From positions 12,439-76,438 of the forward strand of contig JBAXQK010000003.1 in NCBI GenBank assembly GCA_037131775.1: 64,000 bases of DNA, in the 5' to 3' direction. Origin of the DNA: Candidatus Uhrbacteria bacterium. GTDB lineage: Bacteria; Patescibacteriota; Patescibacteriia; UBA9934; GWF2-40-263. The notes beneath the pieces are model-generated. The model had not been told where the DNA came from. It searched no databases and was given only the letters and a program-made list of their open reading frames with translations. Both the position numbers and the translations under genes were made by a program. How positions within the stretch are numbered: position 1 is the first letter of the stretch; each line of letters starts with the position of its first letter. Below, in pieces: positions 1-64,000 of the stretch.

Positions 1-606
1 GGCCCAATCGTCCGTCTTGCCGTTTCTACCGGCATTATCGGCATAGTACGCGAAGATCTCATCGATCGCCACGTCATAGCCGCTTCGTTTCGTTGGGTCG
101 ATCGTATGGGTCATCTCGTGGCGAATCACTCCTGCGCCCTCGCCCGAGACGATCAGCTGCACGTCCTTGATTCCCCTCGCCTTTGCCTCGGGAAACACAA
201 CAACAAACCCGGCCGCCTTCCCGTGATGCTCCTCGGGTCTCATCGTGAAAAGCGCGCCAATTTGATTCAGCAATGCGCGGTCTGTTACGACGAATACCGG
301 ACGGACGATCTTTTTCCGCGCAATGGACGAGACGTCCTTGCTGTCCGCGATGACCACGGAGATCGACGACCGCTCGGCGGCCGTGAGAGGAAAATTACGA
401 CGGTCGCGAGGCAAGAGGTCAAGCTGCGGCTTTAAGACGGACAGCAAAATGTCCGCGTGCGAAACTCCGTCCTCGACCATCTTCCCCAGCCGCTCCGTAA
501 TTACCAGATATTCCGCCTCCCGCCGCTCGTCCAACGAAAACTCCCGGCCTTCCTTGGCAAGCTGACGCTTTCTGAGCACCTCCGGCGTGGGAGGCTTTTC
601 CGTCAT
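1..606 (-). CDS. Partial ORF (runs off left edge) with HEMTH (HExxH) motif; putative zinc metallopeptidase-like protein
   Basis: Manual minus-strand translation starts MTEKPPTPEVLRKRQ... and contains ...GVIRHEMTHTIDP...; not in ORF track because it has no stop inside the window; GC3-rich frame. Confidence 0.4.
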   Translation of the reverse strand, partial: MTEKPPTPEVLRKRQLAKEGREFSLDERREAEYLVITERLGKMVEDGVSHADILLSVLKPQLDLLPRDRRNFPLTAAERSSISVVIADSKDVSSIARKKIVRPVFVVTDRALLNQIGALFTMRPEEHHGKAAGFVVVFPEAKARGIKDVQLIVSGEGAGVIRHEMTHTIDPTKRSGYDVAIDEIFAYYADNAGRNGKTDDWA

Positions 607-699
607 CTTCGAAAAATCGATTCCGGTTGATTCTCCCATAGTTTCCGCATGATACCACAACCAAAAGACGGAACCCACTCGGGCTCCGTCTCGTTCTCA

Positions 700-2523
<1,824 letters not shown>

Positions 2524-2670
2524 AGATGGGGATAAATACCCGCGGATAATACAGGATTACGACGAAAGAGTCAAGGACGGAACCTTGATATTTCGGCGTA
2601 AATTTAGCGATTTTTAAATTGAAGGGTCGATGTCAAGACCGTTTGAGGACAAACCGGCCGTTGAGAACAG

Positions 2671-2700
2671 AAAAACATCCCGCATTTGCGGGATGTTTTT
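2671..2700 (-). terminator. Rho-independent terminator hairpin (catcccgca-tt-tgcgggatg) flanked by A/T tracts, downstream of tRNA-Lys
   Basis: Perfect 9-bp stem with T-tract on the minus strand. Confidence 0.6.
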
Positions 2701-2702
2701 CT

Positions 2703-2777
2703 GGTGCGCTGGGTGGGGATCGGACCCACGACCGCGGGCTTAAAAGGCCCTCGCTCTACCACTGAGCTACCAGCGCG
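2703..2777 (-). tRNA. tRNA-Lys (anticodon UUU), CCA encoded
   Basis: Cloverleaf by eye: acceptor GCGCUGG/CCAGCGC, D-arm GCUCAGUGGUAGAGC, anticodon loop CUUUUAA; T-loop UCCGAUC is slightly atypical. Confidence 0.8.
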
Positions 2778-2882
2778 TATTTGCGCCGAGATCATAACAA
2801 AAGATATCGCTCTTGACAACCCTCTTGCGATCTATTGGCCGCCAGCTATAATGTCCCTACATAATTTCTAAATTTCTTTTGT

Positions 2883-3035
2883 ATGGCAGACACTGGGGTC
2901 TGTACTCGCTGCGGTGCTGGCGAGAACGGTGACGAGGTTGAGTTGAACGAGATCGGCCTGTGCGTCGACTGCGAGGGCGAGGAGAGCCCGGACGGCCTGG
3001 AGAAGATGGACATGGGTCTGGACGAAGAAGCATAA
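2883..3035 (+). CDS. Small zinc-ribbon protein (50 aa; CxxC...CxxC)
   Basis: MADTGVCTRCGAGENGDEVELNEIGLCVDCEGEESPDGLEKMDMGLDEEA; below ORF-track size cutoff; followed directly by a terminator; AT-rich upstream. Confidence 0.5.
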   Translation: MADTGVCTRCGAGENGDEVELNEIGLCVDCEGEESPDGLEKMDMGLDEEA

Positions 3036-3041
3036 TCGAAA

Positions 3042-3073
3042 ACGTCCTCCGCGAATTGCGGGGGACGTTTTTT
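3042..3073 (+). terminator. Rho-independent terminator (acgtcctccgc...gcgggggacgt + TTTTTT)
   Basis: GC-rich stem plus T-tract immediately after the small ORF stop. Confidence 0.6.
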
Positions 3074-3080
3074 GTCCCTG

Positions 3081-4235
3081 TCATTGCGAGGTCATAGCCG
3101 AAGCAATCTTTTGGAGACGCTGGACGATCGTCGCGGCGACGTCCGTCCTCAGCAGCTTCTGAACATTGTCGCCAAGCGACCGTCGACGCTGTTCGTCGCG
3201 CAGCAACCCGCGAATCGCCTCGAGACACTCCTGCGGACTCGTGGCATCCTCGCAAAGGACGACTGCCGCCTCGCCCGCCTCGAGAACCCGCGCATTGTCC
3301 TCCTGCGGCGAATTCGGCAGCGGAACGACGATCGCCGCCTTCCCTCTCGCGGAAAGGTCCGAGATCGTTCCCATCCCGGCGCGACACACGACCAGGTCCG
3401 CGGCGGTCAGCGCGTCGGACATCGCCTCGGTAAGCAGCTCGACCGCGACGTAGTTGTCGCCCATGGATTCAAGCGTCGGCGTCATCTTGCCCGTCCCGAC
3501 GATGTGGATCACGTTCGCGGTCTCCGCGATCTCGCGCCCGATCGTTTCCATGAGGCGGTTCAGGAACAGCGCACCTCCGCCTCCGCCGAAGACAAGGACT
3601 GTTGGGCGCGAGGGGTCAAGACCGAAGCGACGAACGTAGGACTCGTGAAAACCCGACGGGACTAGAGTCCCTGGGAATTCCGTCGAGACGGGACTAAAGT
3701 CCCTGGGAAACGAGTTCACAGGGACTTTAGTCCCGTTCGCTCGCACAGGATTCCCCACCCACGCCGACTTCCCCTTCGGAAACGCCGCGAGCGACGATTC
3801 CCAGGCCGTCGAGATCCACGTCGCGAACGGGACGACGAGACGGCTCGACAGGATCGGACGAACGTCCTGCTGGTGGAGCCACGACGGGATCCCGAGCAGG
3901 CGCGCGGCGACGATGAGCGGAACGCCAGTAAATCCTCCCGCGGACGCGACAAGGTTCGGCTGTTCGTCCTTCAGAATCCCCCACGACTGCCGCGCCGCCC
4001 GAAACAGGTTCACCGGCAGCGTCAGCCACTCGACCGACGGATATCGCGTCAGACGCGCGACGGGAATCGAAACGAACCGCAGCCCCGCCGCCTCCACGAC
4101 CTTCCGGTCCGGCCCGCCCGGCGTCCCGACCCAAACGAACTCAACCGCAGGATCGACGACGCGCCAAGCCTCCGCGACGGCCAGAAGCGGCGTCACGGGC
4201 CCGAGCGTTCCTCCGCCGGCGAATAATATCTTCAT
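3081..4235 (-). CDS. murG: UDP-GlcNAc:lipid I N-acetylglucosaminyltransferase MurG
   Basis: MKILFAGGGTLGPVTP..., GNPVR, VLVFGGGGGA, VVCRAGMGTISD motifs; start taken at the internal Met (ORF-track N-extension unlikely); carries an extra ~25-aa loop encoded by a nucleotide repeat. Confidence 0.88.
   Translation of the reverse strand: MKILFAGGGTLGPVTPLLAVAEAWRVVDPAVEFVWVGTPGGPDRKVVEAAGLRFVSIPVARLTRYPSVEWLTLPVNLFRAARQSWGILKDEQPNLVASAGGFTGVPLIVAARLLGIPSWLHQQDVRPILSSRLVVPFATWISTAWESSLAAFPKGKSAWVGNPVRANGTKVPVNSFPRDFSPVSTEFPGTLVPSGFHESYVRRFGLDPSRPTVLVFGGGGGALFLNRLMETIGREIAETANVIHIVGTGKMTPTLESMGDNYVAVELLTEAMSDALTAADLVVCRAGMGTISDLSARGKAAIVVPLPNSPQEDNARVLEAGEAAVVLCEDATSPQECLEAIRGLLRDEQRRRSLGDNVQKLLRTDVAATIVQRLQKIASAMTSQ
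3654..3740. repeat. Three copies (two direct, one inverted) of palindromic motif ACGGGACTARAGTCCCTG inside the murG coding sequence
   Basis: Copies at ~3656-3677, 3688-3709 and inverted at 3719-3736; motif core GGGAC-N4-GTCCC is self-complementary. Confidence 0.75.
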
Positions 4236-4322
4236 AGTCGCTGAGTCATTGAGTCGCTGAGTCGCTGAGTTGAAAATTCCCAAGCAATTTTCCTTCACTC
4301 AATCACTCAACGACTCAACGAC

Positions 4323-5441
4323 TTAATCACTTTTTCCTTTTCCATACCTCGAAATATTCAGAACCACCCCGATCGCGCACATGACGATTGCCATGGACGA
4401 TCCTCCGTAGGAAATAAGCGGGAGGGTGATGCCCGTCATGGGCATGATGGCTACCATGGACCCGATGTTGACGAACGCCTGCAGCACGAGCCAGACGCCG
4501 ATGCCCGTTGCGACGTATTTGCCGAACTTGTCCGGGGACTCGTCGGCGATCTTGAGCGTGCGCCACAAAAACACCAGGAACATCACAAGTACGAGGACGG
4601 CCACGACCATTCCCATCTCCTCGCCGATGACCGCATAGATGGAGTCGCCCTCCACCTCCGGAAGGTACTGGAACTTCTGGCGCGAATGGCCGTATCCGAG
4701 GCCGAAGATTCCTCCCGATCCGATGGCGAGCAACGCCTGGTTGATATGGTAGCCGATCCCCTGCGGATCGAGCTCCGGATTCAGAAAGGTCGTGAAGCGA
4801 GCCGCGCGGTACGGGGCGATGCCGATCAGAATCGCGAGCGTCGAAGCGCCCGCGGCGATCAGTCCTCCGACGTATACGAGCGGCGCGCCGGCGACGAAGT
4901 AGACGACGAGCGACATCGCCGCGATAATCGTCATCGTGCCGACGTCCGGCTGGAGAAAGAGGAGCATGAGAATGATACCGAGCGTTCCGATGAACGGAAG
5001 GAACCCGCCTTGCACGTCGCGAACGCCCATTTCCCCGCGCTTCTCGAGCCAGGCGGAAAGATAGAACAGGAAGGTTAGCTTCACGATTTCCGACGGCTGG
5101 AGCGAGAATAGCCCGGCGATGGAAATCCAGCTGTGCGCCGTTCCAATTCTGGCAGAGATGCCCGGGATGAATACGATGACGAGAAGCCCGATCGAGATCA
5201 GCAGCAGGTTCCAGGCGTTCTTTTTCCAAAACGTGTACGGAATGAGGCTGAAGCCGATCATTCCCGCGAGGCCCGGCAGGAATCCGAACACCAGCTGGTG
5301 GACGACGAAGTAATAGCTGTCCGAAAACCGCGCGTACCCTACCGGCGCCGAGGCCGAGGCGAGCATCATCATGCCGAACAGCGCGATCGCGGACACGATC
5401 GCAAGGTAGGTGTAATCGAAGGGGCGGAGTTCTTTTGCCAT
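4323..5441 (-). CDS. ftsW: SEDS-family peptidoglycan glycosyltransferase FtsW/RodA
   Basis: 372 aa polytopic protein; FtsW/RodA/SpoVE-type sequence; position between mraY and murG. Confidence 0.85.
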   Translation of the reverse strand: MAKELRPFDYTYLAIVSAIALFGMMMLASASAPVGYARFSDSYYFVVHQLVFGFLPGLAGMIGFSLIPYTFWKKNAWNLLLISIGLLVIVFIPGISARIGTAHSWISIAGLFSLQPSEIVKLTFLFYLSAWLEKRGEMGVRDVQGGFLPFIGTLGIILMLLFLQPDVGTMTIIAAMSLVVYFVAGAPLVYVGGLIAAGASTLAILIGIAPYRAARFTTFLNPELDPQGIGYHINQALLAIGSGGIFGLGYGHSRQKFQYLPEVEGDSIYAVIGEEMGMVVAVLVLVMFLVFLWRTLKIADESPDKFGKYVATGIGVWLVLQAFVNIGSMVAIMPMTGITLPLISYGGSSMAIVMCAIGVVLNISRYGKGKSD

Positions 5442-5445
5442 GTCG

Positions 5446-6501
5446 TTATCGCATCAATGCGTCGAGAAGGGCGAGGGCGATTCCGATCGCGGCGGAGACC
5501 ATCGAGATGACCCAGAGCCGCATGACGATCTGCGGCTCAAGCCAGCCGGAGGCTTCCAGGTGATGGTGGAATGGCGCCGACAGAAACAGCTTTTTCTTGA
5601 ACAGCTTGCGCCAGGAGATTTGGAAGATAACGGACAATGACTCGAGCACGAACACGATTCCAATCACCGGCAGGAGCAGCGCCGAGTTCGTGAGCATCGC
5701 CACGATGCCGAGCGTGACGCCGAGCGACATGGCGCCCGTGTCGCCCATGAAGAACTTGGCGGGATAGATGTTTTCCCACAGGAACGCCAGCAGTGCGCCG
5801 ATGATCACGCCGCAGAACGCCGACAGGTCGTAGTGGCCCTGCGCGAACGCGACGATGGCGTACGCGGCGAACGCGGTGAACAGCGTGCCTCCCGCGAGGC
5901 CGTCGAGGCCGTCCGTCTCGTTGACCGAGAACGCGGTGGCGACGATGACGAAGATGAAGAACGGAACGTACCAGATGCCCACGTGGAAATCGCCCATGAA
6001 CGGGACGTGCAGCAGGTCCCAATCCAGCTTGGCGCGGAACCACCAGGCGCCGATGACCGCGATCAGCGTGTAGATCGCCAGCCGGTGGCGGGCACGGAGA
6101 CCTCCGCCGTGCGCTCCGAGGCCGCGGATGTTGAAGTAGTCGTCGACGAATCCGACGATGGCCGAGGCGACGAGCGCGCCGAGCGGAAGAAGCGTCTCGG
6201 AACGCGACAGGAAGCTCAGGCGCTCGAGGAACGTTCCCGGCACGGCCTGAGAGAGGACGGAGAGGCCGACGGCAAGCAGGAGGACCGTTCCCCAGATCAG
6301 GATACCGCCCATGGTCGGCGTCCCAGATTTCTTCGCGTGCAATTTCGCGAACACCGGCGTCTCGGCTCCCGGACGAATCGACTTTCCCGCGCGCCAGTGC
6401 ACGAGCGCCCAAAGCAGCATCGGCATCCACGCGAATGCGACGCCGAACGAAAGCGCGGTAAGCACGAGAACTCGGACGATCTCTGATGTTTCTAGGGTCA
6501 T
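5446..6501 (-). CDS. mraY: Phospho-N-acetylmuramoyl-pentapeptide transferase MraY
   Basis: 351 aa; conserved MraY blocks (DD...GLDGLAGG..., HH motif region); 10 TM-like segments. Confidence 0.9.
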   Translation of the reverse strand: MTLETSEIVRVLVLTALSFGVAFAWMPMLLWALVHWRAGKSIRPGAETPVFAKLHAKKSGTPTMGGILIWGTVLLLAVGLSVLSQAVPGTFLERLSFLSRSETLLPLGALVASAIVGFVDDYFNIRGLGAHGGGLRARHRLAIYTLIAVIGAWWFRAKLDWDLLHVPFMGDFHVGIWYVPFFIFVIVATAFSVNETDGLDGLAGGTLFTAFAAYAIVAFAQGHYDLSAFCGVIIGALLAFLWENIYPAKFFMGDTGAMSLGVTLGIVAMLTNSALLLPVIGIVFVLESLSVIFQISWRKLFKKKLFLSAPFHHHLEASGWLEPQIVMRLWVISMVSAAIGIALALLDALMR

Positions 6502-6884
6502 AGGTTCAGGAGGACGATCAGGACCATCGACACGAGCAGAATTGCCTCGGTCGCCACGGTCGCGACGGCGAAGAATGTCGACAGAACCTTTTCGCGCTTA
6601 GACAGGAAAATCTGAAAGATCGTGTTAATGACCAGAAGCGCCAGCCCGATCGCCGGAAGCACGAACACCTGCTGCCATGGGCCGGACTCGTCGATGCCCA
6701 TGTAGACGTTGTAATGCAGCGGGATGAACGGGGTCGTGCTGGCGATTGGAAGGATCCTCCATGCCGGGAGCGCGAACGTCATTAACAGCAAGACGCCGGA
6801 GACAATCGTCGTCCGGCGGTACAATTTGGATGTCTTGAGCAGGTCCCTGAGGTCTTTTCGAAGCATGAGCACATTATACCGCAT
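6498..6884 (-). CDS. Hypothetical small membrane protein (3-4 TM)
   Basis: 128 aa hydrophobic ORF; 4-nt overlap with the mraY start suggests co-translation in the operon. Confidence 0.55.
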   Translation of the reverse strand: MRYNVLMLRKDLRDLLKTSKLYRRTTIVSGVLLLMTFALPAWRILPIASTTPFIPLHYNVYMGIDESGPWQQVFVLPAIGLALLVINTIFQIFLSKREKVLSTFFAVATVATEAILLVSMVLIVLLNL

Positions 6885-7152
6885 CTTCGTCGTCGACGGA
6901 TACGACCTCCTTGACCACGTCCGGAAACGCGTCGGTCAGCGCCATCTCGATCCCCATCTTCAGTGTGATCTTGGACATCGGACAGCCGCGGCAGGCTCCC
7001 TCGAGGCGAACGCGGACGACTCCCGTTGCCTCGTCAAAACTCACCAACTGAATATCCCCGCCATCCATGCGGAGGGCGGGGCGTACTTGATTCAGGACCT
7101 GTTCGATTCGGTCGCGCATAGGGGAAGGGGTCAAGGGTTTCGATGGGTTCAA
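6874..7152 (-). CDS. NifU-like (Nfu) Fe-S cluster scaffold domain protein
   Basis: ...GGDIQLVSFDEATGVVRVRLEGACRGCPMS... CxxC NifU C-terminal domain signature. Confidence 0.78.
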   Translation of the reverse strand: MNPSKPLTPSPMRDRIEQVLNQVRPALRMDGGDIQLVSFDEATGVVRVRLEGACRGCPMSKITLKMGIEMALTDAFPDVVKEVVSVDDEDAV

Positions 7153-7204
7153 AGGTTTCGAGGGGTAATTTTCCCTAGATCCCTTTGACCCCTTCGACCC
7201 CCTC
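7137..7204. repeat. Imperfect palindromic/direct repeats (GGGTCAAGGG / GGTTTCGA units) filling the rpmA-nfu intergenic space
   Basis: gaaggggtcaagggtttcgatgggttcaaaggtttcgagggg...ccctttgaccccttcgaccccc; can fold into an extended hairpin ending at the nfu ATG. Confidence 0.4.
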
Positions 7205-7489
7205 TTATGCCTTCACCTCGATCACGTTCGCGTACGTTGCGCGCTTCAGGGCGCCCGTAAAGTTCGTGCGCATCTTCTTGGAAAACTTCACCATGCCGTC
7301 GATTCCGGCGTAGATGGTGTCGTCCTTCCCCTTTTTCACGCCGGCTCCCGGGTGAATCTTGGTGCCGCGCTGGCGAACGATGATCTGACCGGCCAACGCG
7401 CGGTCGCCATCCGAAATTTTCACGCCGAGGCGCTGACCCTGAGAATCGCGACCAAGGGATGTAGAACCTGCTGCTTTTTTATGTGCCAT
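7205..7489 (-). CDS. rpmA: 50S ribosomal protein L27
   Basis: [24 protein letters not shown]...GGIDGMVKF, classic L27 sequence. Confidence 0.95.
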
Positions 7490-7544
7490 AATTGGGTGAA
7501 AACTCGAAGCAAGAAGCTCGAAGTTCGAAGAGTAATAACGCCGG

Positions 7545-7573
7545 AAATGTACAGGAAAGGCAGGATTGTGTCA
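7545..7573 (-). promoter_or_regulatory. Putative sigma70-like promoter of the rpmA operon (-35 TTGACA, 17-nt spacer, -10 TACATT on the minus strand)
   Basis: Read on the minus strand upstream of rpmA; the leader contains CTTCGA x3 repeats and no obvious SD. Confidence 0.35.
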
Positions 7574-7602
7574 AACCATTCTGTGAATCTTGGGTAAAAG
7601 GA

Positions 7603-7626
7603 CAAAAAAAGAACCGCGATGCGGTT
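7603..7626 (-). terminator. Rho-independent terminator (gaaccgc-gat-gcggttc + T7 on the minus strand)
   Basis: Perfect 7-bp stem 3 nt after the stop of the 7630..8028 gene. Confidence 0.6.
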
Positions 7627-7629
7627 CAG

Positions 7630-8028
7630 TCAGCTCTGTTCGAGACGAGCGATTTCCGCGTCAATCGGGCGAAGTTCCCGATTCGTGTGGACGAAGTTCC
7701 ACAGGTTCAGGACGAGGACGAGTCCGAACGGGGCCGACAAGGCGAGCCTTGTCTCTCCCTCAGACTCGAACATGCGACCCATGACAAGCATCATAACGCC
7801 CGTCTCGACCCCGATCGCGAGCGGAACCGTGAAGATCGTCACGTAGAATGCCCTGGCCCGCGCCATCCACACGATCGCATCCCGCTGTTCCCGCAGCTCC
7901 CCGTGCTTCACCGGATCCAAAATCGGCTTTCGAATCGGCGAACGTCCGCCCGGATATATCCTGAATCTTCCTCGATCCATTTGTGCCTCCCTTCGATCAA
8001 AGCTATCGCGTTTGGTCGAAACGGTCAA
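7630..8028 (-). CDS. Hypothetical membrane protein (2 TM)
   Basis: 132 aa ORF with two hydrophobic helices; own terminator. Confidence 0.5.
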   Translation of the reverse strand: MTVSTKRDSFDRREAQMDRGRFRIYPGGRSPIRKPILDPVKHGELREQRDAIVWMARARAFYVTIFTVPLAIGVETGVMMLVMGRMFESEGETRLALSAPFGLVLVLNLWNFVHTNRELRPIDAEIARLEQS

Positions 8029-8054
8029 AATTCAAACAAAAAAATACCTCCGCC

Positions 8055-9617
8055 TCAGTAGGCGAAGGTGAACGTGGAGCCAGAGGACTCGATGGCGACG
8101 CTGACGTCGGTGAGCGTCTCGTCGACGTACCAGTGGTCCATGTTGGCCAGGCTGATGATGCCGTCCGCGTCGGTGGCGTACGGGCTGAAGCCGGTACGGC
8201 CTATTGAGATGGTCGTAGAGAAGCCGTCGCCGCCGTACGTTCCGTCCATGTCCGAGTAGCTTTTGTCAGTTGCCACGAGCATGATTCGGGCCGGCGAGAA
8301 TCCGGTGGTTTCCCAGGCATCCTCGTATCCGACGGGGACCGTGATCGTCACCTGGAAGCCGATCCCGTCGTTGTGGATCGCGACGGCCACCTCGCAGTCG
8401 GCGGTCGGCTCGTCGATGCCGGCCGTGCCGTCGCAGTCGAGATCTTCCGACGAGCAGCCCTCGTCAACGCCGGGGTGGACGCTCGCGTCGCGGTCGTCGC
8501 AGTCGTCCTCGCAGCCGAGGTACCCGTCGCCGTCCGCGTCGGAACCGGGAAAGGTCGAGGTGTCCGAGTCGTCGCAGTCGTCGCCGACCGTCGTCGCGTT
8601 CCAGAACGCGGTCGGATTGCAGGTGACATCGGTCACGCCCGGGTCGCCGTAGCCGTCCCGGTCGCCGTCGTTGTACCAGGTCATCGCATCCACCGCGTCA
8701 TTGTCGACCTGCCCGTCGCAGTCGTTGTCGCTCCAGTCGCAGATCTCGGGAGCGCCGGGATAGCTGACCGGGTTCCAGTCCTCGCAGTCGGTGGCATCCG
8801 CGACGTAGCCTTCAGGCTGATCGCAGGCGAACTCGACCTTTCCGGAATCGCCGAACCCGTCGGCGTCGCTGTCGAGGTAGAACGGCGTTCCGTCCTCGGG
8901 ATCGTCGTCGACTTCCCCGCTGCAGTCGTTGTCCACGCCGTCGCAGAGCTCTGTCGCCGCGGTCCGGATCGCCGGGTCCGCGTCGTCGCAGTCGTACCCT
9001 TTCGTCGCGTAGCCGTCGACGGGACGCTCGCAGGCGATGACCATGACGTCGGGGTTGCCCTCGAAGTCGCCGTCCGCGTCCGCATAGAACGTCTTTCCGT
9101 CCACGGGCTCCTCGTCGACCGCGCCGTCGCAGTCGTCGTCGAGCCCGTCGCACGTTTCGATCCCGGCCGGGCTGACGGCGGCGTTTCCGTCGTCGCAGTC
9201 CGTGCCGTCCGCGACGTATGCGGAAATCGTCTCGCAGGAGACGAACGGGGCGTTCGGATCGCCGAACCCGTCGGCGTCCGCATCGGCGAACCATGAGGTC
9301 GCGTCGAGCGAATCCGTCGGATCGACCGCGCCGTCGCAGTCGTCGTCGATCCCGTTGCAGAGCTCATCCGCGCCGGGGTGAACCTTCGGCCTCGCGTCAT
9401 CGCAGTCGTCCGCGTTGTCCGCGTAGTACCGGAGCTTGACGCACGACGAGATCGTCTCGCCGTTCGCGTCACCGTACCCGTCGTCGTCCGCATCCGTGTA
9501 AAACGTCGCGGGTTCCTGGCCGTCGACGCAGGGTGACGAGTTCGACGGAGAAACGGAATCGTTGGTCGTAGCGATCGTGGGGTTCTGGCAGGCAATCGTC
9601 AGCAAAAGAGCGAGCAT
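8055..9617 (-). CDS. Secreted lipoprotein with tandem Asp/Cys-rich putative metal-binding (MopE-like) repeats
   Basis: Lipobox LLTIAC after an internal Met; repeated DxDxDGYGD...CDDxDxxxxPGAxExCDGxDxDCDG units about 8 times. Confidence 0.75.
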   Translation of the reverse strand: MLALLLTIACQNPTIATTNDSVSPSNSSPCVDGQEPATFYTDADDDGYGDANGETISSCVKLRYYADNADDCDDARPKVHPGADELCNGIDDDCDGAVDPTDSLDATSWFADADADGFGDPNAPFVSCETISAYVADGTDCDDGNAAVSPAGIETCDGLDDDCDGAVDEEPVDGKTFYADADGDFEGNPDVMVIACERPVDGYATKGYDCDDADPAIRTAATELCDGVDNDCSGEVDDDPEDGTPFYLDSDADGFGDSGKVEFACDQPEGYVADATDCEDWNPVSYPGAPEICDWSDNDCDGQVDNDAVDAMTWYNDGDRDGYGDPGVTDVTCNPTAFWNATTVGDDCDDSDTSTFPGSDADGDGYLGCEDDCDDRDASVHPGVDEGCSSEDLDCDGTAGIDEPTADCEVAVAIHNDGIGFQVTITVPVGYEDAWETTGFSPARIMLVATDKSYSDMDGTYGGDGFSTTISIGRTGFSPYATDADGIISLANMDHWYVDETLTDVSVAIESSGSTFTFAY

Positions 9618-9730
9618 CGTGTGTATTCCTCTGGTTTGGTTGGGTATCGGTCCGGCCACGCCGGCCGCCGACGGTATCAAGAACGAGGCTGTTTGTCAAT
9701 CGTTACATGGGGAGAACCGTTGCGTTTGCG

Positions 9731-9759
9731 TTGACATACGGTCATTTTTCTGCTATTCT
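9731..9759 (+). promoter_or_regulatory. Putative promoter (-35 TTGACA 9731-9736, 17-nt spacer, -10 TATTCT 9754-9759)
   Basis: Consensus-like hexamers about 30 nt upstream of the SD (AGGAGG) and ATG at 9791. Confidence 0.4.
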
Positions 9760-9790
9760 CTCCCCTTCTCACACAAACAGGAGGTGCGAG

Positions 9791-10279
9791 ATGATTCTGG
9801 AACCTTCGGCCGCGAGCGCGGTCAAGAGAGCAATCGATGCCGTCTACCTCATGTGGCGGCAGGTGGGAATCGCGGTTCCCGGGATAATCGCCCCCGAGTC
9901 CCCGCCGATCATCTTCGCGGAGACCGACGGAACGCGCCACGCGATCGCCGCAGGATCGTCAAACGACGTGTTCGGCGCAGCCCATCTGTCCGCCGGCCAC
10001 ATGTGGCCGGTATATGGAAGCGGATGCGCTGTCAAAGGATCCGTGCAAATCCTGGACGATTCCGGGCAAACGGAGATTCCCGGATTTGTTCACCTGCACC
10101 GACGGGGGATCTTCGTCGGAGGCGGAAGTTCCGACAGTCCGGAGTCGGAAACAATCCGATACTTCTTTCGCCACCGGTCCGAGTACTCCGCCTTCTACCC
10201 CGTCACGTTCCGCCGCGTCCTCGACGCCGAAACGTACCCCTGGCGCGCCTTCCGTCGCGACCCGCCGGCCTCATCCTGA
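9791..10279 (+). CDS. Hypothetical protein (162 aa)
   Basis: Strong SD aggaggtgcgag-ATG; GC3-rich frame; ends in a terminator hairpin that includes the stop codon. Confidence 0.55.
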   Translation: MILEPSAASAVKRAIDAVYLMWRQVGIAVPGIIAPESPPIIFAETDGTRHAIAAGSSNDVFGAAHLSAGHMWPVYGSGCAVKGSVQILDDSGQTEIPGFVHLHRRGIFVGGGSSDSPESETIRYFFRHRSEYSAFYPVTFRRVLDAETYPWRAFRRDPPASS

Positions 10280-10292
10280 GGCCGGCACTTTT
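10264..10292 (+). terminator. Rho-independent terminator (ccggcctca-tcc-tgaggccgg + T5)
   Basis: Perfect 9-bp stem overlapping the stop codon, followed by a T-tract. Confidence 0.55.
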
Positions 10293-10336
10293 TGTCTAAA
10301 CCAAAAGACCGGACCAACCGGCCCGGTCTCAATCGT

Positions 10337-11557
10337 TTACGCGACCTCCTCGACGACCACCTTCTCCGGCATCTTCACGCGCGTCACGCGGCAGACGAAG
10401 CTCTTCAAGTAAATCGACTCCGGGAAATACACGCTCTGCGGATGGTCGGCGGCCTGGCGGATTACCGCGAGGATCTCGAGGCGAAGTCCAGCCTGGACGG
10501 ATGCGCGGCGAAGGATGAACGCGAGGTCTTCCTCGGGAAGGAAGTGCGAACAGCTGGAGGTGATGAACAGGCCGCCGTCGGCGACGAGGCGCATCGCGGC
10601 GCGGTTCAGGAAATGGTAGGCCTTCTTTCCTTCCTCGGCATCGCGGCCGGCCTTGATGAGCGCCGGGGGGTCGATGATGACCGCGTCGTAGCGGGAGTCC
10701 TTGTTCACGTTCAGGAAATCAAACGCGTCGGTGTCCTGGACGGTGAACTTGTCGGCGTCGATGCCGTTCATCTCGGCGTGGCGGGCGCATCCGGCGAGGG
10801 CGGCCTCGGAGCCGTCGACGTTGTGCACGCGCTCGGCGCCACTCTTCATGGCCGCGATTCCGGCGGCTCCGGTGTACGAGAACATGTTCAGCACGCTTCC
10901 CTTCACGCCGTGGTCGAGGATCCACTTGCGCAGGTCCTTCTGGTCGAGAAAGAATCCAGTCTTCTGCCCGAACGCGACGTCGGCCGTGAACTTCAGGCCG
11001 TTCTCCGTGAACGGAACCGGCTCCGGGTCCGTGCCGTAGCGAAGCGCGCTCACCGGGCCGAGGTTGTCCTCCTTGCGCACCGGCAGGTCGCTGCGCTCGA
11101 CGATCGCGGTCGGCTCGTAGACTTCGACGAGAGCCGCGACAACGTCGTCGCGCAGGTTCTCAAGTCCCGCGGTCGCGATCTGCATCACGAGCACGTTCTC
11201 GTACTTGTCGACGACCAGACCCGGAACTCCGTCGGCCTCGCCGAACAGCACGCGATACGCGGTCGTGTTCGCCGGGACGGTGATCGCGCGCGACGCCTGC
11301 GCCGCGCGAATCTTTTCGACGAACCAGGCCTTGTCGATCACGGCCTCCTTGAACTCAAAGAGGCGCACGCGGATCGAGCTCGACTTCGAGTACGTCCCGG
11401 TTCCGATGATCGTTCCCTTCCGATCGGAAACATGCACGAGCCCGCCGTGCTCCACGTCGTCCGGAACCACCGCCACCGCGCCCGAAAACACCCACGGGTG
11501 CCAGAATCCGATTGCCGCCTCCTTGCCTGGAACAAGCTGAACGATTGGGTAGGACAT
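10337..11557 (-). CDS. Class I SAM-dependent rRNA (cytosine-C5) methyltransferase, RlmI/YccW-like (PUA + MTase)
   Basis: 406 aa; SAM-binding motif region ...VLNMFSYTGAAGIAAM..., DPP(A) motif IIDPPAL, conserved Cys TSSCS. Confidence 0.8.
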   Translation of the reverse strand: MSYPIVQLVPGKEAAIGFWHPWVFSGAVAVVPDDVEHGGLVHVSDRKGTIIGTGTYSKSSSIRVRLFEFKEAVIDKAWFVEKIRAAQASRAITVPANTTAYRVLFGEADGVPGLVVDKYENVLVMQIATAGLENLRDDVVAALVEVYEPTAIVERSDLPVRKEDNLGPVSALRYGTDPEPVPFTENGLKFTADVAFGQKTGFFLDQKDLRKWILDHGVKGSVLNMFSYTGAAGIAAMKSGAERVHNVDGSEAALAGCARHAEMNGIDADKFTVQDTDAFDFLNVNKDSRYDAVIIDPPALIKAGRDAEEGKKAYHFLNRAAMRLVADGGLFITSSCSHFLPEEDLAFILRRASVQAGLRLEILAVIRQAADHPQSVYFPESIYLKSFVCRVTRVKMPEKVVVEEVA

Positions 11558-11618
11558 ATGCGTAAGAAAGACAAATGCGTGAGTAATGCGGGGATGTTCC
11601 CAGATTTGAGGCAGTTTG

Positions 11619-11906
11619 TCAATGGTTGCTCGGATGCGTTTCGTCGAATCGAATGGCTAGGTTTCGCGCCAGCTCAGCCAGCTCCGCCTTGCTCATGTTC
11701 GGAAAGCGAAGCCGATCGGCGCTCGTCATCTCGGACTTGGCCTGATCGATTTTCACGAGTTCCGTTTCGGAAAGGCCCAGCAATGGCTTTCCGAGCAAAA
11801 TCCCCGCGATCTGATTGTCCAGCGCCATGATGCGAAGCGCCGTCTGCTGCGTCGGATTCTCACCCTTGGTATAGGAATCCAGTCCGGAGCGTCCAAGATT
11901 TTCCAT
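11619..11906 (-). CDS. Hypothetical protein (95 aa)
   Basis: ORF between rlmI-like and pyrG, same strand; no recognisable motif. Confidence 0.45.
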   Translation of the reverse strand: MENLGRSGLDSYTKGENPTQQTALRIMALDNQIAGILLGKPLLGLSETELVKIDQAKSEMTSADRLRFPNMSKAELAELARNLAIRFDETHPSNH

Positions 11907-11917
11907 ACGATTGTCGG

Positions 11918-13525
11918 TTACTTCTTAGCCGCCGCCTTCGCGAAGGCAAGAAACAGCGGGTGCGGCTTCAGCGGCGAGGACTGGAACTCCGGATGAAACT
12001 GGACGCCGACGAAGAACGGGTGATCCTTCAGCTCGACGATCTCGACAAGCTTGCCGTCGGGCGTGGTGCCCGCGACGACGAGGCCGGCGGCCACGAGCTG
12101 GTCGCGGTAGGCGTTGTTGAACTCGTAGCGGTGGCGGTGGCGCTCGGAGACGATCTCGGCGCCGTACGCCTTGCGGCTGTGCGTCCCGGTCGCGACCTTG
12201 CAGTCCCAGGAACCGAGGCGCATCGACGCGCCGTAGTTCTTCTCGAGCATGAGCTTCTCCTGGTCGGGCATCACGTGGATGACCGGATGCTTCGTCTTCG
12301 TGTCGATCTCGGTCGTGTTCGCGCCCTTCAGCCCGACGACGTTCCTTGCGAACTCCACGCACGCCAGCTGCATGCCGTAGCACAGGCCGTAGTACGGCAC
12401 CTTGTTCTCGCGCGCGAACCCGATGGCCGAGATGATCCCCTCGATCCCGCGGCTCCCGAACCCGCCCGGGACCACGATCCCGTCGAATCCCTTCAGGCGG
12501 TCCGTCCCGTTCTTCTCAATTTCCATCGCGTCGATCCAGGTCAGCACCGGCTTGCGGCCCACGGCCCAGCACGCGTGCTTGATCGATTCGATCACCGAGA
12601 TGTACACGTCGGAAAGGACGAACCCGCCGGTCGTGAAGTACTTCCCAACGACCGCGATCTTCAAATCATCCGTCGGCTTCTTGATCTTCGCCACGAGATC
12701 CTTCCACGGCTTCATGTTCGACGCGTGCTCCTTCAGTCCCAACTTCTTGACGACCATGTCACCGAGCTTCTGCGTCTCGAGGATAAGCGGAATCTCGTAG
12801 ATCGACGAGACGTTCGGGTTCGAGATGACCGCCTCCTTCTCGACGTTGCAGAACAGCGCGATGCGCTCCTTGCGGCGGTCGTCCATCGGCTCCTCGCTGC
12901 GGCCGACCACGAAGTCGGGCTGGATCCCCATGGAGTTCAGCATCCGGACGCTCTGCTGCACCGGCTTGGTCTTCATCTCGCCCAGGTTGCCCGGGACCGG
13001 GAGGTACGCCACATGGATCTGCACGACGTTCTTCGGCTCGCGCATCTTGAGGATGCGGGTCGCCTCGAAGAAGATTCCGTTCTGGTACTCGCCGACCGTT
13101 CCGCCAAGCTCGACGATCACCACGTCGCTTCCCTTCACCGCGGCCTTGAACCTGCGGATGATCTCGTCGGTCAGGTGCGGAATCGCCTCCACGTCCTCGC
13201 CCTCGTACTCGAACGCGCGCTCCTTGCGGATGACCTCGGCGTACACCTGGCCGGTGGTCATGTAGTTTACGCGGTGGAGCGGCCGGCCAAGGAAGCGCTC
13301 GTAGTTGCCAAGGTCCTGGTCGCTCTCCAGCCCGTCCTCGGTCACGAACACCTCGCCGTGCTCCGAGGGACGGATCGTTCCCGCGTCGATGTTCAGGTAC
13401 ATGTCCACCTTCATGGCGGAAACGGAAAAGCCCTTCGCCTGCAGGATGGCGCCGAGCGACGCCGTGGTAATTCCCTTCCCGAGACCCGAGATGACGCCGC
13501 CGGAGACAAAGATGTATTTTGGCAT
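11918..13525 (-). CDS. pyrG: CTP synthase
   Basis: MPKYIFVSGGVISGLGKG... N-terminus, glutamine amidotransferase C-domain (GICYGMQ, HPEF); start set at the conserved MPKYIFV Met. Confidence 0.93.
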   Translation of the reverse strand: MPKYIFVSGGVISGLGKGITTASLGAILQAKGFSVSAMKVDMYLNIDAGTIRPSEHGEVFVTEDGLESDQDLGNYERFLGRPLHRVNYMTTGQVYAEVIRKERAFEYEGEDVEAIPHLTDEIIRRFKAAVKGSDVVIVELGGTVGEYQNGIFFEATRILKMREPKNVVQIHVAYLPVPGNLGEMKTKPVQQSVRMLNSMGIQPDFVVGRSEEPMDDRRKERIALFCNVEKEAVISNPNVSSIYEIPLILETQKLGDMVVKKLGLKEHASNMKPWKDLVAKIKKPTDDLKIAVVGKYFTTGGFVLSDVYISVIESIKHACWAVGRKPVLTWIDAMEIEKNGTDRLKGFDGIVVPGGFGSRGIEGIISAIGFARENKVPYYGLCYGMQLACVEFARNVVGLKGANTTEIDTKTKHPVIHVMPDQEKLMLEKNYGASMRLGSWDCKVATGTHSRKAYGAEIVSERHRHRYEFNNAYRDQLVAAGLVVAGTTPDGKLVEIVELKDHPFFVGVQFHPEFQSSPLKPHPLFLAFAKAAAKK

Positions 13526-13536
13526 ATTTGTGAGTT

Positions 13537-13611
13537 GTTTGTAGTGAGTAGTGAGTTGTGGTAGCCGACTACTCACCACTCACTACAAACCAAAGAGGGA
13601 CGTTAGTCCCT
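13537..13611 (-). promoter_or_regulatory. Structured pyrG leader: long imperfect hairpin (13537-13590) plus GGGAC-GTTA-GTCCC palindrome (13596-13611) overlapping the rplI stop
   Basis: gtttgtagtgagt...actcactacaaac pairing with additional inner pairs; no SD before the pyrG ATG. Confidence 0.45.
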
Positions 13612-14046
13612 TGATTCAACGATGACTCGGATGGTGGCCTCAAAGCCGTGCGGAAGATTGACCACCGCCTCCCGCTCTCCCGGCTCCTTCATCGGCGGCA
13701 TTTCCACCGCGTCCTCGGGAACCGCGAATCCGTTTTTCTTCAGCAGCGCCGCGACCGTCTTGGCCGTGACCGCCGCGTAGAGCACCCCGCTCTCGTTCGC
13801 CTTCTCCTTGACGACGAGCTCGAACCCGTCCAGCGCCGAGGCAAGCTTCTTGGCCTCGTTCTCGCCCTTCTTCGCGACTTTCACGAGTTTCGCCTCCGCC
13901 TCGCGCATCCGCTGGATGGACTGCTCGGTGGCCTGAACTCCCAGATTCTGTGGGAACAGAAAATTGATCGCATAGCCGTCGGAAACGTTCGCCACGTCCC
14001 CGCGCCGGCCGAGGGCCTTCACGTCCTTGAGGAGAATCACTTTCAT
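13603..14046 (-). CDS. rplI: 50S ribosomal protein L9
   Basis: MKVILLKDVKALGRRGDVANVSDGYAINFLFPQ... classic L9. Confidence 0.92.
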   Translation of the reverse strand: MKVILLKDVKALGRRGDVANVSDGYAINFLFPQNLGVQATEQSIQRMREAEAKLVKVAKKGENEAKKLASALDGFELVVKEKANESGVLYAAVTAKTVAALLKKNGFAVPEDAVEMPPMKEPGEREAVVNLPHGFEATIRVIVESRD

Positions 14047-14052
14047 ATCCGC

Positions 14053-14085
14053 CAGGATTATAGCACGCGGCTACCGGTTGACCAA
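14053..14085 (-). promoter_or_regulatory. Putative extended -10 promoter (GTGCTATAAT) ending about 10 nt before the rplI ATG (near-leaderless transcript)
   Basis: Minus-strand read cgTGcTATAATcctggcggatATG; weak -35 TTGGTC 17 nt upstream. Confidence 0.3.
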
Positions 14086-14259
14086 GATGACCGTCGCGAC
14101 CGTGATGGCAGCCGTCAAGAATCCGAAGCCGAACACGATGCGCCAGAACTTCTTCTGCGGCATCCCGTAGCAGTCGTTCGGCCCGTGCTTCGGGATTTTC
14201 TTCGGCTTTGCGGGAGCGTGATGGTCGTCATGCCCGTGGGCGGCGGGAGGATGGGACAT
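14071..14259 (-). CDS. Small His-rich membrane protein (62 aa)
   Basis: MSHPPAAHGHDDHHAPAKPKK... followed by one TM helix. Confidence 0.4.
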   Translation of the reverse strand: MSHPPAAHGHDDHHAPAKPKKIPKHGPNDCYGMPQKKFWRIVFGFGFLTAAITVATVILVNR

Positions 14260-14300
14260 AGTGGGATGAGGTTTGAGGATCGAGGCTCGAACTTCGAAGA

Positions 14301-14930
14301 CTACGGTACGAGCTTACCTTTTTCCCACTGAACGATCAATCCCGCCTTTACTTCGACCGCGTCCGCCGGTCGGAGCGTCGCGATCTGGCCTCGCGACAGG
14401 ATCGGCGTGTGTACCACGTCGCAAAGGTACTCTGGGACGAACCAGACAGGATCCTCGCTGGTCATCCAGCCGCGCGCGTCAAATCGGGACAGATCGACGG
14501 GTCGCGAGAACGATCTCAGCGTCTTCTTGCCGTTTGACTGCAGAAAATACTCATGGAAGTACGACATCGCCAGCTCGCGGATCGTGCGATAGACCGGCTC
14601 GCGGTAGCGGAGGACGGCGTGATTGGTCTTCGATATCGCACCCCAGTGGCCATGGCGACGAAAGAGGGCGACGACGTGGTCCTGGTCGTCGTCGGTCGAA
14701 GTAAGGTCGAGAATCAGCGGCCTTTCGCCGGCGAGGCGCAATGCGACGGCGGCGAGCATCGCGCCCTCGATGCAGTGCGCGCGCCCTTGGCGAAGGACGA
14801 GGCGCGGCGAGAAGCACGAGTCTCCGTCGGGCTCGTGGTTCTGCGGAAGCGCGTCAAGAAAGTCCTGGATTTTTGCCGGAGCGTTGAGTCGTTTGAGAAC
14901 GCGGAGTTCCGTTGGGTCGAGCCCGTACAT
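14301..14930 (-). CDS. Hypothetical protein, tentatively transglutaminase-like/cysteine-peptidase fold
   Basis: 209 aa; conserved-looking Cys/His context (GRAHCIEGAMLAAV..., HGHWGAI); no secure family call. Confidence 0.5.
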   Translation of the reverse strand: MYGLDPTELRVLKRLNAPAKIQDFLDALPQNHEPDGDSCFSPRLVLRQGRAHCIEGAMLAAVALRLAGERPLILDLTSTDDDQDHVVALFRRHGHWGAISKTNHAVLRYREPVYRTIRELAMSYFHEYFLQSNGKKTLRSFSRPVDLSRFDARGWMTSEDPVWFVPEYLCDVVHTPILSRGQIATLRPADAVEVKAGLIVQWEKGKLVP

Positions 14931-14935
14931 AAAAA

Positions 14936-15517
14936 TTAACTCCTTCTCTTTGGCCTATTCTCCAGCCGCAGCGACCAGCAGATCGCGAAGAACATCGGGC
15001 CCATCGCGAAGTACAGCGCCTGCATCCAGCGCGGGGCGTGGAGGCAGTCGCAGATCGGGAGGCCAGCGTATGCGGAGGAAGCGAGGTTGTGGATGTCGAA
15101 AACGTGGTACGCGATCGTCTCGGCCACGATCAGGAGCGGCCAGTAGAGAGTGAGGAACAGGCCGAGCTGCCGCGCGAATCCCTTCAGGCGAAAGACGTGT
15201 TCCTCATGGGAGAACAGCAGATACGACGCGAACAGTCCCGCGGCCCATCCGAACAGCGAAAACAGGTTCACTCCGTCGACGACGAGGAACGGATGGTTAT
15301 ACCCGTATTCCGAGCGACCGAGAAACGCCCAGATCGCGGCCATGGCGGACGCGACGGCAAAATGAAGGAACAGATTCGTCCGGCGCGTGACGACCAGGTA
15401 CAGGATCGTCGCCAGATAGGCGACGATCACCACCTGGTCGGCGGGAAAAATGCCAAAGAGCGCGATGACAAGCGCGATGAGCAACGCGTCGACGGTTAGA
15501 AGGAACGGACGGGACAT
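14936..15517 (-). CDS. Hypothetical polytopic membrane protein
   Basis: 193 aa with 5-6 hydrophobic segments. Confidence 0.55.
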   Translation of the reverse strand: MSRPFLLTVDALLIALVIALFGIFPADQVVIVAYLATILYLVVTRRTNLFLHFAVASAMAAIWAFLGRSEYGYNHPFLVVDGVNLFSLFGWAAGLFASYLLFSHEEHVFRLKGFARQLGLFLTLYWPLLIVAETIAYHVFDIHNLASSAYAGLPICDCLHAPRWMQALYFAMGPMFFAICWSLRLENRPKRRS

Positions 15518-15521
15518 GGGA

Positions 15522-15962
15522 TTAGATCAGAGATTTCTTTTTTCCAAATCGCAGCAAACAGCTTGAGACGAATACCGTCAGGATCGAAATCTGCGACGTG
15601 ACGCAGACGATACACCAGGCGTGCAGGACGAATGCCTCGACGCCGGTCAGGTAGAAGCTGAACGCGACCGCGCCGCCCGAGGCAAGAAACAGAAAGGTCA
15701 GAAGCGACGCGTCCGTCGGTCGCCTCGTCCTTAGGACCGCCGCCGAAAGCATGAACGCGTAGCCGAAAAGTCCAAGCAGCGCGACGGGAACCCCGCCGAT
15801 TTCCGAGTACGGGCCACGGTTCACGATGTCGCAGTTGAAGGTGGCGTTGAACGTGCAGAGCGCCCCGGAAACGAACGCCTCGTGATGCAGGAGCGAGTAC
15901 GTCGACAGCGCGAGGCCGACGACGGAGAATGCCATGATGACGCGCAGGAGCTTGCGTTCCAT
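15522..15962 (-). CDS. Vitamin K epoxide reductase (VKOR)-family membrane thiol oxidoreductase
   Basis: 4 TM segments with loop Cys pair (CTFNATFNC) and TM CxxC (CIVC), the VKOR hallmark. Confidence 0.75.
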   Translation of the reverse strand: MERKLLRVIMAFSVVGLALSTYSLLHHEAFVSGALCTFNATFNCDIVNRGPYSEIGGVPVALLGLFGYAFMLSAAVLRTRRPTDASLLTFLFLASGGAVAFSFYLTGVEAFVLHAWCIVCVTSQISILTVFVSSCLLRFGKKKSLI

Positions 15963-15965
15963 ACG

Positions 15966-16400
15966 CTACTTGGTCGACGCATCCGTCACGGGAGCGACGG
16001 CCGAATCAACGCCAGGCAGCGCGCAGCCGGACTTCGCGGCCAGCGTGTCGAACGTCTGCTCCCCGGAAAGCTGCGAACTGTCGGCGAGAACCCAGGTCGG
16101 GTATCCCTTGATTCCGGCGTCCTTGCACTCCTGGCTCATGTCCTTGGACTGGTTCGGGGAGCACTCGACGTAATCGATCTTCTTGAACGCCGTGCCAAAC
16201 AGCTCCTTCTGTGCCTTGCAGTGCGGACACCACCAGGCGCCGTACATCTTCACCCCCTTGTCGGCCAGGCACTGCGCGAACCCGTCGTAATCCGACGGGG
16301 CCGAGGACGTGACCCTGTTCGTTGCGATAAGGGCGATAAGGGCCACGACCGCGAGGCCGGCGGCGCCGTAAAGGAAGTAGGAGGATGGGATCTTTTTCAT
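15966..16400 (-). CDS. Membrane-anchored thioredoxin-like protein (WCPHC active site), likely VKOR partner
   Basis: N-terminal TM, YGAWWCPHCKAQKELF thioredoxin motif; directly downstream of the VKOR gene. Confidence 0.8.
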   Translation of the reverse strand: MKKIPSSYFLYGAAGLAVVALIALIATNRVTSSAPSDYDGFAQCLADKGVKMYGAWWCPHCKAQKELFGTAFKKIDYVECSPNQSKDMSQECKDAGIKGYPTWVLADSSQLSGEQTFDTLAAKSGCALPGVDSAVAPVTDASTK

Positions 16401-16405
16401 AGGGA

Positions 16406-17320
16406 TTAGTGGGAAATAGCTGAGATTGTCGTAATGCCGGTGCAGGATCCGCCGATTGAGTCGGGAATGGATACGTTGAAGTACAGTGTTTTTGACGGAG
16501 CCGGAGCCACGTCCGTACCATACGCCACGTCAAGATTCGTGTCGACAGGAGAGCCTGTCAGCGCATTCGCGGAACCGCTCCCAAAGCCAACGTCGCTCAA
16601 CGACCACTTGAAATTGCTCCGTGGAATCGACCCCGACGCGCAGGTCAATCCGGACGGCATGGAAATTTCCACGTCCGCGTTCACGTTCCCCGACTGCGAA
16701 ATGCTTACCTCCACGTTATTGCCCGCCGTCGTCACGTCACCGATGCTATGGTTTCCGAAGTTGATGTTTCCGGGAACCACGAGGCTGAGGATCGAACTCA
16801 TCTCCTTCGTCAGGGAGCTGTCCTGAGCCGTGTCCGTCCCGTCCGTCACTTCCACGTGCGCGACCCAGTTTTCCGATGGGTATCGACCGGACGCGTCGGT
16901 TGAGTCCGCGTAATAACTGATGTCAATCTCGCAGGAATAAACCTTCTGATAGGCGGTTGCGCCGGCGTAAAGACCGCAGGTGGGACGAACGAAACAATCG
17001 ATACCGGTCGCCGCGCACGCGCTTCCGCTCCCGACCCCGCTGCGATAAAAGACGCCGCGCACATTCGTAATCATGCTGGCGCCATCGAGATCCTCGACGA
17101 TTCCGTTCAGGTAGATCGTCTTCGTTCCGCCCGCTATCGGAGTGACGCTCCCGCCCGGATAGTTATCCGTGGTTCCGTTGAGCGTGTTGCTCGTGACGAC
17201 CGAGACGACCGTCGGCGGTGTGTTGGCCTGGGCCTCGGCGACGGGACCGTTCAGGGAGAATGCCGCGGCGATTCCAATCAAAAGTGCTCCGAACGCGGTG
17301 ATGGCAACGGGGTATTTCAT
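16406..17320 (-). CDS. Secreted Cys-containing protein, member 1 of a 4-paralog family (ends GSCTGITTISAISH)
   Basis: Signal peptide; shared blocks with 43773-47215 paralogs: TKTIYLNG, FYRSG, CxxxxxDC, YSCxIDxxYYADS, NFGNxSIG, C-terminal GxCxGxxT. Confidence 0.7.
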   Translation of the reverse strand: MKYPVAITAFGALLIGIAAAFSLNGPVAEAQANTPPTVVSVVTSNTLNGTTDNYPGGSVTPIAGGTKTIYLNGIVEDLDGASMITNVRGVFYRSGVGSGSACAATGIDCFVRPTCGLYAGATAYQKVYSCEIDISYYADSTDASGRYPSENWVAHVEVTDGTDTAQDSSLTKEMSSILSLVVPGNINFGNHSIGDVTTAGNNVEVSISQSGNVNADVEISMPSGLTCASGSIPRSNFKWSLSDVGFGSGSANALTGSPVDTNLDVAYGTDVAPAPSKTLYFNVSIPDSIGGSCTGITTISAISH

Positions 17321-17331
17321 ATGCGGCCAGT

Positions 17332-18504
17332 TTACCACGATCGATACCCCTCGTACGATCCGAGCTGCGTCGCCCACGTCGCCGACCCCTTGTCGACGTA
17401 AACCTTGATTCCCGCGAGCAGCTGGCGGAGAACCGTCTCGTTCTTCTTGTCGAGCAGCTCCATCGGGACGTGCACGTTCACGCGTGCCACGCGGCTCCGA
17501 TCGCGAATCGAGTCCGCCTGCTTGATCACGTCGAGCATCACCGTGACGTCGGCGGAATCCAGGACGCAGTTCGGGGAACAGTTGATCCGGCCCTCGGAAA
17601 GGCTCGCCAGCTCGCCGATGTCGCCACTCATGTTCACGACGACGCCGTCCGCGTCCGGAACGAGGTCCTTGGCGTCCTTCATCGGAATCGGGTACAGGCG
17701 GTCGGCAAACTCCGGCGGGATAGAATCGTGAAATCCCGTCTTCAGAATGTACGCGTTCGTCCAGGTGTCCGGTCGCGCCGAGGCGGGCATCGACAGATAC
17801 CCGAACCCGGTGACGGCATCCGTATATTCGAACCCGGCCGCGTGCTCGGCCAGGATCCAGTCGGTCGGCCCCGTTCCGCCGGAAACGCCACGATTGTTCT
17901 CGGCGCCGACGAGACCGTCCACGAGCGCCTTGTTTTCCTTAAACTTGGCGGTCAGCTCCGCGACAGTCAGTGCCGTGCCCTTCGTAGCACCGAATCCCGC
18001 GTGCGTCCCAACGCCATGGCCGCGGTCGATGACCTCTTTTAGAATATTCGTTCCCCACACAGTGTTCGCCTTCGCAAACGGCTGCTCGCTCTCGAACGTA
18101 AGCTTCGCGCCGTACTCATCGAACAGGTCCATGGCCCAGCGCATGTTTGCCACGTGACGCTCAAAAAGATTTTTGTCCGTGTCGTCCTTGAAGTCCTCCT
18201 CCATGTGGGTCATCGTCGTGACGTACAGCGGCGCGTCGCCCGAATGCTTTGGCGTAGCCGGAGAGGTCGGCGTCTCGGTCGTCGTTTCCGTCACGGGAGA
18301 GCCCGAGGTCGAAGGCGTCGGCGACGTCGGATTTGGCCGCGATGACGAGATCGGCGGACGAGGGACCGATGGGCGCGACCCGGACATCTTTTCGAGATAC
18401 AGAACGCGCATAACGAGAAGTCCGCCCGCGATGCCGACGACGACTGCTGCGGCGACGAGCGCCGATTGTTGCTTTGTGATCATACAAAGAGAGTCTACCA
18501 TCAT
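17332..18504 (-). CDS. Membrane-anchored extracellular protein with Ser/Thr/Pro-rich linker; catalytic-looking domain of unknown family
   Basis: N-terminal TM, then PSVPRPPISSSRPNPTSPTPSTSGSPVTETTTETPTSPATP linker, then ~300-aa globular domain (HGVGTHAGFG...). Confidence 0.65.
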   Translation of the reverse strand: MMVDSLCMITKQQSALVAAAVVVGIAGGLLVMRVLYLEKMSGSRPSVPRPPISSSRPNPTSPTPSTSGSPVTETTTETPTSPATPKHSGDAPLYVTTMTHMEEDFKDDTDKNLFERHVANMRWAMDLFDEYGAKLTFESEQPFAKANTVWGTNILKEVIDRGHGVGTHAGFGATKGTALTVAELTAKFKENKALVDGLVGAENNRGVSGGTGPTDWILAEHAAGFEYTDAVTGFGYLSMPASARPDTWTNAYILKTGFHDSIPPEFADRLYPIPMKDAKDLVPDADGVVVNMSGDIGELASLSEGRINCSPNCVLDSADVTVMLDVIKQADSIRDRSRVARVNVHVPMELLDKKNETVLRQLLAGIKVYVDKGSATWATQLGSYEGYRSW

Positions 18505-18549
18505 CCACGCCTGGGCGAACAGGCCGTTAGCCGTGTAAGATGAGCCCGT

Positions 18550-19383
18550 ATGAACATTCCCGCGACGACGATCTACCGCTATTCCCCTCTCGGCTGGGCC
18601 CGGCTCCTCTACGGCCCGATGTTTCTTCTGTTCGGACTCGGATTTCTATCCGTCTTTGTTTCGGAACTCCAACATCGACGGGCCAACGGCGGGTTATCCA
18701 CCGAACCGTTTGACTTGATCCTGTGGGGAGGCTTCCTCCTCGTTCCGATCGTTTTCCTTGCCTGCGGCGTCGCGATGATCCAATCCGACCGGCGCTCCTG
18801 GATCGAGGACGGCGCATGGCGCACGGCGCGCGGGGAGTTTCCGATGTTTCACCGTCGGATGACGAAGGACGACGTCCGCGGGTATTTTGTCGCGAACGTT
18901 CCGGCAATCGCCGTCTTCGGCAACCGAGCTTCCGTCGTCGGAAACCGCTTTCACGTCCAGGCGCTCCTTTCAAACGGCCTGCGCGTCGCCATCGCGTGGT
19001 TCGCGGACAGACCGTCCGCGAAATCCGTCGCCGACCGCTTCGAGCGCGAGGTCGGTTCGAAACCGAAGGAGACAGCGATCGGATTCGACGCGACGCCCTG
19101 GTACCTGTCGGGATCGCAATCGCAGGAGTACAAGACGATGCGTGGGAACAAGTCCGCCGCGGCCCTGTATGACGCGCTTTGCGACGTCTGGGAAACGTCG
19201 TACGCCGACCTGCGACCGTCCGGCGGTCCGTCGTACACCGAATCGAACGAGGCGTTTCCCTATCGCGGATCCCTCTCGGTCGATCTCGATCTGCTCCGAT
19301 ATTCGTACGACCTCCAGCAATTCGACCGTGCCTTGCGGACGCTCGTGACCGCCGGGCTTGTGAATCTTCCAAAAAACAGCTAA
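18550..19383 (+). CDS. Hypothetical membrane protein (N-terminal 2-3 TM, soluble C-domain)
   Basis: 277 aa ORF, GC3-rich, no known motif. Confidence 0.6.
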   Translation: MNIPATTIYRYSPLGWARLLYGPMFLLFGLGFLSVFVSELQHRRANGGLSTEPFDLILWGGFLLVPIVFLACGVAMIQSDRRSWIEDGAWRTARGEFPMFHRRMTKDDVRGYFVANVPAIAVFGNRASVVGNRFHVQALLSNGLRVAIAWFADRPSAKSVADRFEREVGSKPKETAIGFDATPWYLSGSQSQEYKTMRGNKSAAALYDALCDVWETSYADLRPSGGPSYTESNEAFPYRGSLSVDLDLLRYSYDLQQFDRALRTLVTAGLVNLPKNS

Positions 19384-19392
19384 CCTCCCGCC

Positions 19393-20391
19393 ATGAAATC
19401 CATTCTCGAGCAAAATCTCCGTGACGTCGTCTTCACCGCCATCGGCCACGCGCCGCCCGCGCGGGCGCTTATCGTGTACGACCGCGAGTCGCCGCTGTCG
19501 AATCTGCTGACGGACGCGTACGCCGCCGTCCTTCCGGACGCGACGCTCCTCGACTTTCTATCAACCACGCCCGACGCGGTGCGCGCCGCGATGGACGCGA
19601 TGTCGCCAGGCGACCTCGTCGTCATGGTCCAGTCGACCAGCTTCCGGCTCAACGAGTTCCGGTTCCGCATCGAGCTGTTCAAGCGCGGCCTCGCGGTGAT
19701 CGAGCACCCGCACGTAGCCCGCATCGTGGGCGACGAGGTGCGAACGTACGTCGACGCGCTCGCCTACGACGCCGAGTACTACCGGACGGTCGGCCCGAAG
19801 ATCAAGGCGCTCATCGACGCGGCGAAGCGCATCGTCGTGTCGTGCGACGGCGCCGAGCTCGTCTACGAGACCGCGTTCGAGACCGCGAAGCTGAACATCG
19901 GCGACTACTCTGGCATGACGAACCGCGGCGGGCAGTTCCCCATCGGCGAGGTGTTCACCGAGCCGGCCGACCTCTCGGGCGTAAACGGGACGGTCAAATT
20001 ATTCGCGTTCGGCGGCGCGGACTTCCGCGTCACGATCCCGGAAGAGCCCGTGCTCGTCGTCATCAAGGAAGGCAAGATCGTCGAGACGCCGAACGCGCCC
20101 GAGTCGTTCCTGTCCATCCTCGAACAGATCAAGACCGAGGAAGAGCTCTGGGTCCGCGAGCTCGGCTTCGGCATGAACCGTGCCCTCACCCGCCACCGCT
20201 TCCTCTGCGACGTCGGCAGCTACGAGCGCATGTGCGGCATCCATCTGTCCCTGGGCGCCAAGCATACCATCTACGCAAAGCCCGGCTTCCCGAAGCGCAC
20301 CAGCCGCTTCCATGTGGACGTCTTCGCGGACGTAAAAACCGTCACGATCGACGGCGTGACGGTTTTCAAGGACGGTTCCTACCGCGTGTAG
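19393..20391 (+). CDS. Putative aminopeptidase (M29/AmpS-like), tentative
   Basis: 332 aa; resemblance to the thermophilic metalloprotease family (GFGMN, HVDV blocks); family call uncertain. Confidence 0.5.
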   Translation: MKSILEQNLRDVVFTAIGHAPPARALIVYDRESPLSNLLTDAYAAVLPDATLLDFLSTTPDAVRAAMDAMSPGDLVVMVQSTSFRLNEFRFRIELFKRGLAVIEHPHVARIVGDEVRTYVDALAYDAEYYRTVGPKIKALIDAAKRIVVSCDGAELVYETAFETAKLNIGDYSGMTNRGGQFPIGEVFTEPADLSGVNGTVKLFAFGGADFRVTIPEEPVLVVIKEGKIVETPNAPESFLSILEQIKTEEELWVRELGFGMNRALTRHRFLCDVGSYERMCGIHLSLGAKHTIYAKPGFPKRTSRFHVDVFADVKTVTIDGVTVFKDGSYRV

Positions 20392-20401
20392 CGACACAAC
20401 A

Positions 20402-20425
20402 AGGCCGAAAAAATTCGGCATTTTT
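20402..20425 (+). terminator. Rho-independent terminator (gccgaa-aaaa-ttcggc + T5)
   Basis: Hairpin plus T-tract 11 nt after the stop. Confidence 0.55.
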
Positions 20426-20469
20426 CCACGCGCAAGATATTCACAGCAACGCTTGCCTGCGCGCGAAAA

Positions 20470-20810
20470 TGAGCATACGATATGCCCACTTGTTTTTTAC
20501 CAGAAATCCTGTGACCGTTCCCTCCACCGAAAAACTCCAGAGACTGCTGTCGAGCGAGGCCGTAAAATCGGGCCACACCATGATCCGCGTCATCGGAGGA
20601 CTTACCCGCTATCGAGTCATCGTTCTTCTCAAAAACGCCCCTTCCGGCCTTACCGTCACGGGACTTGCGAGAATTCTCGGGGCTTCCCCATCGCAAATCT
20701 CCCACCAGATTCGTATCTTGAAAAAATACCAGCTCGTCTTCGGCAATCCGGACGGACGCACGGTCACGTACCGCCTGAATGCCAAAAAAGTGGATCCGTT
20801 CCTGGTCTAG
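20470..20810 (+). CDS. ArsR/SmtB-family HTH transcriptional regulator
   Basis: 113 aa; ...LTVTGLARILGASPSQISHQIRILKKYQLV... winged-helix recognition region; start at ATG 20470, not the upstream ORF-track extension. Confidence 0.78.
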
Positions 20811-20816
20811 GGATAA

Positions 20817-20848
20817 GAAAAACATCTCCTCGCGAGATGTTTTTTCAT
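20817..20848. terminator. Bidirectional terminator hairpin (acatctc-ctcgc-gagatgt) with flanking A/T tracts
   Basis: Between the convergent arsR-like (+) and 20869..22125 (-) genes. Confidence 0.55.
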
Positions 20849-20868
20849 TGCGAAAAACCTGCCGCTGG

Positions 20869-22125
20869 CTAGTCGCGCGTTTCCCGGATGCTGTCCATCA
20901 CGTACTGGCGAAACCTCCGCAGGCGCTGTCTCAGGCGCTTCCCCGCCCCCGCGACGTTTTCCATGTCCCGGATCGTCATCTTCCCCGGCTTCCCGCAGAC
21001 GGAAAGGTCGCTGGCATCCGCCTGGATCTCGTCGAATGCCGTTGCCACGTCGCGGCGGGCAATGTCCGCGTACCAGCCGGCCGCGGCCCTCTGGCGGCAG
21101 CGAACCTCCCATCCCGCAAGGAACCCAAGGAGGACGAGGATGCCGACGGCGACGTCAAACTGCCACTTGGAAATTTGCGTTCCGCGGAAGACGAACAACG
21201 GGCGGCTGGCAACGGGCAGTTCCATCCGCACGGGAAGGCTTACGGCCCCGCGGTCATCGCCCGCCGCGACGGAAACAATGTAGTCGCCCGCCTTCAGCGG
21301 CTCGTCAAACCGCGCGCTCCATGAGCCGTCGGCCCCAGGAGCGACCGTGGCGGTTCCGATCGGCTCTCCGGAACGAGACGCCAGCGAGACGGACAGGCGC
21401 GTCCCCTGCCCCGCGGTTCCGCCAACCTCCAGGCCGCCCTCTCCCGCGTACAGGTCCGTGGTGACGGGGTTGAGCGTCGGCGACGGGATGGGAACGATCC
21501 TGAGCGCGGAGGACGCGGACGTGCGGTTTCCCGCGAGATCGATCGCGTCCACGTGGACGACATGATCGCCAACGGCAAGACCCGCGACCGAATAGGTCTC
21601 CTCCTTCGTCCGAACGGGCAGCTCCCCGTCGACGAAAATCTCGTAGGTCGCGAGACCGGAAAGATCGTCCTCGGTCCGATAGGAAACGGAAACGGTCGGG
21701 TTGTCCGTCACGGGAGCCGGGGCGATCGTCAGAGCGAACGGCGCGGGAGAAACCGTGTCGACCGCCAGCCGAACGTGCGTGGTTGCCCCCCACCCTGCCG
21801 CGTTCCCGCCTCGGACGTGCAGGTACCAGATCCCGTCCGACGGAACCTGGAACGTCTTTCCCGCGATCGCGCCCTCCCCCACCGTCGGATCGAACAGGAT
21901 CGCCTGGTTCAGGGCCGTGGCAACGTCGGTCACGCCGGCCTCCAGGCTCCATTCCGCGCGAACGGGTTCCCGCGAGCCATGCCACGCGGAAGAATCCGGA
22001 TAGGCCGAAACGCGGACCGAAACGGCTTCCGGCGGGAACGCCAACGGAAGCGGCGCGGCCATGGCCGCACGGCCCGCAAGCAGAGCGCAGAAGGAAATTG
22101 CAATTCGGAATGTGCGAAGGCCCAT
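20869..22125 (-). CDS. Secreted Ig-like/BIG-domain surface protein with C-terminal TM anchor
   Basis: Signal peptide, repeated beta-sandwich-like segments (VSVSYRTEDDLSGLATYEIFVDG...), C-terminal hydrophobic helix plus basic tail. Confidence 0.65.
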   Translation of the reverse strand: MGLRTFRIAISFCALLAGRAAMAAPLPLAFPPEAVSVRVSAYPDSSAWHGSREPVRAEWSLEAGVTDVATALNQAILFDPTVGEGAIAGKTFQVPSDGIWYLHVRGGNAAGWGATTHVRLAVDTVSPAPFALTIAPAPVTDNPTVSVSYRTEDDLSGLATYEIFVDGELPVRTKEETYSVAGLAVGDHVVHVDAIDLAGNRTSASSALRIVPIPSPTLNPVTTDLYAGEGGLEVGGTAGQGTRLSVSLASRSGEPIGTATVAPGADGSWSARFDEPLKAGDYIVSVAAGDDRGAVSLPVRMELPVASRPLFVFRGTQISKWQFDVAVGILVLLGFLAGWEVRCRQRAAAGWYADIARRDVATAFDEIQADASDLSVCGKPGKMTIRDMENVAGAGKRLRQRLRRFRQYVMDSIRETRD

Positions 22126-22146
22126 AGGAGGGAACGGTGCGAATGG

Positions 22147-23778
22147 TTAATCCGCGCCAAAGGTGAACGTATACAAGGAAACGCCCGCCGCCGGGATCGT
22201 CAGCTCCAGCAGATGATCCCCGACGCCCGTCTCGGCACCCAGGAGCGTATAGAGCCGATCGCCGGAAATAACGACGGAGTCACGAGCGATTCCGTCGACA
22301 GATACTCCGATCGCGGTCGGGGTCGTTGCGCTCGCGACAAGATAAACCTGTTTTGCCTGGAATCGATACCTCACGAGATCATCCGACGACGTGCTTACCG
22401 CGGCATCCGAGCGTATGTTCCACGTTCCGCCAAGAACGAGCGCGCCCGACGGCACGGACGGGTTCGGGACAAACGTCTGAAGACCGGAGACCCCCTTCTT
22501 TCCGTTCGCGAGAAACGCATTGCGGCCGGATCCAAAGTACGTCTCGGGGCTGGTCGGCCCGGACGCGAAGGACGGCTCTGGCATCGACAGAACATCCGTA
22601 TCAAGACCGAGCAGCTCGCGAATCTTTGCCTCTGTCTCAGCGTCGCCCCCTTCCCCGACGTGGTCATACGCGATGTTGCCCTGGAGATCGATCAGGTATT
22701 TGCGCGGCCAGTACTTGTTGCCATACGCGTTCCATGTTCCGTAATCGTTGTCGAGGACGACGGGAAACGTGATGCCAAACCGTCGCATCGCGTCCCGGAC
22801 GTTGTCGATGTCCTTTTCGAACGAGAACTCCGGCGTGTGAATCCCGATGATCTCAAGCCCTTGGTCGCGATACTTCTTGTCCCACCCGACCAGGTACGGG
22901 AAGGTGCGGATGCAGTTGATGCAGCTGTACGTCATGAAGTCGATCAGCACGACCTTTTTGCCGATAAGCGGCCCGATCGTGATCGGATCGGAATTGACGA
23001 AGCCCGAGGGACTGGCGATCTCGTGGTAGCGCCCCAAGGAAACCGACGACGCGGGCGGCGATCGCTCAAGCAGCGATCGCTCGAGTCCCGTCACGGTCGG
23101 ATATCCGTGATTCGCGAGCCACACCTCGACGGGAACGACGCTTCCCGTCGCGACAACGAGCCCGACGACGACGAACAGCGCTCCGATTGCCTTCTTGAAC
23201 CATCCGTTCGGATCCGCAAGGAATCGGACGCGTCGAATCAACCGCTGTCCCGCGAGACTGATCGCCAGCAGCGCGGCGGACAATCCGGCGGAGTAAACGA
23301 CGAGGTAGACCGTCCCGACGAGAACGCTCTGCGGCAAGACGGTCGCGAGGATGAGAAAGTACGTCGGCGAGCAGCTGGAGAAGACCGGGCCAAGCGAGAT
23401 GCCGATGAGGACGTCGCCTGCGAACCCGGACCTCTTCGCCGAACCGTCAAGCAGGGCGTCGGCATTCTTTTGCAAGGAAAATCGCCCGCTGATCTTTTCC
23501 CATACGCTCGGAAACAGCGAGACAAGCCCGAAAGCGATCAGCATCCCGCCGGAAACGGACATCCACACCGCCTGCGGGACGGACACGAACGCGGCACTGA
23601 ACTTCAGCAGCAGCGTGAACGCGACGATCGACGCGGCAAGCGAGACCGCGATGACGAACGGGTTCCTCCGTCGCGCGTCCTGCGCCGCCCCGCCGACGAT
23701 GATCGGAAGAAGCGGGAGAACGCACGGGGCGAGGACGGTGAGGACGCCCGAGAGGAATGAGACGAGGAGCAGGCCCAT
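22147..23778 (-). CDS. Fusion: CcdA/DsbD-like transmembrane thiol-disulfide transporter + TlpA/ResA-like thioredoxin domain + C-terminal domain of unknown function
   Basis: N-terminal 6-TM domain with TM Cys (LAPCVLP, SSCSPTYF); periplasmic redoxin domain with CINC active site (YSCINCIRTFPYL); ~150-aa beta-rich tail. Confidence 0.78.
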   Translation of the reverse strand: MGLLLVSFLSGVLTVLAPCVLPLLPIIVGGAAQDARRRNPFVIAVSLAASIVAFTLLLKFSAAFVSVPQAVWMSVSGGMLIAFGLVSLFPSVWEKISGRFSLQKNADALLDGSAKRSGFAGDVLIGISLGPVFSSCSPTYFLILATVLPQSVLVGTVYLVVYSAGLSAALLAISLAGQRLIRRVRFLADPNGWFKKAIGALFVVVGLVVATGSVVPVEVWLANHGYPTVTGLERSLLERSPPASSVSLGRYHEIASPSGFVNSDPITIGPLIGKKVVLIDFMTYSCINCIRTFPYLVGWDKKYRDQGLEIIGIHTPEFSFEKDIDNVRDAMRRFGITFPVVLDNDYGTWNAYGNKYWPRKYLIDLQGNIAYDHVGEGGDAETEAKIRELLGLDTDVLSMPEPSFASGPTSPETYFGSGRNAFLANGKKGVSGLQTFVPNPSVPSGALVLGGTWNIRSDAAVSTSSDDLVRYRFQAKQVYLVASATTPTAIGVSVDGIARDSVVISGDRLYTLLGAETGVGDHLLELTIPAAGVSLYTFTFGAD

Positions 23779-23819
23779 AGGGACATGTGGGTGTGTGAGT
23801 AGTTTGTAGGTTGGGGCGG

Positions 23820-24395
23820 CTAAAGAGCCGCGATCGCGTCCCAGACGTCTTTGCGGTTCTTGGCCGAGTCGACGGAGTGCGAGACGACGGGGATACCCGG
23901 GTACGTGACGGCGAGTCCGCCGACAAGCGTTGCCAGCTGCTGCGAAGAGAGCTTGTCGACCTTGTTGGCGACGATGGTAAACGGAACCTTGTGCGTTCGC
24001 AAAAACAGGAGCATGTCGCGGTCGAGGTCGGTCGGGCCGAGGCGGGCGTCGATCATGAGGAGGACGCGTCGGAGCTGGGACGTCTTTCGAACGTATGTCC
24101 GAACCATCTCGGCGAAATCGACGCGAATCTTCTGCGACTTGCGCGCGTAGCCGTATCCCGGTAGGTCGACGAGGTAGTACGCCCGGTCGATCTCGAACAG
24201 GTTCACGGTCTGCGTCCGGCCCGGCGACGAGCTGACGTGGGCAAGCGACTTCTGCTGCGTTAGGTGGTTGATAAGCGAGCTCTTTCCCACGTTCGAACGG
24301 CCAACGATCGCCACGTGCGGCTTCTCGTCGAACGGCAGGTCGTCGACCCTCGTGACGCTTTTGACGAACTTTGCTACCATACGGCTGGAATGCAT
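23820..24395 (-). CDS. engB: Ribosome biogenesis GTPase EngB/YsxC/YihA
   Basis: VAIVGRSNVGKSSLINHLT (G1), DLPGYGY (G3), NKVDK (G4). Confidence 0.9.
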   Translation of the reverse strand: MHSSRMVAKFVKSVTRVDDLPFDEKPHVAIVGRSNVGKSSLINHLTQQKSLAHVSSSPGRTQTVNLFEIDRAYYLVDLPGYGYARKSQKIRVDFAEMVRTYVRKTSQLRRVLLMIDARLGPTDLDRDMLLFLRTHKVPFTIVANKVDKLSSQQLATLVGGLAVTYPGIPVVSHSVDSAKNRKDVWDAIAAL

Positions 24396-24434
24396 CGGTT
24401 AAATCTCAGCTATTTATAGCATTTTTATCAGGAT

Positions 24435-25064
24435 ATGCAAAACATCATCGATGCGCTCAACTGGCGCTACGCCGTCAAAACGTTCGACCCGGCCAAGTCC
24501 GTCTCCGATGAGAGCTTCCGAATGATCCTCGAGGCCGGCCGCCTGGCGCCGAGCTCGTTCGGAATCGAGTCGTGGAAATTCATCGTCGTCGAGAACCCCG
24601 AGCTCCGCGCGAAGCTCCGCGCCGTGAGCTACGGACAGACGAAGGTGACCGACGCGACCCATATCGTGGTCATGGCCGCCCGAACGGACGTGTCGGCTCT
24701 CGCCGGAGAGCTGGTGGAGCGCACGGCGCGGATCCAGGGCGTCGACGCCGCTTCGCTCGACGGATTGAAAAACATGGTGGACGGCTACGTCGCGGGAATG
24801 AGCGCCGAGAAGGCCCTTGCCTACGCGCGCGAGCAAACGTTCATCGCGCTCGGCATGATGGTGGAGACCGCCGCTCTGCTCGGCGTCGACTCCTGCCCGA
24901 TGGGCGGGTTCGACCAGGCCGGAGTGGACGCGCTGCTCGGACTGTCCGCGCAGAACCTGACGGCATGCTCGATGCTCGCCGTCGGCTACCGCGGCGACGA
25001 CGAAACCGCCAGCCGGCCGAAGGTGCGCCGCGCGTTCGACGAGGTCGTCGAGTTCGTCCGCTAG
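24435..25064 (+). CDS. NAD(P)H nitroreductase-family oxidoreductase
   Basis: MQNIIDALNWRYAVKTFDP...APSSFGIESWKF... nitroreductase fold signature. Confidence 0.85.
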   Translation: MQNIIDALNWRYAVKTFDPAKSVSDESFRMILEAGRLAPSSFGIESWKFIVVENPELRAKLRAVSYGQTKVTDATHIVVMAARTDVSALAGELVERTARIQGVDAASLDGLKNMVDGYVAGMSAEKALAYAREQTFIALGMMVETAALLGVDSCPMGGFDQAGVDALLGLSAQNLTACSMLAVGYRGDDETASRPKVRRAFDEVVEFVR

Positions 25065-25074
25065 CCGACAGAGA

Positions 25075-25111
25075 AAAGATCCCACGCGATGAATCGCGTG
25101 GGATCTTTTAT
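25075..25111. terminator. Bidirectional rho-independent terminator (gatcccacgcg-atgaat-cgcgtgggatc + T4)
   Basis: 11-bp stem shared by convergent genes. Confidence 0.6.
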
Positions 25112-25115
25112 TGGC

Positions 25116-25283
25116 TTATTCCTCGCTGGAATCGTCGGTGTCCTGCGGCGACCACCAGATGACATAGTTCTTGTCGTTGCTCGAACACTGGTATTCGTGC
25201 ACATTATATGCCCCGCCGTCCTTCCCCTTGCTCGGATATCCCGTTACGTGCGTCATCGATCCTCCGCAGGTTGGGCAGTTCAT
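25116..25283 (-). CDS. Small zinc-ribbon-like protein (55 aa; CPTC...C)
   Basis: MNCPTCGGSMTHVTGYPSKGKDGGAYNVHEYQCSSNDKNYVIWWSPQDTDDSSEE; below ORF-track cutoff; convergent with the nitroreductase gene. Confidence 0.4.
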   Translation of the reverse strand: MNCPTCGGSMTHVTGYPSKGKDGGAYNVHEYQCSSNDKNYVIWWSPQDTDDSSEE

Positions 25284-25294
25284 AGCGTTTTCAC

Positions 25295-25567
25295 TTACGA
25301 ATTATTGTTCTCAAACTCCGTATTCAGCTCCTTGTACTTCCCGAGCCGGTACGACGCCCTCGCGCGCTCGGCGTCGGTCCTGAGGCGCTCGTCTGGATGC
25401 AGGCCATCGACGATTTTCTGCTGGAGTCGAATTTCCATCGCAACTCCCGCGCGCGCATTGTCCCCGTTCGACGCGAATGCCTCGCGGAGAAATGTCGCTT
25501 GCTCATCCATGTCGGCGACCGTTTCTGCGTCGACGGTCTGCGGGCGGAAGGATTCTCGTTCGATCAT
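25295..25567 (-). CDS. Hypothetical protein (start uncertain; longest ORF extends to 25681)
   Basis: ORF MIERESFRPQTVDAETVADMDEQATFLREAF...; alternative upstream starts overlap the EVE gene. Confidence 0.4.
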   Translation of the reverse strand: MIERESFRPQTVDAETVADMDEQATFLREAFASNGDNARAGVAMEIRLQQKIVDGLHPDERLRTDAERARASYRLGKYKELNTEFENNNS

Positions 25568-25638
25568 AGCGGTAACAGTGTAGCCAAACGACCGCGGAAA
25601 GACAAACCAATGCGCGGCCAAGACGCCGGCATCTTGCG

Positions 25639-26091
25639 TCATGAGACGAGAAGAACGTGCCCCGTTATAATGGACTTCCACTCTCCGGCGGTAACCGGCT
25701 GAACGGACAGCCTTGAGTTGTTCAGCAGGACCATCTCCGCGAGCGCCGGAATTTTCTTCATGTCCCCAAGCGTCAGGTCTCGTTCGAACGGACGCACCGG
25801 CTCGATGTCGACCGCCACCCAGTCGGTCCCGGAGGACCGTCCTGAGGCTCCTCGAAGGGCCCCTTCCGTCGCCGTCTCGTCCGGATATGCCGCCCGGACG
25901 ATCTTTGCGATCCCCTTGATCGCCTTCTCTCCTCCCGAATGATACACGAACGCAAGGTCGCCGACCCTCATGGCACGCAGCGTATTCCGCGCCAGATAAT
26001 TACGCACGCCTGTCCAGGACGTCCTCTTGTCCTGGACGAGGTCGTCCCAGGAATAGGTCGACGGCTCGGTCTTGAGAAGCCAGTGGTTCAT
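25639..26091 (-). CDS. EVE (PUA-like) domain protein
   Basis: MNHWLLKTEPSTYSWDDLVQDKRTSWTGVRNYLARNTLRAMRVGDLAFVYHSG... typical EVE signature. Confidence 0.8.
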   Translation of the reverse strand: MNHWLLKTEPSTYSWDDLVQDKRTSWTGVRNYLARNTLRAMRVGDLAFVYHSGGEKAIKGIAKIVRAAYPDETATEGALRGASGRSSGTDWVAVDIEPVRPFERDLTLGDMKKIPALAEMVLLNNSRLSVQPVTAGEWKSIITGHVLLVS

Positions 26092-26144
26092 ACCGGCGCA
26101 TTATAGCAAAAGAACCCCGGGTTGGCGTTCCATTCGTTTTCAAT

Positions 26145-26819
26145 CTATTCCGGTGTCGTTCTGTCGGCAAAGACCACGAGCCGATCGGGATACTGCCCGG
26201 CCAGCTTGTCCCATTTCCCGCCGCAGGTAATCAGGTTCAGATGGGCGTTTCCGTCGTCCGAGACGAAGACGGCCGTCGCGTCCGCGGCGGCATCGTACGT
26301 TCGAATTTCACGAACGACGAACGTGACGACAGCCCCCGCGTCGTCCTCGATCACGATCTCATCCCCTGGCCGCGCGTCCTTCAGATTCTTGAACGCGCCG
26401 GTCTGCCCGGCGTACCAGTCCACGTGCCCGTCGATGACCGCGCTCCCGGTTTCTCCAGGACGCTGGCCGTAAGAATACCAACCCGCGTCAAGCGGAAGCG
26501 CGGGAACGTCCATGGCCCCGTCCTTCGTGAGACCGACGGACTCGACGACCGCGTCAATGCCGATCCTCTGGATCCGAATGCGCGCCGGAATTCCAACCCC
26601 TATCACCGCGTCGATCGGCGGGACGATCGCCGCGCGTGCGATTTCTAAGGGACCCGTCCCGACCGTCGCGACGGTCGCGGACGTCGGGAACGCAAACGCG
26701 ACGACGCCTCCCCAAAGCAGAACGTCCGTGATCGCAAAGAGTGCGATCACGGACGTCTCCAGGATGAATCCGTCACGGAGCTGTTTCATAACGGTTCGCA
26801 TCGCATTTCTATTTTTCAT
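26145..26819 (-). CDS. Sortase (class E/F-like transpeptidase)
   Basis: N-terminal TM; catalytic His (IDGHVDW), TLxTC (LNLITCGG), Arg (RLVVFADR). Confidence 0.85.
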   Translation of the reverse strand: MKNRNAMRTVMKQLRDGFILETSVIALFAITDVLLWGGVVAFAFPTSATVATVGTGPLEIARAAIVPPIDAVIGVGIPARIRIQRIGIDAVVESVGLTKDGAMDVPALPLDAGWYSYGQRPGETGSAVIDGHVDWYAGQTGAFKNLKDARPGDEIVIEDDAGAVVTFVVREIRTYDAAADATAVFVSDDGNAHLNLITCGGKWDKLAGQYPDRLVVFADRTTPE

Positions 26820-28588
26820 TTCGCACCTTTCTCACGACGGAGAGCAGGCTCGACAGGGCAACGAATCCGGCCGCGAGAAGAACCCACGTCGGAACCGCCC
26901 GCGTCGACTCAATCCCCGTGTTTGGAAGCGACGGAACAATGCGGGCGGCCACGACGACGGTCGCGATCGCGAAGTCCCTCACGGTGAATCCGTTCGCCAA
27001 CCCGCTCGCGACGGCGGTATTCGTCGTGGTCGCGGTGAGATTCGAGCTGCAGGTGTATTTCCAGGATTCCGTCACGTCGAGGAGCGAATTGCCGTTCGTA
27101 TCGCCGGACACGATAGTTCACCGGGCTGCACTTGTCATCCGAGAGTACAACGGCACCAAGCGGGACCGTTCCCGGGTTCGTGATCGTTTCGGTATAGGTC
27201 ACCGTTCCGCCGCCGGCAGAAAGAGTCAGTGGGTTCGGAACCTTCGTGACGTGGATCAACGGCGGGACAAGCGGGACGCCGACCACGACGGTGGCGCTCG
27301 CGACGTCCACCGCGCTCAAGCCGTTGGCCCATCCGGTGGCCACGACCGTGTTCGTGTGCGTCTTCAACAGCGTCGTGGAACAGGCGTACTTCCAGGTCTC
27401 CGTGACGTCCAGCTTTGAGTCGCCGTTGGTATCGCCCGAGACGAGCACGACGGGAGAGCAGCTGTCGTCGACCATCGTCACGTTCGTCATCGGAACCGTA
27501 CCGATATTTCGGGCCGTGTACGTGTACTGGACCAGTCCGGGACCGTCCGGCAACGCCAGCGGACTCGGCACCTTTACGACATCGATAAGCGGCGGCACGG
27601 GCGGCACGGGCACGGGAGCGCCGATGTCATTGTTCGTAATGATGCAGATGGCGTTTTGTGCCGGGTTCAGGTAAACGAGGCCGTTCGCATCGCAGTCGCC
27701 GGAAAACGACGCGGCATACTTCTCGTTCGAAGTCTCGGATACCGTGTATGGGACGGCATTGTTGCTGAAGGAAAAATTGGTCGTCGATCCAGACGTGACC
27801 GCCACTCCGTTGATGAACAGCGGAAAACTGGAGACGATCGCGGTTCCGCCGTTGTCGTTGACGACGGTCTTCACGACGGTGATCGTTCCCGTGTATCCGC
27901 TTGCGCTGCTGGACGACGGAACCGAGCAAGTCGGCCCGGAAACGGCGTTGCCGGACATCGTCACCTCGGCCGTCCGCGCGAAAGCCCTTCTATCCAGGCT
28001 GGCTCCCGCCGCCATGGTGATGCTGGTATCCGCGAGGATATTTCCAACGAACGCGCTGCCCGCGCCGAACGTGGCGGTACTCACGACTCCCCACCACGCG
28101 TTGCACGCAAGCCCTCCTCCCGCGAACACCACTTGCGAGGCGGCGCCCGTGACGATCAGGTCGCTGGCCGACCTGAGGATCCAGACGTCGGCTGAATTTC
28201 CGGAAAGGGTGAGCGTTCCGTTCGTCAGGTGAAAGGAATCCGCACAGTAGACGCCGGGAGGAAGGACCTCTCCGGCCAGCTCGTGGATGCCCAATCCCGT
28301 ATAGTCCGTGCCGCCGTCGGATCCGCATCCCGGGACCGCGAGGTCCGCGTACGCGTCATTCCGATCCGCCATGGCCCCCGCCGCGATTCCGCCGCCGTCC
28401 GCGTCATACAGGATGCCCCCCATCGACGTCGACCCGGATTCGACGTAATGAGGTCCCGGGCCGATGCCCGGGCTGATGCCGATGTCGCCGCTCACCGTTG
28501 ACGCTCCGGTGTTCGTCACTTCGGATCCGGCCAGTATCGAGAACGTGGATGCCGTGCCAAGGTGTGAAATTATAACGACTTCTGCCAC
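26809..28588 (-). pseudogene. LPNTG-anchored surface protein with three DUF11-like repeats; reading frame broken by an apparent single-nt indel near 27108-27115
   Basis: Repeat 3 (…LSDDKCSPV) continues in another frame as SGDTNGNSLLDVTESWKYTCSS…IVPSLPNTG + hydrophobic stretch + RKVRNEK; the 559-aa frame ends in Arg-rich nonsense. Confidence 0.65.
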
Positions 28589-28594
28589 GCAGGA

Positions 28595-28640
28595 ATCATA
28601 TCATGTTTTTTCAAATTTTGATATTTTTTTCAAATTTCAC
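28595..28640 (-). promoter_or_regulatory. AT-rich upstream region with direct repeat TTTTTTCAAATTT x2; likely promoter/UP element of the surface-protein/sortase operon
   Basis: Only strongly AT-rich stretch in the neighbourhood; directly upstream of the 28588 start. Confidence 0.3.
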
Positions 28641-28683
28641 CCGAACAGGGAAAAAACCGTGTGTACCGCCTCTTCGTTCGAAC

Positions 28684-29568
28684 TTATTCCTCTGTCATTC
28701 TCAGATAACTGTCGTACCGTGCCTTCGCGACCATTCCGGACGCGACGGCCTCCTGAACGGCGCACTTCGGCTCGCGAAGATGAAGACAGTCCCGGAACTT
28801 GCATCCGTCTGAAAGCGCGTCGAACTCGCGGAAGGCGAATCGCAGCTCGTCCTTCGGGACGTGGTCGATGCTGAGCGTGCGGACCCCCGGCGTGTCGATG
28901 ATCGCGGAGCCCGGCTCCCATTCGTACAGTCCGCTCGTCGTGGTCGTATGCCTCCCCGTTCCGGTCTTCGCGCTGATCTCCTGGGTCCGAATATCGACGT
29001 CGGGGATGAGCGCACCGACCAGCGACGACTTCCCCACCCCGCTTTGGCCGACGAACACGGCGGTCTTTCCCCTTAGAATCTTTTTAAGATCCTCCAAGCC
29101 GGCGCCGGTCACCGTCGAGACTTCGACGATCGGGATGTCGAGCGAGCCGTAAAGCGCGACGGCATCGGCGAGTCGCGACCGAAGATCGGCCTTCGTGATG
29201 AAGAGCGCCGGCTGGATGTTTTCCATCTCAAGCAGAAGGAGGTACCGGTCGATGAACCGCGGATGAAACGCCGGCCGATCCGCCGACGCGACGATCACGC
29301 CGAGATCGACGTTCGCCGCAACGACCGACGGCTTCGTCGCCCCGCCCCGCCGCATCGCGTCGCCGCTCATGCGCGTCAGGACGCTCGTCCGCGCCACGCG
29401 CTCGACGATCGTCGGGACCCCGTCCTCCGAATCCTCGACGACGACCTGGTCGCCGGGAACGAGATCGCGAATCTGGTCCTCCGCGACGCGAAACGTTTCC
29501 GTTCCGCGGCGGAGCGTGACGAACGGGTGCGAGATTGCGATGACGGTGGCAGTGGAGATATTTGACAT
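28684..29568 (-). CDS. rsgA: Ribosome small-subunit-dependent GTPase A
   Basis: OB domain, circularly permuted GTPase (NKADL, VFVGQSGVGKSSL, DTPG) and C-terminal Zn motif CKFRDCLHLREPKC. Confidence 0.9.
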   Translation of the reverse strand: MSNISTATVIAISHPFVTLRRGTETFRVAEDQIRDLVPGDQVVVEDSEDGVPTIVERVARTSVLTRMSGDAMRRGGATKPSVVAANVDLGVIVASADRPAFHPRFIDRYLLLLEMENIQPALFITKADLRSRLADAVALYGSLDIPIVEVSTVTGAGLEDLKKILRGKTAVFVGQSGVGKSSLVGALIPDVDIRTQEISAKTGTGRHTTTTSGLYEWEPGSAIIDTPGVRTLSIDHVPKDELRFAFREFDALSDGCKFRDCLHLREPKCAVQEAVASGMVAKARYDSYLRMTEE

Positions 29569-29590
29569 GGCGACATGATACCACCAAACG

Positions 29591-29618
29591 AAAAAACCAC
29601 AGGCCTTGCGGCTGTGAT
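29591..29618 (-). terminator. Rho-independent terminator (cacagccgcaaggcctgtg + T6 on the minus strand)
   Basis: Downstream of the lipoprotein gene stop. Confidence 0.5.
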
Positions 29619-29722
29619 TTTCTCGTGGCAGAGCACACCGCTACTGAATTCAATTTCACAAGGCTTTCGAAGGGTTTCGTGAATGTAGTGCTGGCACGCA
29701 GGTACGATGATTTTAAGGGGCT

Positions 29723-30241
29723 TTAGAGATTGACGGTTTTAAATGATTTCAAGAAAGTTACAGCTTCGGCCATGTGTTCTGGAGTATCAAAGCCATAGTC
29801 GTAGCGAGGCGGTAGAGCAAAAACATAGGCAGTGTTCCGTCCGAGTTCGTTTGGTGAAAATGGTGCAGCACTCGTGCTAACGATACCGGTGTCAATATCA
29901 GCCCATTGATTAAGGGGGATGACCATAACCGGAATTCGTTGGCCGGTCGTGTCGGCCTTGGGGTTGTTGATGGTTATTGTAGTGCCTGTTTCGACGGTGG
30001 ATTCACTAGCTGCTGACCCAGGAGGATTCGCTTTATTGCCTTGCCAAATATCAGTCGTGATGGTGTAGCCTTGCCAGCTCTCCGGTAGTGTCAAACTAAA
30101 ACCGTATTGTGCGTTGACGTAGTTCAAACTGTCAGTGACCGCGGCCTTGTCTTGATTGGTTTGCGTGGTGGTCGTGACCGTCGAGCTGCAGCCAGCGCCG
30201 AGCAGGGCTAGGGTTGCAACAAGAACAAATAATGATTTCAT
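29723..30241 (-). CDS. Lipoprotein (lipobox LLGAGC), hypothetical; compositionally AT-shifted gene
   Basis: MKSLFVLVATLALLGAGCSS...; GC visibly about 48% against about 63% in its flanks. Confidence 0.75.
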   Translation of the reverse strand: MKSLFVLVATLALLGAGCSSTVTTTTQTNQDKAAVTDSLNYVNAQYGFSLTLPESWQGYTITTDIWQGNKANPPGSAASESTVETGTTITINNPKADTTGQRIPVMVIPLNQWADIDTGIVSTSAAPFSPNELGRNTAYVFALPPRYDYGFDTPEHMAEAVTFLKSFKTVNL

Positions 30242-30266
30242 ATAACGAAATCATAACGCTAAACAA

Positions 30267-30293
30267 AAAATCCTGCAAAATTGCAGGATTTTT
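30267..30293. terminator. Bidirectional terminator hairpin (aatcctgcaa-aa-ttgcaggatt) with A/T tracts
   Basis: Between the tRNA-Trp 3' end and the lipoprotein gene start. Confidence 0.55.
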
Positions 30294-30295
30294 CG

Positions 30296-30371
30296 TGGCA
30301 GGGGCGCAGGGATTCGAACCCTGAATGAGAGTTTTGGAGACTCTAGTGATAGCCATTTCACTACGCCCCTG
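30296..30371 (-). tRNA. tRNA-Trp (anticodon CCA), CCA encoded
   Basis: Acceptor AGGGGCG/CGCCCCU, D-arm GUGA...UCAC, anticodon loop CUCCAAA, T-arm CAGGG-UUCGAAU-CCCUG. Confidence 0.88.
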
Positions 30372-30402
30372 TTTGGCTTTCCGTCCGGGAATAATAGCCC
30401 CG

Positions 30403-30432
30403 TTGACGATTTGCGTCAATCCGCGTACACTT
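30403..30432 (+). promoter_or_regulatory. Putative promoter with palindromic -35 (TTGACG-ATTTG-CGTCAA) and -10 TACACT
   Basis: 17-bp perfect inverted repeat overlapping the -35, 24 nt upstream of the 30443 start. Confidence 0.3.
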
Positions 30433-30442
30433 CCGCTCATGT

Positions 30443-31081
30443 TTGAGGGATGGCCACCCTCCTGCATGCCACCGTCCACGCCAACCGCAACCAACTGGAG
30501 CTCCCTTGAGCAACGATTCTCCCCTCGCATCCGCCGGTCCCGACGGATCAACGCCCCGCAAGCCTCACGTCCCCAAGACGCCCGAGGTTCCCGCGCTCAA
30601 CCGCCTTGCCTGGACGCCCAGCGGAATCCGCGTCGAGGACCCGACGAGCCTCTCCGTGATCCTCGCCGAGGCATACCCCGTCTGCGTCATCTCGTTCGCG
30701 GAGTTCTACCACTCCGCCATGGACATCCACTACGTGACGGACGCGCACGAGATGATCGTCCGCCGGCTCACGAGCAAGATCGTCCTTCTCGCCAAGCCCG
30801 GAAGCCATCGCTTCGGCAACAACCCGCGGAACATGCGCGACGCGCTCGGCCGGCTCGACAAGCTCGGCATCCGTTGCGCCTACGAGCCGTCCGACGAGCT
30901 GGTCGCCTTCCTCGGGATCGGCGACAACCGCGGCGGCATCCGCAACGCGATGCACCGGTTCCAGGACGGCCTCCTCGTCCGGTCCTGGATCGCCGCGATC
31001 TCCACCCCGACCGCGGAGCACCGCTCCGGCGCCGCGGACATCCTCTCCCTCCCCGCCCCGAAGGTCTCCGGGCGGAAGTAG
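30443..31081 (+). CDS. Hypothetical protein with Pro-rich N-terminus
   Basis: GC3-rich frame (unlike the overlapping Arg/Pro-rich 30325..31122 frame); no family recognised. Confidence 0.45.
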   Translation: MRDGHPPACHRPRQPQPTGAPLSNDSPLASAGPDGSTPRKPHVPKTPEVPALNRLAWTPSGIRVEDPTSLSVILAEAYPVCVISFAEFYHSAMDIHYVTDAHEMIVRRLTSKIVLLAKPGSHRFGNNPRNMRDALGRLDKLGIRCAYEPSDELVAFLGIGDNRGGIRNAMHRFQDGLLVRSWIAAISTPTAEHRSGAADILSLPAPKVSGRK

Positions 31082-31143
31082 CCGCCCCTGCCCCCGCCCA
31101 CTCGGCGCGGGCTTTTTTATAGGAAGCGAATTTCCCTCGTCCG

Positions 31144-32421
31144 TTACGAGCAGTCCTGCGGACACAGGGTGCGCTCGATTTTCTCGCATACCCCGTCCCC
31201 ACAGCTTCCACGCGGCGTCCCGTTTGGCGAGGAGGCCCCGGACGAACCCTTCGCGGGCATTCCGGACGCCTTCGAAGCCGAGGATGCCGACCATTCGCTA
31301 TTCGGCATCGGGCCCGGTTCCGACGTCGTGGTCAGACCGTTCCAATGAAGAACGGACGGGACCGACCCGTACGTTTCGGTCCACGCGCGATAGGTCTCCG
31401 TGATCGTTGCCCAAAACAGCCTGCCCGATGCCGTTTCGTCCGCGTACGCGTCCAGACGCTCGCCGAACGCCTTCGTATACGCGGCGCGAAGATCGTTCTG
31501 AACGCTCATGAGCGAGACCGTGTAGATCTTTCCCGCCTCAAGTTTTCCACCGATCTGCAGGGCAAGCAGCTCATCGAGCCCCTCCCAGTCGCTCTTGTAG
31601 TGTCCGACGTCCACGAGCGGCGCGGACGGATCGTCCGTGTCATACTGTTCCGCGCTCTTCGGACGCCAAACGCCCGATATCCAAACGTCCTCCTCGTTCT
31701 GGTGAAGTCCCGTCCCTCCTCCCCACAGGATCTGGGGACTCCACGCGTAGTCGGGATATTTTAATCCATGGGAAAGCGCTGAGAAGTACGCTACCTGCGA
31801 GCTGGACGCGGGCGCCGCAATGAAGCCGCCGACGACGCGGCTCGGCTCGACGCCAAGCTGCTTGATGAGGTATGCCACGTCGGCATAGTTATATCCCCCG
31901 TTCTCATGCGAATGAGGGTCGATCTCGACGCCCAGGTCTTCCGACAGGTAGCGAACGACGTTCTTCCCGTCCGTGTCCGTCGTCCCGCGGTCGAAGGCAA
32001 GGACCCCGTTGAGAAAGTTCCAATCCGATTGCCAGTCATATTTGACCCCGTGCGCCGCAAGCATTCGCGCAAACGCGAGAAGCTCGGCCCGCTGCGCATC
32101 GAAGGACGCCTTGTCCGTCTGAAAATTCGGAGTGCCCGCGTTAAAGGTATCCTCGCTGTGCGACGCGACGGTTACGTAAATGACGGGTAGTCCGTCGCGC
32201 GTCGTTGCCGGGGAAGGTGCCGTCGCGGACGCGGCCGCGTCCGTCTTGGCGGGTTCCGGCGTTATCCCGGCAGTCTCGTTCGCGTCCTCGGCAACCGACG
32301 GCAAGACGGAAGCGTGCGACGAACGCCGCATCGCCCGGGCACCAAAAAAACTTCCGAGCGCAACCGCGCAAAGGGCTGCCGCCACGATTGAAACGCGAAT
32401 CCACGGGCGCATAGAGATCAT
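31144..32421 (-). CDS. Secreted hypothetical protein with C-terminal small Cys-rich motif (CGDGVCEKIERTLCPQDC)
   Basis: Start at MISMRPW (ATGA overlap with the upstream gene stop); signal peptide; ~400-aa domain of unknown family. Confidence 0.6.
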   Translation of the reverse strand: MISMRPWIRVSIVAAALCAVALGSFFGARAMRRSSHASVLPSVAEDANETAGITPEPAKTDAAASATAPSPATTRDGLPVIYVTVASHSEDTFNAGTPNFQTDKASFDAQRAELLAFARMLAAHGVKYDWQSDWNFLNGVLAFDRGTTDTDGKNVVRYLSEDLGVEIDPHSHENGGYNYADVAYLIKQLGVEPSRVVGGFIAAPASSSQVAYFSALSHGLKYPDYAWSPQILWGGGTGLHQNEEDVWISGVWRPKSAEQYDTDDPSAPLVDVGHYKSDWEGLDELLALQIGGKLEAGKIYTVSLMSVQNDLRAAYTKAFGERLDAYADETASGRLFWATITETYRAWTETYGSVPSVLHWNGLTTTSEPGPMPNSEWSASSASKASGMPAKGSSGASSPNGTPRGSCGDGVCEKIERTLCPQDCS

Positions 32422-33563
32422 AAGGAAGTTATGCAGTCGACGGTCCAGGAACTTTTCCCGGGACCGGCAAAACGATCCGAGAGATCCTTTCCGATCGGGC
32501 GATATGCGGGGATGGAACCCGACAGGTCGATAAGGAACAGCCGAGAGAATGTCACGCCGGCTCCGGCGCCCATATTGCAGGACGTGCTCACCAGCAGATG
32601 CTCGGTGTCCCCGCAAAATGTCGGGTAGTTGAAGCTCGTGCCTCCGCAGGAAGAAAACGCGGGGTCATATTGGGAAAGCTGGGACGGACGGAGGTCCGCA
32701 AGAAGCGTTTCCGATCCGAGAGACCCGTTCTGGAACGCCCGCTCGAAGAGTCCCCCGCCCGTGCTGTTATCACAGATCGTCGTCATTCCGTCGAGACCGA
32801 ACGCGCAGTGGCCCGTTCGGTCCGGCCACTCCGTCGCCGTGCCGCGCGCGACATCGAGGATGACCCCGTGGGCTCCGTCCGCCATAATCTGGTGCAAAAC
32901 GACAAGGTTCCCGTCCGGGGCGAAATCGGGATCATGCTGTTCCTTGACCCCCGTCAGCGCCGCGCCCGGTCCGACCGTAAGGCCGCCGTTCGAGAGCGCG
33001 GCGGACATGACCGTTCCCGTGTCGCTTGTCACGTACAGGAGGCTTTCCCCGTCCGGTCGCACTTCCGGCCAGGTTGCCATCGGAACGAGCAAACCGGTCA
33101 GGCCTGTGGACAGATCCACGTAATTTACCTGCTTCTCCCTCATACCCTTGAACACGCTCGCATAGGCGACCGTCCCGTTTTGATTCCATGCCGGGTACGC
33201 CTCGCTCGCGTCCGGGGTGCTCGTTGCCTGCCTGATCTCCGATACCGCTCCGGTGGACAGGTCGAGCGAGGCGGTGAACAGGTCGCACCGGTCGGTCGTG
33301 CCATGATCGGCGCATCCGCCGTTCGTGGCAAAGTCCGCGGCGAATACGATCCGGGACAACGATGCTCGCGCGCTCGCGCGCGGCGCCTCCGCGGGCACGG
33401 TGACTGTTTCCTCTTTGGAGACGCGATCATTCGTCGGGAAGGCCCCGGCGTTCGGAGCCAGGTCCGGTGGCCAAGACGCCCAACCGGCCAGGCCAAACGC
33501 AATGCCTGTCCCAGCGAAGAGGGTCGCGAATGCGGCACGCGTTGCGAATCGATTCCATTCCAT
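32418..33563 (-). CDS. Periplasmic/secreted beta-propeller (TolB-like) repeat protein
   Basis: Start at MEWNRFATRAAFATLFAG (signal/TM); repeated PDG/DG...Y turn motifs typical of TolB-like propellers. Confidence 0.55.
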   Translation of the reverse strand: MEWNRFATRAAFATLFAGTGIAFGLAGWASWPPDLAPNAGAFPTNDRVSKEETVTVPAEAPRASARASLSRIVFAADFATNGGCADHGTTDRCDLFTASLDLSTGAVSEIRQATSTPDASEAYPAWNQNGTVAYASVFKGMREKQVNYVDLSTGLTGLLVPMATWPEVRPDGESLLYVTSDTGTVMSAALSNGGLTVGPGAALTGVKEQHDPDFAPDGNLVVLHQIMADGAHGVILDVARGTATEWPDRTGHCAFGLDGMTTICDNSTGGGLFERAFQNGSLGSETLLADLRPSQLSQYDPAFSSCGGTSFNYPTFCGDTEHLLVSTSCNMGAGAGVTFSRLFLIDLSGSIPAYRPIGKDLSDRFAGPGKSSWTVDCITSL

Positions 33564-33646
33564 GCCCCACAGTATACCATCCCCGAGGAATCGCGGGACG
33601 ACCTGAAAATAACAAAGCCCCGTCGGTTGTGCGACGGGGCTTTGTC

Positions 33647-33802
33647 TTACTTGGTTTCCTTGTGCGCGACGTGGGTCTTGCACCACTTGCAGAACTTGGA
33701 AAGCTCGAGGCGGTCCTTGAGCATTTTCTTGTTCTTATGGCTCATGTACCCCACGTTCTTGCAGGTGGTGCACTCAAGCTTGATGACGTTGTCTTGGGAC
33801 AT
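33647..33802 (-). CDS. rpmG: 50S ribosomal protein L33
   Basis: [51 protein letters not shown]; zinc-ribbon L33. Confidence 0.85.
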
Positions 33803-33858
33803 ATAAGGGGAATCGTTTAACGCCGGAACAGTACCAAATCGCCCGGTTTTGGTCAAGT

Positions 33859-33933
33859 GGAGCCGCTTGTCGGATTTGAACCGACGACCTTCACTTTACA
33901 AAAGTGTTGCTCTACCACTGAGCTAAAGCGGCA
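33859..33933 (-). tRNA. tRNA-Thr (anticodon UGU), CCA encoded
   Basis: Acceptor GCCGCUU/AAGCGGC, D-arm GCUCAGUGGUAGAGC, anticodon loop UUUGUAA, T-arm GUCGG-UUCAAAU-CCGAC. Confidence 0.85.
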
Positions 33934-33940
33934 CGGATAC

Positions 33941-33978
33941 ACTCCAGGCCCCAGCATGTATGCTGGGGCCTGGAGTGG
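33941..33978. repeat. Perfect 18-bp-arm palindrome (cactccaggccccagcat|atgctggggcctggagtg) between tRNA-Thr and tRNA-Tyr
   Basis: Abuts the tRNA-Tyr CCA end; likely processing/terminator-like hairpin. Confidence 0.6.
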
Positions 33979-34061
33979 TGGGCAGAGAAGGATTCGAACC
34001 TTCGAAGCCGTGAAGCAAGAGATTTACAGTCTCTCCCCGTTGACCGCTTGGGTATCTGCCC
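33976..34061 (-). tRNA. tRNA-Tyr (anticodon GUA), long variable arm, CCA encoded
   Basis: Anticodon loop CUGUAAA, type II variable arm UUGCUUCACGGCUUC, T-arm GAAGG-UUCGAAU-CCUUC. Confidence 0.85.
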
Positions 34062-34094
34062 GCGGCAATAGTATAGCCGAACGGTCGGATACGA

Positions 34095-34529
34095 TCAAGG
34101 GGTCCCCTCTGCGACGGAAGGAACCGGGCTGGCCGAGGGGCATCCAAGGAATCCGTTAACCCTGCCGACGACCTCGTTGATCCCCAGGTCGGATTTCACT
34201 AAGAAGTCGAGCGCGCCCATCTTCTTCGCGCGTTCCCGGTCCTCGCTCTGGTTGAGGTTTGAGAATACGACGACCTTGATGTCCTTGATCTCCGGATCGG
34301 CCTTGGCTTCCTCCAGCACCTGGAACCCGTTCTTGTTCGGCATGATCAGATCAAGCAGAACCAGCTGCGGCTTGATCAGGCGCATCTTCTCAAGCGCCTC
34401 CACCCCGTCCGCGGCCGTCTCCACGACGAAGCCGTGCCGGGCCAGCTTGCTCTTGAGCACGCCGGAGAGCGCGCTCTCGTCCTCGGCGATCAGGATGAGC
34501 GGATTCGTCACTTTTGGTTCGATTTCCAT
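34095..34529 (-). CDS. Stand-alone response regulator receiver (CheY-like)
   Basis: ILIAEDE...LLDLIMP...K motif; 144 aa, no output domain. Confidence 0.85.
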   Translation of the reverse strand: MEIEPKVTNPLILIAEDESALSGVLKSKLARHGFVVETAADGVEALEKMRLIKPQLVLLDLIMPNKNGFQVLEEAKADPEIKDIKVVVFSNLNQSEDRERAKKMGALDFLVKSDLGINEVVGRVNGFLGCPSASPVPSVAEGTP

Positions 34530-34537
34530 ACGCGTGA

Positions 34538-36793
34538 TTATTTCTCATTCGTCGTTAGCGACTTCCCTCCCCCGCGTCCCTTGCTTCCCGCGACGGGGAG
34601 CAGGAACCAGAAGGTGCTTCCATGTCCCTCGTCCGAGTCGAAGGAGATCATACCTCCCGACTCCTCGATGATCAACTTCGCGATGTACAGCCCGAGCCCG
34701 GAACCCTCCGCCTGTTTCTTCACCGCGTTGTTCGCGCGGAAGAACCGCTCGAAGATCCGACCCTTGTCCTCTGCGCCGATTCCCATCCCGTTGTCGGTTA
34801 CCGTCACGCGGTAGTAGTGCTTTCCATCCTTGGTCAGCGTCACGTCCACCTGGGGCTTCCCCGTTTCGGGATAGGTGTACTTGACCGCGTTCGAGACGAG
34901 GTTTGCCGCGACCTGGCGGATGAGCACGGGATCGACGCTGATGGTCGGAAGCGGATCGGTGGGCAGATGCAGGTTGAGCGCACATCCCTTCGCGACGGCG
35001 ATCCCTGTGTTCTCCTGGACGACGTCCCTCAGAACACCGGCGATGTCCGTCGGCTTGGGCTCGATGGCCAGGCGGCCCGTTTCCAGGCGGGAGACGTTGA
35101 GCAGGTCGTTGACGAGATTGATCATGCGGGCGGTGGACTCGACGGCCTGGTCCACGCTTGCCTTCTGTTCCGGAAGCAGCGGGCCGATTTCCTGGGACTG
35201 CAGGTCCTCAAGGTACCAGCGGATGGCGGTCAGCGGCGTGCGAAGCTGGTGGGAGGCGACGGAGACGAACTCGGTCTTCAGTCGGTCCACCTCGCGCTCG
35301 TGCGTCACGTCGCGGAACACGATGACCGCGCCCACGACCGACCCGTCCGCGCCCACGATCGGCGCCGACGAATCGGCGACCGGCAGGAGCGACCCGTCCG
35401 GACGAATGAGCGACATCCCGTCGGGCATCACCGACAGCTTTCCATTGAGCGCCTTCCTGACAAACGAGTCGTCCGCGACGCGATCCTTCTCATGGACGAA
35501 CCGCAGGACGGACCCGTACGGCTTCCCGATCGACTCGTCGGCGGTCAGGTCGGAGATCCGCTCCGCCGCGTGGTTGAACAGGATGATCTTCCCGTCCGAC
35601 CCGATTGCGACCACGCCGTCGCCGATCCCGAGCAGGATCGCGTCGGACTTGGCCTTCGCCTGCTGGAGAAGGGACTGAGACTCATGGATCCGGTCGATCA
35701 TCACGTTGAACGAGCGACCGAGCGTTCCCACCTCGTCGCCCGAGGAAAGCAGCTCCTCCGGAAGACGCTCGTCCTCCGTGCCTCCCGCGATGTGCTGGAT
35801 GGTGTCCGTGATCTGGTTCAGGCGGCGCGTGGACAGGCGAACGGTGATCCAGAGCGCCAGCGCGAGCGCCAGGATCATTCCGGCGCCCGCGCTGGAAAGA
35901 ATCAGGACGATCCGCTGTTCCACGTGATTCGCGAGCGAGCTCGGCTCCACTTTAATGAGCGTGAATTTTCCCGGATCTTCGTCATACTTGTCATAGGCGG
36001 CCACCATTTCCGAATCGTTCACCCGTATGTTGAACACGCCGTTCGTTCCGCTCCATTTGGCAGCCTCCTCGACGGCGCGGCCAACAACCGCGTCATAGAG
36101 GGTTCCATCTCCCTGTGTCAGCCCGCCCGTTCGAGTGTCGATGATCACCCGGTTGTTCCGATCGAGCACGACGGCAAACTGCCCGGGCTGCTGGAGGCCC
36201 TTCAGCTGGTTGCCCAAGCTCTCCAGGTCGAGCGTTGCCGATACGATGCCGGTCTTCATTCCGGCCTCGTTTCGAATGGGAACGGCCATCGTAAGAACCG
36301 AACGGTCCGTCAGCGCGCTGACATACCTCCCCGAGACAAAGACGTCCTCGTCGAAACCGACATCCGCGCAATAGTCGGATTGTAGAAAATTCCTTGGATC
36401 GGCCGCCGCATAGTCGCTGTCGGCCGCGACGATCGTGCAGTCCGCGCGTTGCAGGACGATGTTTTCCAAGGAGTCGACCAGGGGAACGGCTCCGCGCAGC
36501 CCGCTCCTTGCCTCTCCGACGGCCGCCGGCTTCGCATCCGCCGAGAGCGCGGCGACAAAAACAGGATCGCGGGCAAACGATTCGAGCGACAGCCTCACGT
36601 AGCTCAGCTGGGACCGCAGCAACTGCTCGTTGAAATCCAGCGTCTGCTTGGTCTGCGTCACCAGGTCGTCCCTGAGCAGCTGCCGAATCATGGCGACCGA
36701 CGCGAACACCGTGGTCGGCAAAATGACCGCGACGCACAGGAAGGCGACGAGGATGATGTCGAAGGCGATGGAATTGACGCGCTTCAGGGCCAT
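34538..36793 (-). CDS. Sensor histidine kinase (TM-extracellular sensor-HAMP-PAS-HisKA-HATPase)
   Basis: Two TM segments flanking a ~280-aa periplasmic domain; H-box SHQLRTPLTAI; N, G1 (DNGMGI), G2 (GSGLGL) boxes. Confidence 0.9.
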   Translation of the reverse strand: MALKRVNSIAFDIILVAFLCVAVILPTTVFASVAMIRQLLRDDLVTQTKQTLDFNEQLLRSQLSYVRLSLESFARDPVFVAALSADAKPAAVGEARSGLRGAVPLVDSLENIVLQRADCTIVAADSDYAAADPRNFLQSDYCADVGFDEDVFVSGRYVSALTDRSVLTMAVPIRNEAGMKTGIVSATLDLESLGNQLKGLQQPGQFAVVLDRNNRVIIDTRTGGLTQGDGTLYDAVVGRAVEEAAKWSGTNGVFNIRVNDSEMVAAYDKYDEDPGKFTLIKVEPSSLANHVEQRIVLILSSAGAGMILALALALWITVRLSTRRLNQITDTIQHIAGGTEDERLPEELLSSGDEVGTLGRSFNVMIDRIHESQSLLQQAKAKSDAILLGIGDGVVAIGSDGKIILFNHAAERISDLTADESIGKPYGSVLRFVHEKDRVADDSFVRKALNGKLSVMPDGMSLIRPDGSLLPVADSSAPIVGADGSVVGAVIVFRDVTHEREVDRLKTEFVSVASHQLRTPLTAIRWYLEDLQSQEIGPLLPEQKASVDQAVESTARMINLVNDLLNVSRLETGRLAIEPKPTDIAGVLRDVVQENTGIAVAKGCALNLHLPTDPLPTISVDPVLIRQVAANLVSNAVKYTYPETGKPQVDVTLTKDGKHYYRVTVTDNGMGIGAEDKGRIFERFFRANNAVKKQAEGSGLGLYIAKLIIEESGGMISFDSDEGHGSTFWFLLPVAGSKGRGGGKSLTTNEK

Positions 36794-36802
36794 AGGGTTC
36801 GA

Positions 36803-37198
36803 TTAGACCTCGCGCCAGGAGGAGATGACGATCTTCGGGCTGAGCGCGCTCGTGGAGATGAGCAGCTTCTTGGTGACATTCGCGACCGTCGCGGTAACGC
36901 TGATCGTCCGCACGCTTCCGCCGGAGTTCGCGACCCCGTACGTGCACGACCCCGCGCCAAGCGTCACGGATCCGGAACCAGTATACAGCACGTTGTCATG
37001 GATCTGCCGCAGCGCCACGTCCGCGCACGCGCGGGCGATTCCTTTCGCCTCGTAATACTGCCGCAGTCCAAGCGACGCCTGTAGCGAATTCGTGCTCGCG
37101 AACACCAGGGCCGACGCGGTGGTTGCCGCGACGGCACCGAGAACGAGAACGCCGATCAGGGCGGCGAACCCGCGATCATTGCAGGCTTGCGGATCCAT
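36803..37198 (-). CDS. Pilin-like/pseudopilin-like protein (G|F N-terminus without Glu5), tentative
   Basis: MDPQACNDRG|FAALIGVLVLGAV...; position within the pilin gene run. Confidence 0.45.
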   Translation of the reverse strand: MDPQACNDRGFAALIGVLVLGAVAATTASALVFASTNSLQASLGLRQYYEAKGIARACADVALRQIHDNVLYTGSGSVTLGAGSCTYGVANSGGSVRTISVTATVANVTKKLLISTSALSPKIVISSWREV

Positions 37199-37682
37199 AG
37201 AAGGTTTGCGAGTAGGTAAACGGCGCGGAGCTTCCCGACGCTCCGGACAGGGTAAAGCTGACGCGGACCGTGCCGGGAGTCGATGCGCGGGAGAGATTTT
37301 GAAAGGAGAGGCTTGACGCGACCACGTTCGCGTTCGTGAGCGGAACGGCGGCCGACGCGCCTTCCGTCGCCATGATCGCCCCGCCCGAGAGCGAGAACAC
37401 GGTCGGGCTCGCCGGGGCGCTGTCGACGCTCACCGTGAGCGAGGCCCCGGTGGCGCCGGAGGCGGGAGCCGTAATCGCCGAGGCGTTACGCGTCGTCTGC
37501 GTGATGATCTCCAGCGCCTGCCTTCCCTGCTCCTCCACCTCCCGCCGCACGGCTTCCCTTCCGCTCGACCGCTGTACGATTCCTGCGAGCAGGCCGACCG
37601 TGCCAATCAGCAACGAAACAACCCCGAGGTAGATGACCGCCTCGATGTAGGTGAACCCTCGGTTGTTCGTTGCGATGCCCAT
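37176..37682 (-). CDS. Type IV prepilin-like protein (class III leader MGIATNNRG|FTYIE)
   Basis: Internal Met start; GFTYIEAVIYLGVVSLL N-methylation/cleavage motif. Confidence 0.72.
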   Translation of the reverse strand: MGIATNNRGFTYIEAVIYLGVVSLLIGTVGLLAGIVQRSSGREAVRREVEEQGRQALEIITQTTRNASAITAPASGATGASLTVSVDSAPASPTVFSLSGGAIMATEGASAAVPLTNANVVASSLSFQNLSRASTPGTVRVSFTLSGASGSSAPFTYSQTFYGSASLQ

Positions 37683-37690
37683 GCGATTGG

Positions 37691-39436
37691 TCAGAGCCTC
37701 CAGTAGGCGAATGAGAACGGGTTCGTAATCTTCTGAGGCAGCGTCGGCACCAGCACGGCGCCGTCCGAGTTCGTCCAGGTAAACGCGGGAACGGCGCTCA
37801 TGACGACGCGCTTGGAATACAGGTCGTTCGCGTTCTCCGCGATCGAATACATGAGCGTGTCCTTGCTGAGCGGGTTCATCTGCGCCTCCAGGAACGACTG
37901 CGGGGTTGTCGGCGCCGGAGCCAGGGCGACGTCCGCCTGGAGGGTGAAGACTCCTGCGACCCCCGTGTACCAGTCGACGTTCGTCGTCGCGTTGTCGCCG
38001 TAGATGACGATCGAACGCGTGGTCGCCCCGTTGATCAGCCAGCCCGTCGAGACGATCTTGCCGCCCGCGACCGGCGTATTGCAGCTCGTGTCGACGTTCG
38101 CGGTATCCGTCCATGCCGCCCCGCTCCAATATCCGGCCTGCATGTCGCTTCCCGCGTTCCCGACCGAGGCGAAAACCATTTCGTCCGTGTTCGGATTCGC
38201 GGAGAGGTCGAGGTTCGTGGCGTCGTCGGCAAAGGTCGGGGGCGTCGTCACCGCTCCCCACGCGCACGCCGACGTCCCGCCGGTGCAAACGCGATACCGC
38301 ACGCCGTTCGATCCGTTCGAGCCGGCCGAGTTCGCCCAGACCATCATCACGTCGCCGGAAACGGACTCGTACTCAACGTCGAAGTCCTCCACGTCCTGCG
38401 CCGCCGCCACGATTTCAAGCGATGCCTCCGACACGGCCGCGGGCTCGTTCCCCCACGCGGTCCCGCTCCAGACCATTGCCGACAAATCGGATGCCGCGTC
38501 GGCCCAGATGGCCGTGATCAGGTTCTGCGCGGAACGCCGGTCCCAGGCGAGCTTTACCCATTGGACGACTCCGGACGTCCGTACGGGATCGAGGTTGGCC
38601 GCGGCGGCCCAATTTGCCGTCCCGCATCCCGACGTCCCGAGCTTCGTGCGGTACGCCATCTCGTTCGTCGTCGCCGCGTTCGTGGAATACAGCACCATCA
38701 CGTCCCCCGAGCTTGTCTCGTACGCGATATCAAATCGTCGCGTCGTCCCCGTTCCGCCCACCGTGACGCTCCACTCCTGCGTCCATGTCGCGCCGTCGTA
38801 GCACATCACGTTCAGCACTCCCGCCGCGGTCACGTACCCGGTGATTGCCTCGGTCTTCTGCGGCGAGGTCCGCGTGACGAACGTCACGCCGCTCGACCCG
38901 ACGACCGTCGCCGTCTGCGTTCCGAAGGAGTTGGCCGTCGTGTCGTATTTGCGGTACTTCGGCGTGGTCGTTCCGTCGCCGTAGGACATGAGACCGCCGA
39001 GCGTCGTCGTTACCGCGTTCCAGTCCGCAAAATACGTGACGAGCGACACCGAGCGCGTCTGCCCGGTCGGCTCCTTCCAGGAGACCGTGCTCGTGTCCGA
39101 CTTCTTCGTCGCGTCCACGACGGCGATCGTCTGCGTCCGCGTATAGATTCCCGTGGTGTCCGACGCGCCCGATAGGTTCCATTGGTTTCCCGTCGTGGTC
39201 AGCCCGTACGTTCCCGCCGACAGGTTGGAATAGGCCGCGTCGCGGATATTCTGCGTCGCCTCCAATCCTTCCTCGGCCAGGAACACGGCCTGGCTCTTTC
39301 GTCCGGCCTCCTTCGACATCCGCACCCCGAACAGCAGACCGCCCGCGCAGGACGCCACGAACAGCCCCGCGAGCGCGGTGGCGAGAATGATCTCCACGAC
39401 GGAGAAGCCGGCTCGGTTTGGACACGAGTCTCTCAT
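37691..39436 (-). CDS. Giant type IV prepilin-like protein (581 aa; leader ...NRAG|FSVVE), candidate tip adhesin/minor pilin
   Basis: Prepilin N-terminus followed by ~540-aa Thr/Gly/Ala/Trp-rich beta-type domain with scattered Cys pairs. Confidence 0.78.
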   Translation of the reverse strand: MRDSCPNRAGFSVVEIILATALAGLFVASCAGGLLFGVRMSKEAGRKSQAVFLAEEGLEATQNIRDAAYSNLSAGTYGLTTTGNQWNLSGASDTTGIYTRTQTIAVVDATKKSDTSTVSWKEPTGQTRSVSLVTYFADWNAVTTTLGGLMSYGDGTTTPKYRKYDTTANSFGTQTATVVGSSGVTFVTRTSPQKTEAITGYVTAAGVLNVMCYDGATWTQEWSVTVGGTGTTRRFDIAYETSSGDVMVLYSTNAATTNEMAYRTKLGTSGCGTANWAAAANLDPVRTSGVVQWVKLAWDRRSAQNLITAIWADAASDLSAMVWSGTAWGNEPAAVSEASLEIVAAAQDVEDFDVEYESVSGDVMMVWANSAGSNGSNGVRYRVCTGGTSACAWGAVTTPPTFADDATNLDLSANPNTDEMVFASVGNAGSDMQAGYWSGAAWTDTANVDTSCNTPVAGGKIVSTGWLINGATTRSIVIYGDNATTNVDWYTGVAGVFTLQADVALAPAPTTPQSFLEAQMNPLSKDTLMYSIAENANDLYSKRVVMSAVPAFTWTNSDGAVLVPTLPQKITNPFSFAYWRL

Positions 39437-39437
39437 A

Positions 39438-39893
39438 TTAAAAATCCACCCTTCCGAACCCGTTGACCGCGACCGCCTTCGACGTGCCGCGCGAATCCGT
39501 GATCGTCAGGGTTCCCGAGGTCGTTCTCCCGGTGCGCTTCGCAAAGTCGAACTCGCTCGTTCCAGAGACGACGAAGCTTGCCGGGATCGACACGGCCTGG
39601 TCGTACGTCGCCGTCCGCGTCGCGTACGTCGCCCCCTGGAACAGGATGACCTGTCCCGTCGACACCTTCACGCCCCACGCCGCGTCGTATAGGCCCGCCT
39701 GGGAACGCATCTGCGCGTACCGCGCCGTCGAGGCGAACTCACGGACGGCCGCGTCGAGATTGCCGCGCTGGAGGTATGTCTGCCCGAGCGGGAAGGTCGC
39801 GCCAACGAAGATGCCGGCGAGCGCAATAACGAAGATCATCTCCAGCAGCGTGAAGCCTTTTGGTCTGCGAATAACGTATGAGCTGCCAATCAC
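39438..39893 (-). CDS. Type IV prepilin-like protein (leader ...RRPKG|FTLLE)
   Basis: GFTLLEMIFVIALAGIF motif; 151 aa. Confidence 0.82.
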   Translation of the reverse strand: MIGSSYVIRRPKGFTLLEMIFVIALAGIFVGATFPLGQTYLQRGNLDAAVREFASTARYAQMRSQAGLYDAAWGVKVSTGQVILFQGATYATRTATYDQAVSIPASFVVSGTSEFDFAKRTGRTTSGTLTITDSRGTSKAVAVNGFGRVDF

Positions 39894-39920
39894 ACAAATT
39901 GCTTCGTATCGCTACGAATG

Positions 39921-41000
39921 TTACTCGATGCCTCCAACGAGGGTGTAGATGGGAAGGACGACGGCGAGGGCAAGGAACAGGACGCCGACGCCCATGACGA
40001 GGAGGAGAAGCGGCTCGAGAATGACGGTGAGGTTCTTCGAGGCCACGTCGGCCTTGAACTCGTACAGCTCGCCGATGCTGAGAAAGGCCTGCGGCACGGT
40101 ACCGGACTGCGCCGCGGTAACGATGAGCTGCTGCATCGGGATGGAAAGGACCGAACTGGTCCGCTTGTAGGAGCGGAACGCCTGCTCAAACGTGCTTCCC
40201 TCCTCCAGCCGGTCGGCGAGGTATTCGAAGAACTTCGAAAACGACGCGAACGTTGACGCGCGCGCGACGGAACGGACGGACTCGATCAGGTCGACGCCGG
40301 CGCCGAGAAGGGTGCCCAGCAGGTACCCGACGCGGCCGGTTTCCGAATCAATCAGCAGGCGCCCGATCGCCGGGGTGCGAAGCAGGAAGAAATGACCGAT
40401 GAACCGCAGCGGCGGTATGACGAAGCCGACCAGAAGGACGACGGCTGCCGTCCCCAGGATGGACGGGACCAGAACGGTCCAGTGGTCGCGCGTAAACGAA
40501 CCGACGGAGATGAGCGCGCTCGTCACGAACGGCAACGGCATGTTCAGCGACGAGAAGGTGGTGGCAAGCTGCGGAAGGAGAAAAAACAGCACCCAGGATC
40601 CGACGGCCGCCCCGAGGATGATCACGAACGAGGGATAGGCCATGGCCCCGATGATCTTGGATCGGAACATGCGGTCCTTCTGCCGCTGGAGAGCGAGGAT
40701 GTGCAGGTTCTGGATGAGCCGGCCGGTCTCCTCGCCGATGCGGACGAGCGAGACGGTCTGGCTCGTGAACAGGCACGTGTTGTCCAGGGCGCGCCACACC
40801 GGGTCCCCGTTCTCCACGTCCTCGACCATCCGTCGCACGAGCTTCCGGAGTCGCCGACTCTTCGTCTCCGCGGAGATGGCATTCAGCGCGGCCAGGATGT
40901 CCATGCCGGAACTCAACAAAACCGAAAGATTGTCCACGAGATATTCCTTCTCGCTTCCAAGGCCGAACGTGTGAAAAAAGGATGCCTTCTTTTTCGGCAT
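39921..41000 (-). CDS. pilC: Type IV pilus assembly platform protein PilC (GspF family)
   Basis: 359 aa; duplicated GspF domains with 3 TM segments. Confidence 0.88.
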   Translation of the reverse strand: MPKKKASFFHTFGLGSEKEYLVDNLSVLLSSGMDILAALNAISAETKSRRLRKLVRRMVEDVENGDPVWRALDNTCLFTSQTVSLVRIGEETGRLIQNLHILALQRQKDRMFRSKIIGAMAYPSFVIILGAAVGSWVLFFLLPQLATTFSSLNMPLPFVTSALISVGSFTRDHWTVLVPSILGTAAVVLLVGFVIPPLRFIGHFFLLRTPAIGRLLIDSETGRVGYLLGTLLGAGVDLIESVRSVARASTFASFSKFFEYLADRLEEGSTFEQAFRSYKRTSSVLSIPMQQLIVTAAQSGTVPQAFLSIGELYEFKADVASKNLTVILEPLLLLVMGVGVLFLALAVVLPIYTLVGGIE

Positions 41001-41004
41001 AGGA

Positions 41005-42702
41005 TTAGGACGCTTCGGGCGGCGCGACGACGCGAAGCAGCTCGTCGATGGTGATCACGCCATTGATCACCTTGTCGACGCCGTCAAGGAACATCGGCCT
41101 GGTTCCGGACGCGACCGCGGAGGCCATCACGTCCTTGGCGCTCGGCCGGCGCATCACGAGGTCGCGCAGTTCCGGCGTGGCCTGAATGAACTCGAACACG
41201 CCGATGCGCCCCTTGTATCCGGAATTCGCGCAGGCGGAACATCCCTTGCCCTGGTAAAGCGTCACCGTGGCCCCCGGAAAGTACTTCGCCGCGTCGGGAT
41301 ACTTCTCCGCGAGCTGCGCCTGGCTCATTTCCGTGCCATAGCGGCAGGTCTCGCACGTCTTGCGGGCTAGGCGCTGGGCCACGATCAGCTCGACGGTAGA
41401 TGACAGCAGGAACGGCTCCACGCCCATGTCCACCAGGCGCGGAATGGCCGAGGCGGCGTCGTTGGCATGGAAGGTCGTGAGCAGCATGTGGCCGGTCAGC
41501 GCGGCGTTGACCGCGATCTCGGCGGTCTCCTGGTCGCGTACCTCTCCCACGAGGATGATGTCCGGGTCCTGGCGCACGATGGACCGAAGGCCCTTGGAAA
41601 AGGTCAGGTTGGTCTGGAGGTTCACCTGGATGTGGTTCACGCCCATGATCTTGTACTCGACCGGGTCCTCGATGGTGGAAATGTTCACGTCGGGGCGGTT
41701 CAAGAACTTCACGGCCGCGTACAGCGTCGTGGTCTTTCCCGATCCGGTCGGCCCGATCACGAGGATCATCCCGAACGGCTTCTCCGCCGAGGCGGTGAGC
41801 TGTCGCTGCAGCGCCGGCGAAAGACCGAGGTCCGTGAGCTGATATCCGCGCATGTACTCCGACAGGAGGCGCATGACGATCTTCTCGCCGTCCACGAGCG
41901 GAACGACGGAGACGCGAACGTCCACGACCTGGTTGGCGAGATGGTAACGGATGGCCCCGTCCTGCGCCGAATAGTGCTCGTCGGTTCGGAGATGCGCCTG
42001 CACCTTGACGCGGTTCAGAACGTTTTCGTACAGCTCCTTGCTCAGGCGGCCGGCCTCCTCGAGCAGGCCGTCCACGCGGAACCGGATCAGCACGTCCTTC
42101 TCGCGCGGCTCGAAATGGATGTCGGACGCGCGAAACGTGACCGCGTCGAGCATGATCTCGTCCACCACTTCCGGGGCCACCTTTCCCTTCTCCGCCACGA
42201 TCTTCGCGAAGCGCGTATCCAATGCCTTGCGGTAGTGCGCGAACGCCGCCTCCAGGTCTTCCGGAAGCGTATATGCCAGATTGACGGTCTTTCCTGGGAA
42301 ATGCGAGCGAAAATCGTCCGTCATCTCAATCTGCGGGCGGTCGGTCGCGATGATCACCTCCGTCGGCGCGTCGCGAAAAATCACGCGCCGGTCGCGACGC
42401 GCGAACTCCTCCGGGATGCGCAGCACCTCCTCCTTGGTGGGAGGGTGCGAATTGAGGTCGGCGTACGGAACGCCGTAGTGCTCGGCGATCGCCTGGCCGA
42501 ACAGGTCCTTGGTGATGATGCCCGACGAGAAGAGCGCGTCGAGCGAATCGGCGCTCGTCGCCTTTGCCTCCGCTTCCACCTTCGCGAGCGCGTCGGCGGT
42601 CAGGTAGCTCTCCTCGACGAGAATTTCCTGCCACGTCTTTTGAGGCGCCGGCGCCGCGGCGGGGACGACCTCATTTTTTTTCCTCCTCAGTAACATATGC
42701 AT
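41005..42702 (-). CDS. pilB: Type IV pilus assembly ATPase PilB (GspE family)
   Basis: Walker A GPTGSGKTTTLYA, Asp box, His box, tetracysteine CETCRYG...CSAC. Confidence 0.92.
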   Translation of the reverse strand: MHMLLRRKKNEVVPAAAPAPQKTWQEILVEESYLTADALAKVEAEAKATSADSLDALFSSGIITKDLFGQAIAEHYGVPYADLNSHPPTKEEVLRIPEEFARRDRRVIFRDAPTEVIIATDRPQIEMTDDFRSHFPGKTVNLAYTLPEDLEAAFAHYRKALDTRFAKIVAEKGKVAPEVVDEIMLDAVTFRASDIHFEPREKDVLIRFRVDGLLEEAGRLSKELYENVLNRVKVQAHLRTDEHYSAQDGAIRYHLANQVVDVRVSVVPLVDGEKIVMRLLSEYMRGYQLTDLGLSPALQRQLTASAEKPFGMILVIGPTGSGKTTTLYAAVKFLNRPDVNISTIEDPVEYKIMGVNHIQVNLQTNLTFSKGLRSIVRQDPDIILVGEVRDQETAEIAVNAALTGHMLLTTFHANDAASAIPRLVDMGVEPFLLSSTVELIVAQRLARKTCETCRYGTEMSQAQLAEKYPDAAKYFPGATVTLYQGKGCSACANSGYKGRIGVFEFIQATPELRDLVMRRPSAKDVMASAVASGTRPMFLDGVDKVINGVITIDELLRVVAPPEAS

Positions 42703-42703
42703 T

Positions 42704-42714
42704 CAGTATAGCAC
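42704..42714 (-). promoter_or_regulatory. Extended -10 element GTGCTATACTG on the minus strand, 2 nt from the pilB ATG (leaderless-type arrangement)
   Basis: Part of an 11-bp inverted repeat with the pilA promoter element at 42757-42767. Confidence 0.4.
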
Positions 42715-42756
42715 ACCGCGCCTTATCCACACGAGCTTCGTTCTGCGATTTGACGT

Positions 42757-42767
42757 TCCGTGCTATA
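42757..42767 (+). promoter_or_regulatory. Extended -10 element GTGCTATACTG for pilA (with TTGACG upstream)
   Basis: About 30 nt upstream of the pilA ATG; same motif recurs at 43748, 45869, 47307 and 14056 on the minus strand. Confidence 0.45.
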
Positions 42768-42797
42768 CTGGAACCAATAATTTATAAATCGTAACGT

Positions 42798-43286
42798 ATG
42801 CAAAAGAAAAATACGCAGGGCTTCACGCTCATCGAGCTTCTCATCGTCATCGCGATCATCGCGATCCTCGCCGCCGTCGTCTTCGTCGCCCTCGACCCGA
42901 GCAGCCGCTTCAAGAAGGCACGCGACGCCCGCCGCCAGACCGACGTGCAAAGCATCGCCGGCGCCATCGTCACCTACCAGGTGGATAACGACGGAAGCCT
43001 TCCGTCCGCCGTCAGCGCCCTGACCGCCGGAAGCGCGTACATCGTGGGAACGGCCACCTCCGGCTGCAACACCGGCTGTACGGCCACCACGACACAGGCG
43101 TCCTGCGTGGACCTTACCGCGCTCCAGACCGGCGGCTACCTGGGCAGCGTTCCGGTCGATCCGACGGGCGGAGTAACGGCCACCGCCGCGCACACCATGT
43201 ACTACATCATCAAGAATTCCACCGGAACCCTGACCGCCGGAGCCTGCATCCCGGAACTCGCCTCCTCGGTCAACGTTACGCGCTAA
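42798..43286 (+). CDS. pilA: Type IV major pilin (PilA-like; leader MQKKNTQG|FTLIELLIVIAIIAILAA)
   Basis: Canonical prepilin N-terminus; 162 aa; C-terminal Cys pair. Confidence 0.88.
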   Translation: MQKKNTQGFTLIELLIVIAIIAILAAVVFVALDPSSRFKKARDARRQTDVQSIAGAIVTYQVDNDGSLPSAVSALTAGSAYIVGTATSGCNTGCTATTTQASCVDLTALQTGGYLGSVPVDPTGGVTATAAHTMYYIIKNSTGTLTAGACIPELASSVNVTR

Positions 43287-43296
43287 GCAGGAAAAC

Positions 43297-43335
43297 AAAA
43301 ACTCCCGGCCTCGATCATCGAGGCCGGGAGTTTTA
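43297..43335. terminator. Bidirectional rho-independent terminator (actcccggcctcga-tca-tcgaggccgggagt)
   Basis: 14-bp stem flanked by A5 and T4; between convergent pilA and the receiver gene. Confidence 0.65.
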
Positions 43336-43341
43336 TGTTCC

Positions 43342-43725
43342 CTAGGGATTTTCCGCGAGGACTTCCTTGACCATGTTCGCCAGGTCGTCGATGGAAATCT
43401 CCGTCTTGATCAGGAACTTGGTCGCCCCGAGCTTTTCGCACTGCACGCGGTCCTCGTCCTGGCCGAGGTTGGTCATGACCACGATCGGCACGCCCGCGAG
43501 CGACTTTTCCTTCGCGGCCTTGCGGAGGAATTCCAGACCGTCCATTCCCGGCATGATGATGTCGAGCAGGATCAGGTCCGGCATCTGCTCGCGGATCCGA
43601 ACGAATGCCTCCTTCCCGTCCGAGGCCGACGCGACGTCGTACCCCTCCGAGAGCAGCTTGGCCTGGTAGATCGCCTGGATATCGACGTTGTCCTCGGTGA
43701 TAAGGATGTGCGCTTTTGTTGGCAT
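43342..43725 (-). CDS. Stand-alone response regulator receiver
   Basis: MPTKAHILITEDNVDIQAIY...LLDIIMPGMDG...; ORF-track N-extension rejected. Confidence 0.82.
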   Translation of the reverse strand: MPTKAHILITEDNVDIQAIYQAKLLSEGYDVASASDGKEAFVRIREQMPDLILLDIIMPGMDGLEFLRKAAKEKSLAGVPIVVMTNLGQDEDRVQCEKLGATKFLIKTEISIDDLANMVKEVLAENP

Positions 43726-43747
43726 AGGATGATGAGATATCGGATCC

Positions 43748-43758
43748 AGTATAGCACA
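43748..43758 (-). promoter_or_regulatory. Extended -10 element TGTGCTATACT (minus strand) about 23 nt upstream of the receiver ATG
   Basis: Same motif as the pilA/pilB promoters. Confidence 0.4.
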
Positions 43759-43772
43759 GATTCGCAAAGACG

Positions 43773-44771
43773 TTAGTGGGATACGGCGGAGATGGTCACG
43801 GAACCCGTGCAGGTTCCGGAGACGCCTGAGTCCGGGATGGAAATATTCCAATAGATAGGCTCGGACGGAACGGTCGCGCCATGGCGGTATCCGACGCCCA
43901 GAGGAACGATGGACGGAACGGCGGTCAGCGAAACCGATCCGGAACCTCCGTAATGGTTCGGCACGACGGACCACTGCTGGCGTCTGCTCGGGACGGCGCC
44001 GATCCCGCCGTTATGGACGCAATCCATGGTTCCTCCATACCCGGGCGCCCCGGGCGCCGTCGAGTACGAAACTTCCGCGTCCGATTCGTCGTTCCCCTCC
44101 TGGGAGATGACATGGGCGAACTCATTCGTTTCGTCGGTGGATTCTCCGACCGAAAGGATTCCATAGTTGACGGAGTTGGGAACATGAAGCGCCAAGAGCG
44201 TCTGGATCTCGCGAGTAAGCGACGCGTTTGTCGCCTGCGCGCCCGCGCGGTCGAAGACGGTGACGCTTGCGACCCAGTGATCGTCTGGAAACTCACCGCC
44301 GGCAACCGTACTGTCCGCGAAGTACCAAAGGTCCAGCGGACAGCTGTACCGACGCTGCAGACTCGTTACACCGTCCGATGACAGCTCGCAATCAAAGACC
44401 TTGTAACAGTCATTCCCGTCATTTTCGACGCAACCGCCCGCGCCGGCGACGCCGGACCGGTAAAATACCGAGTCCACATGATCGATCTGGTCGCCCGAGT
44501 TGTTATCCTGAACGACGCCGTTCAGGTAAACGGTCTTCGTGCCGCCAGGCACGAGACTATTGATCCCACCGGAATATTCTTCCGATCCAAACGCGGAATT
44601 GCTGAGGCGGACGGAGGAAACGAACGGGGGCGCGTTTGCAAGAAGGATCGACGTGCCGACTGTTTGAGCCTCGGAATCCGTTTGGACGAGCAGCAATGCC
44701 GCCAGACCGCAAAGAACGAGAATGGCAGAGCCGAAAGCGACGGTGCGAAACGGAAAGATGTTCGGGCTCAT
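43773..44771 (-). CDS. Secreted Cys-containing protein, paralog family member 2 (ends GTCTGSVTISAVSH)
   Basis: Signal peptide; family blocks TKTVYLNG, FYRSG, CxxxxxDC, YSCPLDLWYFADS, NYGILSVG. Confidence 0.72.
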   Translation of the reverse strand: MSPNIFPFRTVAFGSAILVLCGLAALLLVQTDSEAQTVGTSILLANAPPFVSSVRLSNSAFGSEEYSGGINSLVPGGTKTVYLNGVVQDNNSGDQIDHVDSVFYRSGVAGAGGCVENDGNDCYKVFDCELSSDGVTSLQRRYSCPLDLWYFADSTVAGGEFPDDHWVASVTVFDRAGAQATNASLTREIQTLLALHVPNSVNYGILSVGESTDETNEFAHVISQEGNDESDAEVSYSTAPGAPGYGGTMDCVHNGGIGAVPSRRQQWSVVPNHYGGSGSVSLTAVPSIVPLGVGYRHGATVPSEPIYWNISIPDSGVSGTCTGSVTISAVSH

Positions 44772-44789
44772 ACGGGAAGGCGATTCAAT

Positions 44790-45836
44790 CTAACGGCTTG
44801 TCTTTGCAATGATCGTAACTGTCCCGGAACACGCGCCCGCCACGCCAGAAGTCGGAACCCGCACTTCGTTCCGCAGCACGACCGCCTTTGGCGACGACGG
44901 ATCGGTCTGCAGCGGAACATTCAGTTCCGCGACATGGGTGACGGACGATCCTTCGTCGACGTAGGCCTCCATCCCGATTCCGTCAAACCCTGCGTCCGTC
45001 GATTCCCCGTCGACGCCAACGCCGAACTGAAGGTTCGACACGGGAACGATCCCCGTGTCGCAGGACATGTCCGTCGCATAGACGTACGCATCCTGCGTAT
45101 CGTTCGCGGCCTGTCCGACAAGGATGTCCTCCGTGCCCACGGAAGTGTCGCCCTCGTATCCAAGCGACCTGGAACCGTAGTCGATGGATGACGGCATGCT
45201 CAGGCCGAGGAAGGCGTTGATCTCCTTGTCCAGATGCGCGACCGCGGATCCGGCGCCGTCCGCGTCCAGCGCGAGAACCTCCCATTTCCAAACGTACCCG
45301 TTCACCGTCGCGCTCGGTCCGCCGGCCGTATAGCTCGCAAATGCTCGCAGGTCGATCTGACACTCATACACGACGGTAAGGCCGGAAGGATCCGACGCAT
45401 CCCGCTCGAACACGCACTCCGGAACCATTCCGTCGGATGACGCCCAATAACAGACATGTTCCGTACCCGTGCACCGCGAGACGACCGGACGCGCATACGA
45501 GATGGGATCTCGGTCGCTTCTTCGCGCCTGCGCGTAAATTTTTTGAACGTCCTCCCATCCGTTCGCGTCGGAAATTCTTCCGTTCAGATAGACCGTAAGG
45601 CCAACGCCCGGAACGATGGTGTCAATGTTCCCGGCAAAGTCGTCGGAAAGCGAAAATCCCGAATCGAGGCTGATGTGCTCCTCCGTCACGACCGGCGCCG
45701 CGTTGACGAGCCACATCAGCATGTCGACGGTTTCGGCCTCTGAGGAAACCACCCGGACGACGGATGTGAGGACGCAAACAAGCGCCACCCACAGGACGAT
45801 CCCAAAAAAAACGCGTGACTGCTCTTCGTTCGGCAT
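44790..45836 (-). CDS. Secreted Cys-containing protein, paralog family member 3 (ends GACSGTVTIIAKTSR)
   Basis: Signal peptide; family blocks LTVYLNG, YECQIDLRAFASY, DYGSRSLG. Confidence 0.72.
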   Translation of the reverse strand: MPNEEQSRVFFGIVLWVALVCVLTSVVRVVSSEAETVDMLMWLVNAAPVVTEEHISLDSGFSLSDDFAGNIDTIVPGVGLTVYLNGRISDANGWEDVQKIYAQARRSDRDPISYARPVVSRCTGTEHVCYWASSDGMVPECVFERDASDPSGLTVVYECQIDLRAFASYTAGGPSATVNGYVWKWEVLALDADGAGSAVAHLDKEINAFLGLSMPSSIDYGSRSLGYEGDTSVGTEDILVGQAANDTQDAYVYATDMSCDTGIVPVSNLQFGVGVDGESTDAGFDGIGMEAYVDEGSSVTHVAELNVPLQTDPSSPKAVVLRNEVRVPTSGVAGACSGTVTIIAKTSR

Positions 45837-45868
45837 GCCTGTGATAGATCAGGGTTCCGTTTCGGATA

Positions 45869-45879
45869 GTATAGCACAA
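45869..45879 (-). promoter_or_regulatory. Extended -10 element TGTGCTATACT (minus strand) upstream of paralog 3
   Basis: Motif recurrence; about 33 nt before the ATG at 45836. Confidence 0.4.
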
Positions 45880-45912
45880 AAAGCCGCCGAGCTTGCGCGC
45901 GGCGGCTTTTTG
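45878..45912. terminator. Bidirectional terminator (gccgccg-agcttgcgcg-cggcggc with A5/T5 flanks)
   Basis: Follows the 45926..46165 gene on the minus strand. Confidence 0.55.
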
Positions 45913-45925
45913 TCAGGCCCTTTGC

Positions 45926-46165
45926 CTACTTCACGTTGACCTTCATGTCGACGTTGTCCTGGACGATCTCCAGCTTCGTGCCGACCCCGGAGTTTGGCGG
46001 CAGCGGAGTGGCAGCGTCAACGGTCTTTGAGGTTCCGGAGGATGCGGACGCGGAGATGGCGGGAGCGGGCGAAACGGACGACTTCTTTGTCGAAAGTCCG
46101 ACGAAGGTCATCGCGCTCGCAAGCGTGATCGCAACCGCCAGTCCAGCCAGTAGTTTCATGTTCAT
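45926..46165 (-). CDS. Small secreted protein (79 aa, signal peptide)
   Basis: MNMKLLAGLAVAITLASAMTFVGL...; sits between paralogs 3 and 4. Confidence 0.5.
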   Translation of the reverse strand: MNMKLLAGLAVAITLASAMTFVGLSTKKSSVSPAPAISASASSGTSKTVDAATPLPPNSGVGTKLEIVQDNVDMKVNVK

Positions 46166-46189
46166 AGGAACAGGCTTAGACGGCTTTGA

Positions 46190-47215
46190 TTAGCGATTGG
46201 TCTTCGCGGTGACAGTAACCGTTCCGGCACACGAACCCTTGACTCCCGACGACGGGACGGTGATCTCGTTGCGCCACATGACCTGCTTGGAGGATCCATT
46301 TGTCTGCGGGTCCAGGTTGAGCTCGATAACGTCCGTCGAGGCGGTGTTGATGTAGTTCACCATGCCCGTGCCGCCGTATCCGACGTCAGATCCTTCGCCG
46401 GCAACGCCGACGCCGTACTGAATGTTGGCGACCGGGATGGAACCAAGACCCGAGCAGGTCATGTCCGTCGCGCTGATGTAGGCGTCCTGGGTGTCGTTCG
46501 ATTTGTTCGCGATCGGCTGGTCCTCACCGCCGACGCTCGTGTCGCCGACGGATCCAAGCGACTTGTTTCCGAAGTTGATGTTGCCCGGGATTGCGAGCCC
46601 GAGATACGCGTTGAGCTCCTTGTCGACGTTCGAGATGCTCGAACCGTCATTTGCGGCGTCAATCGCGAGAACCTGCCACTTGTAGGTCTGGGCGTTGATC
46701 GCGGAGTTCGCGCCTCCGTTCGTGTACTCAAACCAGTACGGGAGATTGAACGCACAGCTGTAGTTGACCGTGTTCCCGGATCCGCCGTAGAGGGAACAGA
46801 GGGGGGATCCGCCATCGGACATGGCGATCAAACAGTCGAACTGGTTCGGGGTGCAGTTGGTGAACGCAGGCTTCGAGTAGGAAAGCAAGGTGCCGTCCGT
46901 GCTGAGCGCCACGGAGGCGACCACCTTGGTGACGTCCGCGTATCCGTTGAAGTCCGTGATCACGCCGTTGACGTAGACGGTCGCTCCCATGCCGGCAACC
47001 ATCGTGTTGATGTTGCCGCCCCAGAAGTTCGAGTTCGTGTTCGCGGCGTTGCTGAGGAATTCCGACGTGACGGTAGGAGCGTCGTTGTTAACGCCAAGGG
47101 TCATGTTGGTCGGACCGGCCTGCGAGTTGATCATGACGAGGGAGGCAACCACGAACACGGCGATCATGACGAGCGAGATCCCGAGAATGTAGTGCAATGT
47201 CTTGGACTCTTGCAT
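46190..47215 (-). CDS. Secreted Cys-containing protein, paralog family member 4 (ends GSCAGTVTVTAKTNR)
   Basis: Start at MQESKTLHYILGISLVMIAV (TM/signal); family blocks ATVYVNG, YSCAFNLPYWFEYT, NFGNKSLG. Confidence 0.7.
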   Translation of the reverse strand: MQESKTLHYILGISLVMIAVFVVASLVMINSQAGPTNMTLGVNNDAPTVTSEFLSNAANTNSNFWGGNINTMVAGMGATVYVNGVITDFNGYADVTKVVASVALSTDGTLLSYSKPAFTNCTPNQFDCLIAMSDGGSPLCSLYGGSGNTVNYSCAFNLPYWFEYTNGGANSAINAQTYKWQVLAIDAANDGSSISNVDKELNAYLGLAIPGNINFGNKSLGSVGDTSVGGEDQPIANKSNDTQDAYISATDMTCSGLGSIPVANIQYGVGVAGEGSDVGYGGTGMVNYINTASTDVIELNLDPQTNGSSKQVMWRNEITVPSSGVKGSCAGTVTVTAKTNR

Positions 47216-47306
47216 ACGGATAGAAGAATTATTTAGAGAACGAACGCGTGCCTCAAATTTTCTGCACTGTTGTGGGGGGGTTAATGAATTATGATTCTGC
47301 AATTGT

Positions 47307-47319
47307 GGATAACTGACGA
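47307..47319 (-). promoter_or_regulatory. Extended -10-like element GTGTGGTATACTG (minus strand) about 90 nt upstream of paralog 4
   Basis: Variant of the TGTGCTATACT motif. Confidence 0.3.
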
Positions 47320-47353
47320 CAGTATACCACACGGATTGCTCAGGGACCAGAAC

Positions 47354-48718
47354 TTACCATCGGCGTTCCGCATCGGAAGGGATCGGCGCGTCAGGAATCT
47401 TCTCCGCGGGCGGCACGGCGGCCGAACGGACCTCCGTCACGACGGGCGACGGCGACTGTTCCGTCGGACGAGCCTTCGCCGTCGCCTCCTTTCCATGACG
47501 CCGACGGCGAACGATGACGATCAGAAGGACGAAAAGGAGGATGACGACGGAAAGAACTCCGATTCCCACGTATGAGTTGAGCGTCTTCAACGCCACGGCC
47601 TCGTTGACCGTAAGAACAACATCTTTTGACAGCGTCTTCTTGTTGCCAAACTTCACGTAGGTAGTCAGCGAGTACCGACCTGGATCCTTCGGATCAAGCA
47701 GGAGGGAAAGATTGGAGGATTCCCCCGGTCCGACGGAAACTTCCTCGCCGCGAATCAGGTCGACATACGCCCCGTCCTTGTACAGCTCCCCCATCAGCAG
47801 TCCGCTGATGACGATATCGCCGGTGTTGGAAAAGACCGCGTCGACCGGCACCTTCTCGCCGAGCTCAAACGAATCCTTCTTTGTCGAAACGGACACAAGC
47901 TCTCCGGACTGGGCCATGGTTCCCGGGGCGAACACGTTGAAGTCGAAGGACGTCAGCTCGCCGATCTGCTCCTTCTGCTCATTGAAGAACTTCGTCGTCA
48001 GGGAGTACGTGCCTTCCGGAAGACTCCGGTCGAGTTCGATCCGAACGTTGCCTTCCTTGCCCGGGCCAACGGAATCGAACTTGTCTGATTCCAACGAGTA
48101 GAGGATCTGGTCGGACGGATCGTTCTTGTTCGAGAACGCAAGCTCGGCACGGTACGGCTTCCAGTTGACGTTACCGGTATTCGCGAAGACGTACGTGACA
48201 AACGGATGGAGGTTTGACTCCGTGTCATCGACATGCGACGTCCTGATTTCAAAGGAGACAAGTTCCTTTCCGCTCACGGCAAAGTTTATTTCCAGCGCCA
48301 CCCCGGTAAGGACACCCATTCCCATCTGATCCCCGGTGGCCGCTCCACCCGCACCCACGCGCGAGTTCATGAACGACAGGACGCCCTTGTGGGAACCGGA
48401 CTGGGCAATGCCGGGATCGACCTGAAACGTATAGTCAATTCCGTCCATGCCGCTTGGAATAATGGCGGCCGGCTCAAATCTCAGATATTCCGCGGCGTCT
48501 CCAACGGCCAGGATATTCAGCTTCAGTTCCCCTTCCTGATCCGAACTCCGAAGGAGATGGACGGTGACGTTCTGCGGAATCCCCCGCATGACGTCTGGAA
48601 TTATGACCGACGACGGCGAGAGTCCGAGCGCAAGCGCGGGATGCGCGACCAGCAGGGCCATGGCGCACGCGAACGAAGCCGCGAGACTATTTTTGAGCAA
48701 GGAACGAGTCTTTGGCAT
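47354..48718 (-). CDS. Cell-surface protein, type I membrane topology (signal peptide, GLSP N-domain, C-terminal TM + RRRRH), paralog 1 of 3
   Basis: 454 aa; N-terminus LALGLSPSSVIIPDV shared with 49590 and 50498 proteins; C-terminal TM and basic stop-transfer. Confidence 0.68.
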   Translation of the reverse strand: MPKTRSLLKNSLAASFACAMALLVAHPALALGLSPSSVIIPDVMRGIPQNVTVHLLRSSDQEGELKLNILAVGDAAEYLRFEPAAIIPSGMDGIDYTFQVDPGIAQSGSHKGVLSFMNSRVGAGGAATGDQMGMGVLTGVALEINFAVSGKELVSFEIRTSHVDDTESNLHPFVTYVFANTGNVNWKPYRAELAFSNKNDPSDQILYSLESDKFDSVGPGKEGNVRIELDRSLPEGTYSLTTKFFNEQKEQIGELTSFDFNVFAPGTMAQSGELVSVSTKKDSFELGEKVPVDAVFSNTGDIVISGLLMGELYKDGAYVDLIRGEEVSVGPGESSNLSLLLDPKDPGRYSLTTYVKFGNKKTLSKDVVLTVNEAVALKTLNSYVGIGVLSVVILLFVLLIVIVRRRRHGKEATAKARPTEQSPSPVVTEVRSAAVPPAEKIPDAPIPSDAERRW

Positions 48719-48720
48719 AG

Positions 48721-49062
48721 CTATTTCGTTAGCACCACGATAAGAATAAGAATCGTCGTAATGAAAATGGCAAGAAGGACGCTTGTCTTGGTTCGGTCGG
48801 CCATCTTTGAATAGTCCGAGTACGACCTTGAGAAGGAACCGTCTTCCCTCCGCGGGTACAGCTTCTCGAACGCCTTCGATTTGTCTTCGAACAAGACGGT
48901 GGAAATCTGACGCGGCTTGTCCGTCATCAAAAACGCATGTGCGATCGTGGAAACAAGAAAGCCGACCGCGAATCCCCAGAACAGTGGGTAATCACCGATC
49001 CGCCTCAGCGTATCCCACGACGCGCCAAGCACGGCGCGCATTCCCAAGAAAAAATTTTGCAT
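48721..49062 (-). CDS. Hypothetical membrane protein (2 TM)
   Basis: 113 aa; low GC relative to genome. Confidence 0.5.
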   Translation of the reverse strand: MQNFFLGMRAVLGASWDTLRRIGDYPLFWGFAVGFLVSTIAHAFLMTDKPRQISTVLFEDKSKAFEKLYPRREDGSFSRSYSDYSKMADRTKTSVLLAIFITTILILIVVLTK

Positions 49063-49076
49063 AGCTAGAAAGAAAC

Positions 49077-49616
49077 GTGAGAATAGTATATCATGATTCC
49101 AATACTATGCTGCTCTCTTACCTGTGGAAAACATTTCGGCTCGCATCGTGTGCTGTCCTGATTATCCTGTTCGTGAGAACGTTCGTGATCGAGACGGGAC
49201 GCGTAAACGGCGTCTCCATGGAGAGCACGTATCTGGACAGCCAGACATTTTACATCAATAAATTTGCGCTGCTGCTTTCCACGCCGAAGCGCGGACAGAT
49301 CATTCAGTGCAAGGCTCCGAACGGCGAGTCGCTCCTCATCAAGCGCATCGTCGGGCTTCCGGGAGAAACCGTGCACATTCACGAGAACGAGGTCTCTATC
49401 ACGGACAGCCGGGGAAACCTGATCCGTCTAAACGAGACGTACCTGAAGCCGGGGTCCATCACGCAGACCTGGAACCACGAGCCCGGGGACTACCCGGTCC
49501 TTGGTCCGAACGAGTACTTCGTCATGGGGGACAACCGCCGGGAGAGCGGCGACTCTAGGCACTTCGGCCCCGTCCCGAGAGAAAACATCCTAGGGTTGGT
49601 TATCTCTCCGTTTTAA
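49077..49616 (+). CDS. lepB: Signal peptidase I (LepB-type Ser/Lys)
   Basis: Box B GVSMEST, box D IKRIVGLPGETV, box E VMGDNRRESGDSRHFGPV; start could alternatively be the Met at 49107. Confidence 0.85.
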   Translation: MRIVYHDSNTMLLSYLWKTFRLASCAVLIILFVRTFVIETGRVNGVSMESTYLDSQTFYINKFALLLSTPKRGQIIQCKAPNGESLLIKRIVGLPGETVHIHENEVSITDSRGNLIRLNETYLKPGSITQTWNHEPGDYPVLGPNEYFVMGDNRRESGDSRHFGPVPRENILGLVISPF

Positions 49617-50501
49617 CGCACGGCGCCGTCGAAACGTGCCGCCGAACGCGGCCAGGATGACGGCGGCAAGCGCCCCCGACGTCAGCACGACGAGCCGCTT
49701 TCGAAGCGTCGGCTGCAAAACCCAGAATGAGACGTCCTTTGTTACGCCGCCCACGGAAACCTCTGCCGTATATTTTCCCGACGGGAAGGATTCCGACAGG
49801 TCGAAGTCATAGGATTGCACGCTGGCCCCGCCAACGGGAATGTCGTCGGAGAGAAGGTATGTCTGGGCATTCACCGGCACCCCGTCCTTCGACACCACCA
49901 CGTGACTCTCGACCCCTTCGATCGGATTTTGACCCGCATTGACCAGGTCCCACGCCACGTGAAGGCGACGGCCGTTTCGAAGGGACGACTGGGTCACCCG
50001 CGGCACGCGAACGGAAATGTCCTTCATCAGCGTCGGATAATCGACGGCGCTCAGGACCACGTTCGATCCTGGACGATCCTGCACGGACAGGTGCACCTGA
50101 AACATGAGCCCCGCGATCACCTGTTGGCCACTGGCGGCCTGGTCACCGGGTGGGTCGAGGAGAAACTGAATCGTTTCGTCATATTCTCCCACGGGCAGAT
50201 CCAAGGAGCTGACCGTAAAGCGAAACGGGACAAAGTGCTCGCCGTCCGGAATGGTCACGCTCGCTGTACCGCCGATATCGATTGCGGCGGACTTCGTCAG
50301 TTCGGAGACATGAAACACCGACTCCCCCTCGGCATCCTGACGCGAAATCATAATTTCCTCCGTCAGCGTGTCGCCGCGATACACCACCAGGTTCATCTCT
50401 CCCGGAGAGAGGCCGATTGTCTGCGCGGCGGACGATGGCGGGACCAGCACGAACATGCCTAGCAAAACGAGGACGGAGAGGAACGGAAGGCGGAATGTCA
50501 T
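49590..50501 (-). CDS. Cell-surface protein paralog 2 of 3 (signal peptide, IGLSPGEMNLVV N-domain, C-terminal TM + RRRR)
   Basis: 303 aa; 3' end overlaps the lepB 3' end convergently (27 nt). Confidence 0.68.
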   Translation of the reverse strand: MTFRLPFLSVLVLLGMFVLVPPSSAAQTIGLSPGEMNLVVYRGDTLTEEIMISRQDAEGESVFHVSELTKSAAIDIGGTASVTIPDGEHFVPFRFTVSSLDLPVGEYDETIQFLLDPPGDQAASGQQVIAGLMFQVHLSVQDRPGSNVVLSAVDYPTLMKDISVRVPRVTQSSLRNGRRLHVAWDLVNAGQNPIEGVESHVVVSKDGVPVNAQTYLLSDDIPVGGASVQSYDFDLSESFPSGKYTAEVSVGGVTKDVSFWVLQPTLRKRLVVLTSGALAAVILAAFGGTFRRRRALKRRDNQP

Positions 50502-52123
50502 ACAGGATCAATTTCAGGGTGAACGATCGATTCGTCTTCCTCCTCGTTCTTTCCTCGTGAGAACGCGAGCGCGACGATGGCGATGGCGGCCAGAAAAAAC
50601 GAGAGGACAAGCATCAGGCAGATGGGGAATTTTTTCTTCGTCAGGCACGGGCAGACCGTCATCAGGGACGCCTGTTCCGGTGCGGCAGGAACGCTGGCCG
50701 CGACGAGGAAGCGACCGGAGAGGTCTTCTGTCCGAACCGCGTCCGATACCCGCATCTGTCCGTTTACCGAATCCACGCCACCAAACTCCAGCGAGGTCGT
50801 TGCCTCCCGCTTCGGACGGAACTGGAACGCGGCGACATATCCGCGCGTCCCGGAGAAAGCGACGTCCGACGCGCCAATGAGGCGAATGGAACCGGCGCCC
50901 GCCTTTCCGTATTCCCCTCGGACGTACGGAAAGATGGACCCGAGCGTGCTGACGTCAACGAGATCGAGGACGTCCGTGTCGTACCGGAATGTGACGTCAG
51001 CCGCACGGACGCCGGACGGGCCCGTGTCGGCAAGAAGATAGAACGTCACGAGATCGTCGGGCGTCTTCTCGGCGGCCGCGAGCACGAACTCGTATTTGCC
51101 CAGAGCGCCCCCCTCCTCGAAGTAGAAAGTTTCCTGCTCGGTCGCAAGCGCCGGACCGGGCGTCACGGGAGGAACGGACGGTGCCGCATCCTTCGGGGCG
51201 CCAACGAGCTCGGCGGCCGCCGCGATATCCAGCAGGGTGAACGCGCAATCCGCGTTCAGGTCGCACGTCAGCGCGCAGGTCGCGCCAAGATACTCGCTCA
51301 TGAGAGTCGTGACGTCGGCCGAGCCCTGGATTCCATCGCCGTTCCGGTCGAGCGAAAATCCAGCGTTATCGCATGCCGCTCCGGAGGCAGGCGCTCCTTC
51401 CTGCGATACCGAGCCTGTCGGCCCCGCGGGAGTGACAGTCGGGACAACGACGGGAGCCTGCGATACGGACGGCGTTCCCGTCGTATCCGTGAAACCCGTG
51501 TCACTGCCGAACGATCCGGACGAACCAGTGTCCGCGGGAGTCTGCGCAATGGATCCGCCGGTGCCATCCGTCGTTGTGGTGTTCGTCGACGGGGTCGTGG
51601 GAGTGGTCGTTGGCGTCGACGGGGTCGGTTCCTGCGTGATCCCGCCGCCACCGCCGCCCGTCGGGTTTCCACCTCCGGACCCCCGCGCCCTGACGGAAAA
51701 CCTTACCGTCGCCGTTACGCCGCGTTGAACGGCGTTGCCGGACCCGTCGCCGGAACCGGAAACGTCCGTCAGAAGGAACGCGATGTACTGCCGGTAATCC
51801 CCTGTCTCAATGTCCGCGCCAGGCGAGACGACGAACTTGTATTCCACCGCGTCTTGGTCCGGCCCCATCACGATCGTATTTTCTCCCGTGACGCATCCGC
51901 CGCATTCCCCGTGAAATCCAACCTCGAAGACCAGCGCGCCGACTTCCCCGTCCCCGCGCTGAAGCCCGACCGTCTCGCGGACGGAGGAAGAGGAGGACAG
52001 CGTCCGGGAAACCGTGACCTCCGGCGGGGAGAGGCCGAACGCGAAGGACGGATGCGCAGACGCAAAAAACGAACTGGCGACAAGGAAAATTACGGCGGCT
52101 AACTTTTGATGAAACGGGCGCAT
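50498..52123 (-). CDS. Cell-surface protein paralog 3 of 3 with Thr/Pro-rich linker, dockerin-like double repeat, cohesin-like C-domain and C-terminal TM
   Basis: FGLSPPEVTVS N-domain; TPSTPTTTPTTPSTNTTTT linker; DRNGDGIQGSADVTTLMSEYLG + DLNADCAFTLLDIAAAAELVG; cohesin-like VTFRYDTDVLDLVDV...; ATGA overlap with the paralog 2 start. Confidence 0.72.
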   Translation of the reverse strand: MRPFHQKLAAVIFLVASSFFASAHPSFAFGLSPPEVTVSRTLSSSSSVRETVGLQRGDGEVGALVFEVGFHGECGGCVTGENTIVMGPDQDAVEYKFVVSPGADIETGDYRQYIAFLLTDVSGSGDGSGNAVQRGVTATVRFSVRARGSGGGNPTGGGGGGITQEPTPSTPTTTPTTPSTNTTTTDGTGGSIAQTPADTGSSGSFGSDTGFTDTTGTPSVSQAPVVVPTVTPAGPTGSVSQEGAPASGAACDNAGFSLDRNGDGIQGSADVTTLMSEYLGATCALTCDLNADCAFTLLDIAAAAELVGAPKDAAPSVPPVTPGPALATEQETFYFEEGGALGKYEFVLAAAEKTPDDLVTFYLLADTGPSGVRAADVTFRYDTDVLDLVDVSTLGSIFPYVRGEYGKAGAGSIRLIGASDVAFSGTRGYVAAFQFRPKREATTSLEFGGVDSVNGQMRVSDAVRTEDLSGRFLVAASVPAAPEQASLMTVCPCLTKKKFPICLMLVLSFFLAAIAIVALAFSRGKNEEEDESIVHPEIDPV

Positions 52124-52139
52124 ATCCGACGCAAGTATA

Positions 52140-52862
52140 TCACATTTTCCTTGCGTCCCTCAGCTTCCTGCGCAAAATCCAGAGATGCTTGAAGTTATCC
52201 CAGGCGGTTGCAAAAATTTTCACCGACGTCTTCCTCCTCGCGTCGCGTCCTTCCTCCCAACGCACGGGAATGTTCGCCACGACGAACCCGCAACGCTCGG
52301 CATGGGCAAGAATCTCCGTGTCGAAAAAGAATCCTTCGTGCGTCCAGAGGGGAAAAAGTACCTGTGCCGCGTCTCGCCGGACCGCCTTGAATCCGCACTG
52401 CAGGTCCTGCGCGGAGATGGAAACCAGGACGCGCGCGATCAGCCGATACACCCGCGAAACGATTCGGCGGGACAGCGACCGTCTCACGACGGAATCGCGA
52501 TGAAACCTGGACCCCGCCGCAACCCCGCGTCGCGTCGCCCCGTCGATAAGCGCGGGGACGTCCCGCAGGTCGGTCGCCAAATCCGCGTCCATGAACGCGT
52601 ACACGTCGGCATCCCGTGACTTCCACGCCTCTCGGATCGCGAGCCCCTTCCCTTTTTGCTGGAGAGGAAACAATCCGACGCGGGAATGGTCGCAGGCGAC
52701 GGACCGGACGATCTCGCACGTCCGGTCAACGGACCCGTTGTCCGCAACCAAAATCATCCAGTCGTAGTCCCTCAGCAAGCCGTCAAACGCAGCGACGGAC
52801 TGACGCAGGCTGTTCTCGATCACCAGCTCCTCGTTGTACGCGGGAATGACCATCAGCACCTT
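52140..52862 (-). CDS. GT2-family glycosyltransferase, polyprenol-phosphate sugar synthase-like (DPM1/Ppm-like)
   Basis: MKVLMVIPAYNEE..., DAD motif (FMDADLATD), QxxRW-like region; start at the internal Met 52862. Confidence 0.82.
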   Translation of the reverse strand, partial: KVLMVIPAYNEELVIENSLRQSVAAFDGLLRDYDWMILVADNGSVDRTCEIVRSVACDHSRVGLFPLQQKGKGLAIREAWKSRDADVYAFMDADLATDLRDVPALIDGATRRGVAAGSRFHRDSVVRRSLSRRIVSRVYRLIARVLVSISAQDLQCGFKAVRRDAAQVLFPLWTHEGFFFDTEILAHAERCGFVVANIPVRWEEGRDARRKTSVKIFATAWDNFKHLWILRRKLRDARKM

Positions 52863-54430
52863 CATAGCGTTGAAATTGGAGTGTAAATCTGCGACCACTC
52901 GTCCTCGTACGCCTTTTCATACTGTCCGGACTCCTCCGCGTGAGCGCCGATCGGAGAGGGGTTGCGACGATCGATCAGGATGGCCGACGCGTGAAAGACC
53001 GAGCGGATTTTTTCCACCTCCTTGTCGTCGCCGTTGCACAGCGCATACCAGACGCGATACTTCTCGCTGTCATTCTCATACATGAGACGCGGATCCAGTC
53101 CGACGAGAAGGTACTGTGCGTCATCCAGGTAGAAGTACATCATCGATGAGTCCCATTGCGTATTGAAGACGATCGCGCCAGGCGGGAGGTTCGACCGGAG
53201 CCAGTCCGCGCTTCCGCGGTAACGCGCCTCGGTGAACACGCCGCCCTTCTCAATGGAGTGACTGACGCCACGAATAAAGAGCATCGCCCCAACAGACAGG
53301 CAGGCAATCGCGACGACCGCGTATGATTGCCATCGGAAGCGCGAGGCCGTCCGATTTCCACGGAGATCTTTTTTCAACTGAATGATCCCCTGCCGCAAGT
53401 ACGGCCAGACCATTGACAGGACCGCGCCGGCGGACAGAATGACGAGGGGGACGAAGTACTCCGCATATCGCATCGACCGCAGCGCGAAGACGAAAAAGAA
53501 CGTCGCAAAGAGCGTGAGCGTGAGCGCCGAACGAACGCGAGCCGGCGAGCGGTCGAGGAGCGAGGACGCTTTTGCGGGAAGGAGGAGTGCCGTGCCGACA
53601 AACGCGCAGATGAGGACCGGCATGTTCACAAGCACGAGCAGGATCCAGCTTCCGGCCTTCCACTCTACGCCGGCGGGGATCTCATGCGACCCGTCGATCC
53701 CGATTTTCACGCTGTCCGCGACGCTTGAAAGAACGTTCGTCGGGAAATACGGACTGACGACGAGACCGACCGCAATCCCGACGGCGAGCGCGATGCCCGT
53801 CTTCAGAGCGTCGTACCGCGCAAGGGGATCGTCTTCGCCCGGTCGCGCAATGCGACGCGCGGCAGCATCCGCGATCACGAAACAAAAATACCCCACGAGA
53901 ACGATCGGCCAGCCGTGATAGAGCCAGACAAAGGCCGCCAACGCGACAACCAGCGTCTTGCGGCGAGATGTCAGCATCGCCCAGATGCAGAACAATAGGA
54001 AAACGACGGAAAGGGACGGCGCTCGCGGCATGGATACCCTTTGCAGAAAGTCGAATGAGAACGCGGTGGCAAACGTCAGCCATTCCGGATACGGGGAGCC
54101 GATCGATTTTAAAAATCGATAAATCGCATAGAACGCCAGCAACCCGAATACAACGGCCGATTCCTTCATCCCAACGATCGGGTCGAACAGCGTCACGAAC
54201 GGGATCAGCAAAACGTGATAGAGCAGATGCACGTCCACGTACTGGTCGCGCCAGGTCGTTTCCTGCAGCCATGGAAACGAGTGGATGAACCCATGGTCCC
54301 GTATCGTGAGCGCCATCTTGGCGTGATAAAACGAGTCCGCGTCCGGAAACGACGGCCGCGCATTGATGGCAACGAGCATCACGGCGATCGTGGCAAAGAC
54401 GAATATTGTGGACCAGGAGGGTCGATGCAT
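52862..54430 (-). CDS. GT-C-fold polytopic membrane glycosyltransferase (PMT/ArnT-like), tentative
   Basis: 522 aa with >10 TM segments and N-terminal DxD-like loop (FPDADSFYH); stop overlaps the GT2 start. Confidence 0.65.
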   Translation of the reverse strand: MHRPSWSTIFVFATIAVMLVAINARPSFPDADSFYHAKMALTIRDHGFIHSFPWLQETTWRDQYVDVHLLYHVLLIPFVTLFDPIVGMKESAVVFGLLAFYAIYRFLKSIGSPYPEWLTFATAFSFDFLQRVSMPRAPSLSVVFLLFCIWAMLTSRRKTLVVALAAFVWLYHGWPIVLVGYFCFVIADAAARRIARPGEDDPLARYDALKTGIALAVGIAVGLVVSPYFPTNVLSSVADSVKIGIDGSHEIPAGVEWKAGSWILLVLVNMPVLICAFVGTALLLPAKASSLLDRSPARVRSALTLTLFATFFFVFALRSMRYAEYFVPLVILSAGAVLSMVWPYLRQGIIQLKKDLRGNRTASRFRWQSYAVVAIACLSVGAMLFIRGVSHSIEKGGVFTEARYRGSADWLRSNLPPGAIVFNTQWDSSMMYFYLDDAQYLLVGLDPRLMYENDSEKYRVWYALCNGDDKEVEKIRSVFHASAILIDRRNPSPIGAHAEESGQYEKAYEDEWSQIYTPISTL

Positions 54431-54441
54431 ACGGTTTCCTT

Positions 54442-55014
54442 CTATTTGAATTCCCCTTCCAGCACATGCCCGGACGGATCCGGGTTCCCGTCCTTCGGCT
54501 CCCTGGTCACGACGACCCGAACGTACCCGTCATACTTCCCCGCCGCGCTGGCCCATTCGAGCCCCCAGGTTCCGTCCTCGTTTCCGACGAATGACCCGAC
54601 GGAGACAAAATCGTACGGAACCTGACGAACGAGCCATCCCTCGTAGGATTCCTTTTCCGGGTCGATCGGCGGGAAGGACGACGCCTTGATCTTCAAAAGC
54701 ATCTGCCCGTCGACGGTCTCGCGGATCGTCGTCCCCGTCGCGGATCCGCCCGACACGTCGCGCAGCGTCGCCTCGCGGACCGTCCCGGACATGGATACGG
54801 CCAGGTCGGCGGCAGAGACAGCCGTCGGCGACATCACGTTTGCGATCGTGTTCGTGGCGACGACATCCGTCGACGGTTTCGGCCGGAACCGGAACCACCA
54901 GATTCCGCACGCGAACAGCCCCGCGATCGCGACAATGATCAGCGCGATGACGACAACCGTCCCGGTGACGCGCGGGGAACGGCGGCGGGCGTGGAATTGG
55001 GAACGGTATTGCAT
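54442..55014 (-). CDS. Hypothetical membrane-anchored protein
   Basis: Start at MQYRSQFHARRR...; one TM then ~150-aa soluble domain. Confidence 0.5.
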   Translation of the reverse strand: MQYRSQFHARRRSPRVTGTVVVIALIIVAIAGLFACGIWWFRFRPKPSTDVVATNTIANVMSPTAVSAADLAVSMSGTVREATLRDVSGGSATGTTIRETVDGQMLLKIKASSFPPIDPEKESYEGWLVRQVPYDFVSVGSFVGNEDGTWGLEWASAAGKYDGYVRVVVTREPKDGNPDPSGHVLEGEFK

Positions 55015-55022
55015 AGAAGATG

Positions 55023-55105
55023 GGGATATGAACCTGCGAACTGGCTGCGAACCTACTAAGTCTGAACTGACAACGAAACGTTCGTGGGTTCGCAGGTTCG
55101 TATCC
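55023..55105. mobile_element. Degenerate copy of an ~82-bp MITE-like palindromic element (TIR GGATAYGAACCTGCGAAC)
   Basis: Termini match the 58896-58977 element; 9 nt upstream of the ATG at 55014. Confidence 0.55.
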
Positions 55106-55109
55106 AATT

Positions 55110-56246
55110 TCAACCCTTCACAGCCTCCGCCACGATCCGCGCGGAATCGACGTCGAACAGCGACGGGAGTATTCGCTCCGCGGTCGGGGTCTCGACGGTC
55201 GCGGCGAGGGCGCGGGCGGCGGCGAGGAACATGGCCGTCGTGAACGCTGGAATCTTGCCCTCGAGGACGCCGAGGAACAGGCCGGGGTACGCGAGCACGT
55301 TGTTCACCTGGTTCGGATAGTCGCTGCGCCCCGTCGCGATCACGGCCGCGCCGCCGGCCTTCGCGACCTCGGGCGTCACCTCGGGGACGGGATTCGCCAT
55401 GGCGAACACGATCGCGCCCGGCGCCATCGAGCGGACCATCTCCTCGGAAACGATTCCCGGCGCGCTGACGCCAAGGAACACGTCCGAGCCAGCCAGCGCA
55501 TCACCGAGCGACCCGAGGCGGCCGTCCGGGTTGATCCGCGCCGCGAGTTCGTCCTTCTGCGCGTTCATCCCCTCGCGTCCGACGGCGATCATCCCCTTCG
55601 AGTCGCACATCGCGACGTTCTTCGCGCCCGCCTCAAGCAGCAGACGAGCCGATGCGACGCCAGCCGCGCCGACGCCCGAGATGACGATTTTCGCCGTCTC
55701 GATCGACTTATCCACAACCCTCAGCGCGTTCAAAACTCCGGCAAGGACGACAACCGCCGTCCCGTGCTGGTCGTCGTGCATCACCGGAATGTCCAGCTCC
55801 GCGGCAAGCCTCTTCTCAATCTCAAAGCATTTCGGCGCCGCGATGTCCTCGAGGTGGATCGCCCCGAATCCCGGCGCGATGTTCTTGATCGTCGCGATAA
55901 TCTCCTCCGTATCCTGCGTCGCGAGACAGATCGGAAACGCGTCCAGCCCGGCGAACCGCTTGAACAGAATCGCCTTCCCTTCCATCACCGGCATCCCGGC
56001 TTCCGGTCCGATGTTGCCAAGGCCGAGGACGGCGGACCCGTCCGTCACGACTGCGACGAAGCGACCCTTGATCGTCAGTTCCCGCGCCAGCGACTTGTCC
56101 GCCGCGATCGCGAGACAAACGGCCGCGACGCCCGGCGTGTACGCCGTCGCAAGGTCGTCGCTCGTTTGCAACGGCACGGTCGAGGCGATCTCAAGCTTGC
56201 CGCGCTTTTCGCGGTGGAGTTTCAGGGAGAGTTCGGAGTAGTTCAT
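55110..56246 (-). CDS. maeA: NAD(P)-dependent malic enzyme (short form)
   Basis: Malic enzyme N- and NAD-binding domains (GVGAAGVASARLL Rossmann motif, DDQHGTAVVVLAG). Confidence 0.88.
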   Translation of the reverse strand: MNYSELSLKLHREKRGKLEIASTVPLQTSDDLATAYTPGVAAVCLAIAADKSLARELTIKGRFVAVVTDGSAVLGLGNIGPEAGMPVMEGKAILFKRFAGLDAFPICLATQDTEEIIATIKNIAPGFGAIHLEDIAAPKCFEIEKRLAAELDIPVMHDDQHGTAVVVLAGVLNALRVVDKSIETAKIVISGVGAAGVASARLLLEAGAKNVAMCDSKGMIAVGREGMNAQKDELAARINPDGRLGSLGDALAGSDVFLGVSAPGIVSEEMVRSMAPGAIVFAMANPVPEVTPEVAKAGGAAVIATGRSDYPNQVNNVLAYPGLFLGVLEGKIPAFTTAMFLAAARALAATVETPTAERILPSLFDVDSARIVAEAVKG

Positions 56247-56271
56247 AGAATCGGGTCCGTTGGGTTGCCGT

Positions 56272-56769
56272 TTATTGAAGCGTATTTCTGCCCAAGGCAT
56301 CGACGATCATTTTGCGAGCGTCATCGATCCCGCGGATAAGCGGAAGCATCTGATCAAGATCGTGGGCATAGGACCCGGAAAGCTTGAACGAGCTTTCGAA
56401 TACCGACTGCTGTTCCGGCGACAAAAAACGTGAGGAAGCTTCCAACATTTTCGGAACGGTCTCGAGTTCTTTCTTTACGACCTGCGTGCCCTTCGCTACG
56501 TATTCCTTTAGGCTGCTTTCCTTTTTAGTCTCGGAAAGAGTGCCTGGCGGTCGGGCCCGGGACGCAATGTCGCCGATGCTTGACGACGTCTCGGATCCGG
56601 AATCGGCGCTTGCGACGGAAAGAATTTCCTGAAGGCTCTTGATCAGCATGAGCGCGCGTTCGACCCGCAGTGCCTGAGAACGAAACTCGTTCACCTCCGC
56701 GCGTCGTGGAATTCCATCTGCCAGATAGGATTTTGGTTCCAAGGGCTGAAACTGGGCTCGCTCGTTCAT
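56272..56769 (-). CDS. Hypothetical protein (165 aa)
   Basis: ORF with helical-looking sequence; no motif. Confidence 0.45.
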   Translation of the reverse strand: MNERAQFQPLEPKSYLADGIPRRAEVNEFRSQALRVERALMLIKSLQEILSVASADSGSETSSSIGDIASRARPPGTLSETKKESSLKEYVAKGTQVVKKELETVPKMLEASSRFLSPEQQSVFESSFKLSGSYAHDLDQMLPLIRGIDDARKMIVDALGRNTLQ

Positions 56770-56799
56770 ATGGTAGGTCGGCTGAATTACCGTTAATAA

Positions 56800-58887
56800 C
56801 TAAAGATCCTCCACGTTCCGCAAAAAACTTCCTGTCATCGGCTTCGTCGGTTTCTTTTCTCCGAGACTGTCAAGCACGATCGTCGGGCCGTCGTCATCCG
56901 GGGCCGCGTAGTGGAACGGACGCTTAGGCGGGAAGCTCGACGATCCGAACGTCGACGGGCGCAGGCGGACTTCCTCGACGAGACCGTCCGGAAGTTCCTG
57001 GATGAACTGGCTTGGCTGTCCGAACATAAGAGTATCATCGCCGGAGGAGATCGGATAGGTCAGGAAGAGATGTTTCCGTGCTCTCGTCGCCGCGACGTAG
57101 AACAGGCGGCGTTCCTCTTCAATCCCGCCTTCCTCGCCGAGAGAACGCTGATGCGGAAACTTGCCGTCGACCAGACCCATCACGAACACCGCTTCCCACT
57201 CGAGGCCCTTCGCCTGGTGAATGGTCGAGAGGACGAGCCGCTCGCGGTCGTCGGTTCCGGACGACGACTTCCCCGCCCCGTAATCCTCGGTCAGCGTCAC
57301 CTCCTCGAGAAACGTCGAGACAGCCTCGTACGGCTCGGCGAACAGCGCGAACTGCTCGAGGTCGTCGAGGCGATCCATGTAATCGGGATATTCCGCCTCG
57401 AGATAGTCGCGGTATCCGCTCGCGATGACCGCGCGAATCATGTGCGACGGCTTGGCGTGCTGGCTCATCGCGGCGACGGTCTCTTTGACGGCGGCGAGCG
57501 CGATCCCCGCCTTGCCCGCGACGACCGGATTCGGATCGACCTGGAGCTTCTCGACGATCTTTCGCGCCGTCACGTCGCCGATCCCCGGCTGCATGCCGAG
57601 CACTCGGGCCCAGGCAAGCTCGTCCTTCGGGTTCGCGACGATGCGGAGGTGGGAGACGACGTCCTTCACGTGGGCGCGTTGGAAGAACTTCATGCCGCCG
57701 CGGAAATCGTACGGGATGTCGCGCTTGGCCAGTTCGAACTCGAGCGCCTGGCTCTGGAACGATCCGCGAAACAGAACGGCCATGTCGCGCAGCGGCGTGC
57801 CGTCGGCGCGGAGGATGAGGATCTGCTCGGCGATGTACTGCGCCTCCTGGAACTGGTTCGCGGCCGGCACGAGGCTCGGCTTCTCGAACGGAGGGCGGAC
57901 GGCGCGAAGATCCTTCTTGAACTGGTCGCGATTCTGCGCGATCACCGCGTTCGCAAGCGACAAAATCTCCGGGCTCGACCGGTAGTTGGTAACAAGCCGG
58001 AACGTCTTGGCTCCGGGATACGTCTCCGGAAACTGGAGGATGTTGCGAATCTGCGCGGCGCGGAACGAGTAGATGCTCTGCGCGTCATCACCGACCACGA
58101 GGACATTGTTGTGGACGCTCGCGAGCTGGCGGACGATGCCGGCCTGGATCGTGTTCGTGTCCTGGAACTCGTCCACGAGGATGTACTGGAACTGCGTGGC
58201 GAGACGGTCGCGCACGACGGGATTGGTGTAGAGCAGCTTGCGGACCAGGAGGAGAAGATCGTCGAAGTCGACGATGTCGGACTGCGACTTGCGCGTCTCG
58301 TACAGCTCGGCGATGCGTTCGATGGTCGGGATGATGTCGCGGAAGTTCGGGTGCTTCTTGAGCGTCGACTCGCGGACGGAGATGCTCGCGTTCATCGCGT
58401 ACGAGATGACGTTGTGCAGGTTCGCCGGCGACGGGAACTTACGCGCCGTCGTGTCGACCGCGAGTTCCTTCACGCACGACTTGATGAGGTCTCGCGCGTC
58501 CTCCTCGTCCATGATCGTGAAGTTCGGCGTGTGACCGACGTAGGGCGCGTAGGTTCGCAAAAGTCGATTGGCGACGGAGTGAAACGTTCCGCCCCACATC
58601 CCGCGAGGGTTCGCGCAAAGCAAGCCCTCGACGCGGCCGAGCATTTCCTTGGCGGCCTTGTTCGTAAACGTCAGCAGCAAGATGTTCTCCGGCGAGACGC
58701 CGTTCTCGATGAGATACGCGACGCGGTACGTGATCGTCCGCGTCTTCCCCGACCCAGCGCCGGCGAGGACGAGGCACGGACCGTCTCCGTTCAACACGAC
58801 CTCGACCTGCTCCTCGTTGAGTTCCTTGCGATAGTCAATCTTGCAATTGGCAGGATCAAAGCGGTTTTGGAGGACGAATTCTTTCAT
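56800..58887 (-). CDS. uvrD: ATP-dependent DNA helicase UvrD/PcrA family
   Basis: Walker A LAGAGSGKTRTIT, motifs II (DEFQDTN), VGDDAQSIY, and C-terminal ...VAATRARK. Confidence 0.92.
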   Translation of the reverse strand: MKEFVLQNRFDPANCKIDYRKELNEEQVEVVLNGDGPCLVLAGAGSGKTRTITYRVAYLIENGVSPENILLLTFTNKAAKEMLGRVEGLLCANPRGMWGGTFHSVANRLLRTYAPYVGHTPNFTIMDEEDARDLIKSCVKELAVDTTARKFPSPANLHNVISYAMNASISVRESTLKKHPNFRDIIPTIERIAELYETRKSQSDIVDFDDLLLLVRKLLYTNPVVRDRLATQFQYILVDEFQDTNTIQAGIVRQLASVHNNVLVVGDDAQSIYSFRAAQIRNILQFPETYPGAKTFRLVTNYRSSPEILSLANAVIAQNRDQFKKDLRAVRPPFEKPSLVPAANQFQEAQYIAEQILILRADGTPLRDMAVLFRGSFQSQALEFELAKRDIPYDFRGGMKFFQRAHVKDVVSHLRIVANPKDELAWARVLGMQPGIGDVTARKIVEKLQVDPNPVVAGKAGIALAAVKETVAAMSQHAKPSHMIRAVIASGYRDYLEAEYPDYMDRLDDLEQFALFAEPYEAVSTFLEEVTLTEDYGAGKSSSGTDDRERLVLSTIHQAKGLEWEAVFVMGLVDGKFPHQRSLGEEGGIEEERRLFYVAATRARKHLFLTYPISSGDDTLMFGQPSQFIQELPDGLVEEVRLRPSTFGSSSFPPKRPFHYAAPDDDGPTIVLDSLGEKKPTKPMTGSFLRNVEDL

Positions 58888-58895
58888 AGGATGGA

Positions 58896-58977
58896 TGGAT
58901 ACGAACCTGCGAACTGGCTACGAACCTACGAAAATTTCCGTTTAGCAGGTTCGTAGCCAGTTCGCAGGTTCGTATCC
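58896..58977. mobile_element. MITE-like element: perfect 31-bp terminal inverted repeats (ggatacgaacctgcgaactggctacgaacct / aggttcgtagccagttcgcaggttcgtatcc) around a 20-nt core
   Basis: 8 nt upstream of the uvrD ATG; second degenerate copy at 55023-55105. Confidence 0.6.
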
Positions 58978-59044
58978 TCTCTCATTTCCCCGCAATGATA
59001 CCATATGCCCGGTATAAAAAAATCGGCCCGGAATGGGCCGAAGG

Positions 59045-59290
59045 CTAGCGTGTTCCCGGAGTCCTCGGGACGCGGAATTCCTTTCTCCGACGATCGACGC
59101 CGCCGAGTTCCTTGGTGATGTCGAACGGCCGCTCGTCGATCGGGCCGTCGGGATCGACTCCGGCGGACTCGCGTTCCGCGGCGGCAAGGTCGCGCAGTCG
59201 ACGCGCCTCTTCCTCGGCGAGAAGCGCGGCGCGGCGCGCTTCATACTCGGAACCCGAATCGGGCGGCACGTGGGATGGCTTTGGTCTCAT
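59045..59290 (-). CDS. Hypothetical charged/helical small protein (81 aa)
   Basis: SD GGAGGG 3 nt before ATG; MRPKPSHVPPDSGSEYEARRAALLAEEEARRLRD... Confidence 0.4.
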   Translation of the reverse strand: MRPKPSHVPPDSGSEYEARRAALLAEEEARRLRDLAAAERESAGVDPDGPIDERPFDITKELGGVDRRRKEFRVPRTPGTR

Positions 59291-59351
59291 AGTCCCTCCA
59301 TGGTAGCAAAGAAAATGGTCCGGGGCGAGGCGCGCCGGACCAGACGGACGA

Positions 59352-60581
59352 TCAGAGCGGAAGCGTTCCGGCCTCGATCGCGTCGCAGAACGCCTTTGGG
59401 TCGAACTCGACCTCGAGCGCAAGGGCACGCGCGGCGTCGAGATGCGCGACGGAGCGCGCGACGACCGGGTTCTCGAAGTCGTGGTCGACCGGGACCCCGT
59501 CGATCACGAGCAGGTCGCGGACATGGTCGATCACGTCGACGAGCCCGTTCTTGTCCTGCTTCGTCAGCTCGATGTGGGCCTTCTCGACGCGCGACGCCAC
59601 GGTGTGCGTCTGCTCGAGGATGCGCCGGCCGTCGACGAGGACGAACGATCGCCGACAGCGGTCGAGCAACTTGCGCGCCGCCTCGTAGTTCCCGGCGCGG
59701 AGCGCGACGACTACGCGGTCGAGGTCGCTCGCGATGCGCGGGAATCCCCGGCGGCTGTACGGGGCGATGGAGACGCTCCTGAGGCTGCCGGCCAGCTTCT
59801 CGAGGCGAACGGCCATCCTGGTCGCGTCATCCGCGTTCAGGGCGCGGACGCCGCGACTGCCCCACCGAAGCGCCTGGACGATCTCGCGCTCGAAGTCCGT
59901 CTTCACCTTCCATGCCTCGTCGGCGAGCGCGAGCAGGTCGCCGTTGCGCACCGAGATCCGCGGACGGATCCGGTGAACGGTGCCCGTGCGCTTGCACAGG
60001 GCGAGGTCCGCGCTCCACACGATCGGACTGCGCGAGGTGAAGTTCGTCCTTCCGAGCGCGTCGGTCGGGTTCGCACCGCGGCCCGACTGCGTTCGCGCGC
60101 GCCTCTTGTCGTCGTCGACGACCTTCCGAAGCCCCGTGCTCACGGAGCCGGTACGTTCCTCGTACGCGGCAATCTCCTCGGCGCTGGACCGGCTGTTCAG
60201 GTACCAGGTCTGCTGGAGCGCCCACTCGAGCGTCTCCCGGTAGCAGAAGATCTCGATCTTCTCCACGTCCTGGGTATCCGGAACGTGGAACCCCTGCGAG
60301 CGGATGGCGGCGTAGATGCCGTCGTTGAAGATCATGAAGTAGGGCACGCCCTCGCGATCGAGGTTCGTTCTCCGAACGAGCACCGCGCCCTTCCGGATGC
60401 AGAAGGCCTTCTTCCCCTGCTTCAGTCCGCCCGTGTCCTCGCATGCCACGTACAGCACGCGGTCGCGGATGACCTTCACCTCCACGTCGATGACGTTCCC
60501 GCCCTTCACGCGGATCCTGCGCATGACGCGCGCTGACCGACCTGCCGGCATCGTAGACCGGCTTCCTGATGGGAAATTCAC
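59352..60581 (-). CDS. Conserved-looking hypothetical protein (409 aa), no family recognised
   Basis: Long GC3-rich ORF with beta-rich N-half and helical C-half; possible Rx5H (RRILEQTH) near the C-terminus. Confidence 0.6.
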   Translation of the reverse strand: MNFPSGSRSTMPAGRSARVMRRIRVKGGNVIDVEVKVIRDRVLYVACEDTGGLKQGKKAFCIRKGAVLVRRTNLDREGVPYFMIFNDGIYAAIRSQGFHVPDTQDVEKIEIFCYRETLEWALQQTWYLNSRSSAEEIAAYEERTGSVSTGLRKVVDDDKRRARTQSGRGANPTDALGRTNFTSRSPIVWSADLALCKRTGTVHRIRPRISVRNGDLLALADEAWKVKTDFEREIVQALRWGSRGVRALNADDATRMAVRLEKLAGSLRSVSIAPYSRRGFPRIASDLDRVVVALRAGNYEAARKLLDRCRRSFVLVDGRRILEQTHTVASRVEKAHIELTKQDKNGLVDVIDHVRDLLVIDGVPVDHDFENPVVARSVAHLDAARALALEVEFDPKAFCDAIEAGTLPL

Positions 60582-60596
60582 TGTAGACTCCTTGCC

Positions 60597-60622
60597 CGTA
60601 GGGCGTCGAAAAGGTACACTCT
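60597..60622. promoter_or_regulatory. Palindrome TCGAAAA-N10-TTTTCGA in the divergent promoter region
   Basis: Between the 59352..60581 (-) and NUDIX (+) starts. Confidence 0.3.
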
Positions 60623-60632
60623 TTTTCGATAT

Positions 60633-61097
60633 ATGTCAATGTACCGACCAAACGCGGCAGTCATCGTCACGGACGGAAACGGAAAGATTTTGTTATGCGA
60701 GCGCGCGGACCTTCCGGACGCGATCCAGACCGTCCAGGGCGGAATCGACGAGGGCGAGTCGCCCGAGCAGGCGGCACGACGCGAGCTGAGCGAGGAGATC
60801 GGCCTCACGCACTCGCAGTATGAGATTGTCGACCGCATCGCGGAGCCGATGCGCTACGTCTGGCCCGAGCACATCAAGCAGTGGTTCGTCAGCCACAAGG
60901 AGCTCGACGGCTACGTCGGCCAGGAACAGCACTTCTTCCTCGCCAAGGTAGAGCCGGACGTCCATTTCAACCTAACCTCGCATGCCCAGGAATTCTCCAG
61001 GGTCTGGTGGGGCTCCCCGGAGGAGATGGTTGAGAGGTCTTGGGAGTACAAGAAAGAAATCCTGAGGTCCGCGCTCGAGCAGTTCAAGCTGCTCTAG
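60633..61097 (+). CDS. NUDIX hydrolase (RppH-like)
   Basis: Nudix box GGIDEGESPEQAARRELSEEIGL. Confidence 0.85.
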   Translation: MSMYRPNAAVIVTDGNGKILLCERADLPDAIQTVQGGIDEGESPEQAARRELSEEIGLTHSQYEIVDRIAEPMRYVWPEHIKQWFVSHKELDGYVGQEQHFFLAKVEPDVHFNLTSHAQEFSRVWWGSPEEMVERSWEYKKEILRSALEQFKLL

Positions 61098-61108
61098 GGA
61101 CCGAGATG

Positions 61109-61136
61109 AAAATACGACCCGATCGGGTCGTATTTT
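61109..61136. terminator. Bidirectional terminator (atacgaccc-gatc-gggtcgtat with A/T flanks)
   Basis: Perfect 9-bp stem between convergent genes. Confidence 0.65.
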
Positions 61137-61144
61137 ATATAATC

Positions 61145-62845
61145 CTACCAGCTCCCTCCGCCTCCGCCGCCGAACCCGCCTCCCGAGAACCCGCTGCCTC
61201 CGCTGCCACCCGACGACTTCGGGGCGGCGACGGCTGCCGCGGCGCTCGTGAACGTGTTGACTCGGTGCGAGAAATCGACGGCGTTGAACGCGACGTAGTT
61301 TCCAACGAACCAACCCGGCTGTTCCCTTGCGACGTCGGCGAGCGCCTTGCTCCACCTGTCCGCGACGCCGAAGACCATCGCGTACGGGAGGAACTTTTCG
61401 AAGATCTTTTCCTTCTCCTGCCACTGGATCCGGTACTTCTCCGCCGTTTCCAGGTAAAGCTTGAACCCGAGCGCCTTCTCGCACGCGATCGCGCCGAGCT
61501 CGGTCTTCTTCGGCATGACCATCCCGAACACCCCCACGATGACCGCGGTCGCAATCCCCGCGACATACACGAACACGGCGCCGTTCAGTGTCGCGGCGAC
61601 GGCAGTGCCCAGAACGTGGGTCAAGAACGCCACGACAAGCGCAATCGCGACGTACCAGGACCGAACCGTCGTCGGGTTCTTCGCGTAGTAGCCGAGCGTC
61701 GCCATCTCCTCGTAGACGTCCTTCTCGATCTTGCGCTTCGCCACGACCATCGACGACCGTCGGTCCGTCAGCCTCACCTCCTCGTCGCTTCCGAACAACC
61801 CGAGCATCAGCGCGACCTCGAACGGCTTGAGCGTCGCGTCGTCGGGCTTAAGACGCTTGAGACGATAACTCTTGCTCGTGACGAACAGTACCTTCGTCTC
61901 GTCCTCAATGATCTGCAGATACCCGCGAACCGCGAGGTCGACGATCGCCGCGGAGATGTCGCGGTCATGGACCTTCGCGTCCACGAGCGTCCCAACTTCC
62001 GTCGGTCGCAGACTGTCCGGCGGCTCATACTCGGCGATGATCGTTCCGCGGCCCTTCGCGTCCTTGCCGTTCTTGCGCCAGCGGGAAAACAGGAAGACGA
62101 ACGCGACGATCGGGACGAGGAGAAAGAAGATTCCCGCGTTGTCCGCGACCAGCTGCTTTGCGCGGTCGAGCTGGGTCGGCTCGGTGACGATTCCCTTTGG
62201 GAAGGACACGGAGACGGTCAGAAAGTCCTCGGCGACGACGGTCACGTTTCCGTCGGCGACCCGTTTGTCGCAGTTCATCGCGGTCGATCCGCTCACGCCG
62301 GTGTAGCACGAGACGTCGAGCGCGTCGACCGACGCGCCCGAGACCCGCACCGTCGCGTTCACCGTCGAAAACGCCCCTTCCCAATCGGACCCCGTCACGT
62401 TCCAGTACAGCTCGTCCGTGTCGGCGTGATACAAAATGGCACGGTCGACGCGATAGCGAATCGAATATTCGAACGGCCCGGAGAGCGTCTCACTCGCGTC
62501 GCCGATCTTGATCGTCTCGTATCCTCCATTCCTCGAGACCTCGTACGGCTCCGCCCTCCCGAACAGTCCCACCGCCTCGACGGTGATCCCGATCGTCTCG
62601 TTCATGCCGGCCGCGGTGCGATACTGGTACGGGATGTTTCGAAAGATTCCGTGGCGCGGAGTATCGAACGATCCCGTGATCGTCTCCACGACCTCAAGCG
62701 ACGCGTCGGGCTCTATGTCCACGACCGCCGAGAACACGTCGTAATTCGTCGCGGCGAGCGTCGGCGTTCCCATCGCGAGGAACGCGACGACGCTAGCGAA
62801 GGTAGCGATTCTTGTTCGCAATGTGCTCGTCGAACGTCGCGGCAT
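61145..62845 (-). CDS. DUF2207-type predicted membrane protein with C-terminal Gly-rich tail
   Basis: Signal peptide, ~240-aa extracytoplasmic domain, TM segments, terminal ...SGGSGGSGFSGGGFGGGGGGSW. Confidence 0.75.
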   Translation of the reverse strand: MPRRSTSTLRTRIATFASVVAFLAMGTPTLAATNYDVFSAVVDIEPDASLEVVETITGSFDTPRHGIFRNIPYQYRTAAGMNETIGITVEAVGLFGRAEPYEVSRNGGYETIKIGDASETLSGPFEYSIRYRVDRAILYHADTDELYWNVTGSDWEGAFSTVNATVRVSGASVDALDVSCYTGVSGSTAMNCDKRVADGNVTVVAEDFLTVSVSFPKGIVTEPTQLDRAKQLVADNAGIFFLLVPIVAFVFLFSRWRKNGKDAKGRGTIIAEYEPPDSLRPTEVGTLVDAKVHDRDISAAIVDLAVRGYLQIIEDETKVLFVTSKSYRLKRLKPDDATLKPFEVALMLGLFGSDEEVRLTDRRSSMVVAKRKIEKDVYEEMATLGYYAKNPTTVRSWYVAIALVVAFLTHVLGTAVAATLNGAVFVYVAGIATAVIVGVFGMVMPKKTELGAIACEKALGFKLYLETAEKYRIQWQEKEKIFEKFLPYAMVFGVADRWSKALADVAREQPGWFVGNYVAFNAVDFSHRVNTFTSAAAAVAAPKSSGGSGGSGFSGGGFGGGGGGSW

Positions 62846-63821
62846 ACACGACCGTCCCGTCGGACGTGGTTAGGAAGTAAAGATACGGATTGCTCGTGGG
62901 ATGCGTCACGGCATCGATCGCGTTTAATCCCGGGTTCGAGATCGGTCCGGGCGGGAGTCCGGCGCGGGTGTAGGTGTTGAACGGGTTGTCCTTCTTCAGA
63001 TCGTCGACCGTCATCTCGGCCGACGTCTTGCTGAGATAGTACGCGATGGTCGAGTCGGCCTGCAGCGGCATGCCCATCTTGAGGCGCTTGAGGAAGATGT
63101 CCGCCACGTCCTTCATGTCCTTGGGGTCGCGGACTTCGCGCTCGACGATCGACGCGAGGGTAAGGACCTCGTGCGGCGTCATCGCGCCCGGGAGCGACAT
63201 CCCGTTCTCGTCCTTCGCGAGCGATTCGCTCAGCTTGTCGCTCATCTCGCCGAGCATCTTCGCCACGACGTCCTCGGCGGTCGCGGTCGCGTAGAAGCGA
63301 TACGTGTCCGGAAACAGGTAACCTTCCAGGTCGACGCCCGCCGGCTTGTTCTGGCTCACGAACATACTGGCGGCCCCGGCCGTCGACGATGTGCCGACCG
63401 CCGTCTTCCACTCGTCCTCCGTGATCTTCGGCAGCGCCGCCCGCACGCGCTCGCCGATCTGCCTGACCGTGTATCCCTCCGGAATCGTGACCTGGACCTC
63501 CTCGACGTCCGCGTGCGACAGGGCGCCGACGATCGATCGGAAGCTCATTCCCGGCCTCAGCTGGAACGTTCCGGGAAGGAACGACGACTCGGCGTGCGAC
63601 AGGCGGACGTACGCCTTGAAGAACAGCAGGTTGTCCACGACCCCCTTCTCGCGAAGGTGCGTGCCAATGGTCGAGACTCCCTCGCCTTTCTCAACGACGA
63701 ACGAGACCGTATCCGCGTCCGCTTTCGGGGACAGGACGTAGGACTCGTATGCGAAGTCGCCCGCCACGGCGGCGGAACCGAGGACAAGCAGCGCAATGAC
63801 GGCGGCGACAATCTTTCCCAT
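62793..63821 (-). CDS. mltG: Endolytic murein transglycosylase MltG (YceG-like)
   Basis: N-terminal TM, YceG domain blocks (LEGYLFPDTY, IASIVEREV, LQADSTIAYY, GLPPGPISNPG). Confidence 0.87.
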   Translation of the reverse strand: MGKIVAAVIALLVLGSAAVAGDFAYESYVLSPKADADTVSFVVEKGEGVSTIGTHLREKGVVDNLLFFKAYVRLSHAESSFLPGTFQLRPGMSFRSIVGALSHADVEEVQVTIPEGYTVRQIGERVRAALPKITEDEWKTAVGTSSTAGAASMFVSQNKPAGVDLEGYLFPDTYRFYATATAEDVVAKMLGEMSDKLSESLAKDENGMSLPGAMTPHEVLTLASIVEREVRDPKDMKDVADIFLKRLKMGMPLQADSTIAYYLSKTSAEMTVDDLKKDNPFNTYTRAGLPPGPISNPGLNAIDAVTHPTSNPYLYFLTTSDGTVVYAATFDEHIANKNRYLR

Positions 63822-63822
63822 A

Positions 63823-64000
63823 TTATTTTCCGTGGCACTCCACGTATTTTTTTCCGGATTTGCAAAAGCACGCGCGCTCGCCGCGGTCCTCGGCCGTGAG
63901 CCAGGAACTCGACTGGACCTTTCCTCCCCTGCCGACGCCGTACACGATCTCGATGCCGAGCTCCGCGCACAGCTTTGCCTCGGGATTCTGCGACGAGTTC
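63823..64000 (-). CDS. Partial ORF (runs off right edge): C-terminus with SEC-C zinc motif (CFCKSGKKYVECHGK), likely SecA
   Basis: Manual translation of the minus strand; the stop is 1 nt before the mltG ATG. Confidence 0.45.
   Translation of the reverse strand, partial: NSSQNPEAKLCAELGIEIVYGVGRGGKVQSSSWLTAEDRGERACFCKSGKKYVECHGK

Follow-up and report, generated by a model that had tools for sequence, protein, structure and literature searches.

A palindrome cluster inserted in frame in murG of a Candidatus Uhrbacteria bacterium probably belongs to a RAYT-flanking REP family

We identified an 87-bp segment in the murG gene of a Candidatus Uhrbacteria bacterium which probably consists of three REP units (a REPIN-like doublet and one extra unit), belonging to a repeat family that flanks genes for RAYTs (REP-associated tyrosine transposases) and inserted in frame. 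The gene is located on a 64-kb stretch of DNA that was analysed over its whole length (the window). The murG segment is an insertion, present in some close relatives and absent in others, and in Uhrbacteria-type genomes most copies of the element are found in frame inside real genes.

Results

Three palindromic units in the murG coding sequence

The host gene of the insertion (3081-4235, minus strand) encodes 384 amino acids when counted from the first Met, and its open reading frame reaches 4298. In the full 405-amino-acid ORF (3081-4298, minus strand) Pfam recognized the domains Glyco_transf_28 (residues 24-161) and Glyco_tran_28_C (residues 233-379). The genes mraY and ftsW lie upstream, and the homologs carry the MurG annotation, the nearest ones being from Candidatus Uhrbacteria or Patescibacteria. 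The hallmarks of MurG are present according to Pfam and the invariant alignment columns: the GT28 N- and C-terminal domains, the G-loops and the GNPVR and GGGG motifs.

A scan of the window for GGGAC-N4-GTCCC identified four matches compared to 0.21-0.23 expected, and none of 100 shuffles reached four. Three matches are within murG (GGGACTAGAGTCCC at 3658-3671, GGGACTAAAGTCCC at 3690-3703 and GGGACTTTAGTCCC at 3721-3734). The fourth (GGGACGTTAGTCCC, 13597-13610) is a single variant palindrome in the spacer between rplI and pyrG, at the rplI 3' end, where relatives lack it. Copy density is low, with two loci in the 64-kb window. An earlier note on this DNA had described three palindromes in murG, two direct and one inverted, in an ORF that stays open; the window scan and a frame check confirmed this, the reading frame being uninterrupted through the repeats, and the palindrome at 13597 is indeed a related copy of the murG element. 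The note had also called the motif an 18-bp self-complementary sequence. It is a palindrome, but self-complementarity is limited to the 14-nt core and does not include the AC...TG flanks, whose asymmetry gives each unit an orientation.

The repeat exceeds the 18-mer: the direct repeat 3655-3677/3687-3709 shows 96% identity. In each unit of about 26 nt, a GC-rich stem of 5 bp closes a 4-nt loop and is bordered by asymmetric flanks; two of the murG units point one way and one the opposite way. Unit 1 (3714-3740, minus strand; coding strand GCGAACGGGACTAAAGTCCCTGTGAAC) encodes the peptide NGTKVPVN. Unit 2 (3685-3710, plus strand; GAGACGGGACTAAAGTCCCTGGGAAA) is inverted relative to unit 1 and encodes FPRDFSPV, and unit 3 (3653-3678, plus strand; CCGACGGGACTAGAGTCCCTGGGAAT), a direct repeat of unit 2 with a 32-nt period, encodes FPGTLVPS. 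Units 2 and 1 form a REPIN-like inverted doublet (3688-3736), with 22-nt arms (3688-3709 and 3715-3736) that are 95% complementary and separated by a 5-nt spacer. The 5' tags of the three copies are CCAG, CCAG and ACAG, not GTAG. A second palindrome family (GGGTCAC-N3-GTGACCC) had no match in the window with up to two mismatches allowed, and in a generic scan of the window neither tagged palindromes nor those centred on ACTWWAGT rose above shuffle level outside the murG cluster.

Presence, absence and replacement of the insert in relatives

Protein and DNA alignment with insert-free relatives delimits an inserted segment of 81 nt (3657-3737, minus strand) that corresponds to codons N167-P193 (NGTKVPVNSFPRDFSPVSTEFPGTLVP). 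It replaces about two native codons and adds a net 25 codons (75 nt) immediately after GNPVR, at the domain junction. The span from GNPVR to GGGG is 52 residues in the window MurG and 27 in the insert-free relatives; the surplus of about 25 residues given in the earlier note was correct, but its loop lengths were approximate counts. In the alignment P0001 and P0002 have the three-palindrome segment in common with the window MurG, P0003 (L003) has the inverted doublet alone at the same site, and P0004, P0005, P0007, P0009 and P0010 are 80-88% identical MurG proteins without the insert. The extension is lineage-specific. Equal loop lengths in close relatives, combined with absence of the motif elsewhere in the genome, had been put forward as signs of native sequence; the loop lengths differ and the motif is found elsewhere. 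The cluster also occurs in the independent assemblies L131 (99.9% identical to the window), L001 and L002 and is therefore not an assembly artefact.

Other palindromes occupy the same site. In P0008 the codon in question holds another insert, of 32 residues, which consists of the inverted pair GCGGGTCAC-CGA/TCG-GTGACCCGC, and P0006 has a single degenerate copy of this second palindrome (GCGGGTCAC type). Even the 'insert-free' relative L006 shows a weak palindrome (TTCGTCAC-TCG-GTGGCGAA). In a neighbour-joining tree of murG, made with the inserted segment removed, the insert-free L009 falls within the three-copy clade (bootstrap 97-98.5), which requires loss, recombination or repeated gain. The lineage with the GGGAC doublet (L003) is sister to a lineage with the other palindrome (L004; bootstrap 93.5). 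Both placements indicate that the murG site is a recurrent hot spot of gain, loss, replacement or recombination.

Predicted structure of the MurG protein

An AlphaFold2 model of the window MurG based on 104 sequences (mean pLDDT 91.3, pTM 0.88) has the GT-B fold normal for MurG. Values of pLDDT below 50 are confined to residues 169-192, for which no secondary structure was modelled. The top Foldseek matches of the model (3s2u, with a TM of 0.87 on the target, 1nlm and 1f0k) are all MurG structures, and the HMMER match to P. aeruginosa MurG breaks exactly at the insert (query 166|205 versus chain 164|175). According to the model, the inserted loop is disordered and the rest of the fold unaffected. 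In E. coli MurG structures GNPVR closes the N-domain and the interdomain linker, so that we take the loop of the window protein to be on the surface, at the start of the C-domain. The suggestion that a miniature palindromic element was tolerated in a MurG loop at the junction of two Rossmann-like domains is supported by these results. Translation of the insert would yield the tryptic peptides VPVNSFPR and DFSPVSTEFPGTLVPSGFHESYVR.

A dispersed repeat family

The unit ACGGGACTAAAGTCCCTG(N)GAA recurs at dispersed sites. A scan of genome contigs, with one genome per species, found the 18-mer ACGGGACTARAGTCCCTG in at least 112 stretches; among the matches listed, it is present on several contigs each of several Uhrbacteria MAGs and also in Campylobacterota and Lysobacterales MAGs. 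The Campylobacterota form (Sulfurovum, Nitratifractor) reads GGAG(T/C)AGGGACTTTAGTCCCnT-N3-ACGGGACTAAAGTCCCTGCTCC, and Campylobacterota copies with the same core have the 5' tag GTAG or GCAG, while the Lysobacterales copies are paired with GGGGTTCGGACTTTAGTCCGTC. The flank ...CCCTG(G/A/T)GAA together with the companion palindrome AGCCACTTTAGTGGCGT was found in several Candidatus Uhrbacteria MAGs and in two MAGs labelled 'uncultured Gammaproteobacteria'. The latter two are probably mislabelled, since they share 65% identity in ValRS with contig L122, which is from the metagenome of the window, and tblastx links both of them to the window. The 22-mer with the Uhrbacteria-type flank was found in 30 metagenome stretches.

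L131, one of these stretches, represents the window's own genome, and its positions 374, 405 and 437 correspond to the murG cluster. It adds 10 kb beyond the window and contains another cluster of three palindromes, located between a small ORF and lexA. The metagenome of the window (Ga0194060) contains at least 13 copies on at least eight contigs (L131 and seven further contigs), and the nearest MAG, LJ_bin-4636, has at least seven copies on five contigs (six stretches examined). Inverted doublets are present in L003, L052, L087, L132, L138 and L140. CRISPR and integron attC readings were considered for L079, with its period of 36 nt, and for L090, with one of about 400 nt, neither of which bears on the window. 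Two candidate insertion sites were rejected. An apparent copy in dinB of L007 was not counted, as the orthologs are equal in length and L006 has GGGAAAAAAGTCCC at that position, and the copy in L027 beside a region syntenic with the window is not a clean presence/absence site, as it sits at a synteny break.

In-frame copies in other genes

The intragenic share of copies was defined as those within stop-free ORFs of at least 150 amino acids. Among the matches listed it is 50% in Uhrbacteria MAGs, 76-78% in the two probably mislabelled MAGs, 18% in Campylobacterota and 8% in Lysobacterales. Besides MurG, the in-frame hosts confirmed by Pfam are ValRS, CysRS, LigA, UvrA, MurF, HolA, Amidohydro_3 and a ComEC-like Lactamase_B protein. 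The ValRS copy is located between the catalytic and the anticodon-binding domains, and the contigs with the ValRS and the amidohydrolase copies both come from the metagenome of the window. A doublet in L140, also from this metagenome, is inside an ORF without a Pfam match that is Clp_N-like by eye only. Four of the six frames of the element are stop-free. The frames in use give GT(K/L)VP and RDFSP, and the two frames containing TAA or TAG are absent.

Association with RAYT genes

ORFs with a Y1_Tnp domain (PF01797, IS200-like Y1/HUH tyrosine transposase) were found directly between copies of the element in five stretches: L050 from Sulfurovum, L026 from Lysobacterales, where element arrays are present on both sides of the gene, and L123, L154 and L158 from a Patescibacteria clade. 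The 22-mer ACGGGACTAAAGTCCCTGTGAA beside the RAYT genes of L154 and L158 exactly matches murG unit 1. The proteins homologous to that of L123 make up a small clade that carries the JGI name 'REP element-mobilizing transposase RayT' and whose named sources are Candidatus Uhrbacteria or Patescibacteria. For two further members, the palindromes beside the gene share the outer tags TTCnCAG...CGTC but differ in the stem, which is GGGGC-TAAA-GCCCC in L152 and GCCATC-TCT-GATGGC in L153. Judged from these flanks, like tags with unlike stems within one RAYT clade are the pattern expected of cognate REP-RAYT pairs. A tblastn search did not find a RAYT gene in the window or in the 10-kb extension of L131, and for the window's genome the association with RAYT therefore rests on relatives. 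In L006 the ORF between the RNase_H_2 and Peptidase_C39 genes, which is the position of the RAYT gene in L153, is not a RAYT.

Nucleic-acid structure and conservation of the stems

RNA folding of the murG transcript, a check proposed in the earlier note, gave a very stable predicted structure (-73.8 kcal/mol for 141 nt, z -5.4), and no shuffled sequence was equally stable. In the prediction, units 1 and 2 pair into a hairpin of about 30 bp, and unit 3 folds into a small one of its own. Folding of the DNA strand gave a z of -8.3, with the doublet of units 2 and 1 forming a long hairpin in single-stranded DNA as well. The hairpin might in principle affect translation of the operon, as the earlier note proposed. 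A promoter and terminator scan of 3300-4100 gave no site in the insert; the sole terminator-like match was at 4079-4091 and there were no promoter-like sites. A search of the same region against Rfam in E-value mode returned nothing but chance matches below threshold, to miRNA and CRISPR-DR models.

Comparison of the window with L001 showed no changes at the 30 stem positions, four changes at the 12 loop positions and three at the 39 spacer positions, against 12.9% for murG as a whole. The first loop base on the coding strand is changed from T to G in all three loops, which a functional or homogenising process might explain. In ValRS, too, the 18-mer is preserved without change in one and the same loop of proteins that are only 65% identical. 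The unchanged stems are more readily explained by selection or gene conversion than by a purely neutral relic.

Discussion

Origin of the murG insert

We consider it probable that the murG segment derives from the RAYT-flanking REP family. A RAYT would recognise the hairpin on single-stranded DNA and then copy or move it; that this was catalysed by a RAYT in the window's genome is what we infer. One event or a few successive ones, in a presumed order, would have put the units into murG right after GNPVR. The allele would have survived because the net 75 nt are divisible by three, the frames used are stop-free and the insert is in a surface loop where the N- and C-domains meet, the insert itself being presumably neutral. 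The outcome would be a MurG of normal fold with a disordered loop of 27 residues dictated by the palindromes (GTKVP, RDFSP and GTLVP). Points that we counted against a REP cluster are the lack of a RAYT gene in the window and L131, the CCAG and ACAG tags, the low density, the nesting of L009 and the conservation of the stems.

The earlier note had offered a slipped duplication as another possible origin, and a slipped-strand duplication of a native murG palindrome, unrelated to mobile DNA, could account for unit 3 as a local duplicate of unit 2, given the direct repeat with its 32-nt period, and would start from the weak palindrome that the site has even in insert-free relatives such as L006. 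The unit of 22-26 nt with its flanks, however, also occurs in unrelated genes and intergenic regions, both in the same genome and in others, and beside RAYT genes, and the inverted doublet in L003 cannot be produced by tandem slippage, which makes such a local origin very improbable. An adaptation of the protein, in which the loop was selected for a new property of MurG such as contact with MraY, FtsW or the membrane, is the least credible of the explanations considered. The loop does adjoin the interdomain hinge and the conserved Arg of GNPVR and is kept in at least three sampled lineages, but its peptide is the mere translation of the palindromes (GTKVP, GTLVPS and RDFSPV recur in unrelated enzymes), it is predicted to be disordered, and near relatives show presence, absence and replacement.

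It is also unlikely, though less so than a local duplication, that the hairpins were exapted and kept for a function in the mRNA (translation pausing, stability or RNase processing in the mraY-ftsW-murG operon) or as a DNA site for a regulator. The stable fold of the 141-nt transcript (z -5.4), the unchanged stems in a gene with 12.9% divergence and the unbroken 18-mer in ValRS are all in line with such a function. Recent insertion or gene conversion among copies would explain the conserved stems as well, however, the insert contains no terminator-like or promoter-like site in the scan, close relatives do without it or have a different palindrome in its place, and the copies in unrelated genes have no shared context. 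A regulator site is further suggested by the 14-nt core GGGACTAAAGTCCC, which is identical to the core of an EMSA probe for the M. tuberculosis DosR (DevR) box (TTGGGGACTAAAGTCCCTAA; PMC5999986), the only hit of a literature search with the repeat sequence. The DosR box belongs to another organism and context, whereas the copies described here are dispersed, RAYT-flanking and translated; we regard the match as a lead that is probably a coincidence between palindromes.

Comparison with known systems

REP and REPIN elements are mobilised by RAYTs (Nunvar, 2010; Bertels and Rainey, 2011, PMC3116915; Ton-Hoang/Messing, 2012, PMC3479197). The Uhrbacteria elements resemble them in several respects: a palindrome some 25 nt long whose flank sets its orientation, inverted doublets that fold into a long hairpin, the clustering of units, arrays immediately beside a single Y1_Tnp gene, and stems that vary among RAYT variants of one clade. 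They differ in that the murG copies are intragenic and translated, whereas textbook REPs are extragenic, and carry the 5' tags CCAG and ACAG, whereas classical RAYT-bound REPs carry GTAG; the copy number here also appears low and the host phylum is Patescibacteria. In the literature searched, no description was found of REP-RAYT systems or of in-frame palindromic repeats in Patescibacteria or the candidate phyla radiation. Both the probable membership of the element in a REP-RAYT system and the colonisation of many essential genes in such genomes were beyond the view of the earlier note.

Intragenic palindromes have precedents. Rickettsia palindromic elements (RPEs; Ogata et al., 2000, as cited in PMC10969869 and PMC3733652) are described in these two articles as selfish palindromes that have entered numerous unrelated housekeeping genes without breaking the frame, in a genome that is reduced; RPE-1 is given there as about 100-150 bp long with one conserved peptide of about 30-50 amino acids, and RPEs as being without a known transposase. 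Measured against that description, the likeness is in behaviour only: in-frame palindromes in many unrelated genes of a reduced genome that encode fold-compatible peptides. The units here are about 26 nt long, are single, double or triple, use several frames and are RAYT-associated, and the host belongs to the Patescibacteria, not the Rickettsiales. Di Nocera, De Gregorio and Rocco (2013; PMC3733652) report intragenic GTAG/CGTC REPs, as singles and dimers, that encode 20-30 amino acids in genes including the DNA-repair gene uvrA, and the same phenomenon is seen here in UvrA, LigA and other proteins. Their host list comprises Proteobacteria, Cyanobacteria, Chloroflexi, the PVC group, Chlorobi, Bacteroidetes, Spirochaetes and Thermotogae, and does not include Patescibacteria. 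For CGTC-tagged REPs these authors found no transposase; the Uhrbacteria units, which have ...CGTC at one end, do flank RAYT genes and apparently have the opposite tag order. Intragenic REPs and RPEs are therefore known already, and the murG insert does not introduce a new principle.

Implications

A stronger reading would be that Uhrbacteria have their own REPIN-RAYT systems, with copies mainly in essential genes that are actively kept as perfect palindromes. The stems that are unchanged at 13% gene divergence, the intact 18-mer in ValRS and the use of one murG codon by two palindrome families point in this direction, and we regard it as a tentative and rather doubtful possibility. If true, the copies would not be passive junk but would be homogenised by RAYTs or serve the host, as a hairpin in mRNA or single-stranded DNA or as a site of protein binding; ultra-small genomes would then provide a second instance of 'selfish DNA in protein-coding genes', independent of the first and amenable to mechanistic study.

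For the biology of these bacteria, the murG insert and its counterparts mean that the ultra-small genomes of Patescibacteria do not keep transposase-associated palindromes out of coding sequence, and that essential enzymes (MurG, MurF, aminoacyl-tRNA synthetases, LigA and UvrA) are decorated with short disordered loops. Annotators can take unusual loop insertions, and contigs that break at these palindromes, as real and explainable features. The copies also serve studies of protein evolution as a naturally made insertion scan in which permissive loops stand out, and for REP-RAYT biology a candidate transposase is in hand, which is lacking for the Rickettsia elements.

The murG site and its hairpins

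At the murG site of relatives (L004 8867-8958, L008 about 1600-1640 and L006 about 10480-10545), the codon of the GGGAC insertion can be taken up by a second palindrome family, GCGGGTCAC-CGA/TCG-GTGACCCGC. The MurG homolog P0008 has an inverted pair of this palindrome there, and P0006 has one degenerate copy. A near-palindrome, TTCGTCAC-TCG-GTGGCGAA, is found even in the murG site of L006, which is 'insert-free'.

The murG hairpins of the window (3657-3737) were compared with those of the relative L001 (6504-6584). All 30 stem positions are unchanged, whereas the first loop base differs in each of the three hairpins, being T in the window and G in L001 on the coding strand (TAAA/TTTA/TCTA versus GAAA/GTTA/GTTA). 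What this change tracks is the strand; how each element is oriented makes no difference. The 14-nt core of window 3658-3734 is identical to the core of TTGGGGACTAAAGTCCCTAA, the EMSA probe used for the DosR box of Mycobacterium tuberculosis (PMC5999986).

Elsewhere in the window, Cu-binding_MopE (PF11617) matches a 541-aa ORF on the minus strand (8055-9680) with E 7.6e-43, as five repeats; this ORF has no connection with the murG palindromes.

Copies outside genes and in other genomes

A variant palindrome is located in the rplI-pyrG spacer (window 13540-13620). In relatives the spacer contains CTGGAGCTTCGTCTCCAG and then TTTT, a hairpin that resembles a terminator, in place of which the window carries GGGACGTTAGTCCC and a long hairpin (GTAGTGAGTGGTGAGTAG...CTACTCACTAC); the final codons of rplI also differ from those of relatives. 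On the metagenome contig of the same genome (L131 7220-7310), some 3.1-3.2 kb outside the window on the side of position 1, three palindromes (AGGACTAAAGTCCCT, GCCACTAAAGTGGC and GGGACTTTAGTCCC) are flanked by a 118-aa ORF and lexA. Because this cluster is intergenic, it shows that the genome has ordinary extragenic copies too.

The 18-nt palindromic motif of the GGGAC unit forms a tandem array with a period of 36 nt in L079 (23-112). In a Balneolaceae MAG (L090 3220-4030) it recurs every 390-400 nt, each time with identical downstream sequence, and could thus be part of a tandem array of genes or of cassette-like units. The MAGs CAYYFM01 (L013, L030, L044, L092 and others) and CAYRYG01 (L031, L101, L102 and others) both bear the title 'uncultured Gammaproteobacteria bacterium', but they have Uhrbacteria-type repeat flanks and encode proteins close to those of the window lineage; they look like mislabelled Patescibacteria.

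Copies within other genes

In an Uhrbacteria MAG (L040 1-700 and 1061-1078), a Y1_Tnp gene adjoins another palindrome family, CCGGCTCT(C/G)AGAGCCGG, and about 600 nt away, murF contains an in-frame GGGAC unit (LRDFSPV). The dinB gene of L007 carries a perfect GGGACTAAAGTCCC (10629-10642), translated within ANGTKVPEK, where the orthologs have GGGAAAAAAGTCCC (L006) or diverged sequence (L001). A length polymorphism was ruled out since these orthologs are equal in length, and the pattern reflects either the decay of an old copy where it stood or the creation of a copy by conversion.

A pair of GGGAC and GCCAC palindromes is present in the ValRS genes of L122 (about 6180-6260) and L092, where it occupies one and the same variable loop, ahead of the domain that binds the anticodon. 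The two proteins are only 65% identical, yet the 18-nt motif is intact in both, and the pair is therefore either an ancient insertion that has been kept perfect or the mark of a site that has been used repeatedly.

Follow-up and report, generated by a model that had tools for sequence, protein, structure and literature searches.

The window analysed here, a 64-kb stretch of DNA from an uncultured Candidatus Uhrbacteria bacterium (Patescibacteria), most probably contains a recently inactivated copy (pseudogene; probability about 0.8) of a two-gene cassette common in Patescibacteria, in which a surface-protein gene is followed by a sortase gene. In comparison with its close intact orthologues P0122 (on locus L002) and P0001 (on locus L001), the surface-protein gene has a broken reading frame and lacks its 5′ part. 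The initial annotation had offered recent pseudogenisation as one of its readings; a 1-nt insertion relative to the orthologues and an independent loss of the signal peptide both support it. From the sequence we infer a loss of function of the surface-protein gene, as either lesion alone should stop surface display. All features of the cassette lie on the minus strand and are listed below in window coordinates.

26145-26789, minus: sortase gene, 214 aa when started at the conserved ATG; extends to 26819 as the longest ORF
26809-27111, minus: 100-aa ORF in the other frame, putative pseudogene segment B; rest of repeat 2 plus the sorting signal, in the correct frame
26812-26928, minus: cell-wall sorting signal; LPNTG at 26914-26928, hydrophobic segment at 26833-26895, RKVRNEK tail at 26812-26832
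26909-27111, minus: out-of-frame Arg-rich tail of 67 codons (RVRRYERQFAPRRD...) closing the 559-aa ORF; no homology within the family
26909-28588, minus: 559-aa ORF, longest-ORF translation, ending in the out-of-frame tail
26944-27280, minus: DUF7507 repeat 2 (repaired-protein residues 437-548); split by the frameshift at 27112
27112, minus: extra nucleotide, read as C on this strand, inside TAT-C-GTG; CGTG of the window corresponds to ATT or AGT in orthologues
27113-28588, minus: putative pseudogene segment A, in-frame codons 1-492 with a GTG start; first 9 codons without homology to any orthologue
27281-27613, minus: DUF7507 repeat 1, residues 326-436; from Pfam and self-comparison
27614-27916, minus: middle beta-sandwich, residues 225-325; without a Pfam match and not a repeat copy
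27941-28537, minus: ice-binding-like (DUF3494) beta-helix domain, residues 18-216; Pfam PF11999
28564-28683, minus: 120-nt spacer from the rsgA stop codon to the first homologous codon, standing in place of the relatives' cupin gene, start codon and signal-peptide codons

Both ORFs of the initial annotation were recovered, the 559-aa ORF and, in a second frame, the 100-aa ORF with LPNTG, a hydrophobic stretch and RKVRNEK, and the 1-nt indel that it had placed at their junction was borne out. The junction reads CCG GTG AAC TAT C GTG TCC GGC GAT on the minus strand, and removal of the single C at 27112 joined both frames into a 592-aa protein. This repaired protein aligned end to end with the 626-aa P0122 and P0001, and besides the missing N-terminus the sole indel was a gap of 4-6 aa within the linker that leads to LPNTG. 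At the junction itself, L001 has TAT ATT TCC and L002 has TAT AGT TCC, whereas the window has TAT CGTG TCC (3 nt versus 4 nt); by this alignment, the window carries a real 1-nt insertion relative to the intact, single-frame orthologues. The insertion falls in the middle of repeat 2 and cuts off the final three beta-strands together with the LPNTG anchor, at a position between strands of the last Ig-like domain (AlphaFold model of P0001, pLDDT 88). The passenger domains and the sorting signal are parted by it into different reading frames: LPNTG followed by hydrophobic VPTWVLLAAGFVALSSLLSVV and RKVRNEK, an LPXTG-type C-terminus, occurs only in the shifted frame at 26809-27111. Scanning of the 64-kb window revealed an LPXTG-type C-terminus once, at 26812-26928.

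Two promoter-like matches were returned by a consensus scan, at 28560-28533 and 27138-27110, and both were set aside as evidence, each agreeing at only 9/12 positions. The latter is a sigma-70-like site (ATGACA-17 nt-TATCGT, 27110-27138, minus) with the inserted base in its second hexamer; without base 27112 this hexamer becomes TATGTG and fails the scan's rule. With only 9/12 positions, the match is probably due to chance.

A second lesion, overlooked by the initial annotation, has deprived the gene of its start codon and of about 37 codons for the signal peptide. Homologous DNA in L001 and L002 started only at 28562, at the LGTA codons, and these are preceded in the window ORF by nine unrelated, non-hydrophobic codons (VAEVVIISH). 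In orthologues, the LGTA equivalent follows about 35-37 residues that include a hydrophobic core and an AxA site. Of the 67 homologues with a locatable LGxA motif, 59 have a hydrophobic run in the N-terminal extension (median 35 aa), and no signal peptide or hydrophobic peptide was found in any frame upstream of 28562. The orthologues thus carry an N-terminal Sec signal peptide that the window gene lacks. Gene order also differed: L002 has rsgA-cupin-IBP-sortase and L001 has cupin-IBP-sortase, whereas in the window rsgA is followed by the 120-nt spacer and the shortened gene, with no cupin homologue anywhere in the 64 kb. Within the spacer lies a 27-nt AT-rich motif, TGAAATTTGAAAAAAATATCAAAATTT (28613-28639, minus), which matched at 23/27 bases a site 24 nt upstream of the start codon of the intact L002 gene (0/300 shuffles equalled the score). 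This motif may have been retained as a leader, promoter or operator for the cassette, and its persistence in the spacer hints that the cupin gene and the signal peptide were lost in separate events.

We then assigned domains to the surface protein. The N-terminal third is a DUF3494 domain, absent from the earlier description (PF11999, E=1.4e-37, 129.9 bits versus a cut-off of 28.7); the IBP_CFB equivalog NF045625 was not reached (82.6 bits versus a cut-off of 400). The three repeats of about 110 aa reported in the initial annotation proved to be two, its third being the second half of repeat 2, according to self-comparison and two DUF7507 stretches in Pfam (PF24346, 35.7 bits versus a gathering cut-off of 27). 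Residues 326-436 and 437-548 were 62% identical over 109 aa without gaps, a match obtained only once base 27112 is removed. Residues 225-325 form an unrelated beta-sandwich, and the three-repeat description was rejected. A search for DUF11 (PF01345) in the substrate protein gave 15.7 bits, under the cut-off of 24.6. The AlphaFold model of P0001, an orthologue with 82% identity (mean pLDDT 88.3), revealed in order a signal-peptide helix, a beta-helix and three Ig-like sandwiches, followed by the LPNTG segment, which is disordered, and by a membrane helix at the C-terminus, spanning 601-625. The head of this orthologue model, used for fold comparison in place of the window protein, matched PDB 6EIO (Foldseek E=3.3e-14, TM 0.86, 34% identity). 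Two residues of the window protein depart from the family: Arg replaces a Gly invariant in 102/102 homologues (G200R), and Leu replaces a Phe conserved in 101/102 (F138L).

The surface-protein gene is also a mosaic relative to L002. The segment 27281-27916, covering the middle domain and repeat 1, showed a dS of about 0.14 (dN about 0.01-0.02), versus a dS of 0.56 for the ice-binding-like domain (27941-28537), which suggests between-strain recombination within the gene.

The sortase ORF at 26145-26819 (minus) adjoins the LPNTG substrate, and the label "sortase operon" was correct. The protein matched Pfam PF04203 over profile positions 1-124 of 125 (E=3.7e-22, 78.8 bits versus a cut-off of 26.6) and has one N-terminal membrane helix. 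Its best NCBIfam class was class F (NF033748, E=5.4e-37, 126.8 bits, with class E at 26.5 bits), at a score below the curated cut-off of 166, so that class F membership is not established. The His/Cys/Arg triad described in the initial annotation is intact (codons 26424-26426, 26223-26225 and 26181-26183), within the motifs IDGHVD, LITCGG and DRLVVFAD; the GH, TC.G and RL..F.D motifs were invariant in nine cassette sortases, the window's included. His and Cys aligned to those of PDB 4TQX, the one match, and a weak one, of a phmmer search against PDB sequences (E=0.009), and the assignment of the catalytic residues relied mainly on conservation within the family. The 11-nt overlap reported between substrate and sortase did not hold, being a product of the longest-ORF call: L001 and L002 conserve a start that corresponds to the ATG at 26789 (MKQLRDGF...), 19 nt past the substrate stop codon, and the upstream ATG at 26819 arises from window-specific substitutions. 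Neither the 224-aa sortase ORF nor P0002 was found by exact look-up in the contig index.

By analogy with established sortase biology and the fibrillar-adhesin literature, the product of the first gene in an intact cassette would be exported through Sec by means of its signal peptide and held by its C-terminal membrane segment. The membrane-anchored sortase would then cleave LPNT|G between T and G and link the protein to the cell wall, displaying the DUF3494 head on a short stalk of three Ig-like domains (one beta-sandwich and two DUF7507). In the window, a rearrangement has taken away the cupin gene upstream together with the start codon and about 37 codons of the signal peptide, and the 1-nt insertion, midway through DUF7507 repeat 2, parts the last three beta-strands and LPNTG from the remainder. 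Lacking a signal peptide and having its anchor in the wrong frame, the protein is not expected to be displayed on the surface here. The retained sortase may serve substrates encoded elsewhere in the genome, or may have had too little time to decay.

Apart from both lesions the gene contains no stops or frameshifts, and dN/dS was 0.20 versus L002 and 0.19 versus L001. Values of about 0.2 in an otherwise open frame indicate that the decay is recent. Branch-specific changes, with L001 as outgroup, comprised 22 nonsynonymous and 35 synonymous changes for the window and 14 and 30 for L002; this is no significant nonsynonymous excess on the window branch (Fisher p=0.53). As no relaxation of selection was detected, the case for decay consists solely of the two lesions and one G-to-R change. 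Counting against a pseudogene are the sortase, which is still intact, and the NCBI annotation of the 559-aa ORF as an ordinary protein.

We considered whether the true genome holds one continuous gene of about 590 aa, the extra base being an assembly or sequencing error. The lesion is a single base within a gene that holds two 62%-identical internal repeats and, apart from its 5′ end, is free of further stops or frameshifts, as such an error would leave it. The same base was nevertheless obtained from different pipelines. An ENA contig (L003, ERZ27300037, MEGAHIT k141, 77.8 kb) was 100% identical to the window in DNA over 21,680 nt and a Logan contig (L004, SRR7053541) over 5,399 nt, both spanning both lesions; the identical 559-aa product, out-of-frame tail included, is present in JGI (27-kb contig) and NCBI (142.6-kb contig, MEI6510795.1) records, an agreement at contig and protein level among four assemblies that may stem from overlapping read sets. 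This agreement makes a one-off assembly error unlikely. In addition, the context of base 27112 is not homopolymeric, and a 1-bp error cannot account for the absence of the cupin gene and the signal peptide, which L003 and L004 show in identical form. Repeats 1 and 2 shared no blastn match in DNA at E<=1e-3, which makes repeat collapse unlikely; with the matching L003 and L004 contigs, this led us to reject a repeat-collapse misassembly. The assembly error in a repeat that the initial annotation had raised is, overall, an improbable source of the frameshift.

Surface adhesins are typical phase-variable genes, and the off and on states of this one would be a single base apart, so that slipped-strand mispairing at the junction might switch it reversibly. 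We observed no homopolymer or short tandem repeat at or near 27112, where the sequence is GTGAACTATCGTGTCC; Tandem Repeats Finder reported no repeat between 26687 and 27528, 27100-27120 included. All recovered copies were the off form, and the on form would still be without a signal peptide. A scan of JGI metagenome contigs and GTDB genome contigs for the exact junction pattern, with or without the extra base, matched neither allele, and by itself neither shows nor excludes an intact allele in the same strain. The phase-variable slip proposed in the initial annotation is thus unsupported and very unlikely. Programmed +1 ribosomal frameshifting or transcriptional slippage could restore a full-length protein in principle, the needed shift being +1 and the upstream frame having no stop codon before the junction. 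We consider it barely credible here: the orthologues are single-frame, so the shift is not conserved; UAU-CGU is neither slippery nor hungry (CGT at 12.1 per 1000 codons versus AGA at 1.6); and the product would again have no signal peptide. By codon-anticodon rules tRNA-Tyr cannot re-pair on AUC.

The 559-aa protein might instead have a new cytoplasmic role without its signal peptide, or arrive at the surface unanchored by another export route. The long, open ORF, the dN/dS of about 0.2 and the complete ice-binding-like domain are in favour of such a role; yet the low dN/dS mostly reflects the history before the lesions, and an invariant glycine has been replaced (G200R). The 67 out-of-frame Arg-rich residues and the half Ig-like domain would be expected to misfold, and none of the top 120 homologues shares this architecture except copies of the same sequence. 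We regard a new role as improbable, to about the same degree as an assembly error. Less probable still is that the split gene remains expressed, with low-level +1 recoding or an unrecognised switch restoring the anchor and an alternative route serving export, or that its fixed loss marks a change in attachment. If the former were true, the locus would encode a surface adhesin that an episymbiotic CPR bacterium regulates; in the more modest version, fixed loss of a head-stalk-anchor adhesin with the sortase kept would mark a recent change of host or surface attachment in an Uhrbacteria population.

The preferred reading, a recent pseudogene, bears mainly on public annotation. NCBI lists the 559-aa ORF (MEI6510795.1, Candidatus Uhrbacteria MAG) as a normal "ice-binding family protein" without a pseudogene flag, and the entry is probably a pseudogene product. 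Correction of this annotation is the main consequence; significance is otherwise little, and the frameshift raises no new question. Patescibacteria presumably live attached to other cells, and strain-level loss of an adhesin could on that account inform studies of host attachment.

Beyond the cassette, the window carries an extra segment of about 655 bp relative to L002 at 29616-30302 (minus), directly after tRNA-Trp (30296-30370). It encodes a 172-aa putative lipoprotein (ORF 29723-30241, MKSLFVLVATLALLGAGCSS...) and is flanked by a direct repeat of about 15 nt, CTGCCACGA[A/G]AAAAT, that includes the tRNA 3′ end. From its sequence, the segment resembles a small indel at tRNA-Trp.

The family to which the surface protein belongs is large, with 1,342 matches at E<=0.001 among 8,000 candidates scored, and the named matches are mostly from Patescibacteria or called "ice-binding family protein". 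Intact relatives have 590-626 aa in a single frame. The intact 626-aa P0122 shares a 90% cluster with the 559-aa ORF of the window; P0121 and P0122 were found by cluster look-up, which gave their loci. The sortase gene directly follows the substrate gene in 7/7 patescibacterial genome loci retrieved. This cassette of substrate and sortase is widespread in Patescibacteria, yet uncharacterised; literature searches on DUF3494 together with LPXTG, and on the run and assembly accessions, found no papers. Outside the window, the 835-aa P0107 (JGI contig) has Ice_binding, DUF7507 and Sortase Pfam matches in a single product; in that other metagenome the substrate and sortase genes have apparently been fused or are read through as one.

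One of the closest known systems is the cassette itself, represented by P0001 on L001 and P0122 on L002 with the same domain order (DUF3494, beta-sandwich, two DUF7507, LPxTG), and by NCBI "MAG: ice-binding family protein" entries from Falkowbacteria, Magasanikbacteria, Uhrbacteria and Saccharimonadales. These relatives show 50-90% identity to the window protein, with the sortase immediately downstream; they are intact and in one frame, whereas the window copy has no signal peptide and its anchor is detached by the 1-nt insertion. The head shares the right-handed beta-helix with flanking helix of DUF3494 type 1 ice-binding proteins (6EIO, FfIBP 4NU2, Colwellia 3WP9, Shewanella 6BG8). Those solved proteins are secreted or free antifreeze proteins of cold-adapted organisms, whereas here the domain heads a sortase-anchored stalk. 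Many DUF3494 proteins are said, in the 2019 account of Vance et al. as cited in PMC9210967, to come from non-cold habitats, and the DUF3494 head need not imply ice binding here. The class F sortases (NF033748) have in common with the window sortase a single N-terminal membrane helix, the His/Cys/Arg motifs and an adjacent LPXTG-type substrate, whereas the window sortase scores under the family cut-off. PMC8286594 and PMC9210967 assign Ice_binding (PF11999) to the adhesive domains of fibrillar adhesins and DUF11 to their stalk domains. The window family shares the head-stalk-anchor layout (adhesive head, Ig-like stalk, LPXTG) of fibrillar-adhesin-like proteins from Gram-positive bacteria, and differs from them in its short stalk of three domains and in its host, a CPR bacterium.

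What the first reader, a model, noticed from the sequence alone, without database searches (positions are those of the whole stretch)
34095..43286. Compact type IV pilus operon co-transcribed with a two-component system and containing a 581-aa giant prepilin
Seen in sequence: pilB, pilC, three class-III-leader prepilins (151, 581 and 168 aa), a pilin-like protein lacking Glu5, a periplasmic-sensor histidine kinase and a CheY-like receiver are all on the minus strand with 1-10 nt gaps or overlaps. Divergent pilA sits on the other side of a shared 11-bp inverted-repeat promoter element. No pilD, pilM/N/O/Q or pilT is present in 64 kb, which is consistent with a monoderm or CPR-style minimal pilus (inference). 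The giant prepilin, with a ~540-aa Thr/Gly/Trp-rich domain, is a candidate tip adhesin. Tight coupling of pilus structural genes with their own sensor kinase is unusual.
Basis: partly seen in the sequence, partly recalled or inferred. Interest (0 to 1): 0.6.

Follow-up and report, generated by a model that had tools for sequence, protein, structure and literature searches.

The report
Conserved CPR pilus cassette with propeller-tipped pilin
This is a real type IV pilus gene cluster from an ultrasmall Candidatus Uhrbacteria bacterium. Its "giant pilin" is a small tip pilin fused to a sugar-binding-like beta-propeller, and this protein, together with CheY-like signalling genes, turns out to be conserved across much of the Candidate Phyla Radiation.

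Summary
On the minus strand, pilB, pilC, four pilin-like genes, a Cache-HAMP-PAS histidine kinase and a receiver-only response regulator lie 1-27 nt apart or overlap. pilA is divergent. No pilD, pilM/N/O/Q or pilT is in the 64 kb. The contig is Candidatus Uhrbacteria (CPR).

The four pilin genes are colinear with gspH-I-J-K and comGD-E-F-G. The 581-aa protein sits at the I position. Its AlphaFold2 model (pLDDT 89.5) has a pilin module (residues 1-140) and a 435-aa beta-propeller that best matches seven-bladed lectins and has no Pfam or PDB sequence relative.

The cassette recurs in 47 genome loci from many CPR lineages. The propeller pilin is usually more conserved than PilB (median 52% vs 45% identity). 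A receiver-only regulator lies directly upstream of pilB in 34 of 45 loci. In one Peregrinibacteria contig a full Che system takes that place. So the signalling link is conserved, not incidental.

The "11-bp inverted repeat" is two divergent copies of the genome's generic extended -10 promoter box.

The same propeller also occurs in giant Elusimicrobia surface proteins.

Verdict: a new variant of a known kind, of moderate interest.

The parts
34095..34529 (-). RR1: receiver-only (CheY-like) response regulator, 144 aa, last gene of the operon
   Evidence: The only Pfam hit is Response_reg, 1.7e-20. The acidic pocket (AEDE), the phospho-acceptor Asp (LLDLIMP), the Ser/Thr position and the Lys are visible in the sequence. 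It is most similar (42-43% identity) to the regulator that sits directly upstream of pilB in Falkowbacteria and Shapirobacteria. tRNA-Tyr and tRNA-Thr follow it.
34538..36793 (-). Sensor histidine kinase, 751 aa: TM, extracytoplasmic dCache_1, TM, HAMP, PAS, HisKA, HATPase_c
   Evidence: Pfam hits: dCache_1 2.3e-14, HAMP 6.6e-11, PAS 3.6e-11, HisKA 2e-16, HATPase_c 1.8e-26. The H-box (SHQLRTPL) and the N, G1, F and G2 boxes can be read in the translation. The gap to the gene on each side is 8-9 nt.
36803..37198 (-). K-position minor pilin, 131 aa, class-III-like leader but no Glu5 (G|FAALI)
   Evidence: Weak match to the GspK N-terminus, 7.7e-4. All 39 orthologues extracted from relatives lack Glu5 at position +5 and most read G|Y(I/V)AL; two Cys are invariant. 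It overlaps the J gene by 23 nt. No Pfam or PDB profile hit.
37176..37682 (-). J-position minor pilin, 168 aa (G|FTYIE)
   Evidence: 16 of 24 orthologues match NCBIfam ComGF (best 1.4e-5), and a few match GspJ or GspI. E14 and Y18 are invariant. The profile matches the N-terminal helix of full-length pilins in the PDB.
37691..39436 (-). I-position bimodular minor pilin, 581 aa: prepilin leader and pilin module (residues 1-~140, nt ~39017-39436) fused to a beta-propeller (residues 147-581, nt 37694-38998)
   Evidence: AlphaFold2 pLDDT 89.5, pTM 0.75: helix 13-67, sheet 75-137, then about 8 groups of 3-4 strands. Best Foldseek PDB matches are seven-bladed propeller lectins (6gxr 4.3e-9, 5c9l 1.3e-8). 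No Pfam hit; weak XpsI/GspI N-terminal hit. No PDB sequence relative. At least 411 homologues, the 120 best at 48-100% identity.
39438..39893 (-). H-position minor pilin, 151 aa (G|FTLLE)
   Evidence: N_methyl 1.9e-6. ComGD 2.1e-7 and GspH 3.2e-7. 22 of 23 orthologues match ComGD and 19 of 23 match GspH.
39921..41000 (-). pilC platform protein, 359 aa
   Evidence: T2SSF 9.3e-44, two stretches. GspF 5.5e-52 and PilC models.
41005..42702 (-). pilB extension ATPase, 565 aa (the true start may be the second ATG, at 42696)
   Evidence: T2SSE 1.9e-115 and MshEN 7e-11. TIGR02538 PilB 470.7 bits and GspE 461.6 bits, both below the equivalog cut-offs. It carries the only T2SSE Walker A in the window.
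42705..42713 (-). Extended -10 promoter box (TGCTATACT) for the pilB operon; one arm of the 11-bp inverted repeat
   Evidence: The second ATG of pilB starts 9 nt downstream, so the mRNA is probably leaderless.
42761..42769 (+). Extended -10 promoter box (TGCTATACT) for pilA; the other arm of the inverted repeat
   Evidence: The pilA ATG lies 29 nt downstream.
42798..43286 (+). pilA, candidate major pilin, 162 aa (MQKKNTQG|FTLIE)
   Evidence: N_methyl 2.9e-10. GspG N-terminus 9.7e-11. In most relatives one to three pilA-like genes follow K on the same strand.
43298..43334 (.). Perfect 17-bp-stem hairpin between the convergent pilA and RR2 genes; likely a bidirectional terminator
43342..43722 (-). 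RR2: second receiver-only response regulator (126-127 aa) with its own promoter box at 43748-43756
   Evidence: Response_reg 1.4e-23. No output domain found. The identical 11-mer GTGCTATACTG lies at 43747-43757. It is called as a 127-aa gene on the source contig.

Best explanation
The locus is a self-contained module of a type IVa-like pilus of a monoderm CPR bacterium.

Proposed mechanism:
1. PilB (ATPase) and PilC (platform) polymerise PilA.
2. Assembly is primed by four core minor pilins encoded in the order H-I-J-K, as in T2SS gspHIJK and Com comGDEFG. They end up at the filament tip.
3. The K-position subunit lacks Glu5, as the first-in, tip-capping subunit should.
4. The I-position subunit is covalently fused to a ~435-aa, 7-8-bladed beta-propeller, which is therefore displayed at the pilus tip.
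5. The propeller is lectin-like and most likely binds a widely conserved surface ligand, probably a glycan on partner or host cells. In effect it is a built-in counterpart of PilY1.
6. Pilus activity is tuned by the co-encoded signalling genes. A kinase with an extracytoplasmic Cache sensor phosphorylates two single-domain CheY-like receivers. They have no DNA-binding output, so they most likely act by protein-protein contact on the PilB/PilC motor. One may act as a phosphate sink.
7. PilD, any PilM/N/O and any PilT must be encoded elsewhere.

Shown: the gene identities, the fold, the conserved order, and the conserved signalling link.
Inferred: tip location, glycan binding, the receiver-to-motor mechanism, and co-transcription.
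For: - Gene identities.
- H/I/J/K assignment: H matches ComGD/GspH in 22/23 and 19/23 orthologues. J matches ComGF in 16/24. I has a weak XpsI hit and K a weak GspK hit. All 39 K orthologues lack Glu5.
- Bimodular fold with a confident propeller, best matched by seven-bladed lectins BP39L, PLL and PHL.
- Conserved prepilin leader with Glu5 in 90% or more of 40 homologues.
- The pilB-pilC-G581 core recurs in 47 of 80 genome loci (H, J and K detected in 34, 38 and 41 of them) from Uhr-, Collier-, Woese-, Roizman- and Shapirobacteria, Paceibacterota and Peregrinibacteria; Falkowbacteria are added by L084.
- The propeller pilin is the best-conserved gene of the cassette: median 52% identity against PilB 45%, PilC 32% and H/J/K 31-34%. 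It exceeds PilB in 32 of 45 pairs.
- A receiver-only regulator lies within 400 nt upstream of pilB on the same strand in 34 of 45 loci. A kinase lies in the cluster on the same strand in 25 of 37 loci.
- In Peregrinibacteria a complete Che system with a dCache_1 MCP and a CheY occupies that position. Shapirobacteria carry a dCache_1-HAMP gene plus two receivers there.
- Within the operon the gaps are 27 nt or less, there is no extended -10 box and no strong terminator.
- Elsewhere the propeller domain sits in secreted multidomain proteins with TIG, LamG, FG-GAP, FN3, Peptidase_M23 and S8 modules.
- Precedent: TM7x PilX2, a propeller-bearing minor pilin needed for host binding (PMC11623550).
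Against: - No ligand is known, and the propeller has no sequence relative with a known function.
- High conservation across lineages with different hosts is unexpected for a host-specific adhesin.
- The Foldseek list also contains propeller enzymes (PL42, GH145, ulvan lyase), so an enzymatic role is not excluded.
- The K assignment rests on gene position, the missing Glu5 and one weak hit.
- Co-transcription and phosphotransfer are untested.
- No kinase was detected in about a third of loci with enough upstream sequence, and none lies within 10 kb in L087.
- No PilD, PilM/N/O or PilT was seen, so whether the machine is complete or retractile is unknown.
Confidence: 0.6

Rival explanations
1. 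The cassette builds a Com-like competence (DNA-uptake) pseudopilus rather than an adhesive pilus. The propeller would capture DNA or anchor the short filament.
For: The gene order ATPase-platform-D-E-F-G-like matches comG operons. H and J orthologues hit ComGD and ComGF best, and PilB hits ComGA at 2.6e-71. No pilT is seen in the window or within 10 kb in any of the 47 cassette loci. From general knowledge, CPR bacteria depend on scavenged nucleotides.
Against: The propeller is acidic (D+E 9.0% against K+R 5.1%) and resembles lectins, not DNA-binding folds. PilB scores higher on the PilB/GspE models than on ComGA. No comEA, comEC or dprA was found among the Pfam hits for genes in or next to the cluster. 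In TM7x the propeller-pilin system did not contribute to competence (PMC11623550).
Confidence: 0.15
2. The propeller is an enzyme, such as a polysaccharide lyase or hydrolase, delivered on the pilus tip to breach or remodel a partner's cell envelope. It would not be a passive lectin.
For: Foldseek matches include L-rhamnose-alpha-1,4-D-glucuronate lyase 7esn, ulvan lyase 7drq and GH145 5mul at E ~1e-7. A few acidic residues (D236, E240, D313, D353, E357) are conserved at 90% or more in both the pilin-fused and the non-pilin versions. The domain co-occurs with Peptidase_M23 and a subtilase in other proteins. Very high conservation fits a catalytic constraint.
Against: The best matches are non-catalytic lectins. 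Most universally conserved residues are W, G, P and Y, which are typical structural positions of propellers. No catalytic motif was identified.
Confidence: 0.12
3. The kinase and receiver genes are merely neighbours, or regulate something else. The tight spacing would reflect the compact CPR genome only.
For: CPR genomes are gene-dense. The position of the kinase varies: upstream in Microgenomates, downstream in Uhr- and Falkowbacteria. No kinase was detected in 12 of 37 loci.
Against: A receiver lies directly upstream of pilB in 34 of 45 loci across distant lineages. In contrast, the domain-only loci without pilB carry almost no HK or RR hits in their 20-kb windows. In Peregrinibacteria the two-component pair is replaced by a complete Che system at the same place.
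Confidence: 0.08

Closest known systems
Nanosynbacter lyticus TM7x PilX2 (Saccharibacteria T4P-2 minor pilin with a C-terminal heptabladed propeller; PMC11623550)
   Same: Both are CPR minor pilins with a pilin-type N-terminal helix and a grafted C-terminal beta-propeller whose structural neighbours are PLL-type lectins. PilX2 is the proposed tip adhesin and is needed for host binding.
   Different: PilX2 is described as carrying RCC1 repeats and lacking a predicted PilD signal. The 581-aa protein has no Pfam hit at all at E<=0.01, so no RCC1 hit, and it has a canonical, conserved G|FxxxE leader. The TM7x paper reports that pilins are poorly conserved across Patescibacteria. This family keeps about 44-65% identity across many lineages outside its own. 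I could not compare the two sequences directly.
PilY1 with the core minor pilins FimU-PilVWX, and the adjacent fimS-algR two-component system, in Pseudomonas aeruginosa (general knowledge; PilY1 is also discussed in PMC11623550)
   Same: Both have a beta-propeller protein at the pilus tip working with four GspHIJK-like minor pilins, and both encode two-component genes next to the minor-pilin operon.
   Different: PilY1 is a separate non-pilin protein; here the propeller is fused to the I-type pilin. There is no Pfam PilY1/Neisseria_PilC hit. AlgR is a LytTR DNA-binding regulator, whereas the regulators here are receiver-only.
Modular (bimodular) type IV pilins of monoderms, e.g. Streptococcus sanguinis PilB and PilC (general knowledge)
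   Same: Both consist of a pilin module with a functional adhesion module grafted onto its C-terminus, in a monoderm pilus.
   Different: The grafted module differs: vWA or lectin there, a 7-8-bladed propeller of an uncurated family here.
T2SS GspH-I-J-K and competence-pilus ComGD-E-F-G minor (pseudo)pilin sets
   Same: Both have four genes in the same order after the ATPase and platform genes, with the last subunit lacking Glu5. The sequence matches are sub-threshold: H to GspH/ComGD, J to ComGF, K to GspK, I to XpsI.
   Different: All scores are below the curated cut-offs. The major pilin is not at the ComGC/GspG position. The I subunit carries a 435-aa extra domain.
CheY-like single-domain regulators that control type IV pili (Pil-Chp PilG/PilH; cyanobacterial Tax/Pix systems, where a CheY-like regulator binds PilB1) (general knowledge)
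   Same: Both use receiver-only regulators genetically tied to the pilus motor. One relative (L086) has a true Che system with a dCache MCP at the same position.
   Different: In the window the input is a classical HisKA kinase with a Cache sensor, not a CheA/MCP/CheW array. No interaction has been shown.

Membership tests
Type IV pilin / class III signal peptide proteins | Short basic leader ending in Gly, followed by a hydrophobic N-terminal helix with Glu at +5 | tested here: met
   The 151-, 581- and 168-aa proteins and PilA all have G|F-x-x-x-E. N_methyl or TIGR02532 hits for H and PilA. Glu is 90% or more conserved in 40 homologues of the 581-aa protein. The 131-aa protein has the leader and the helix but no Glu5.
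Type IV pilin / class III signal peptide proteins | Lollipop fold: a long alpha-1 helix packed on a beta-sheet | tested here: met
   For the 581-aa protein, the AF2 model has helix 13-67 and strands 75-137, with pLDDT mostly above 80. H, J and K were not modelled.
Type IV pilin / class III signal peptide proteins | Cleavage and N-methylation by a prepilin peptidase (PilD) | not testable with these tools
   No Peptidase_A24 gene in the window. The rest of the genome could not be read.
Type IVa pilus machinery | PilB-type extension ATPase and PilC-type platform | tested here: met
   T2SSE 1.9e-115 and T2SSF 9.3e-44. The TIGR02538 score of 470.7 bits is below the 675.65 equivalog cut-off, and GspE scores about the same.
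Type IVa pilus machinery | PilM/N/O alignment complex, PilD peptidase and PilT retraction ATPase | tested here: not met
   None is in the 64-kb window or within 10 kb in L084, L085 and L087. The only exception is a weak PilM_2 hit after K in L086. They may lie elsewhere in the genome.
GspH-I-J-K / ComGD-E-F-G core minor pilin set | Four consecutive minor (pseudo)pilin genes, the last lacking Glu5, with family-level sequence matches | tested here: inconclusive
   The order and the missing Glu5 are met. H matches ComGD/GspH in 22/23 and 19/23 orthologues, and J matches ComGF in 16/24. I (XpsI, 0.068) and K (GspK, 7.7e-4) are only weak hits. Every score is below the curated cut-off.
PilY1 / Neisseria PilC tip adhesins | Sequence membership of the PilY1 C-terminal propeller family | tested here: not met
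   The 581-aa protein has no Pfam hit at E<=0.01. No PilY1 chain is among the 50 best of 264 significant Foldseek matches. It may work like PilY1 but is not a member.
RCC1-repeat propeller (as reported for TM7x PilX2) | RCC1 repeat matches | tested here: not met
   No RCC1 or any other Pfam family at E<=0.01.
PilS-PilR / FimS-AlgR pilus two-component systems | Response regulator with a DNA-binding output (NtrC-type AAA+/HTH, or LytTR) | tested here: not met
   RR1 (144 aa) and RR2 (126 aa) contain only a Response_reg domain. Orthologues are 118-131 aa.
Chemosensory (Che/Chp-type) control of pili | CheA, CheW and MCP together with CheY-like receivers | tested here: not met
   The window has a HisKA kinase and no CheA, CheW or MCP. 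The Peregrinibacteria relative L086 does have CheW, a dCache-MCP, CheY, CheB, Hpt-CheA, CheC and CheD upstream of the same cassette.

The most novel reading that the evidence does not exclude
The cassette is an ancient sensory pilus shared across much of the CPR. A near-universal beta-propeller tip pilin recognises one conserved ligand on partner cells. The dedicated Cache sensor and the CheY-like receivers (or a full Che system) close a feedback loop onto the PilB motor. This would give these non-motile epibionts contact- or chemical-guided pilus deployment. The propeller would define a new extracellular recognition domain family shared with giant Elusimicrobia surface proteins.
Probability: 0.2. 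Interest if true: 0.75.

Novelty: new variant of a known kind. Interest (0 to 1): 0.55.

Why it matters
Type IV pili are thought to be the main tool by which CPR/Patescibacteria attach to and exploit their hosts. How these pili recognise hosts and how they are regulated is largely unknown (PMC11623550 says so explicitly).

This locus points to three things:
- A tip pilin with an uncurated propeller domain that is more conserved than the motor ATPase across many CPR lineages. That contradicts the expectation that CPR pilins diverge fast, and it suggests a common ligand.
- A conserved genetic link between the pilus motor and CheY-like receivers fed by Cache-type sensors. This gives a concrete, testable route for pilus regulation in organisms with very few signalling genes.
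- A domain family that could be added to the databases, which would improve annotation of hundreds of 'hypothetical' proteins in CPR and Elusimicrobia.

Tried and rejected
Its pilin fold is therefore not modelled.
- Profile searches of K, J and H against PDB sequences gave nothing for K, and only N-terminal-helix matches to full-length pilins for J and H. Solved minor pilins are mostly truncated.
- A Pfam scan of 28 K orthologues gave no consistent family; ComGG appeared once at 0.013.
- Walking beyond the window failed. Two exact-protein look-ups at the right end found nothing. The left end of the ENA contig reaches only ~2.6 kb further and holds no pilus genes. PilD and PilT elsewhere in the genome remain unchecked.
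- I considered the 11-bp inverted repeat as a regulator binding site. I rejected that in favour of two generic promoters.
- I considered a c-di-GMP-binding MshEN domain in PilB. By eye the RLGxx motif is replaced (WQE...), so I did not pursue it.
- I considered whole-cassette horizontal transfer as the reason for the high identity of the 581-aa protein. I rejected it because the neighbouring H, J and K genes in the same loci are only 31-34% identical.
- Literature searches found no paper describing a two-component or Che link to pili in CPR. That shows absence from the searchable library only.

Full report
**Observation**

- pilB, 41005-42702: T2SSE 1.9e-115 plus MshEN.
- pilC, 39921-41000: T2SSF.
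- Three proteins with canonical class-III leaders: 151 aa (KG|FTLLE), 581 aa (AG|FSVVE) and 168 aa (RG|FTYIE).
- A 131-aa pilin-like protein without Glu5 (RG|FAALI).
- A 751-aa kinase: TM, dCache_1, TM, HAMP, PAS, HisKA, HATPase_c.
- A 144-aa receiver-only regulator.

The gaps are 4, 27, 1, 8, -23, 9 and 8 nt. pilA (162 aa) is divergent from pilB.

None of the window's called genes has a Peptidase_A24, PilM, PilN, PilO, secretin or second T2SSE hit in my Pfam scans or in the precomputed Pfam hits; CTP synthase was left out of my own scan but carries CTP-synthase domains. A six-frame motif scan found one T2SSE Walker A and no prepilin-peptidase motif.

It is convergent with pilA and separated from it by a perfect 17-bp-stem hairpin.

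**Source organism**

The 581-aa protein is identical to a protein of a Candidatus Uhrbacteria MAG. The window lies on a 77.8-kb ENA contig. A sortase, MurG, FtsW and MraY are present. These fit a walled CPR cell; that such cells are monoderm is general knowledge of CPR, not shown here.

**The inverted repeat**

The 11-mer GTGCTATACTG occurs exactly at 42704-42714 (-) and 42760-42770 (+). It also occurs at 43747-43757 (-), upstream of RR2.

Its core, TGnTATAmT, is an extended -10 box. It occurs 10 times in the window against 0.32 expected. Nine copies lie 3-32 nt upstream of an ATG that opens a long ORF, and the tenth lies upstream of the 46190-47332 paralogue gene. So the repeat is two back-to-back generic promoters, not a dedicated operator.

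For five of the ten sites the start codon begins 8-11 nt after the -10 box. This includes the second ATG of pilB (9 nt), so leaderless mRNAs are likely.

No such box lies inside 34095-42702, and no strong terminator does either. This fits one transcript from pilB to RR1, but I could not test it. tRNA-Tyr and tRNA-Thr follow RR1.

**The four pilin genes**

Their order matches gspH-I-J-K and comGD-E-F-G.
- H orthologues hit ComGD (22 of 23) and GspH (19 of 23).
- J orthologues hit ComGF (16 of 24).
- The N-terminus of the 581-aa protein weakly hits XpsI, a GspI equivalent.
- The 131-aa protein weakly hits the GspK N-terminus, 7.7e-4. All 39 of its orthologues lack Glu5 and most read G|Y(I/V)AL.

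All scores are below the curated cut-offs. The assignment therefore rests on order plus weak homology.

**The 581-aa protein**

An AlphaFold2 model built on 40 homologues is confident (pLDDT 89.5, pTM 0.75).
- Pilin module: helix 13-67 and sheet 75-137.
- All-beta domain 147-581: about eight groups of 3-4 strands. The C-terminal strand 574-578 probably closes the ring with strands 147-165.

Foldseek against the PDB gives seven-bladed propeller lectins as the best matches: BP39L 6gxr 4.3e-9, then PLL and PHL. These are followed by LGI1-EPTP and some propeller enzymes (PL42, ulvan lyase, GH145).

There is no Pfam hit and no PDB sequence relative. The domain is rich in Ala, Thr, Gly and Ser and is acidic. 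Four Cys are invariant. That fits an extracellular protein, and the window encodes VKOR/thioredoxin and DsbD-like proteins.

**Conservation**

The family has at least 411 homologues, and the 120 best are 48-100% identical.

In a scan of one genome per species, 178 stretches encode a relative, and 80 loci were kept. Of these, 47 have pilB and pilC directly upstream of the 581-aa homologue (H, J and K detected in 34, 38 and 41 of them), usually followed by one to three pilA genes. The titled lineages are Uhr-, Collier-, Woese-, Roizman- and Shapirobacteria, Microgenomates, Paceibacterota and Peregrinibacteria. Falkowbacteria are added by locus L084.

Median identity to the window proteins:

| Protein | Median identity |
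|---|---|
| 581-aa propeller pilin | 52% |
| PilB | 45% |
| PilA | 41% |
| J | 34% |
| H | 33% |
| PilC | 32% |
| K | 31% |

The propeller pilin beats PilB in 32 of 45 pairs. This gene-specific constraint argues against whole-cassette transfer as the cause. It contrasts with the report that CPR pilins are poorly conserved (PMC11623550).

Some lineages insert an extra segment between the pilin module and the propeller, giving proteins of about 760-970 aa.

**The propeller as a mobile module**

A full HMMER scan of 1.84 billion cluster representatives found 672 proteins at E<=1e-3 and 220 at E<=1e-30.

Among 240 domain matches longer than 400 residues in my set:
- 110 are C-terminal to a 120-230-aa N-part, the pilin type.
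- 86 lie just after a signal or anchor at the N-terminus of proteins up to 3,206 aa.

In Elusimicrobia the domain lies inside 4,500-5,000-aa repeat-rich proteins, at 52-59% identity. Two giants show 12 and 13 matched stretches.

Partner domains elsewhere are TIG, LamG, DUF2341, FG-GAP, Kelch, FN3, Peptidase_M23 and subtilase.

Residues conserved at 90% or more in both the pilin and non-pilin versions are mostly W, G, P and Y, plus D236, E240, D313, D353 and E357.

**The signalling link**

A receiver-only regulator lies within 400 nt upstream of pilB on the same strand in 34 of 45 loci with enough sequence. A kinase lies in the cluster on the same strand in 25 of 37 loci. By contrast, the loci that hold only the propeller domain carry almost no kinase or receiver hits.

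Pfam-labelled contexts:
- Falkowbacteria: RR-pilB-pilC-H-I-J-K-pilAx3-HK-RR.
- Shapirobacteria: dCache_1/HAMP gene, 792-aa gene, RR, RR, then pilB and the rest.
- Another ABY1-like contig: RR, pilB and the rest, then pilAx2, with no kinase.
- A Peregrinibacteria contig: CheW, dCache_1-MCP, CheY, CheB, Hpt-CheA, CheC, CheD, a small HK, then pilB-pilC-H-I-J-K and a weak PilM_2 gene.

RR1 of the window is the type that sits next to pilB elsewhere (42-43% identity), and RR2 is the other type. In the Uhrbacteria lineage the kinase-RR pair sits at the downstream end and pilA is inverted.

Two-component genes next to pilus genes are familiar in Proteobacteria (pilSR, fimS-algR; general knowledge). 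The distinctive points here are the receiver-only outputs, the Cache-type inputs, and the interchange with a Che system.

**Mechanism**

I propose that H-I-J-K prime assembly on PilC and cap the PilA filament. The I-fused propeller is then displayed at the tip as a lectin-like binding module, working like PilY1 or TM7x PilX2. The Cache kinase and the two CheY-like receivers modulate the PilB/PilC motor post-translationally.

- Shown: gene identities, fold, order, conservation and the genetic link.
- Inferred: tip position, the ligand, the receiver target and co-transcription.

Rivals, with my estimates: a Com-like DNA-uptake pilus (0.15), an enzymatic tip (0.12), and incidental signalling neighbours (0.08).

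**Novelty and score**

The kind of system is known: a type IV pilus with a modular tip pilin, with a published CPR precedent. Three features are not described in the literature I could search:
- the specific propeller family;
- its exceptional conservation across CPR lineages, and its sharing with Elusimicrobia surface giants;
- the conserved CheY/Cache/Che coupling.

I rate it a new variant of a known kind, interest 0.55.

Noticed in passing
window 14057-14065, 26100-26108, 33571-33579, 42705-42713, 42761-42769, 43748-43756, 45868-45876, 47321-47329, 49085-49093, 52134-52142: An extended -10 box, TGnTATAmT, occurs 10 times (0.32 expected), each time upstream of a gene. In five cases the start codon begins only 8-11 nt after it, which suggests frequent leaderless mRNAs in this Uhrbacteria genome. 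No matching -35 is evident.
   Followed up: partly
window 16406-17377, 43773-44771, 44790-45836, 46190-47332 (all minus strand): Four paralogous secreted or anchored proteins of about 320-380 aa. They share an N-terminal motif (NAPPxV...) and a C-terminal C-x-G-x-(V/T)-T-(I/V)-x-A tail. They have no Pfam or NCBIfam hit. Three of them lie directly next to the pilus cluster, beyond RR2.
   Followed up: partly
window 47354-48718, 49590-50501, 50498-52123 (minus) and 49077-49616 (plus): Three surface proteins with a signal peptide, a GLSP motif and a C-terminal TM plus basic tail flank a signal peptidase I gene. One has a weak PACE-CTERM S-layer-like hit and one a weak cohesin hit. This may be a cell-surface layer or fibre locus.
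   Followed up: partly
L060, L063, L067, L069 (Elusimicrobia), positions ~10001-11380 within ORFs of 13-15 kb: The same propeller domain (52-59% identical) lies inside 4,500-5,000-aa Elusimicrobia proteins made largely of repeated ~90-aa units. Two other giant proteins (P0124, 6,719 aa; P0143, 7,926 aa) show 12 and 13 matched stretches.
   Followed up: partly
L086 1-6622: In a Peregrinibacteria contig a complete chemosensory gene set lies directly upstream of the homologous pilB cassette: CheW, dCache_1-MCP, CheY, CheB, Hpt, CheA-like, CheC, CheD and a 259-aa HisKA kinase. A weak PilM_2-like gene follows the K pilin.
   Followed up: partly
window 15522-16529 and 22147-23778: The window encodes VKOR plus a thioredoxin-like protein, and a DsbD/CcdA-like membrane protein fused to thioredoxin-like domains. 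Together these look like an extracytoplasmic disulfide system. That fits the invariant cysteines in the propeller pilin, the K pilin and PilA.
   Followed up: no
window 26145-28588: A sortase gene lies next to a 559-aa protein with an ice-binding-like domain and DUF11 repeats. This is probably a sortase substrate and supports a Gram-positive-type wall.
   Followed up: no
window 8055-9680: A 541-aa secreted protein carries five or more MopE-type putative metal-binding Cys/Asp-rich repeats.
   Followed up: no
L007, L009, L012, L020, L024, L028, L038, L040, L043, L048, L081: Contigs that carry this CPR-type cassette or domain are titled 'uncultured Gammaproteobacteria', 'Pseudomonadales', 'Methanoperedens' or 'Acidimicrobiales'. 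These are probably mislabelled or misbinned MAG contigs.
   Followed up: no
L085 12689-13708 and the equivalent 1.1-1.3-kb gap between K and pilA in Microgenomates loci (e.g. L008, L013, L016): In Microgenomates-type cassettes an extra ~340-aa gene (weak LytR_C hit) sits between the K pilin and pilA. It is absent from the window.
   Followed up: no
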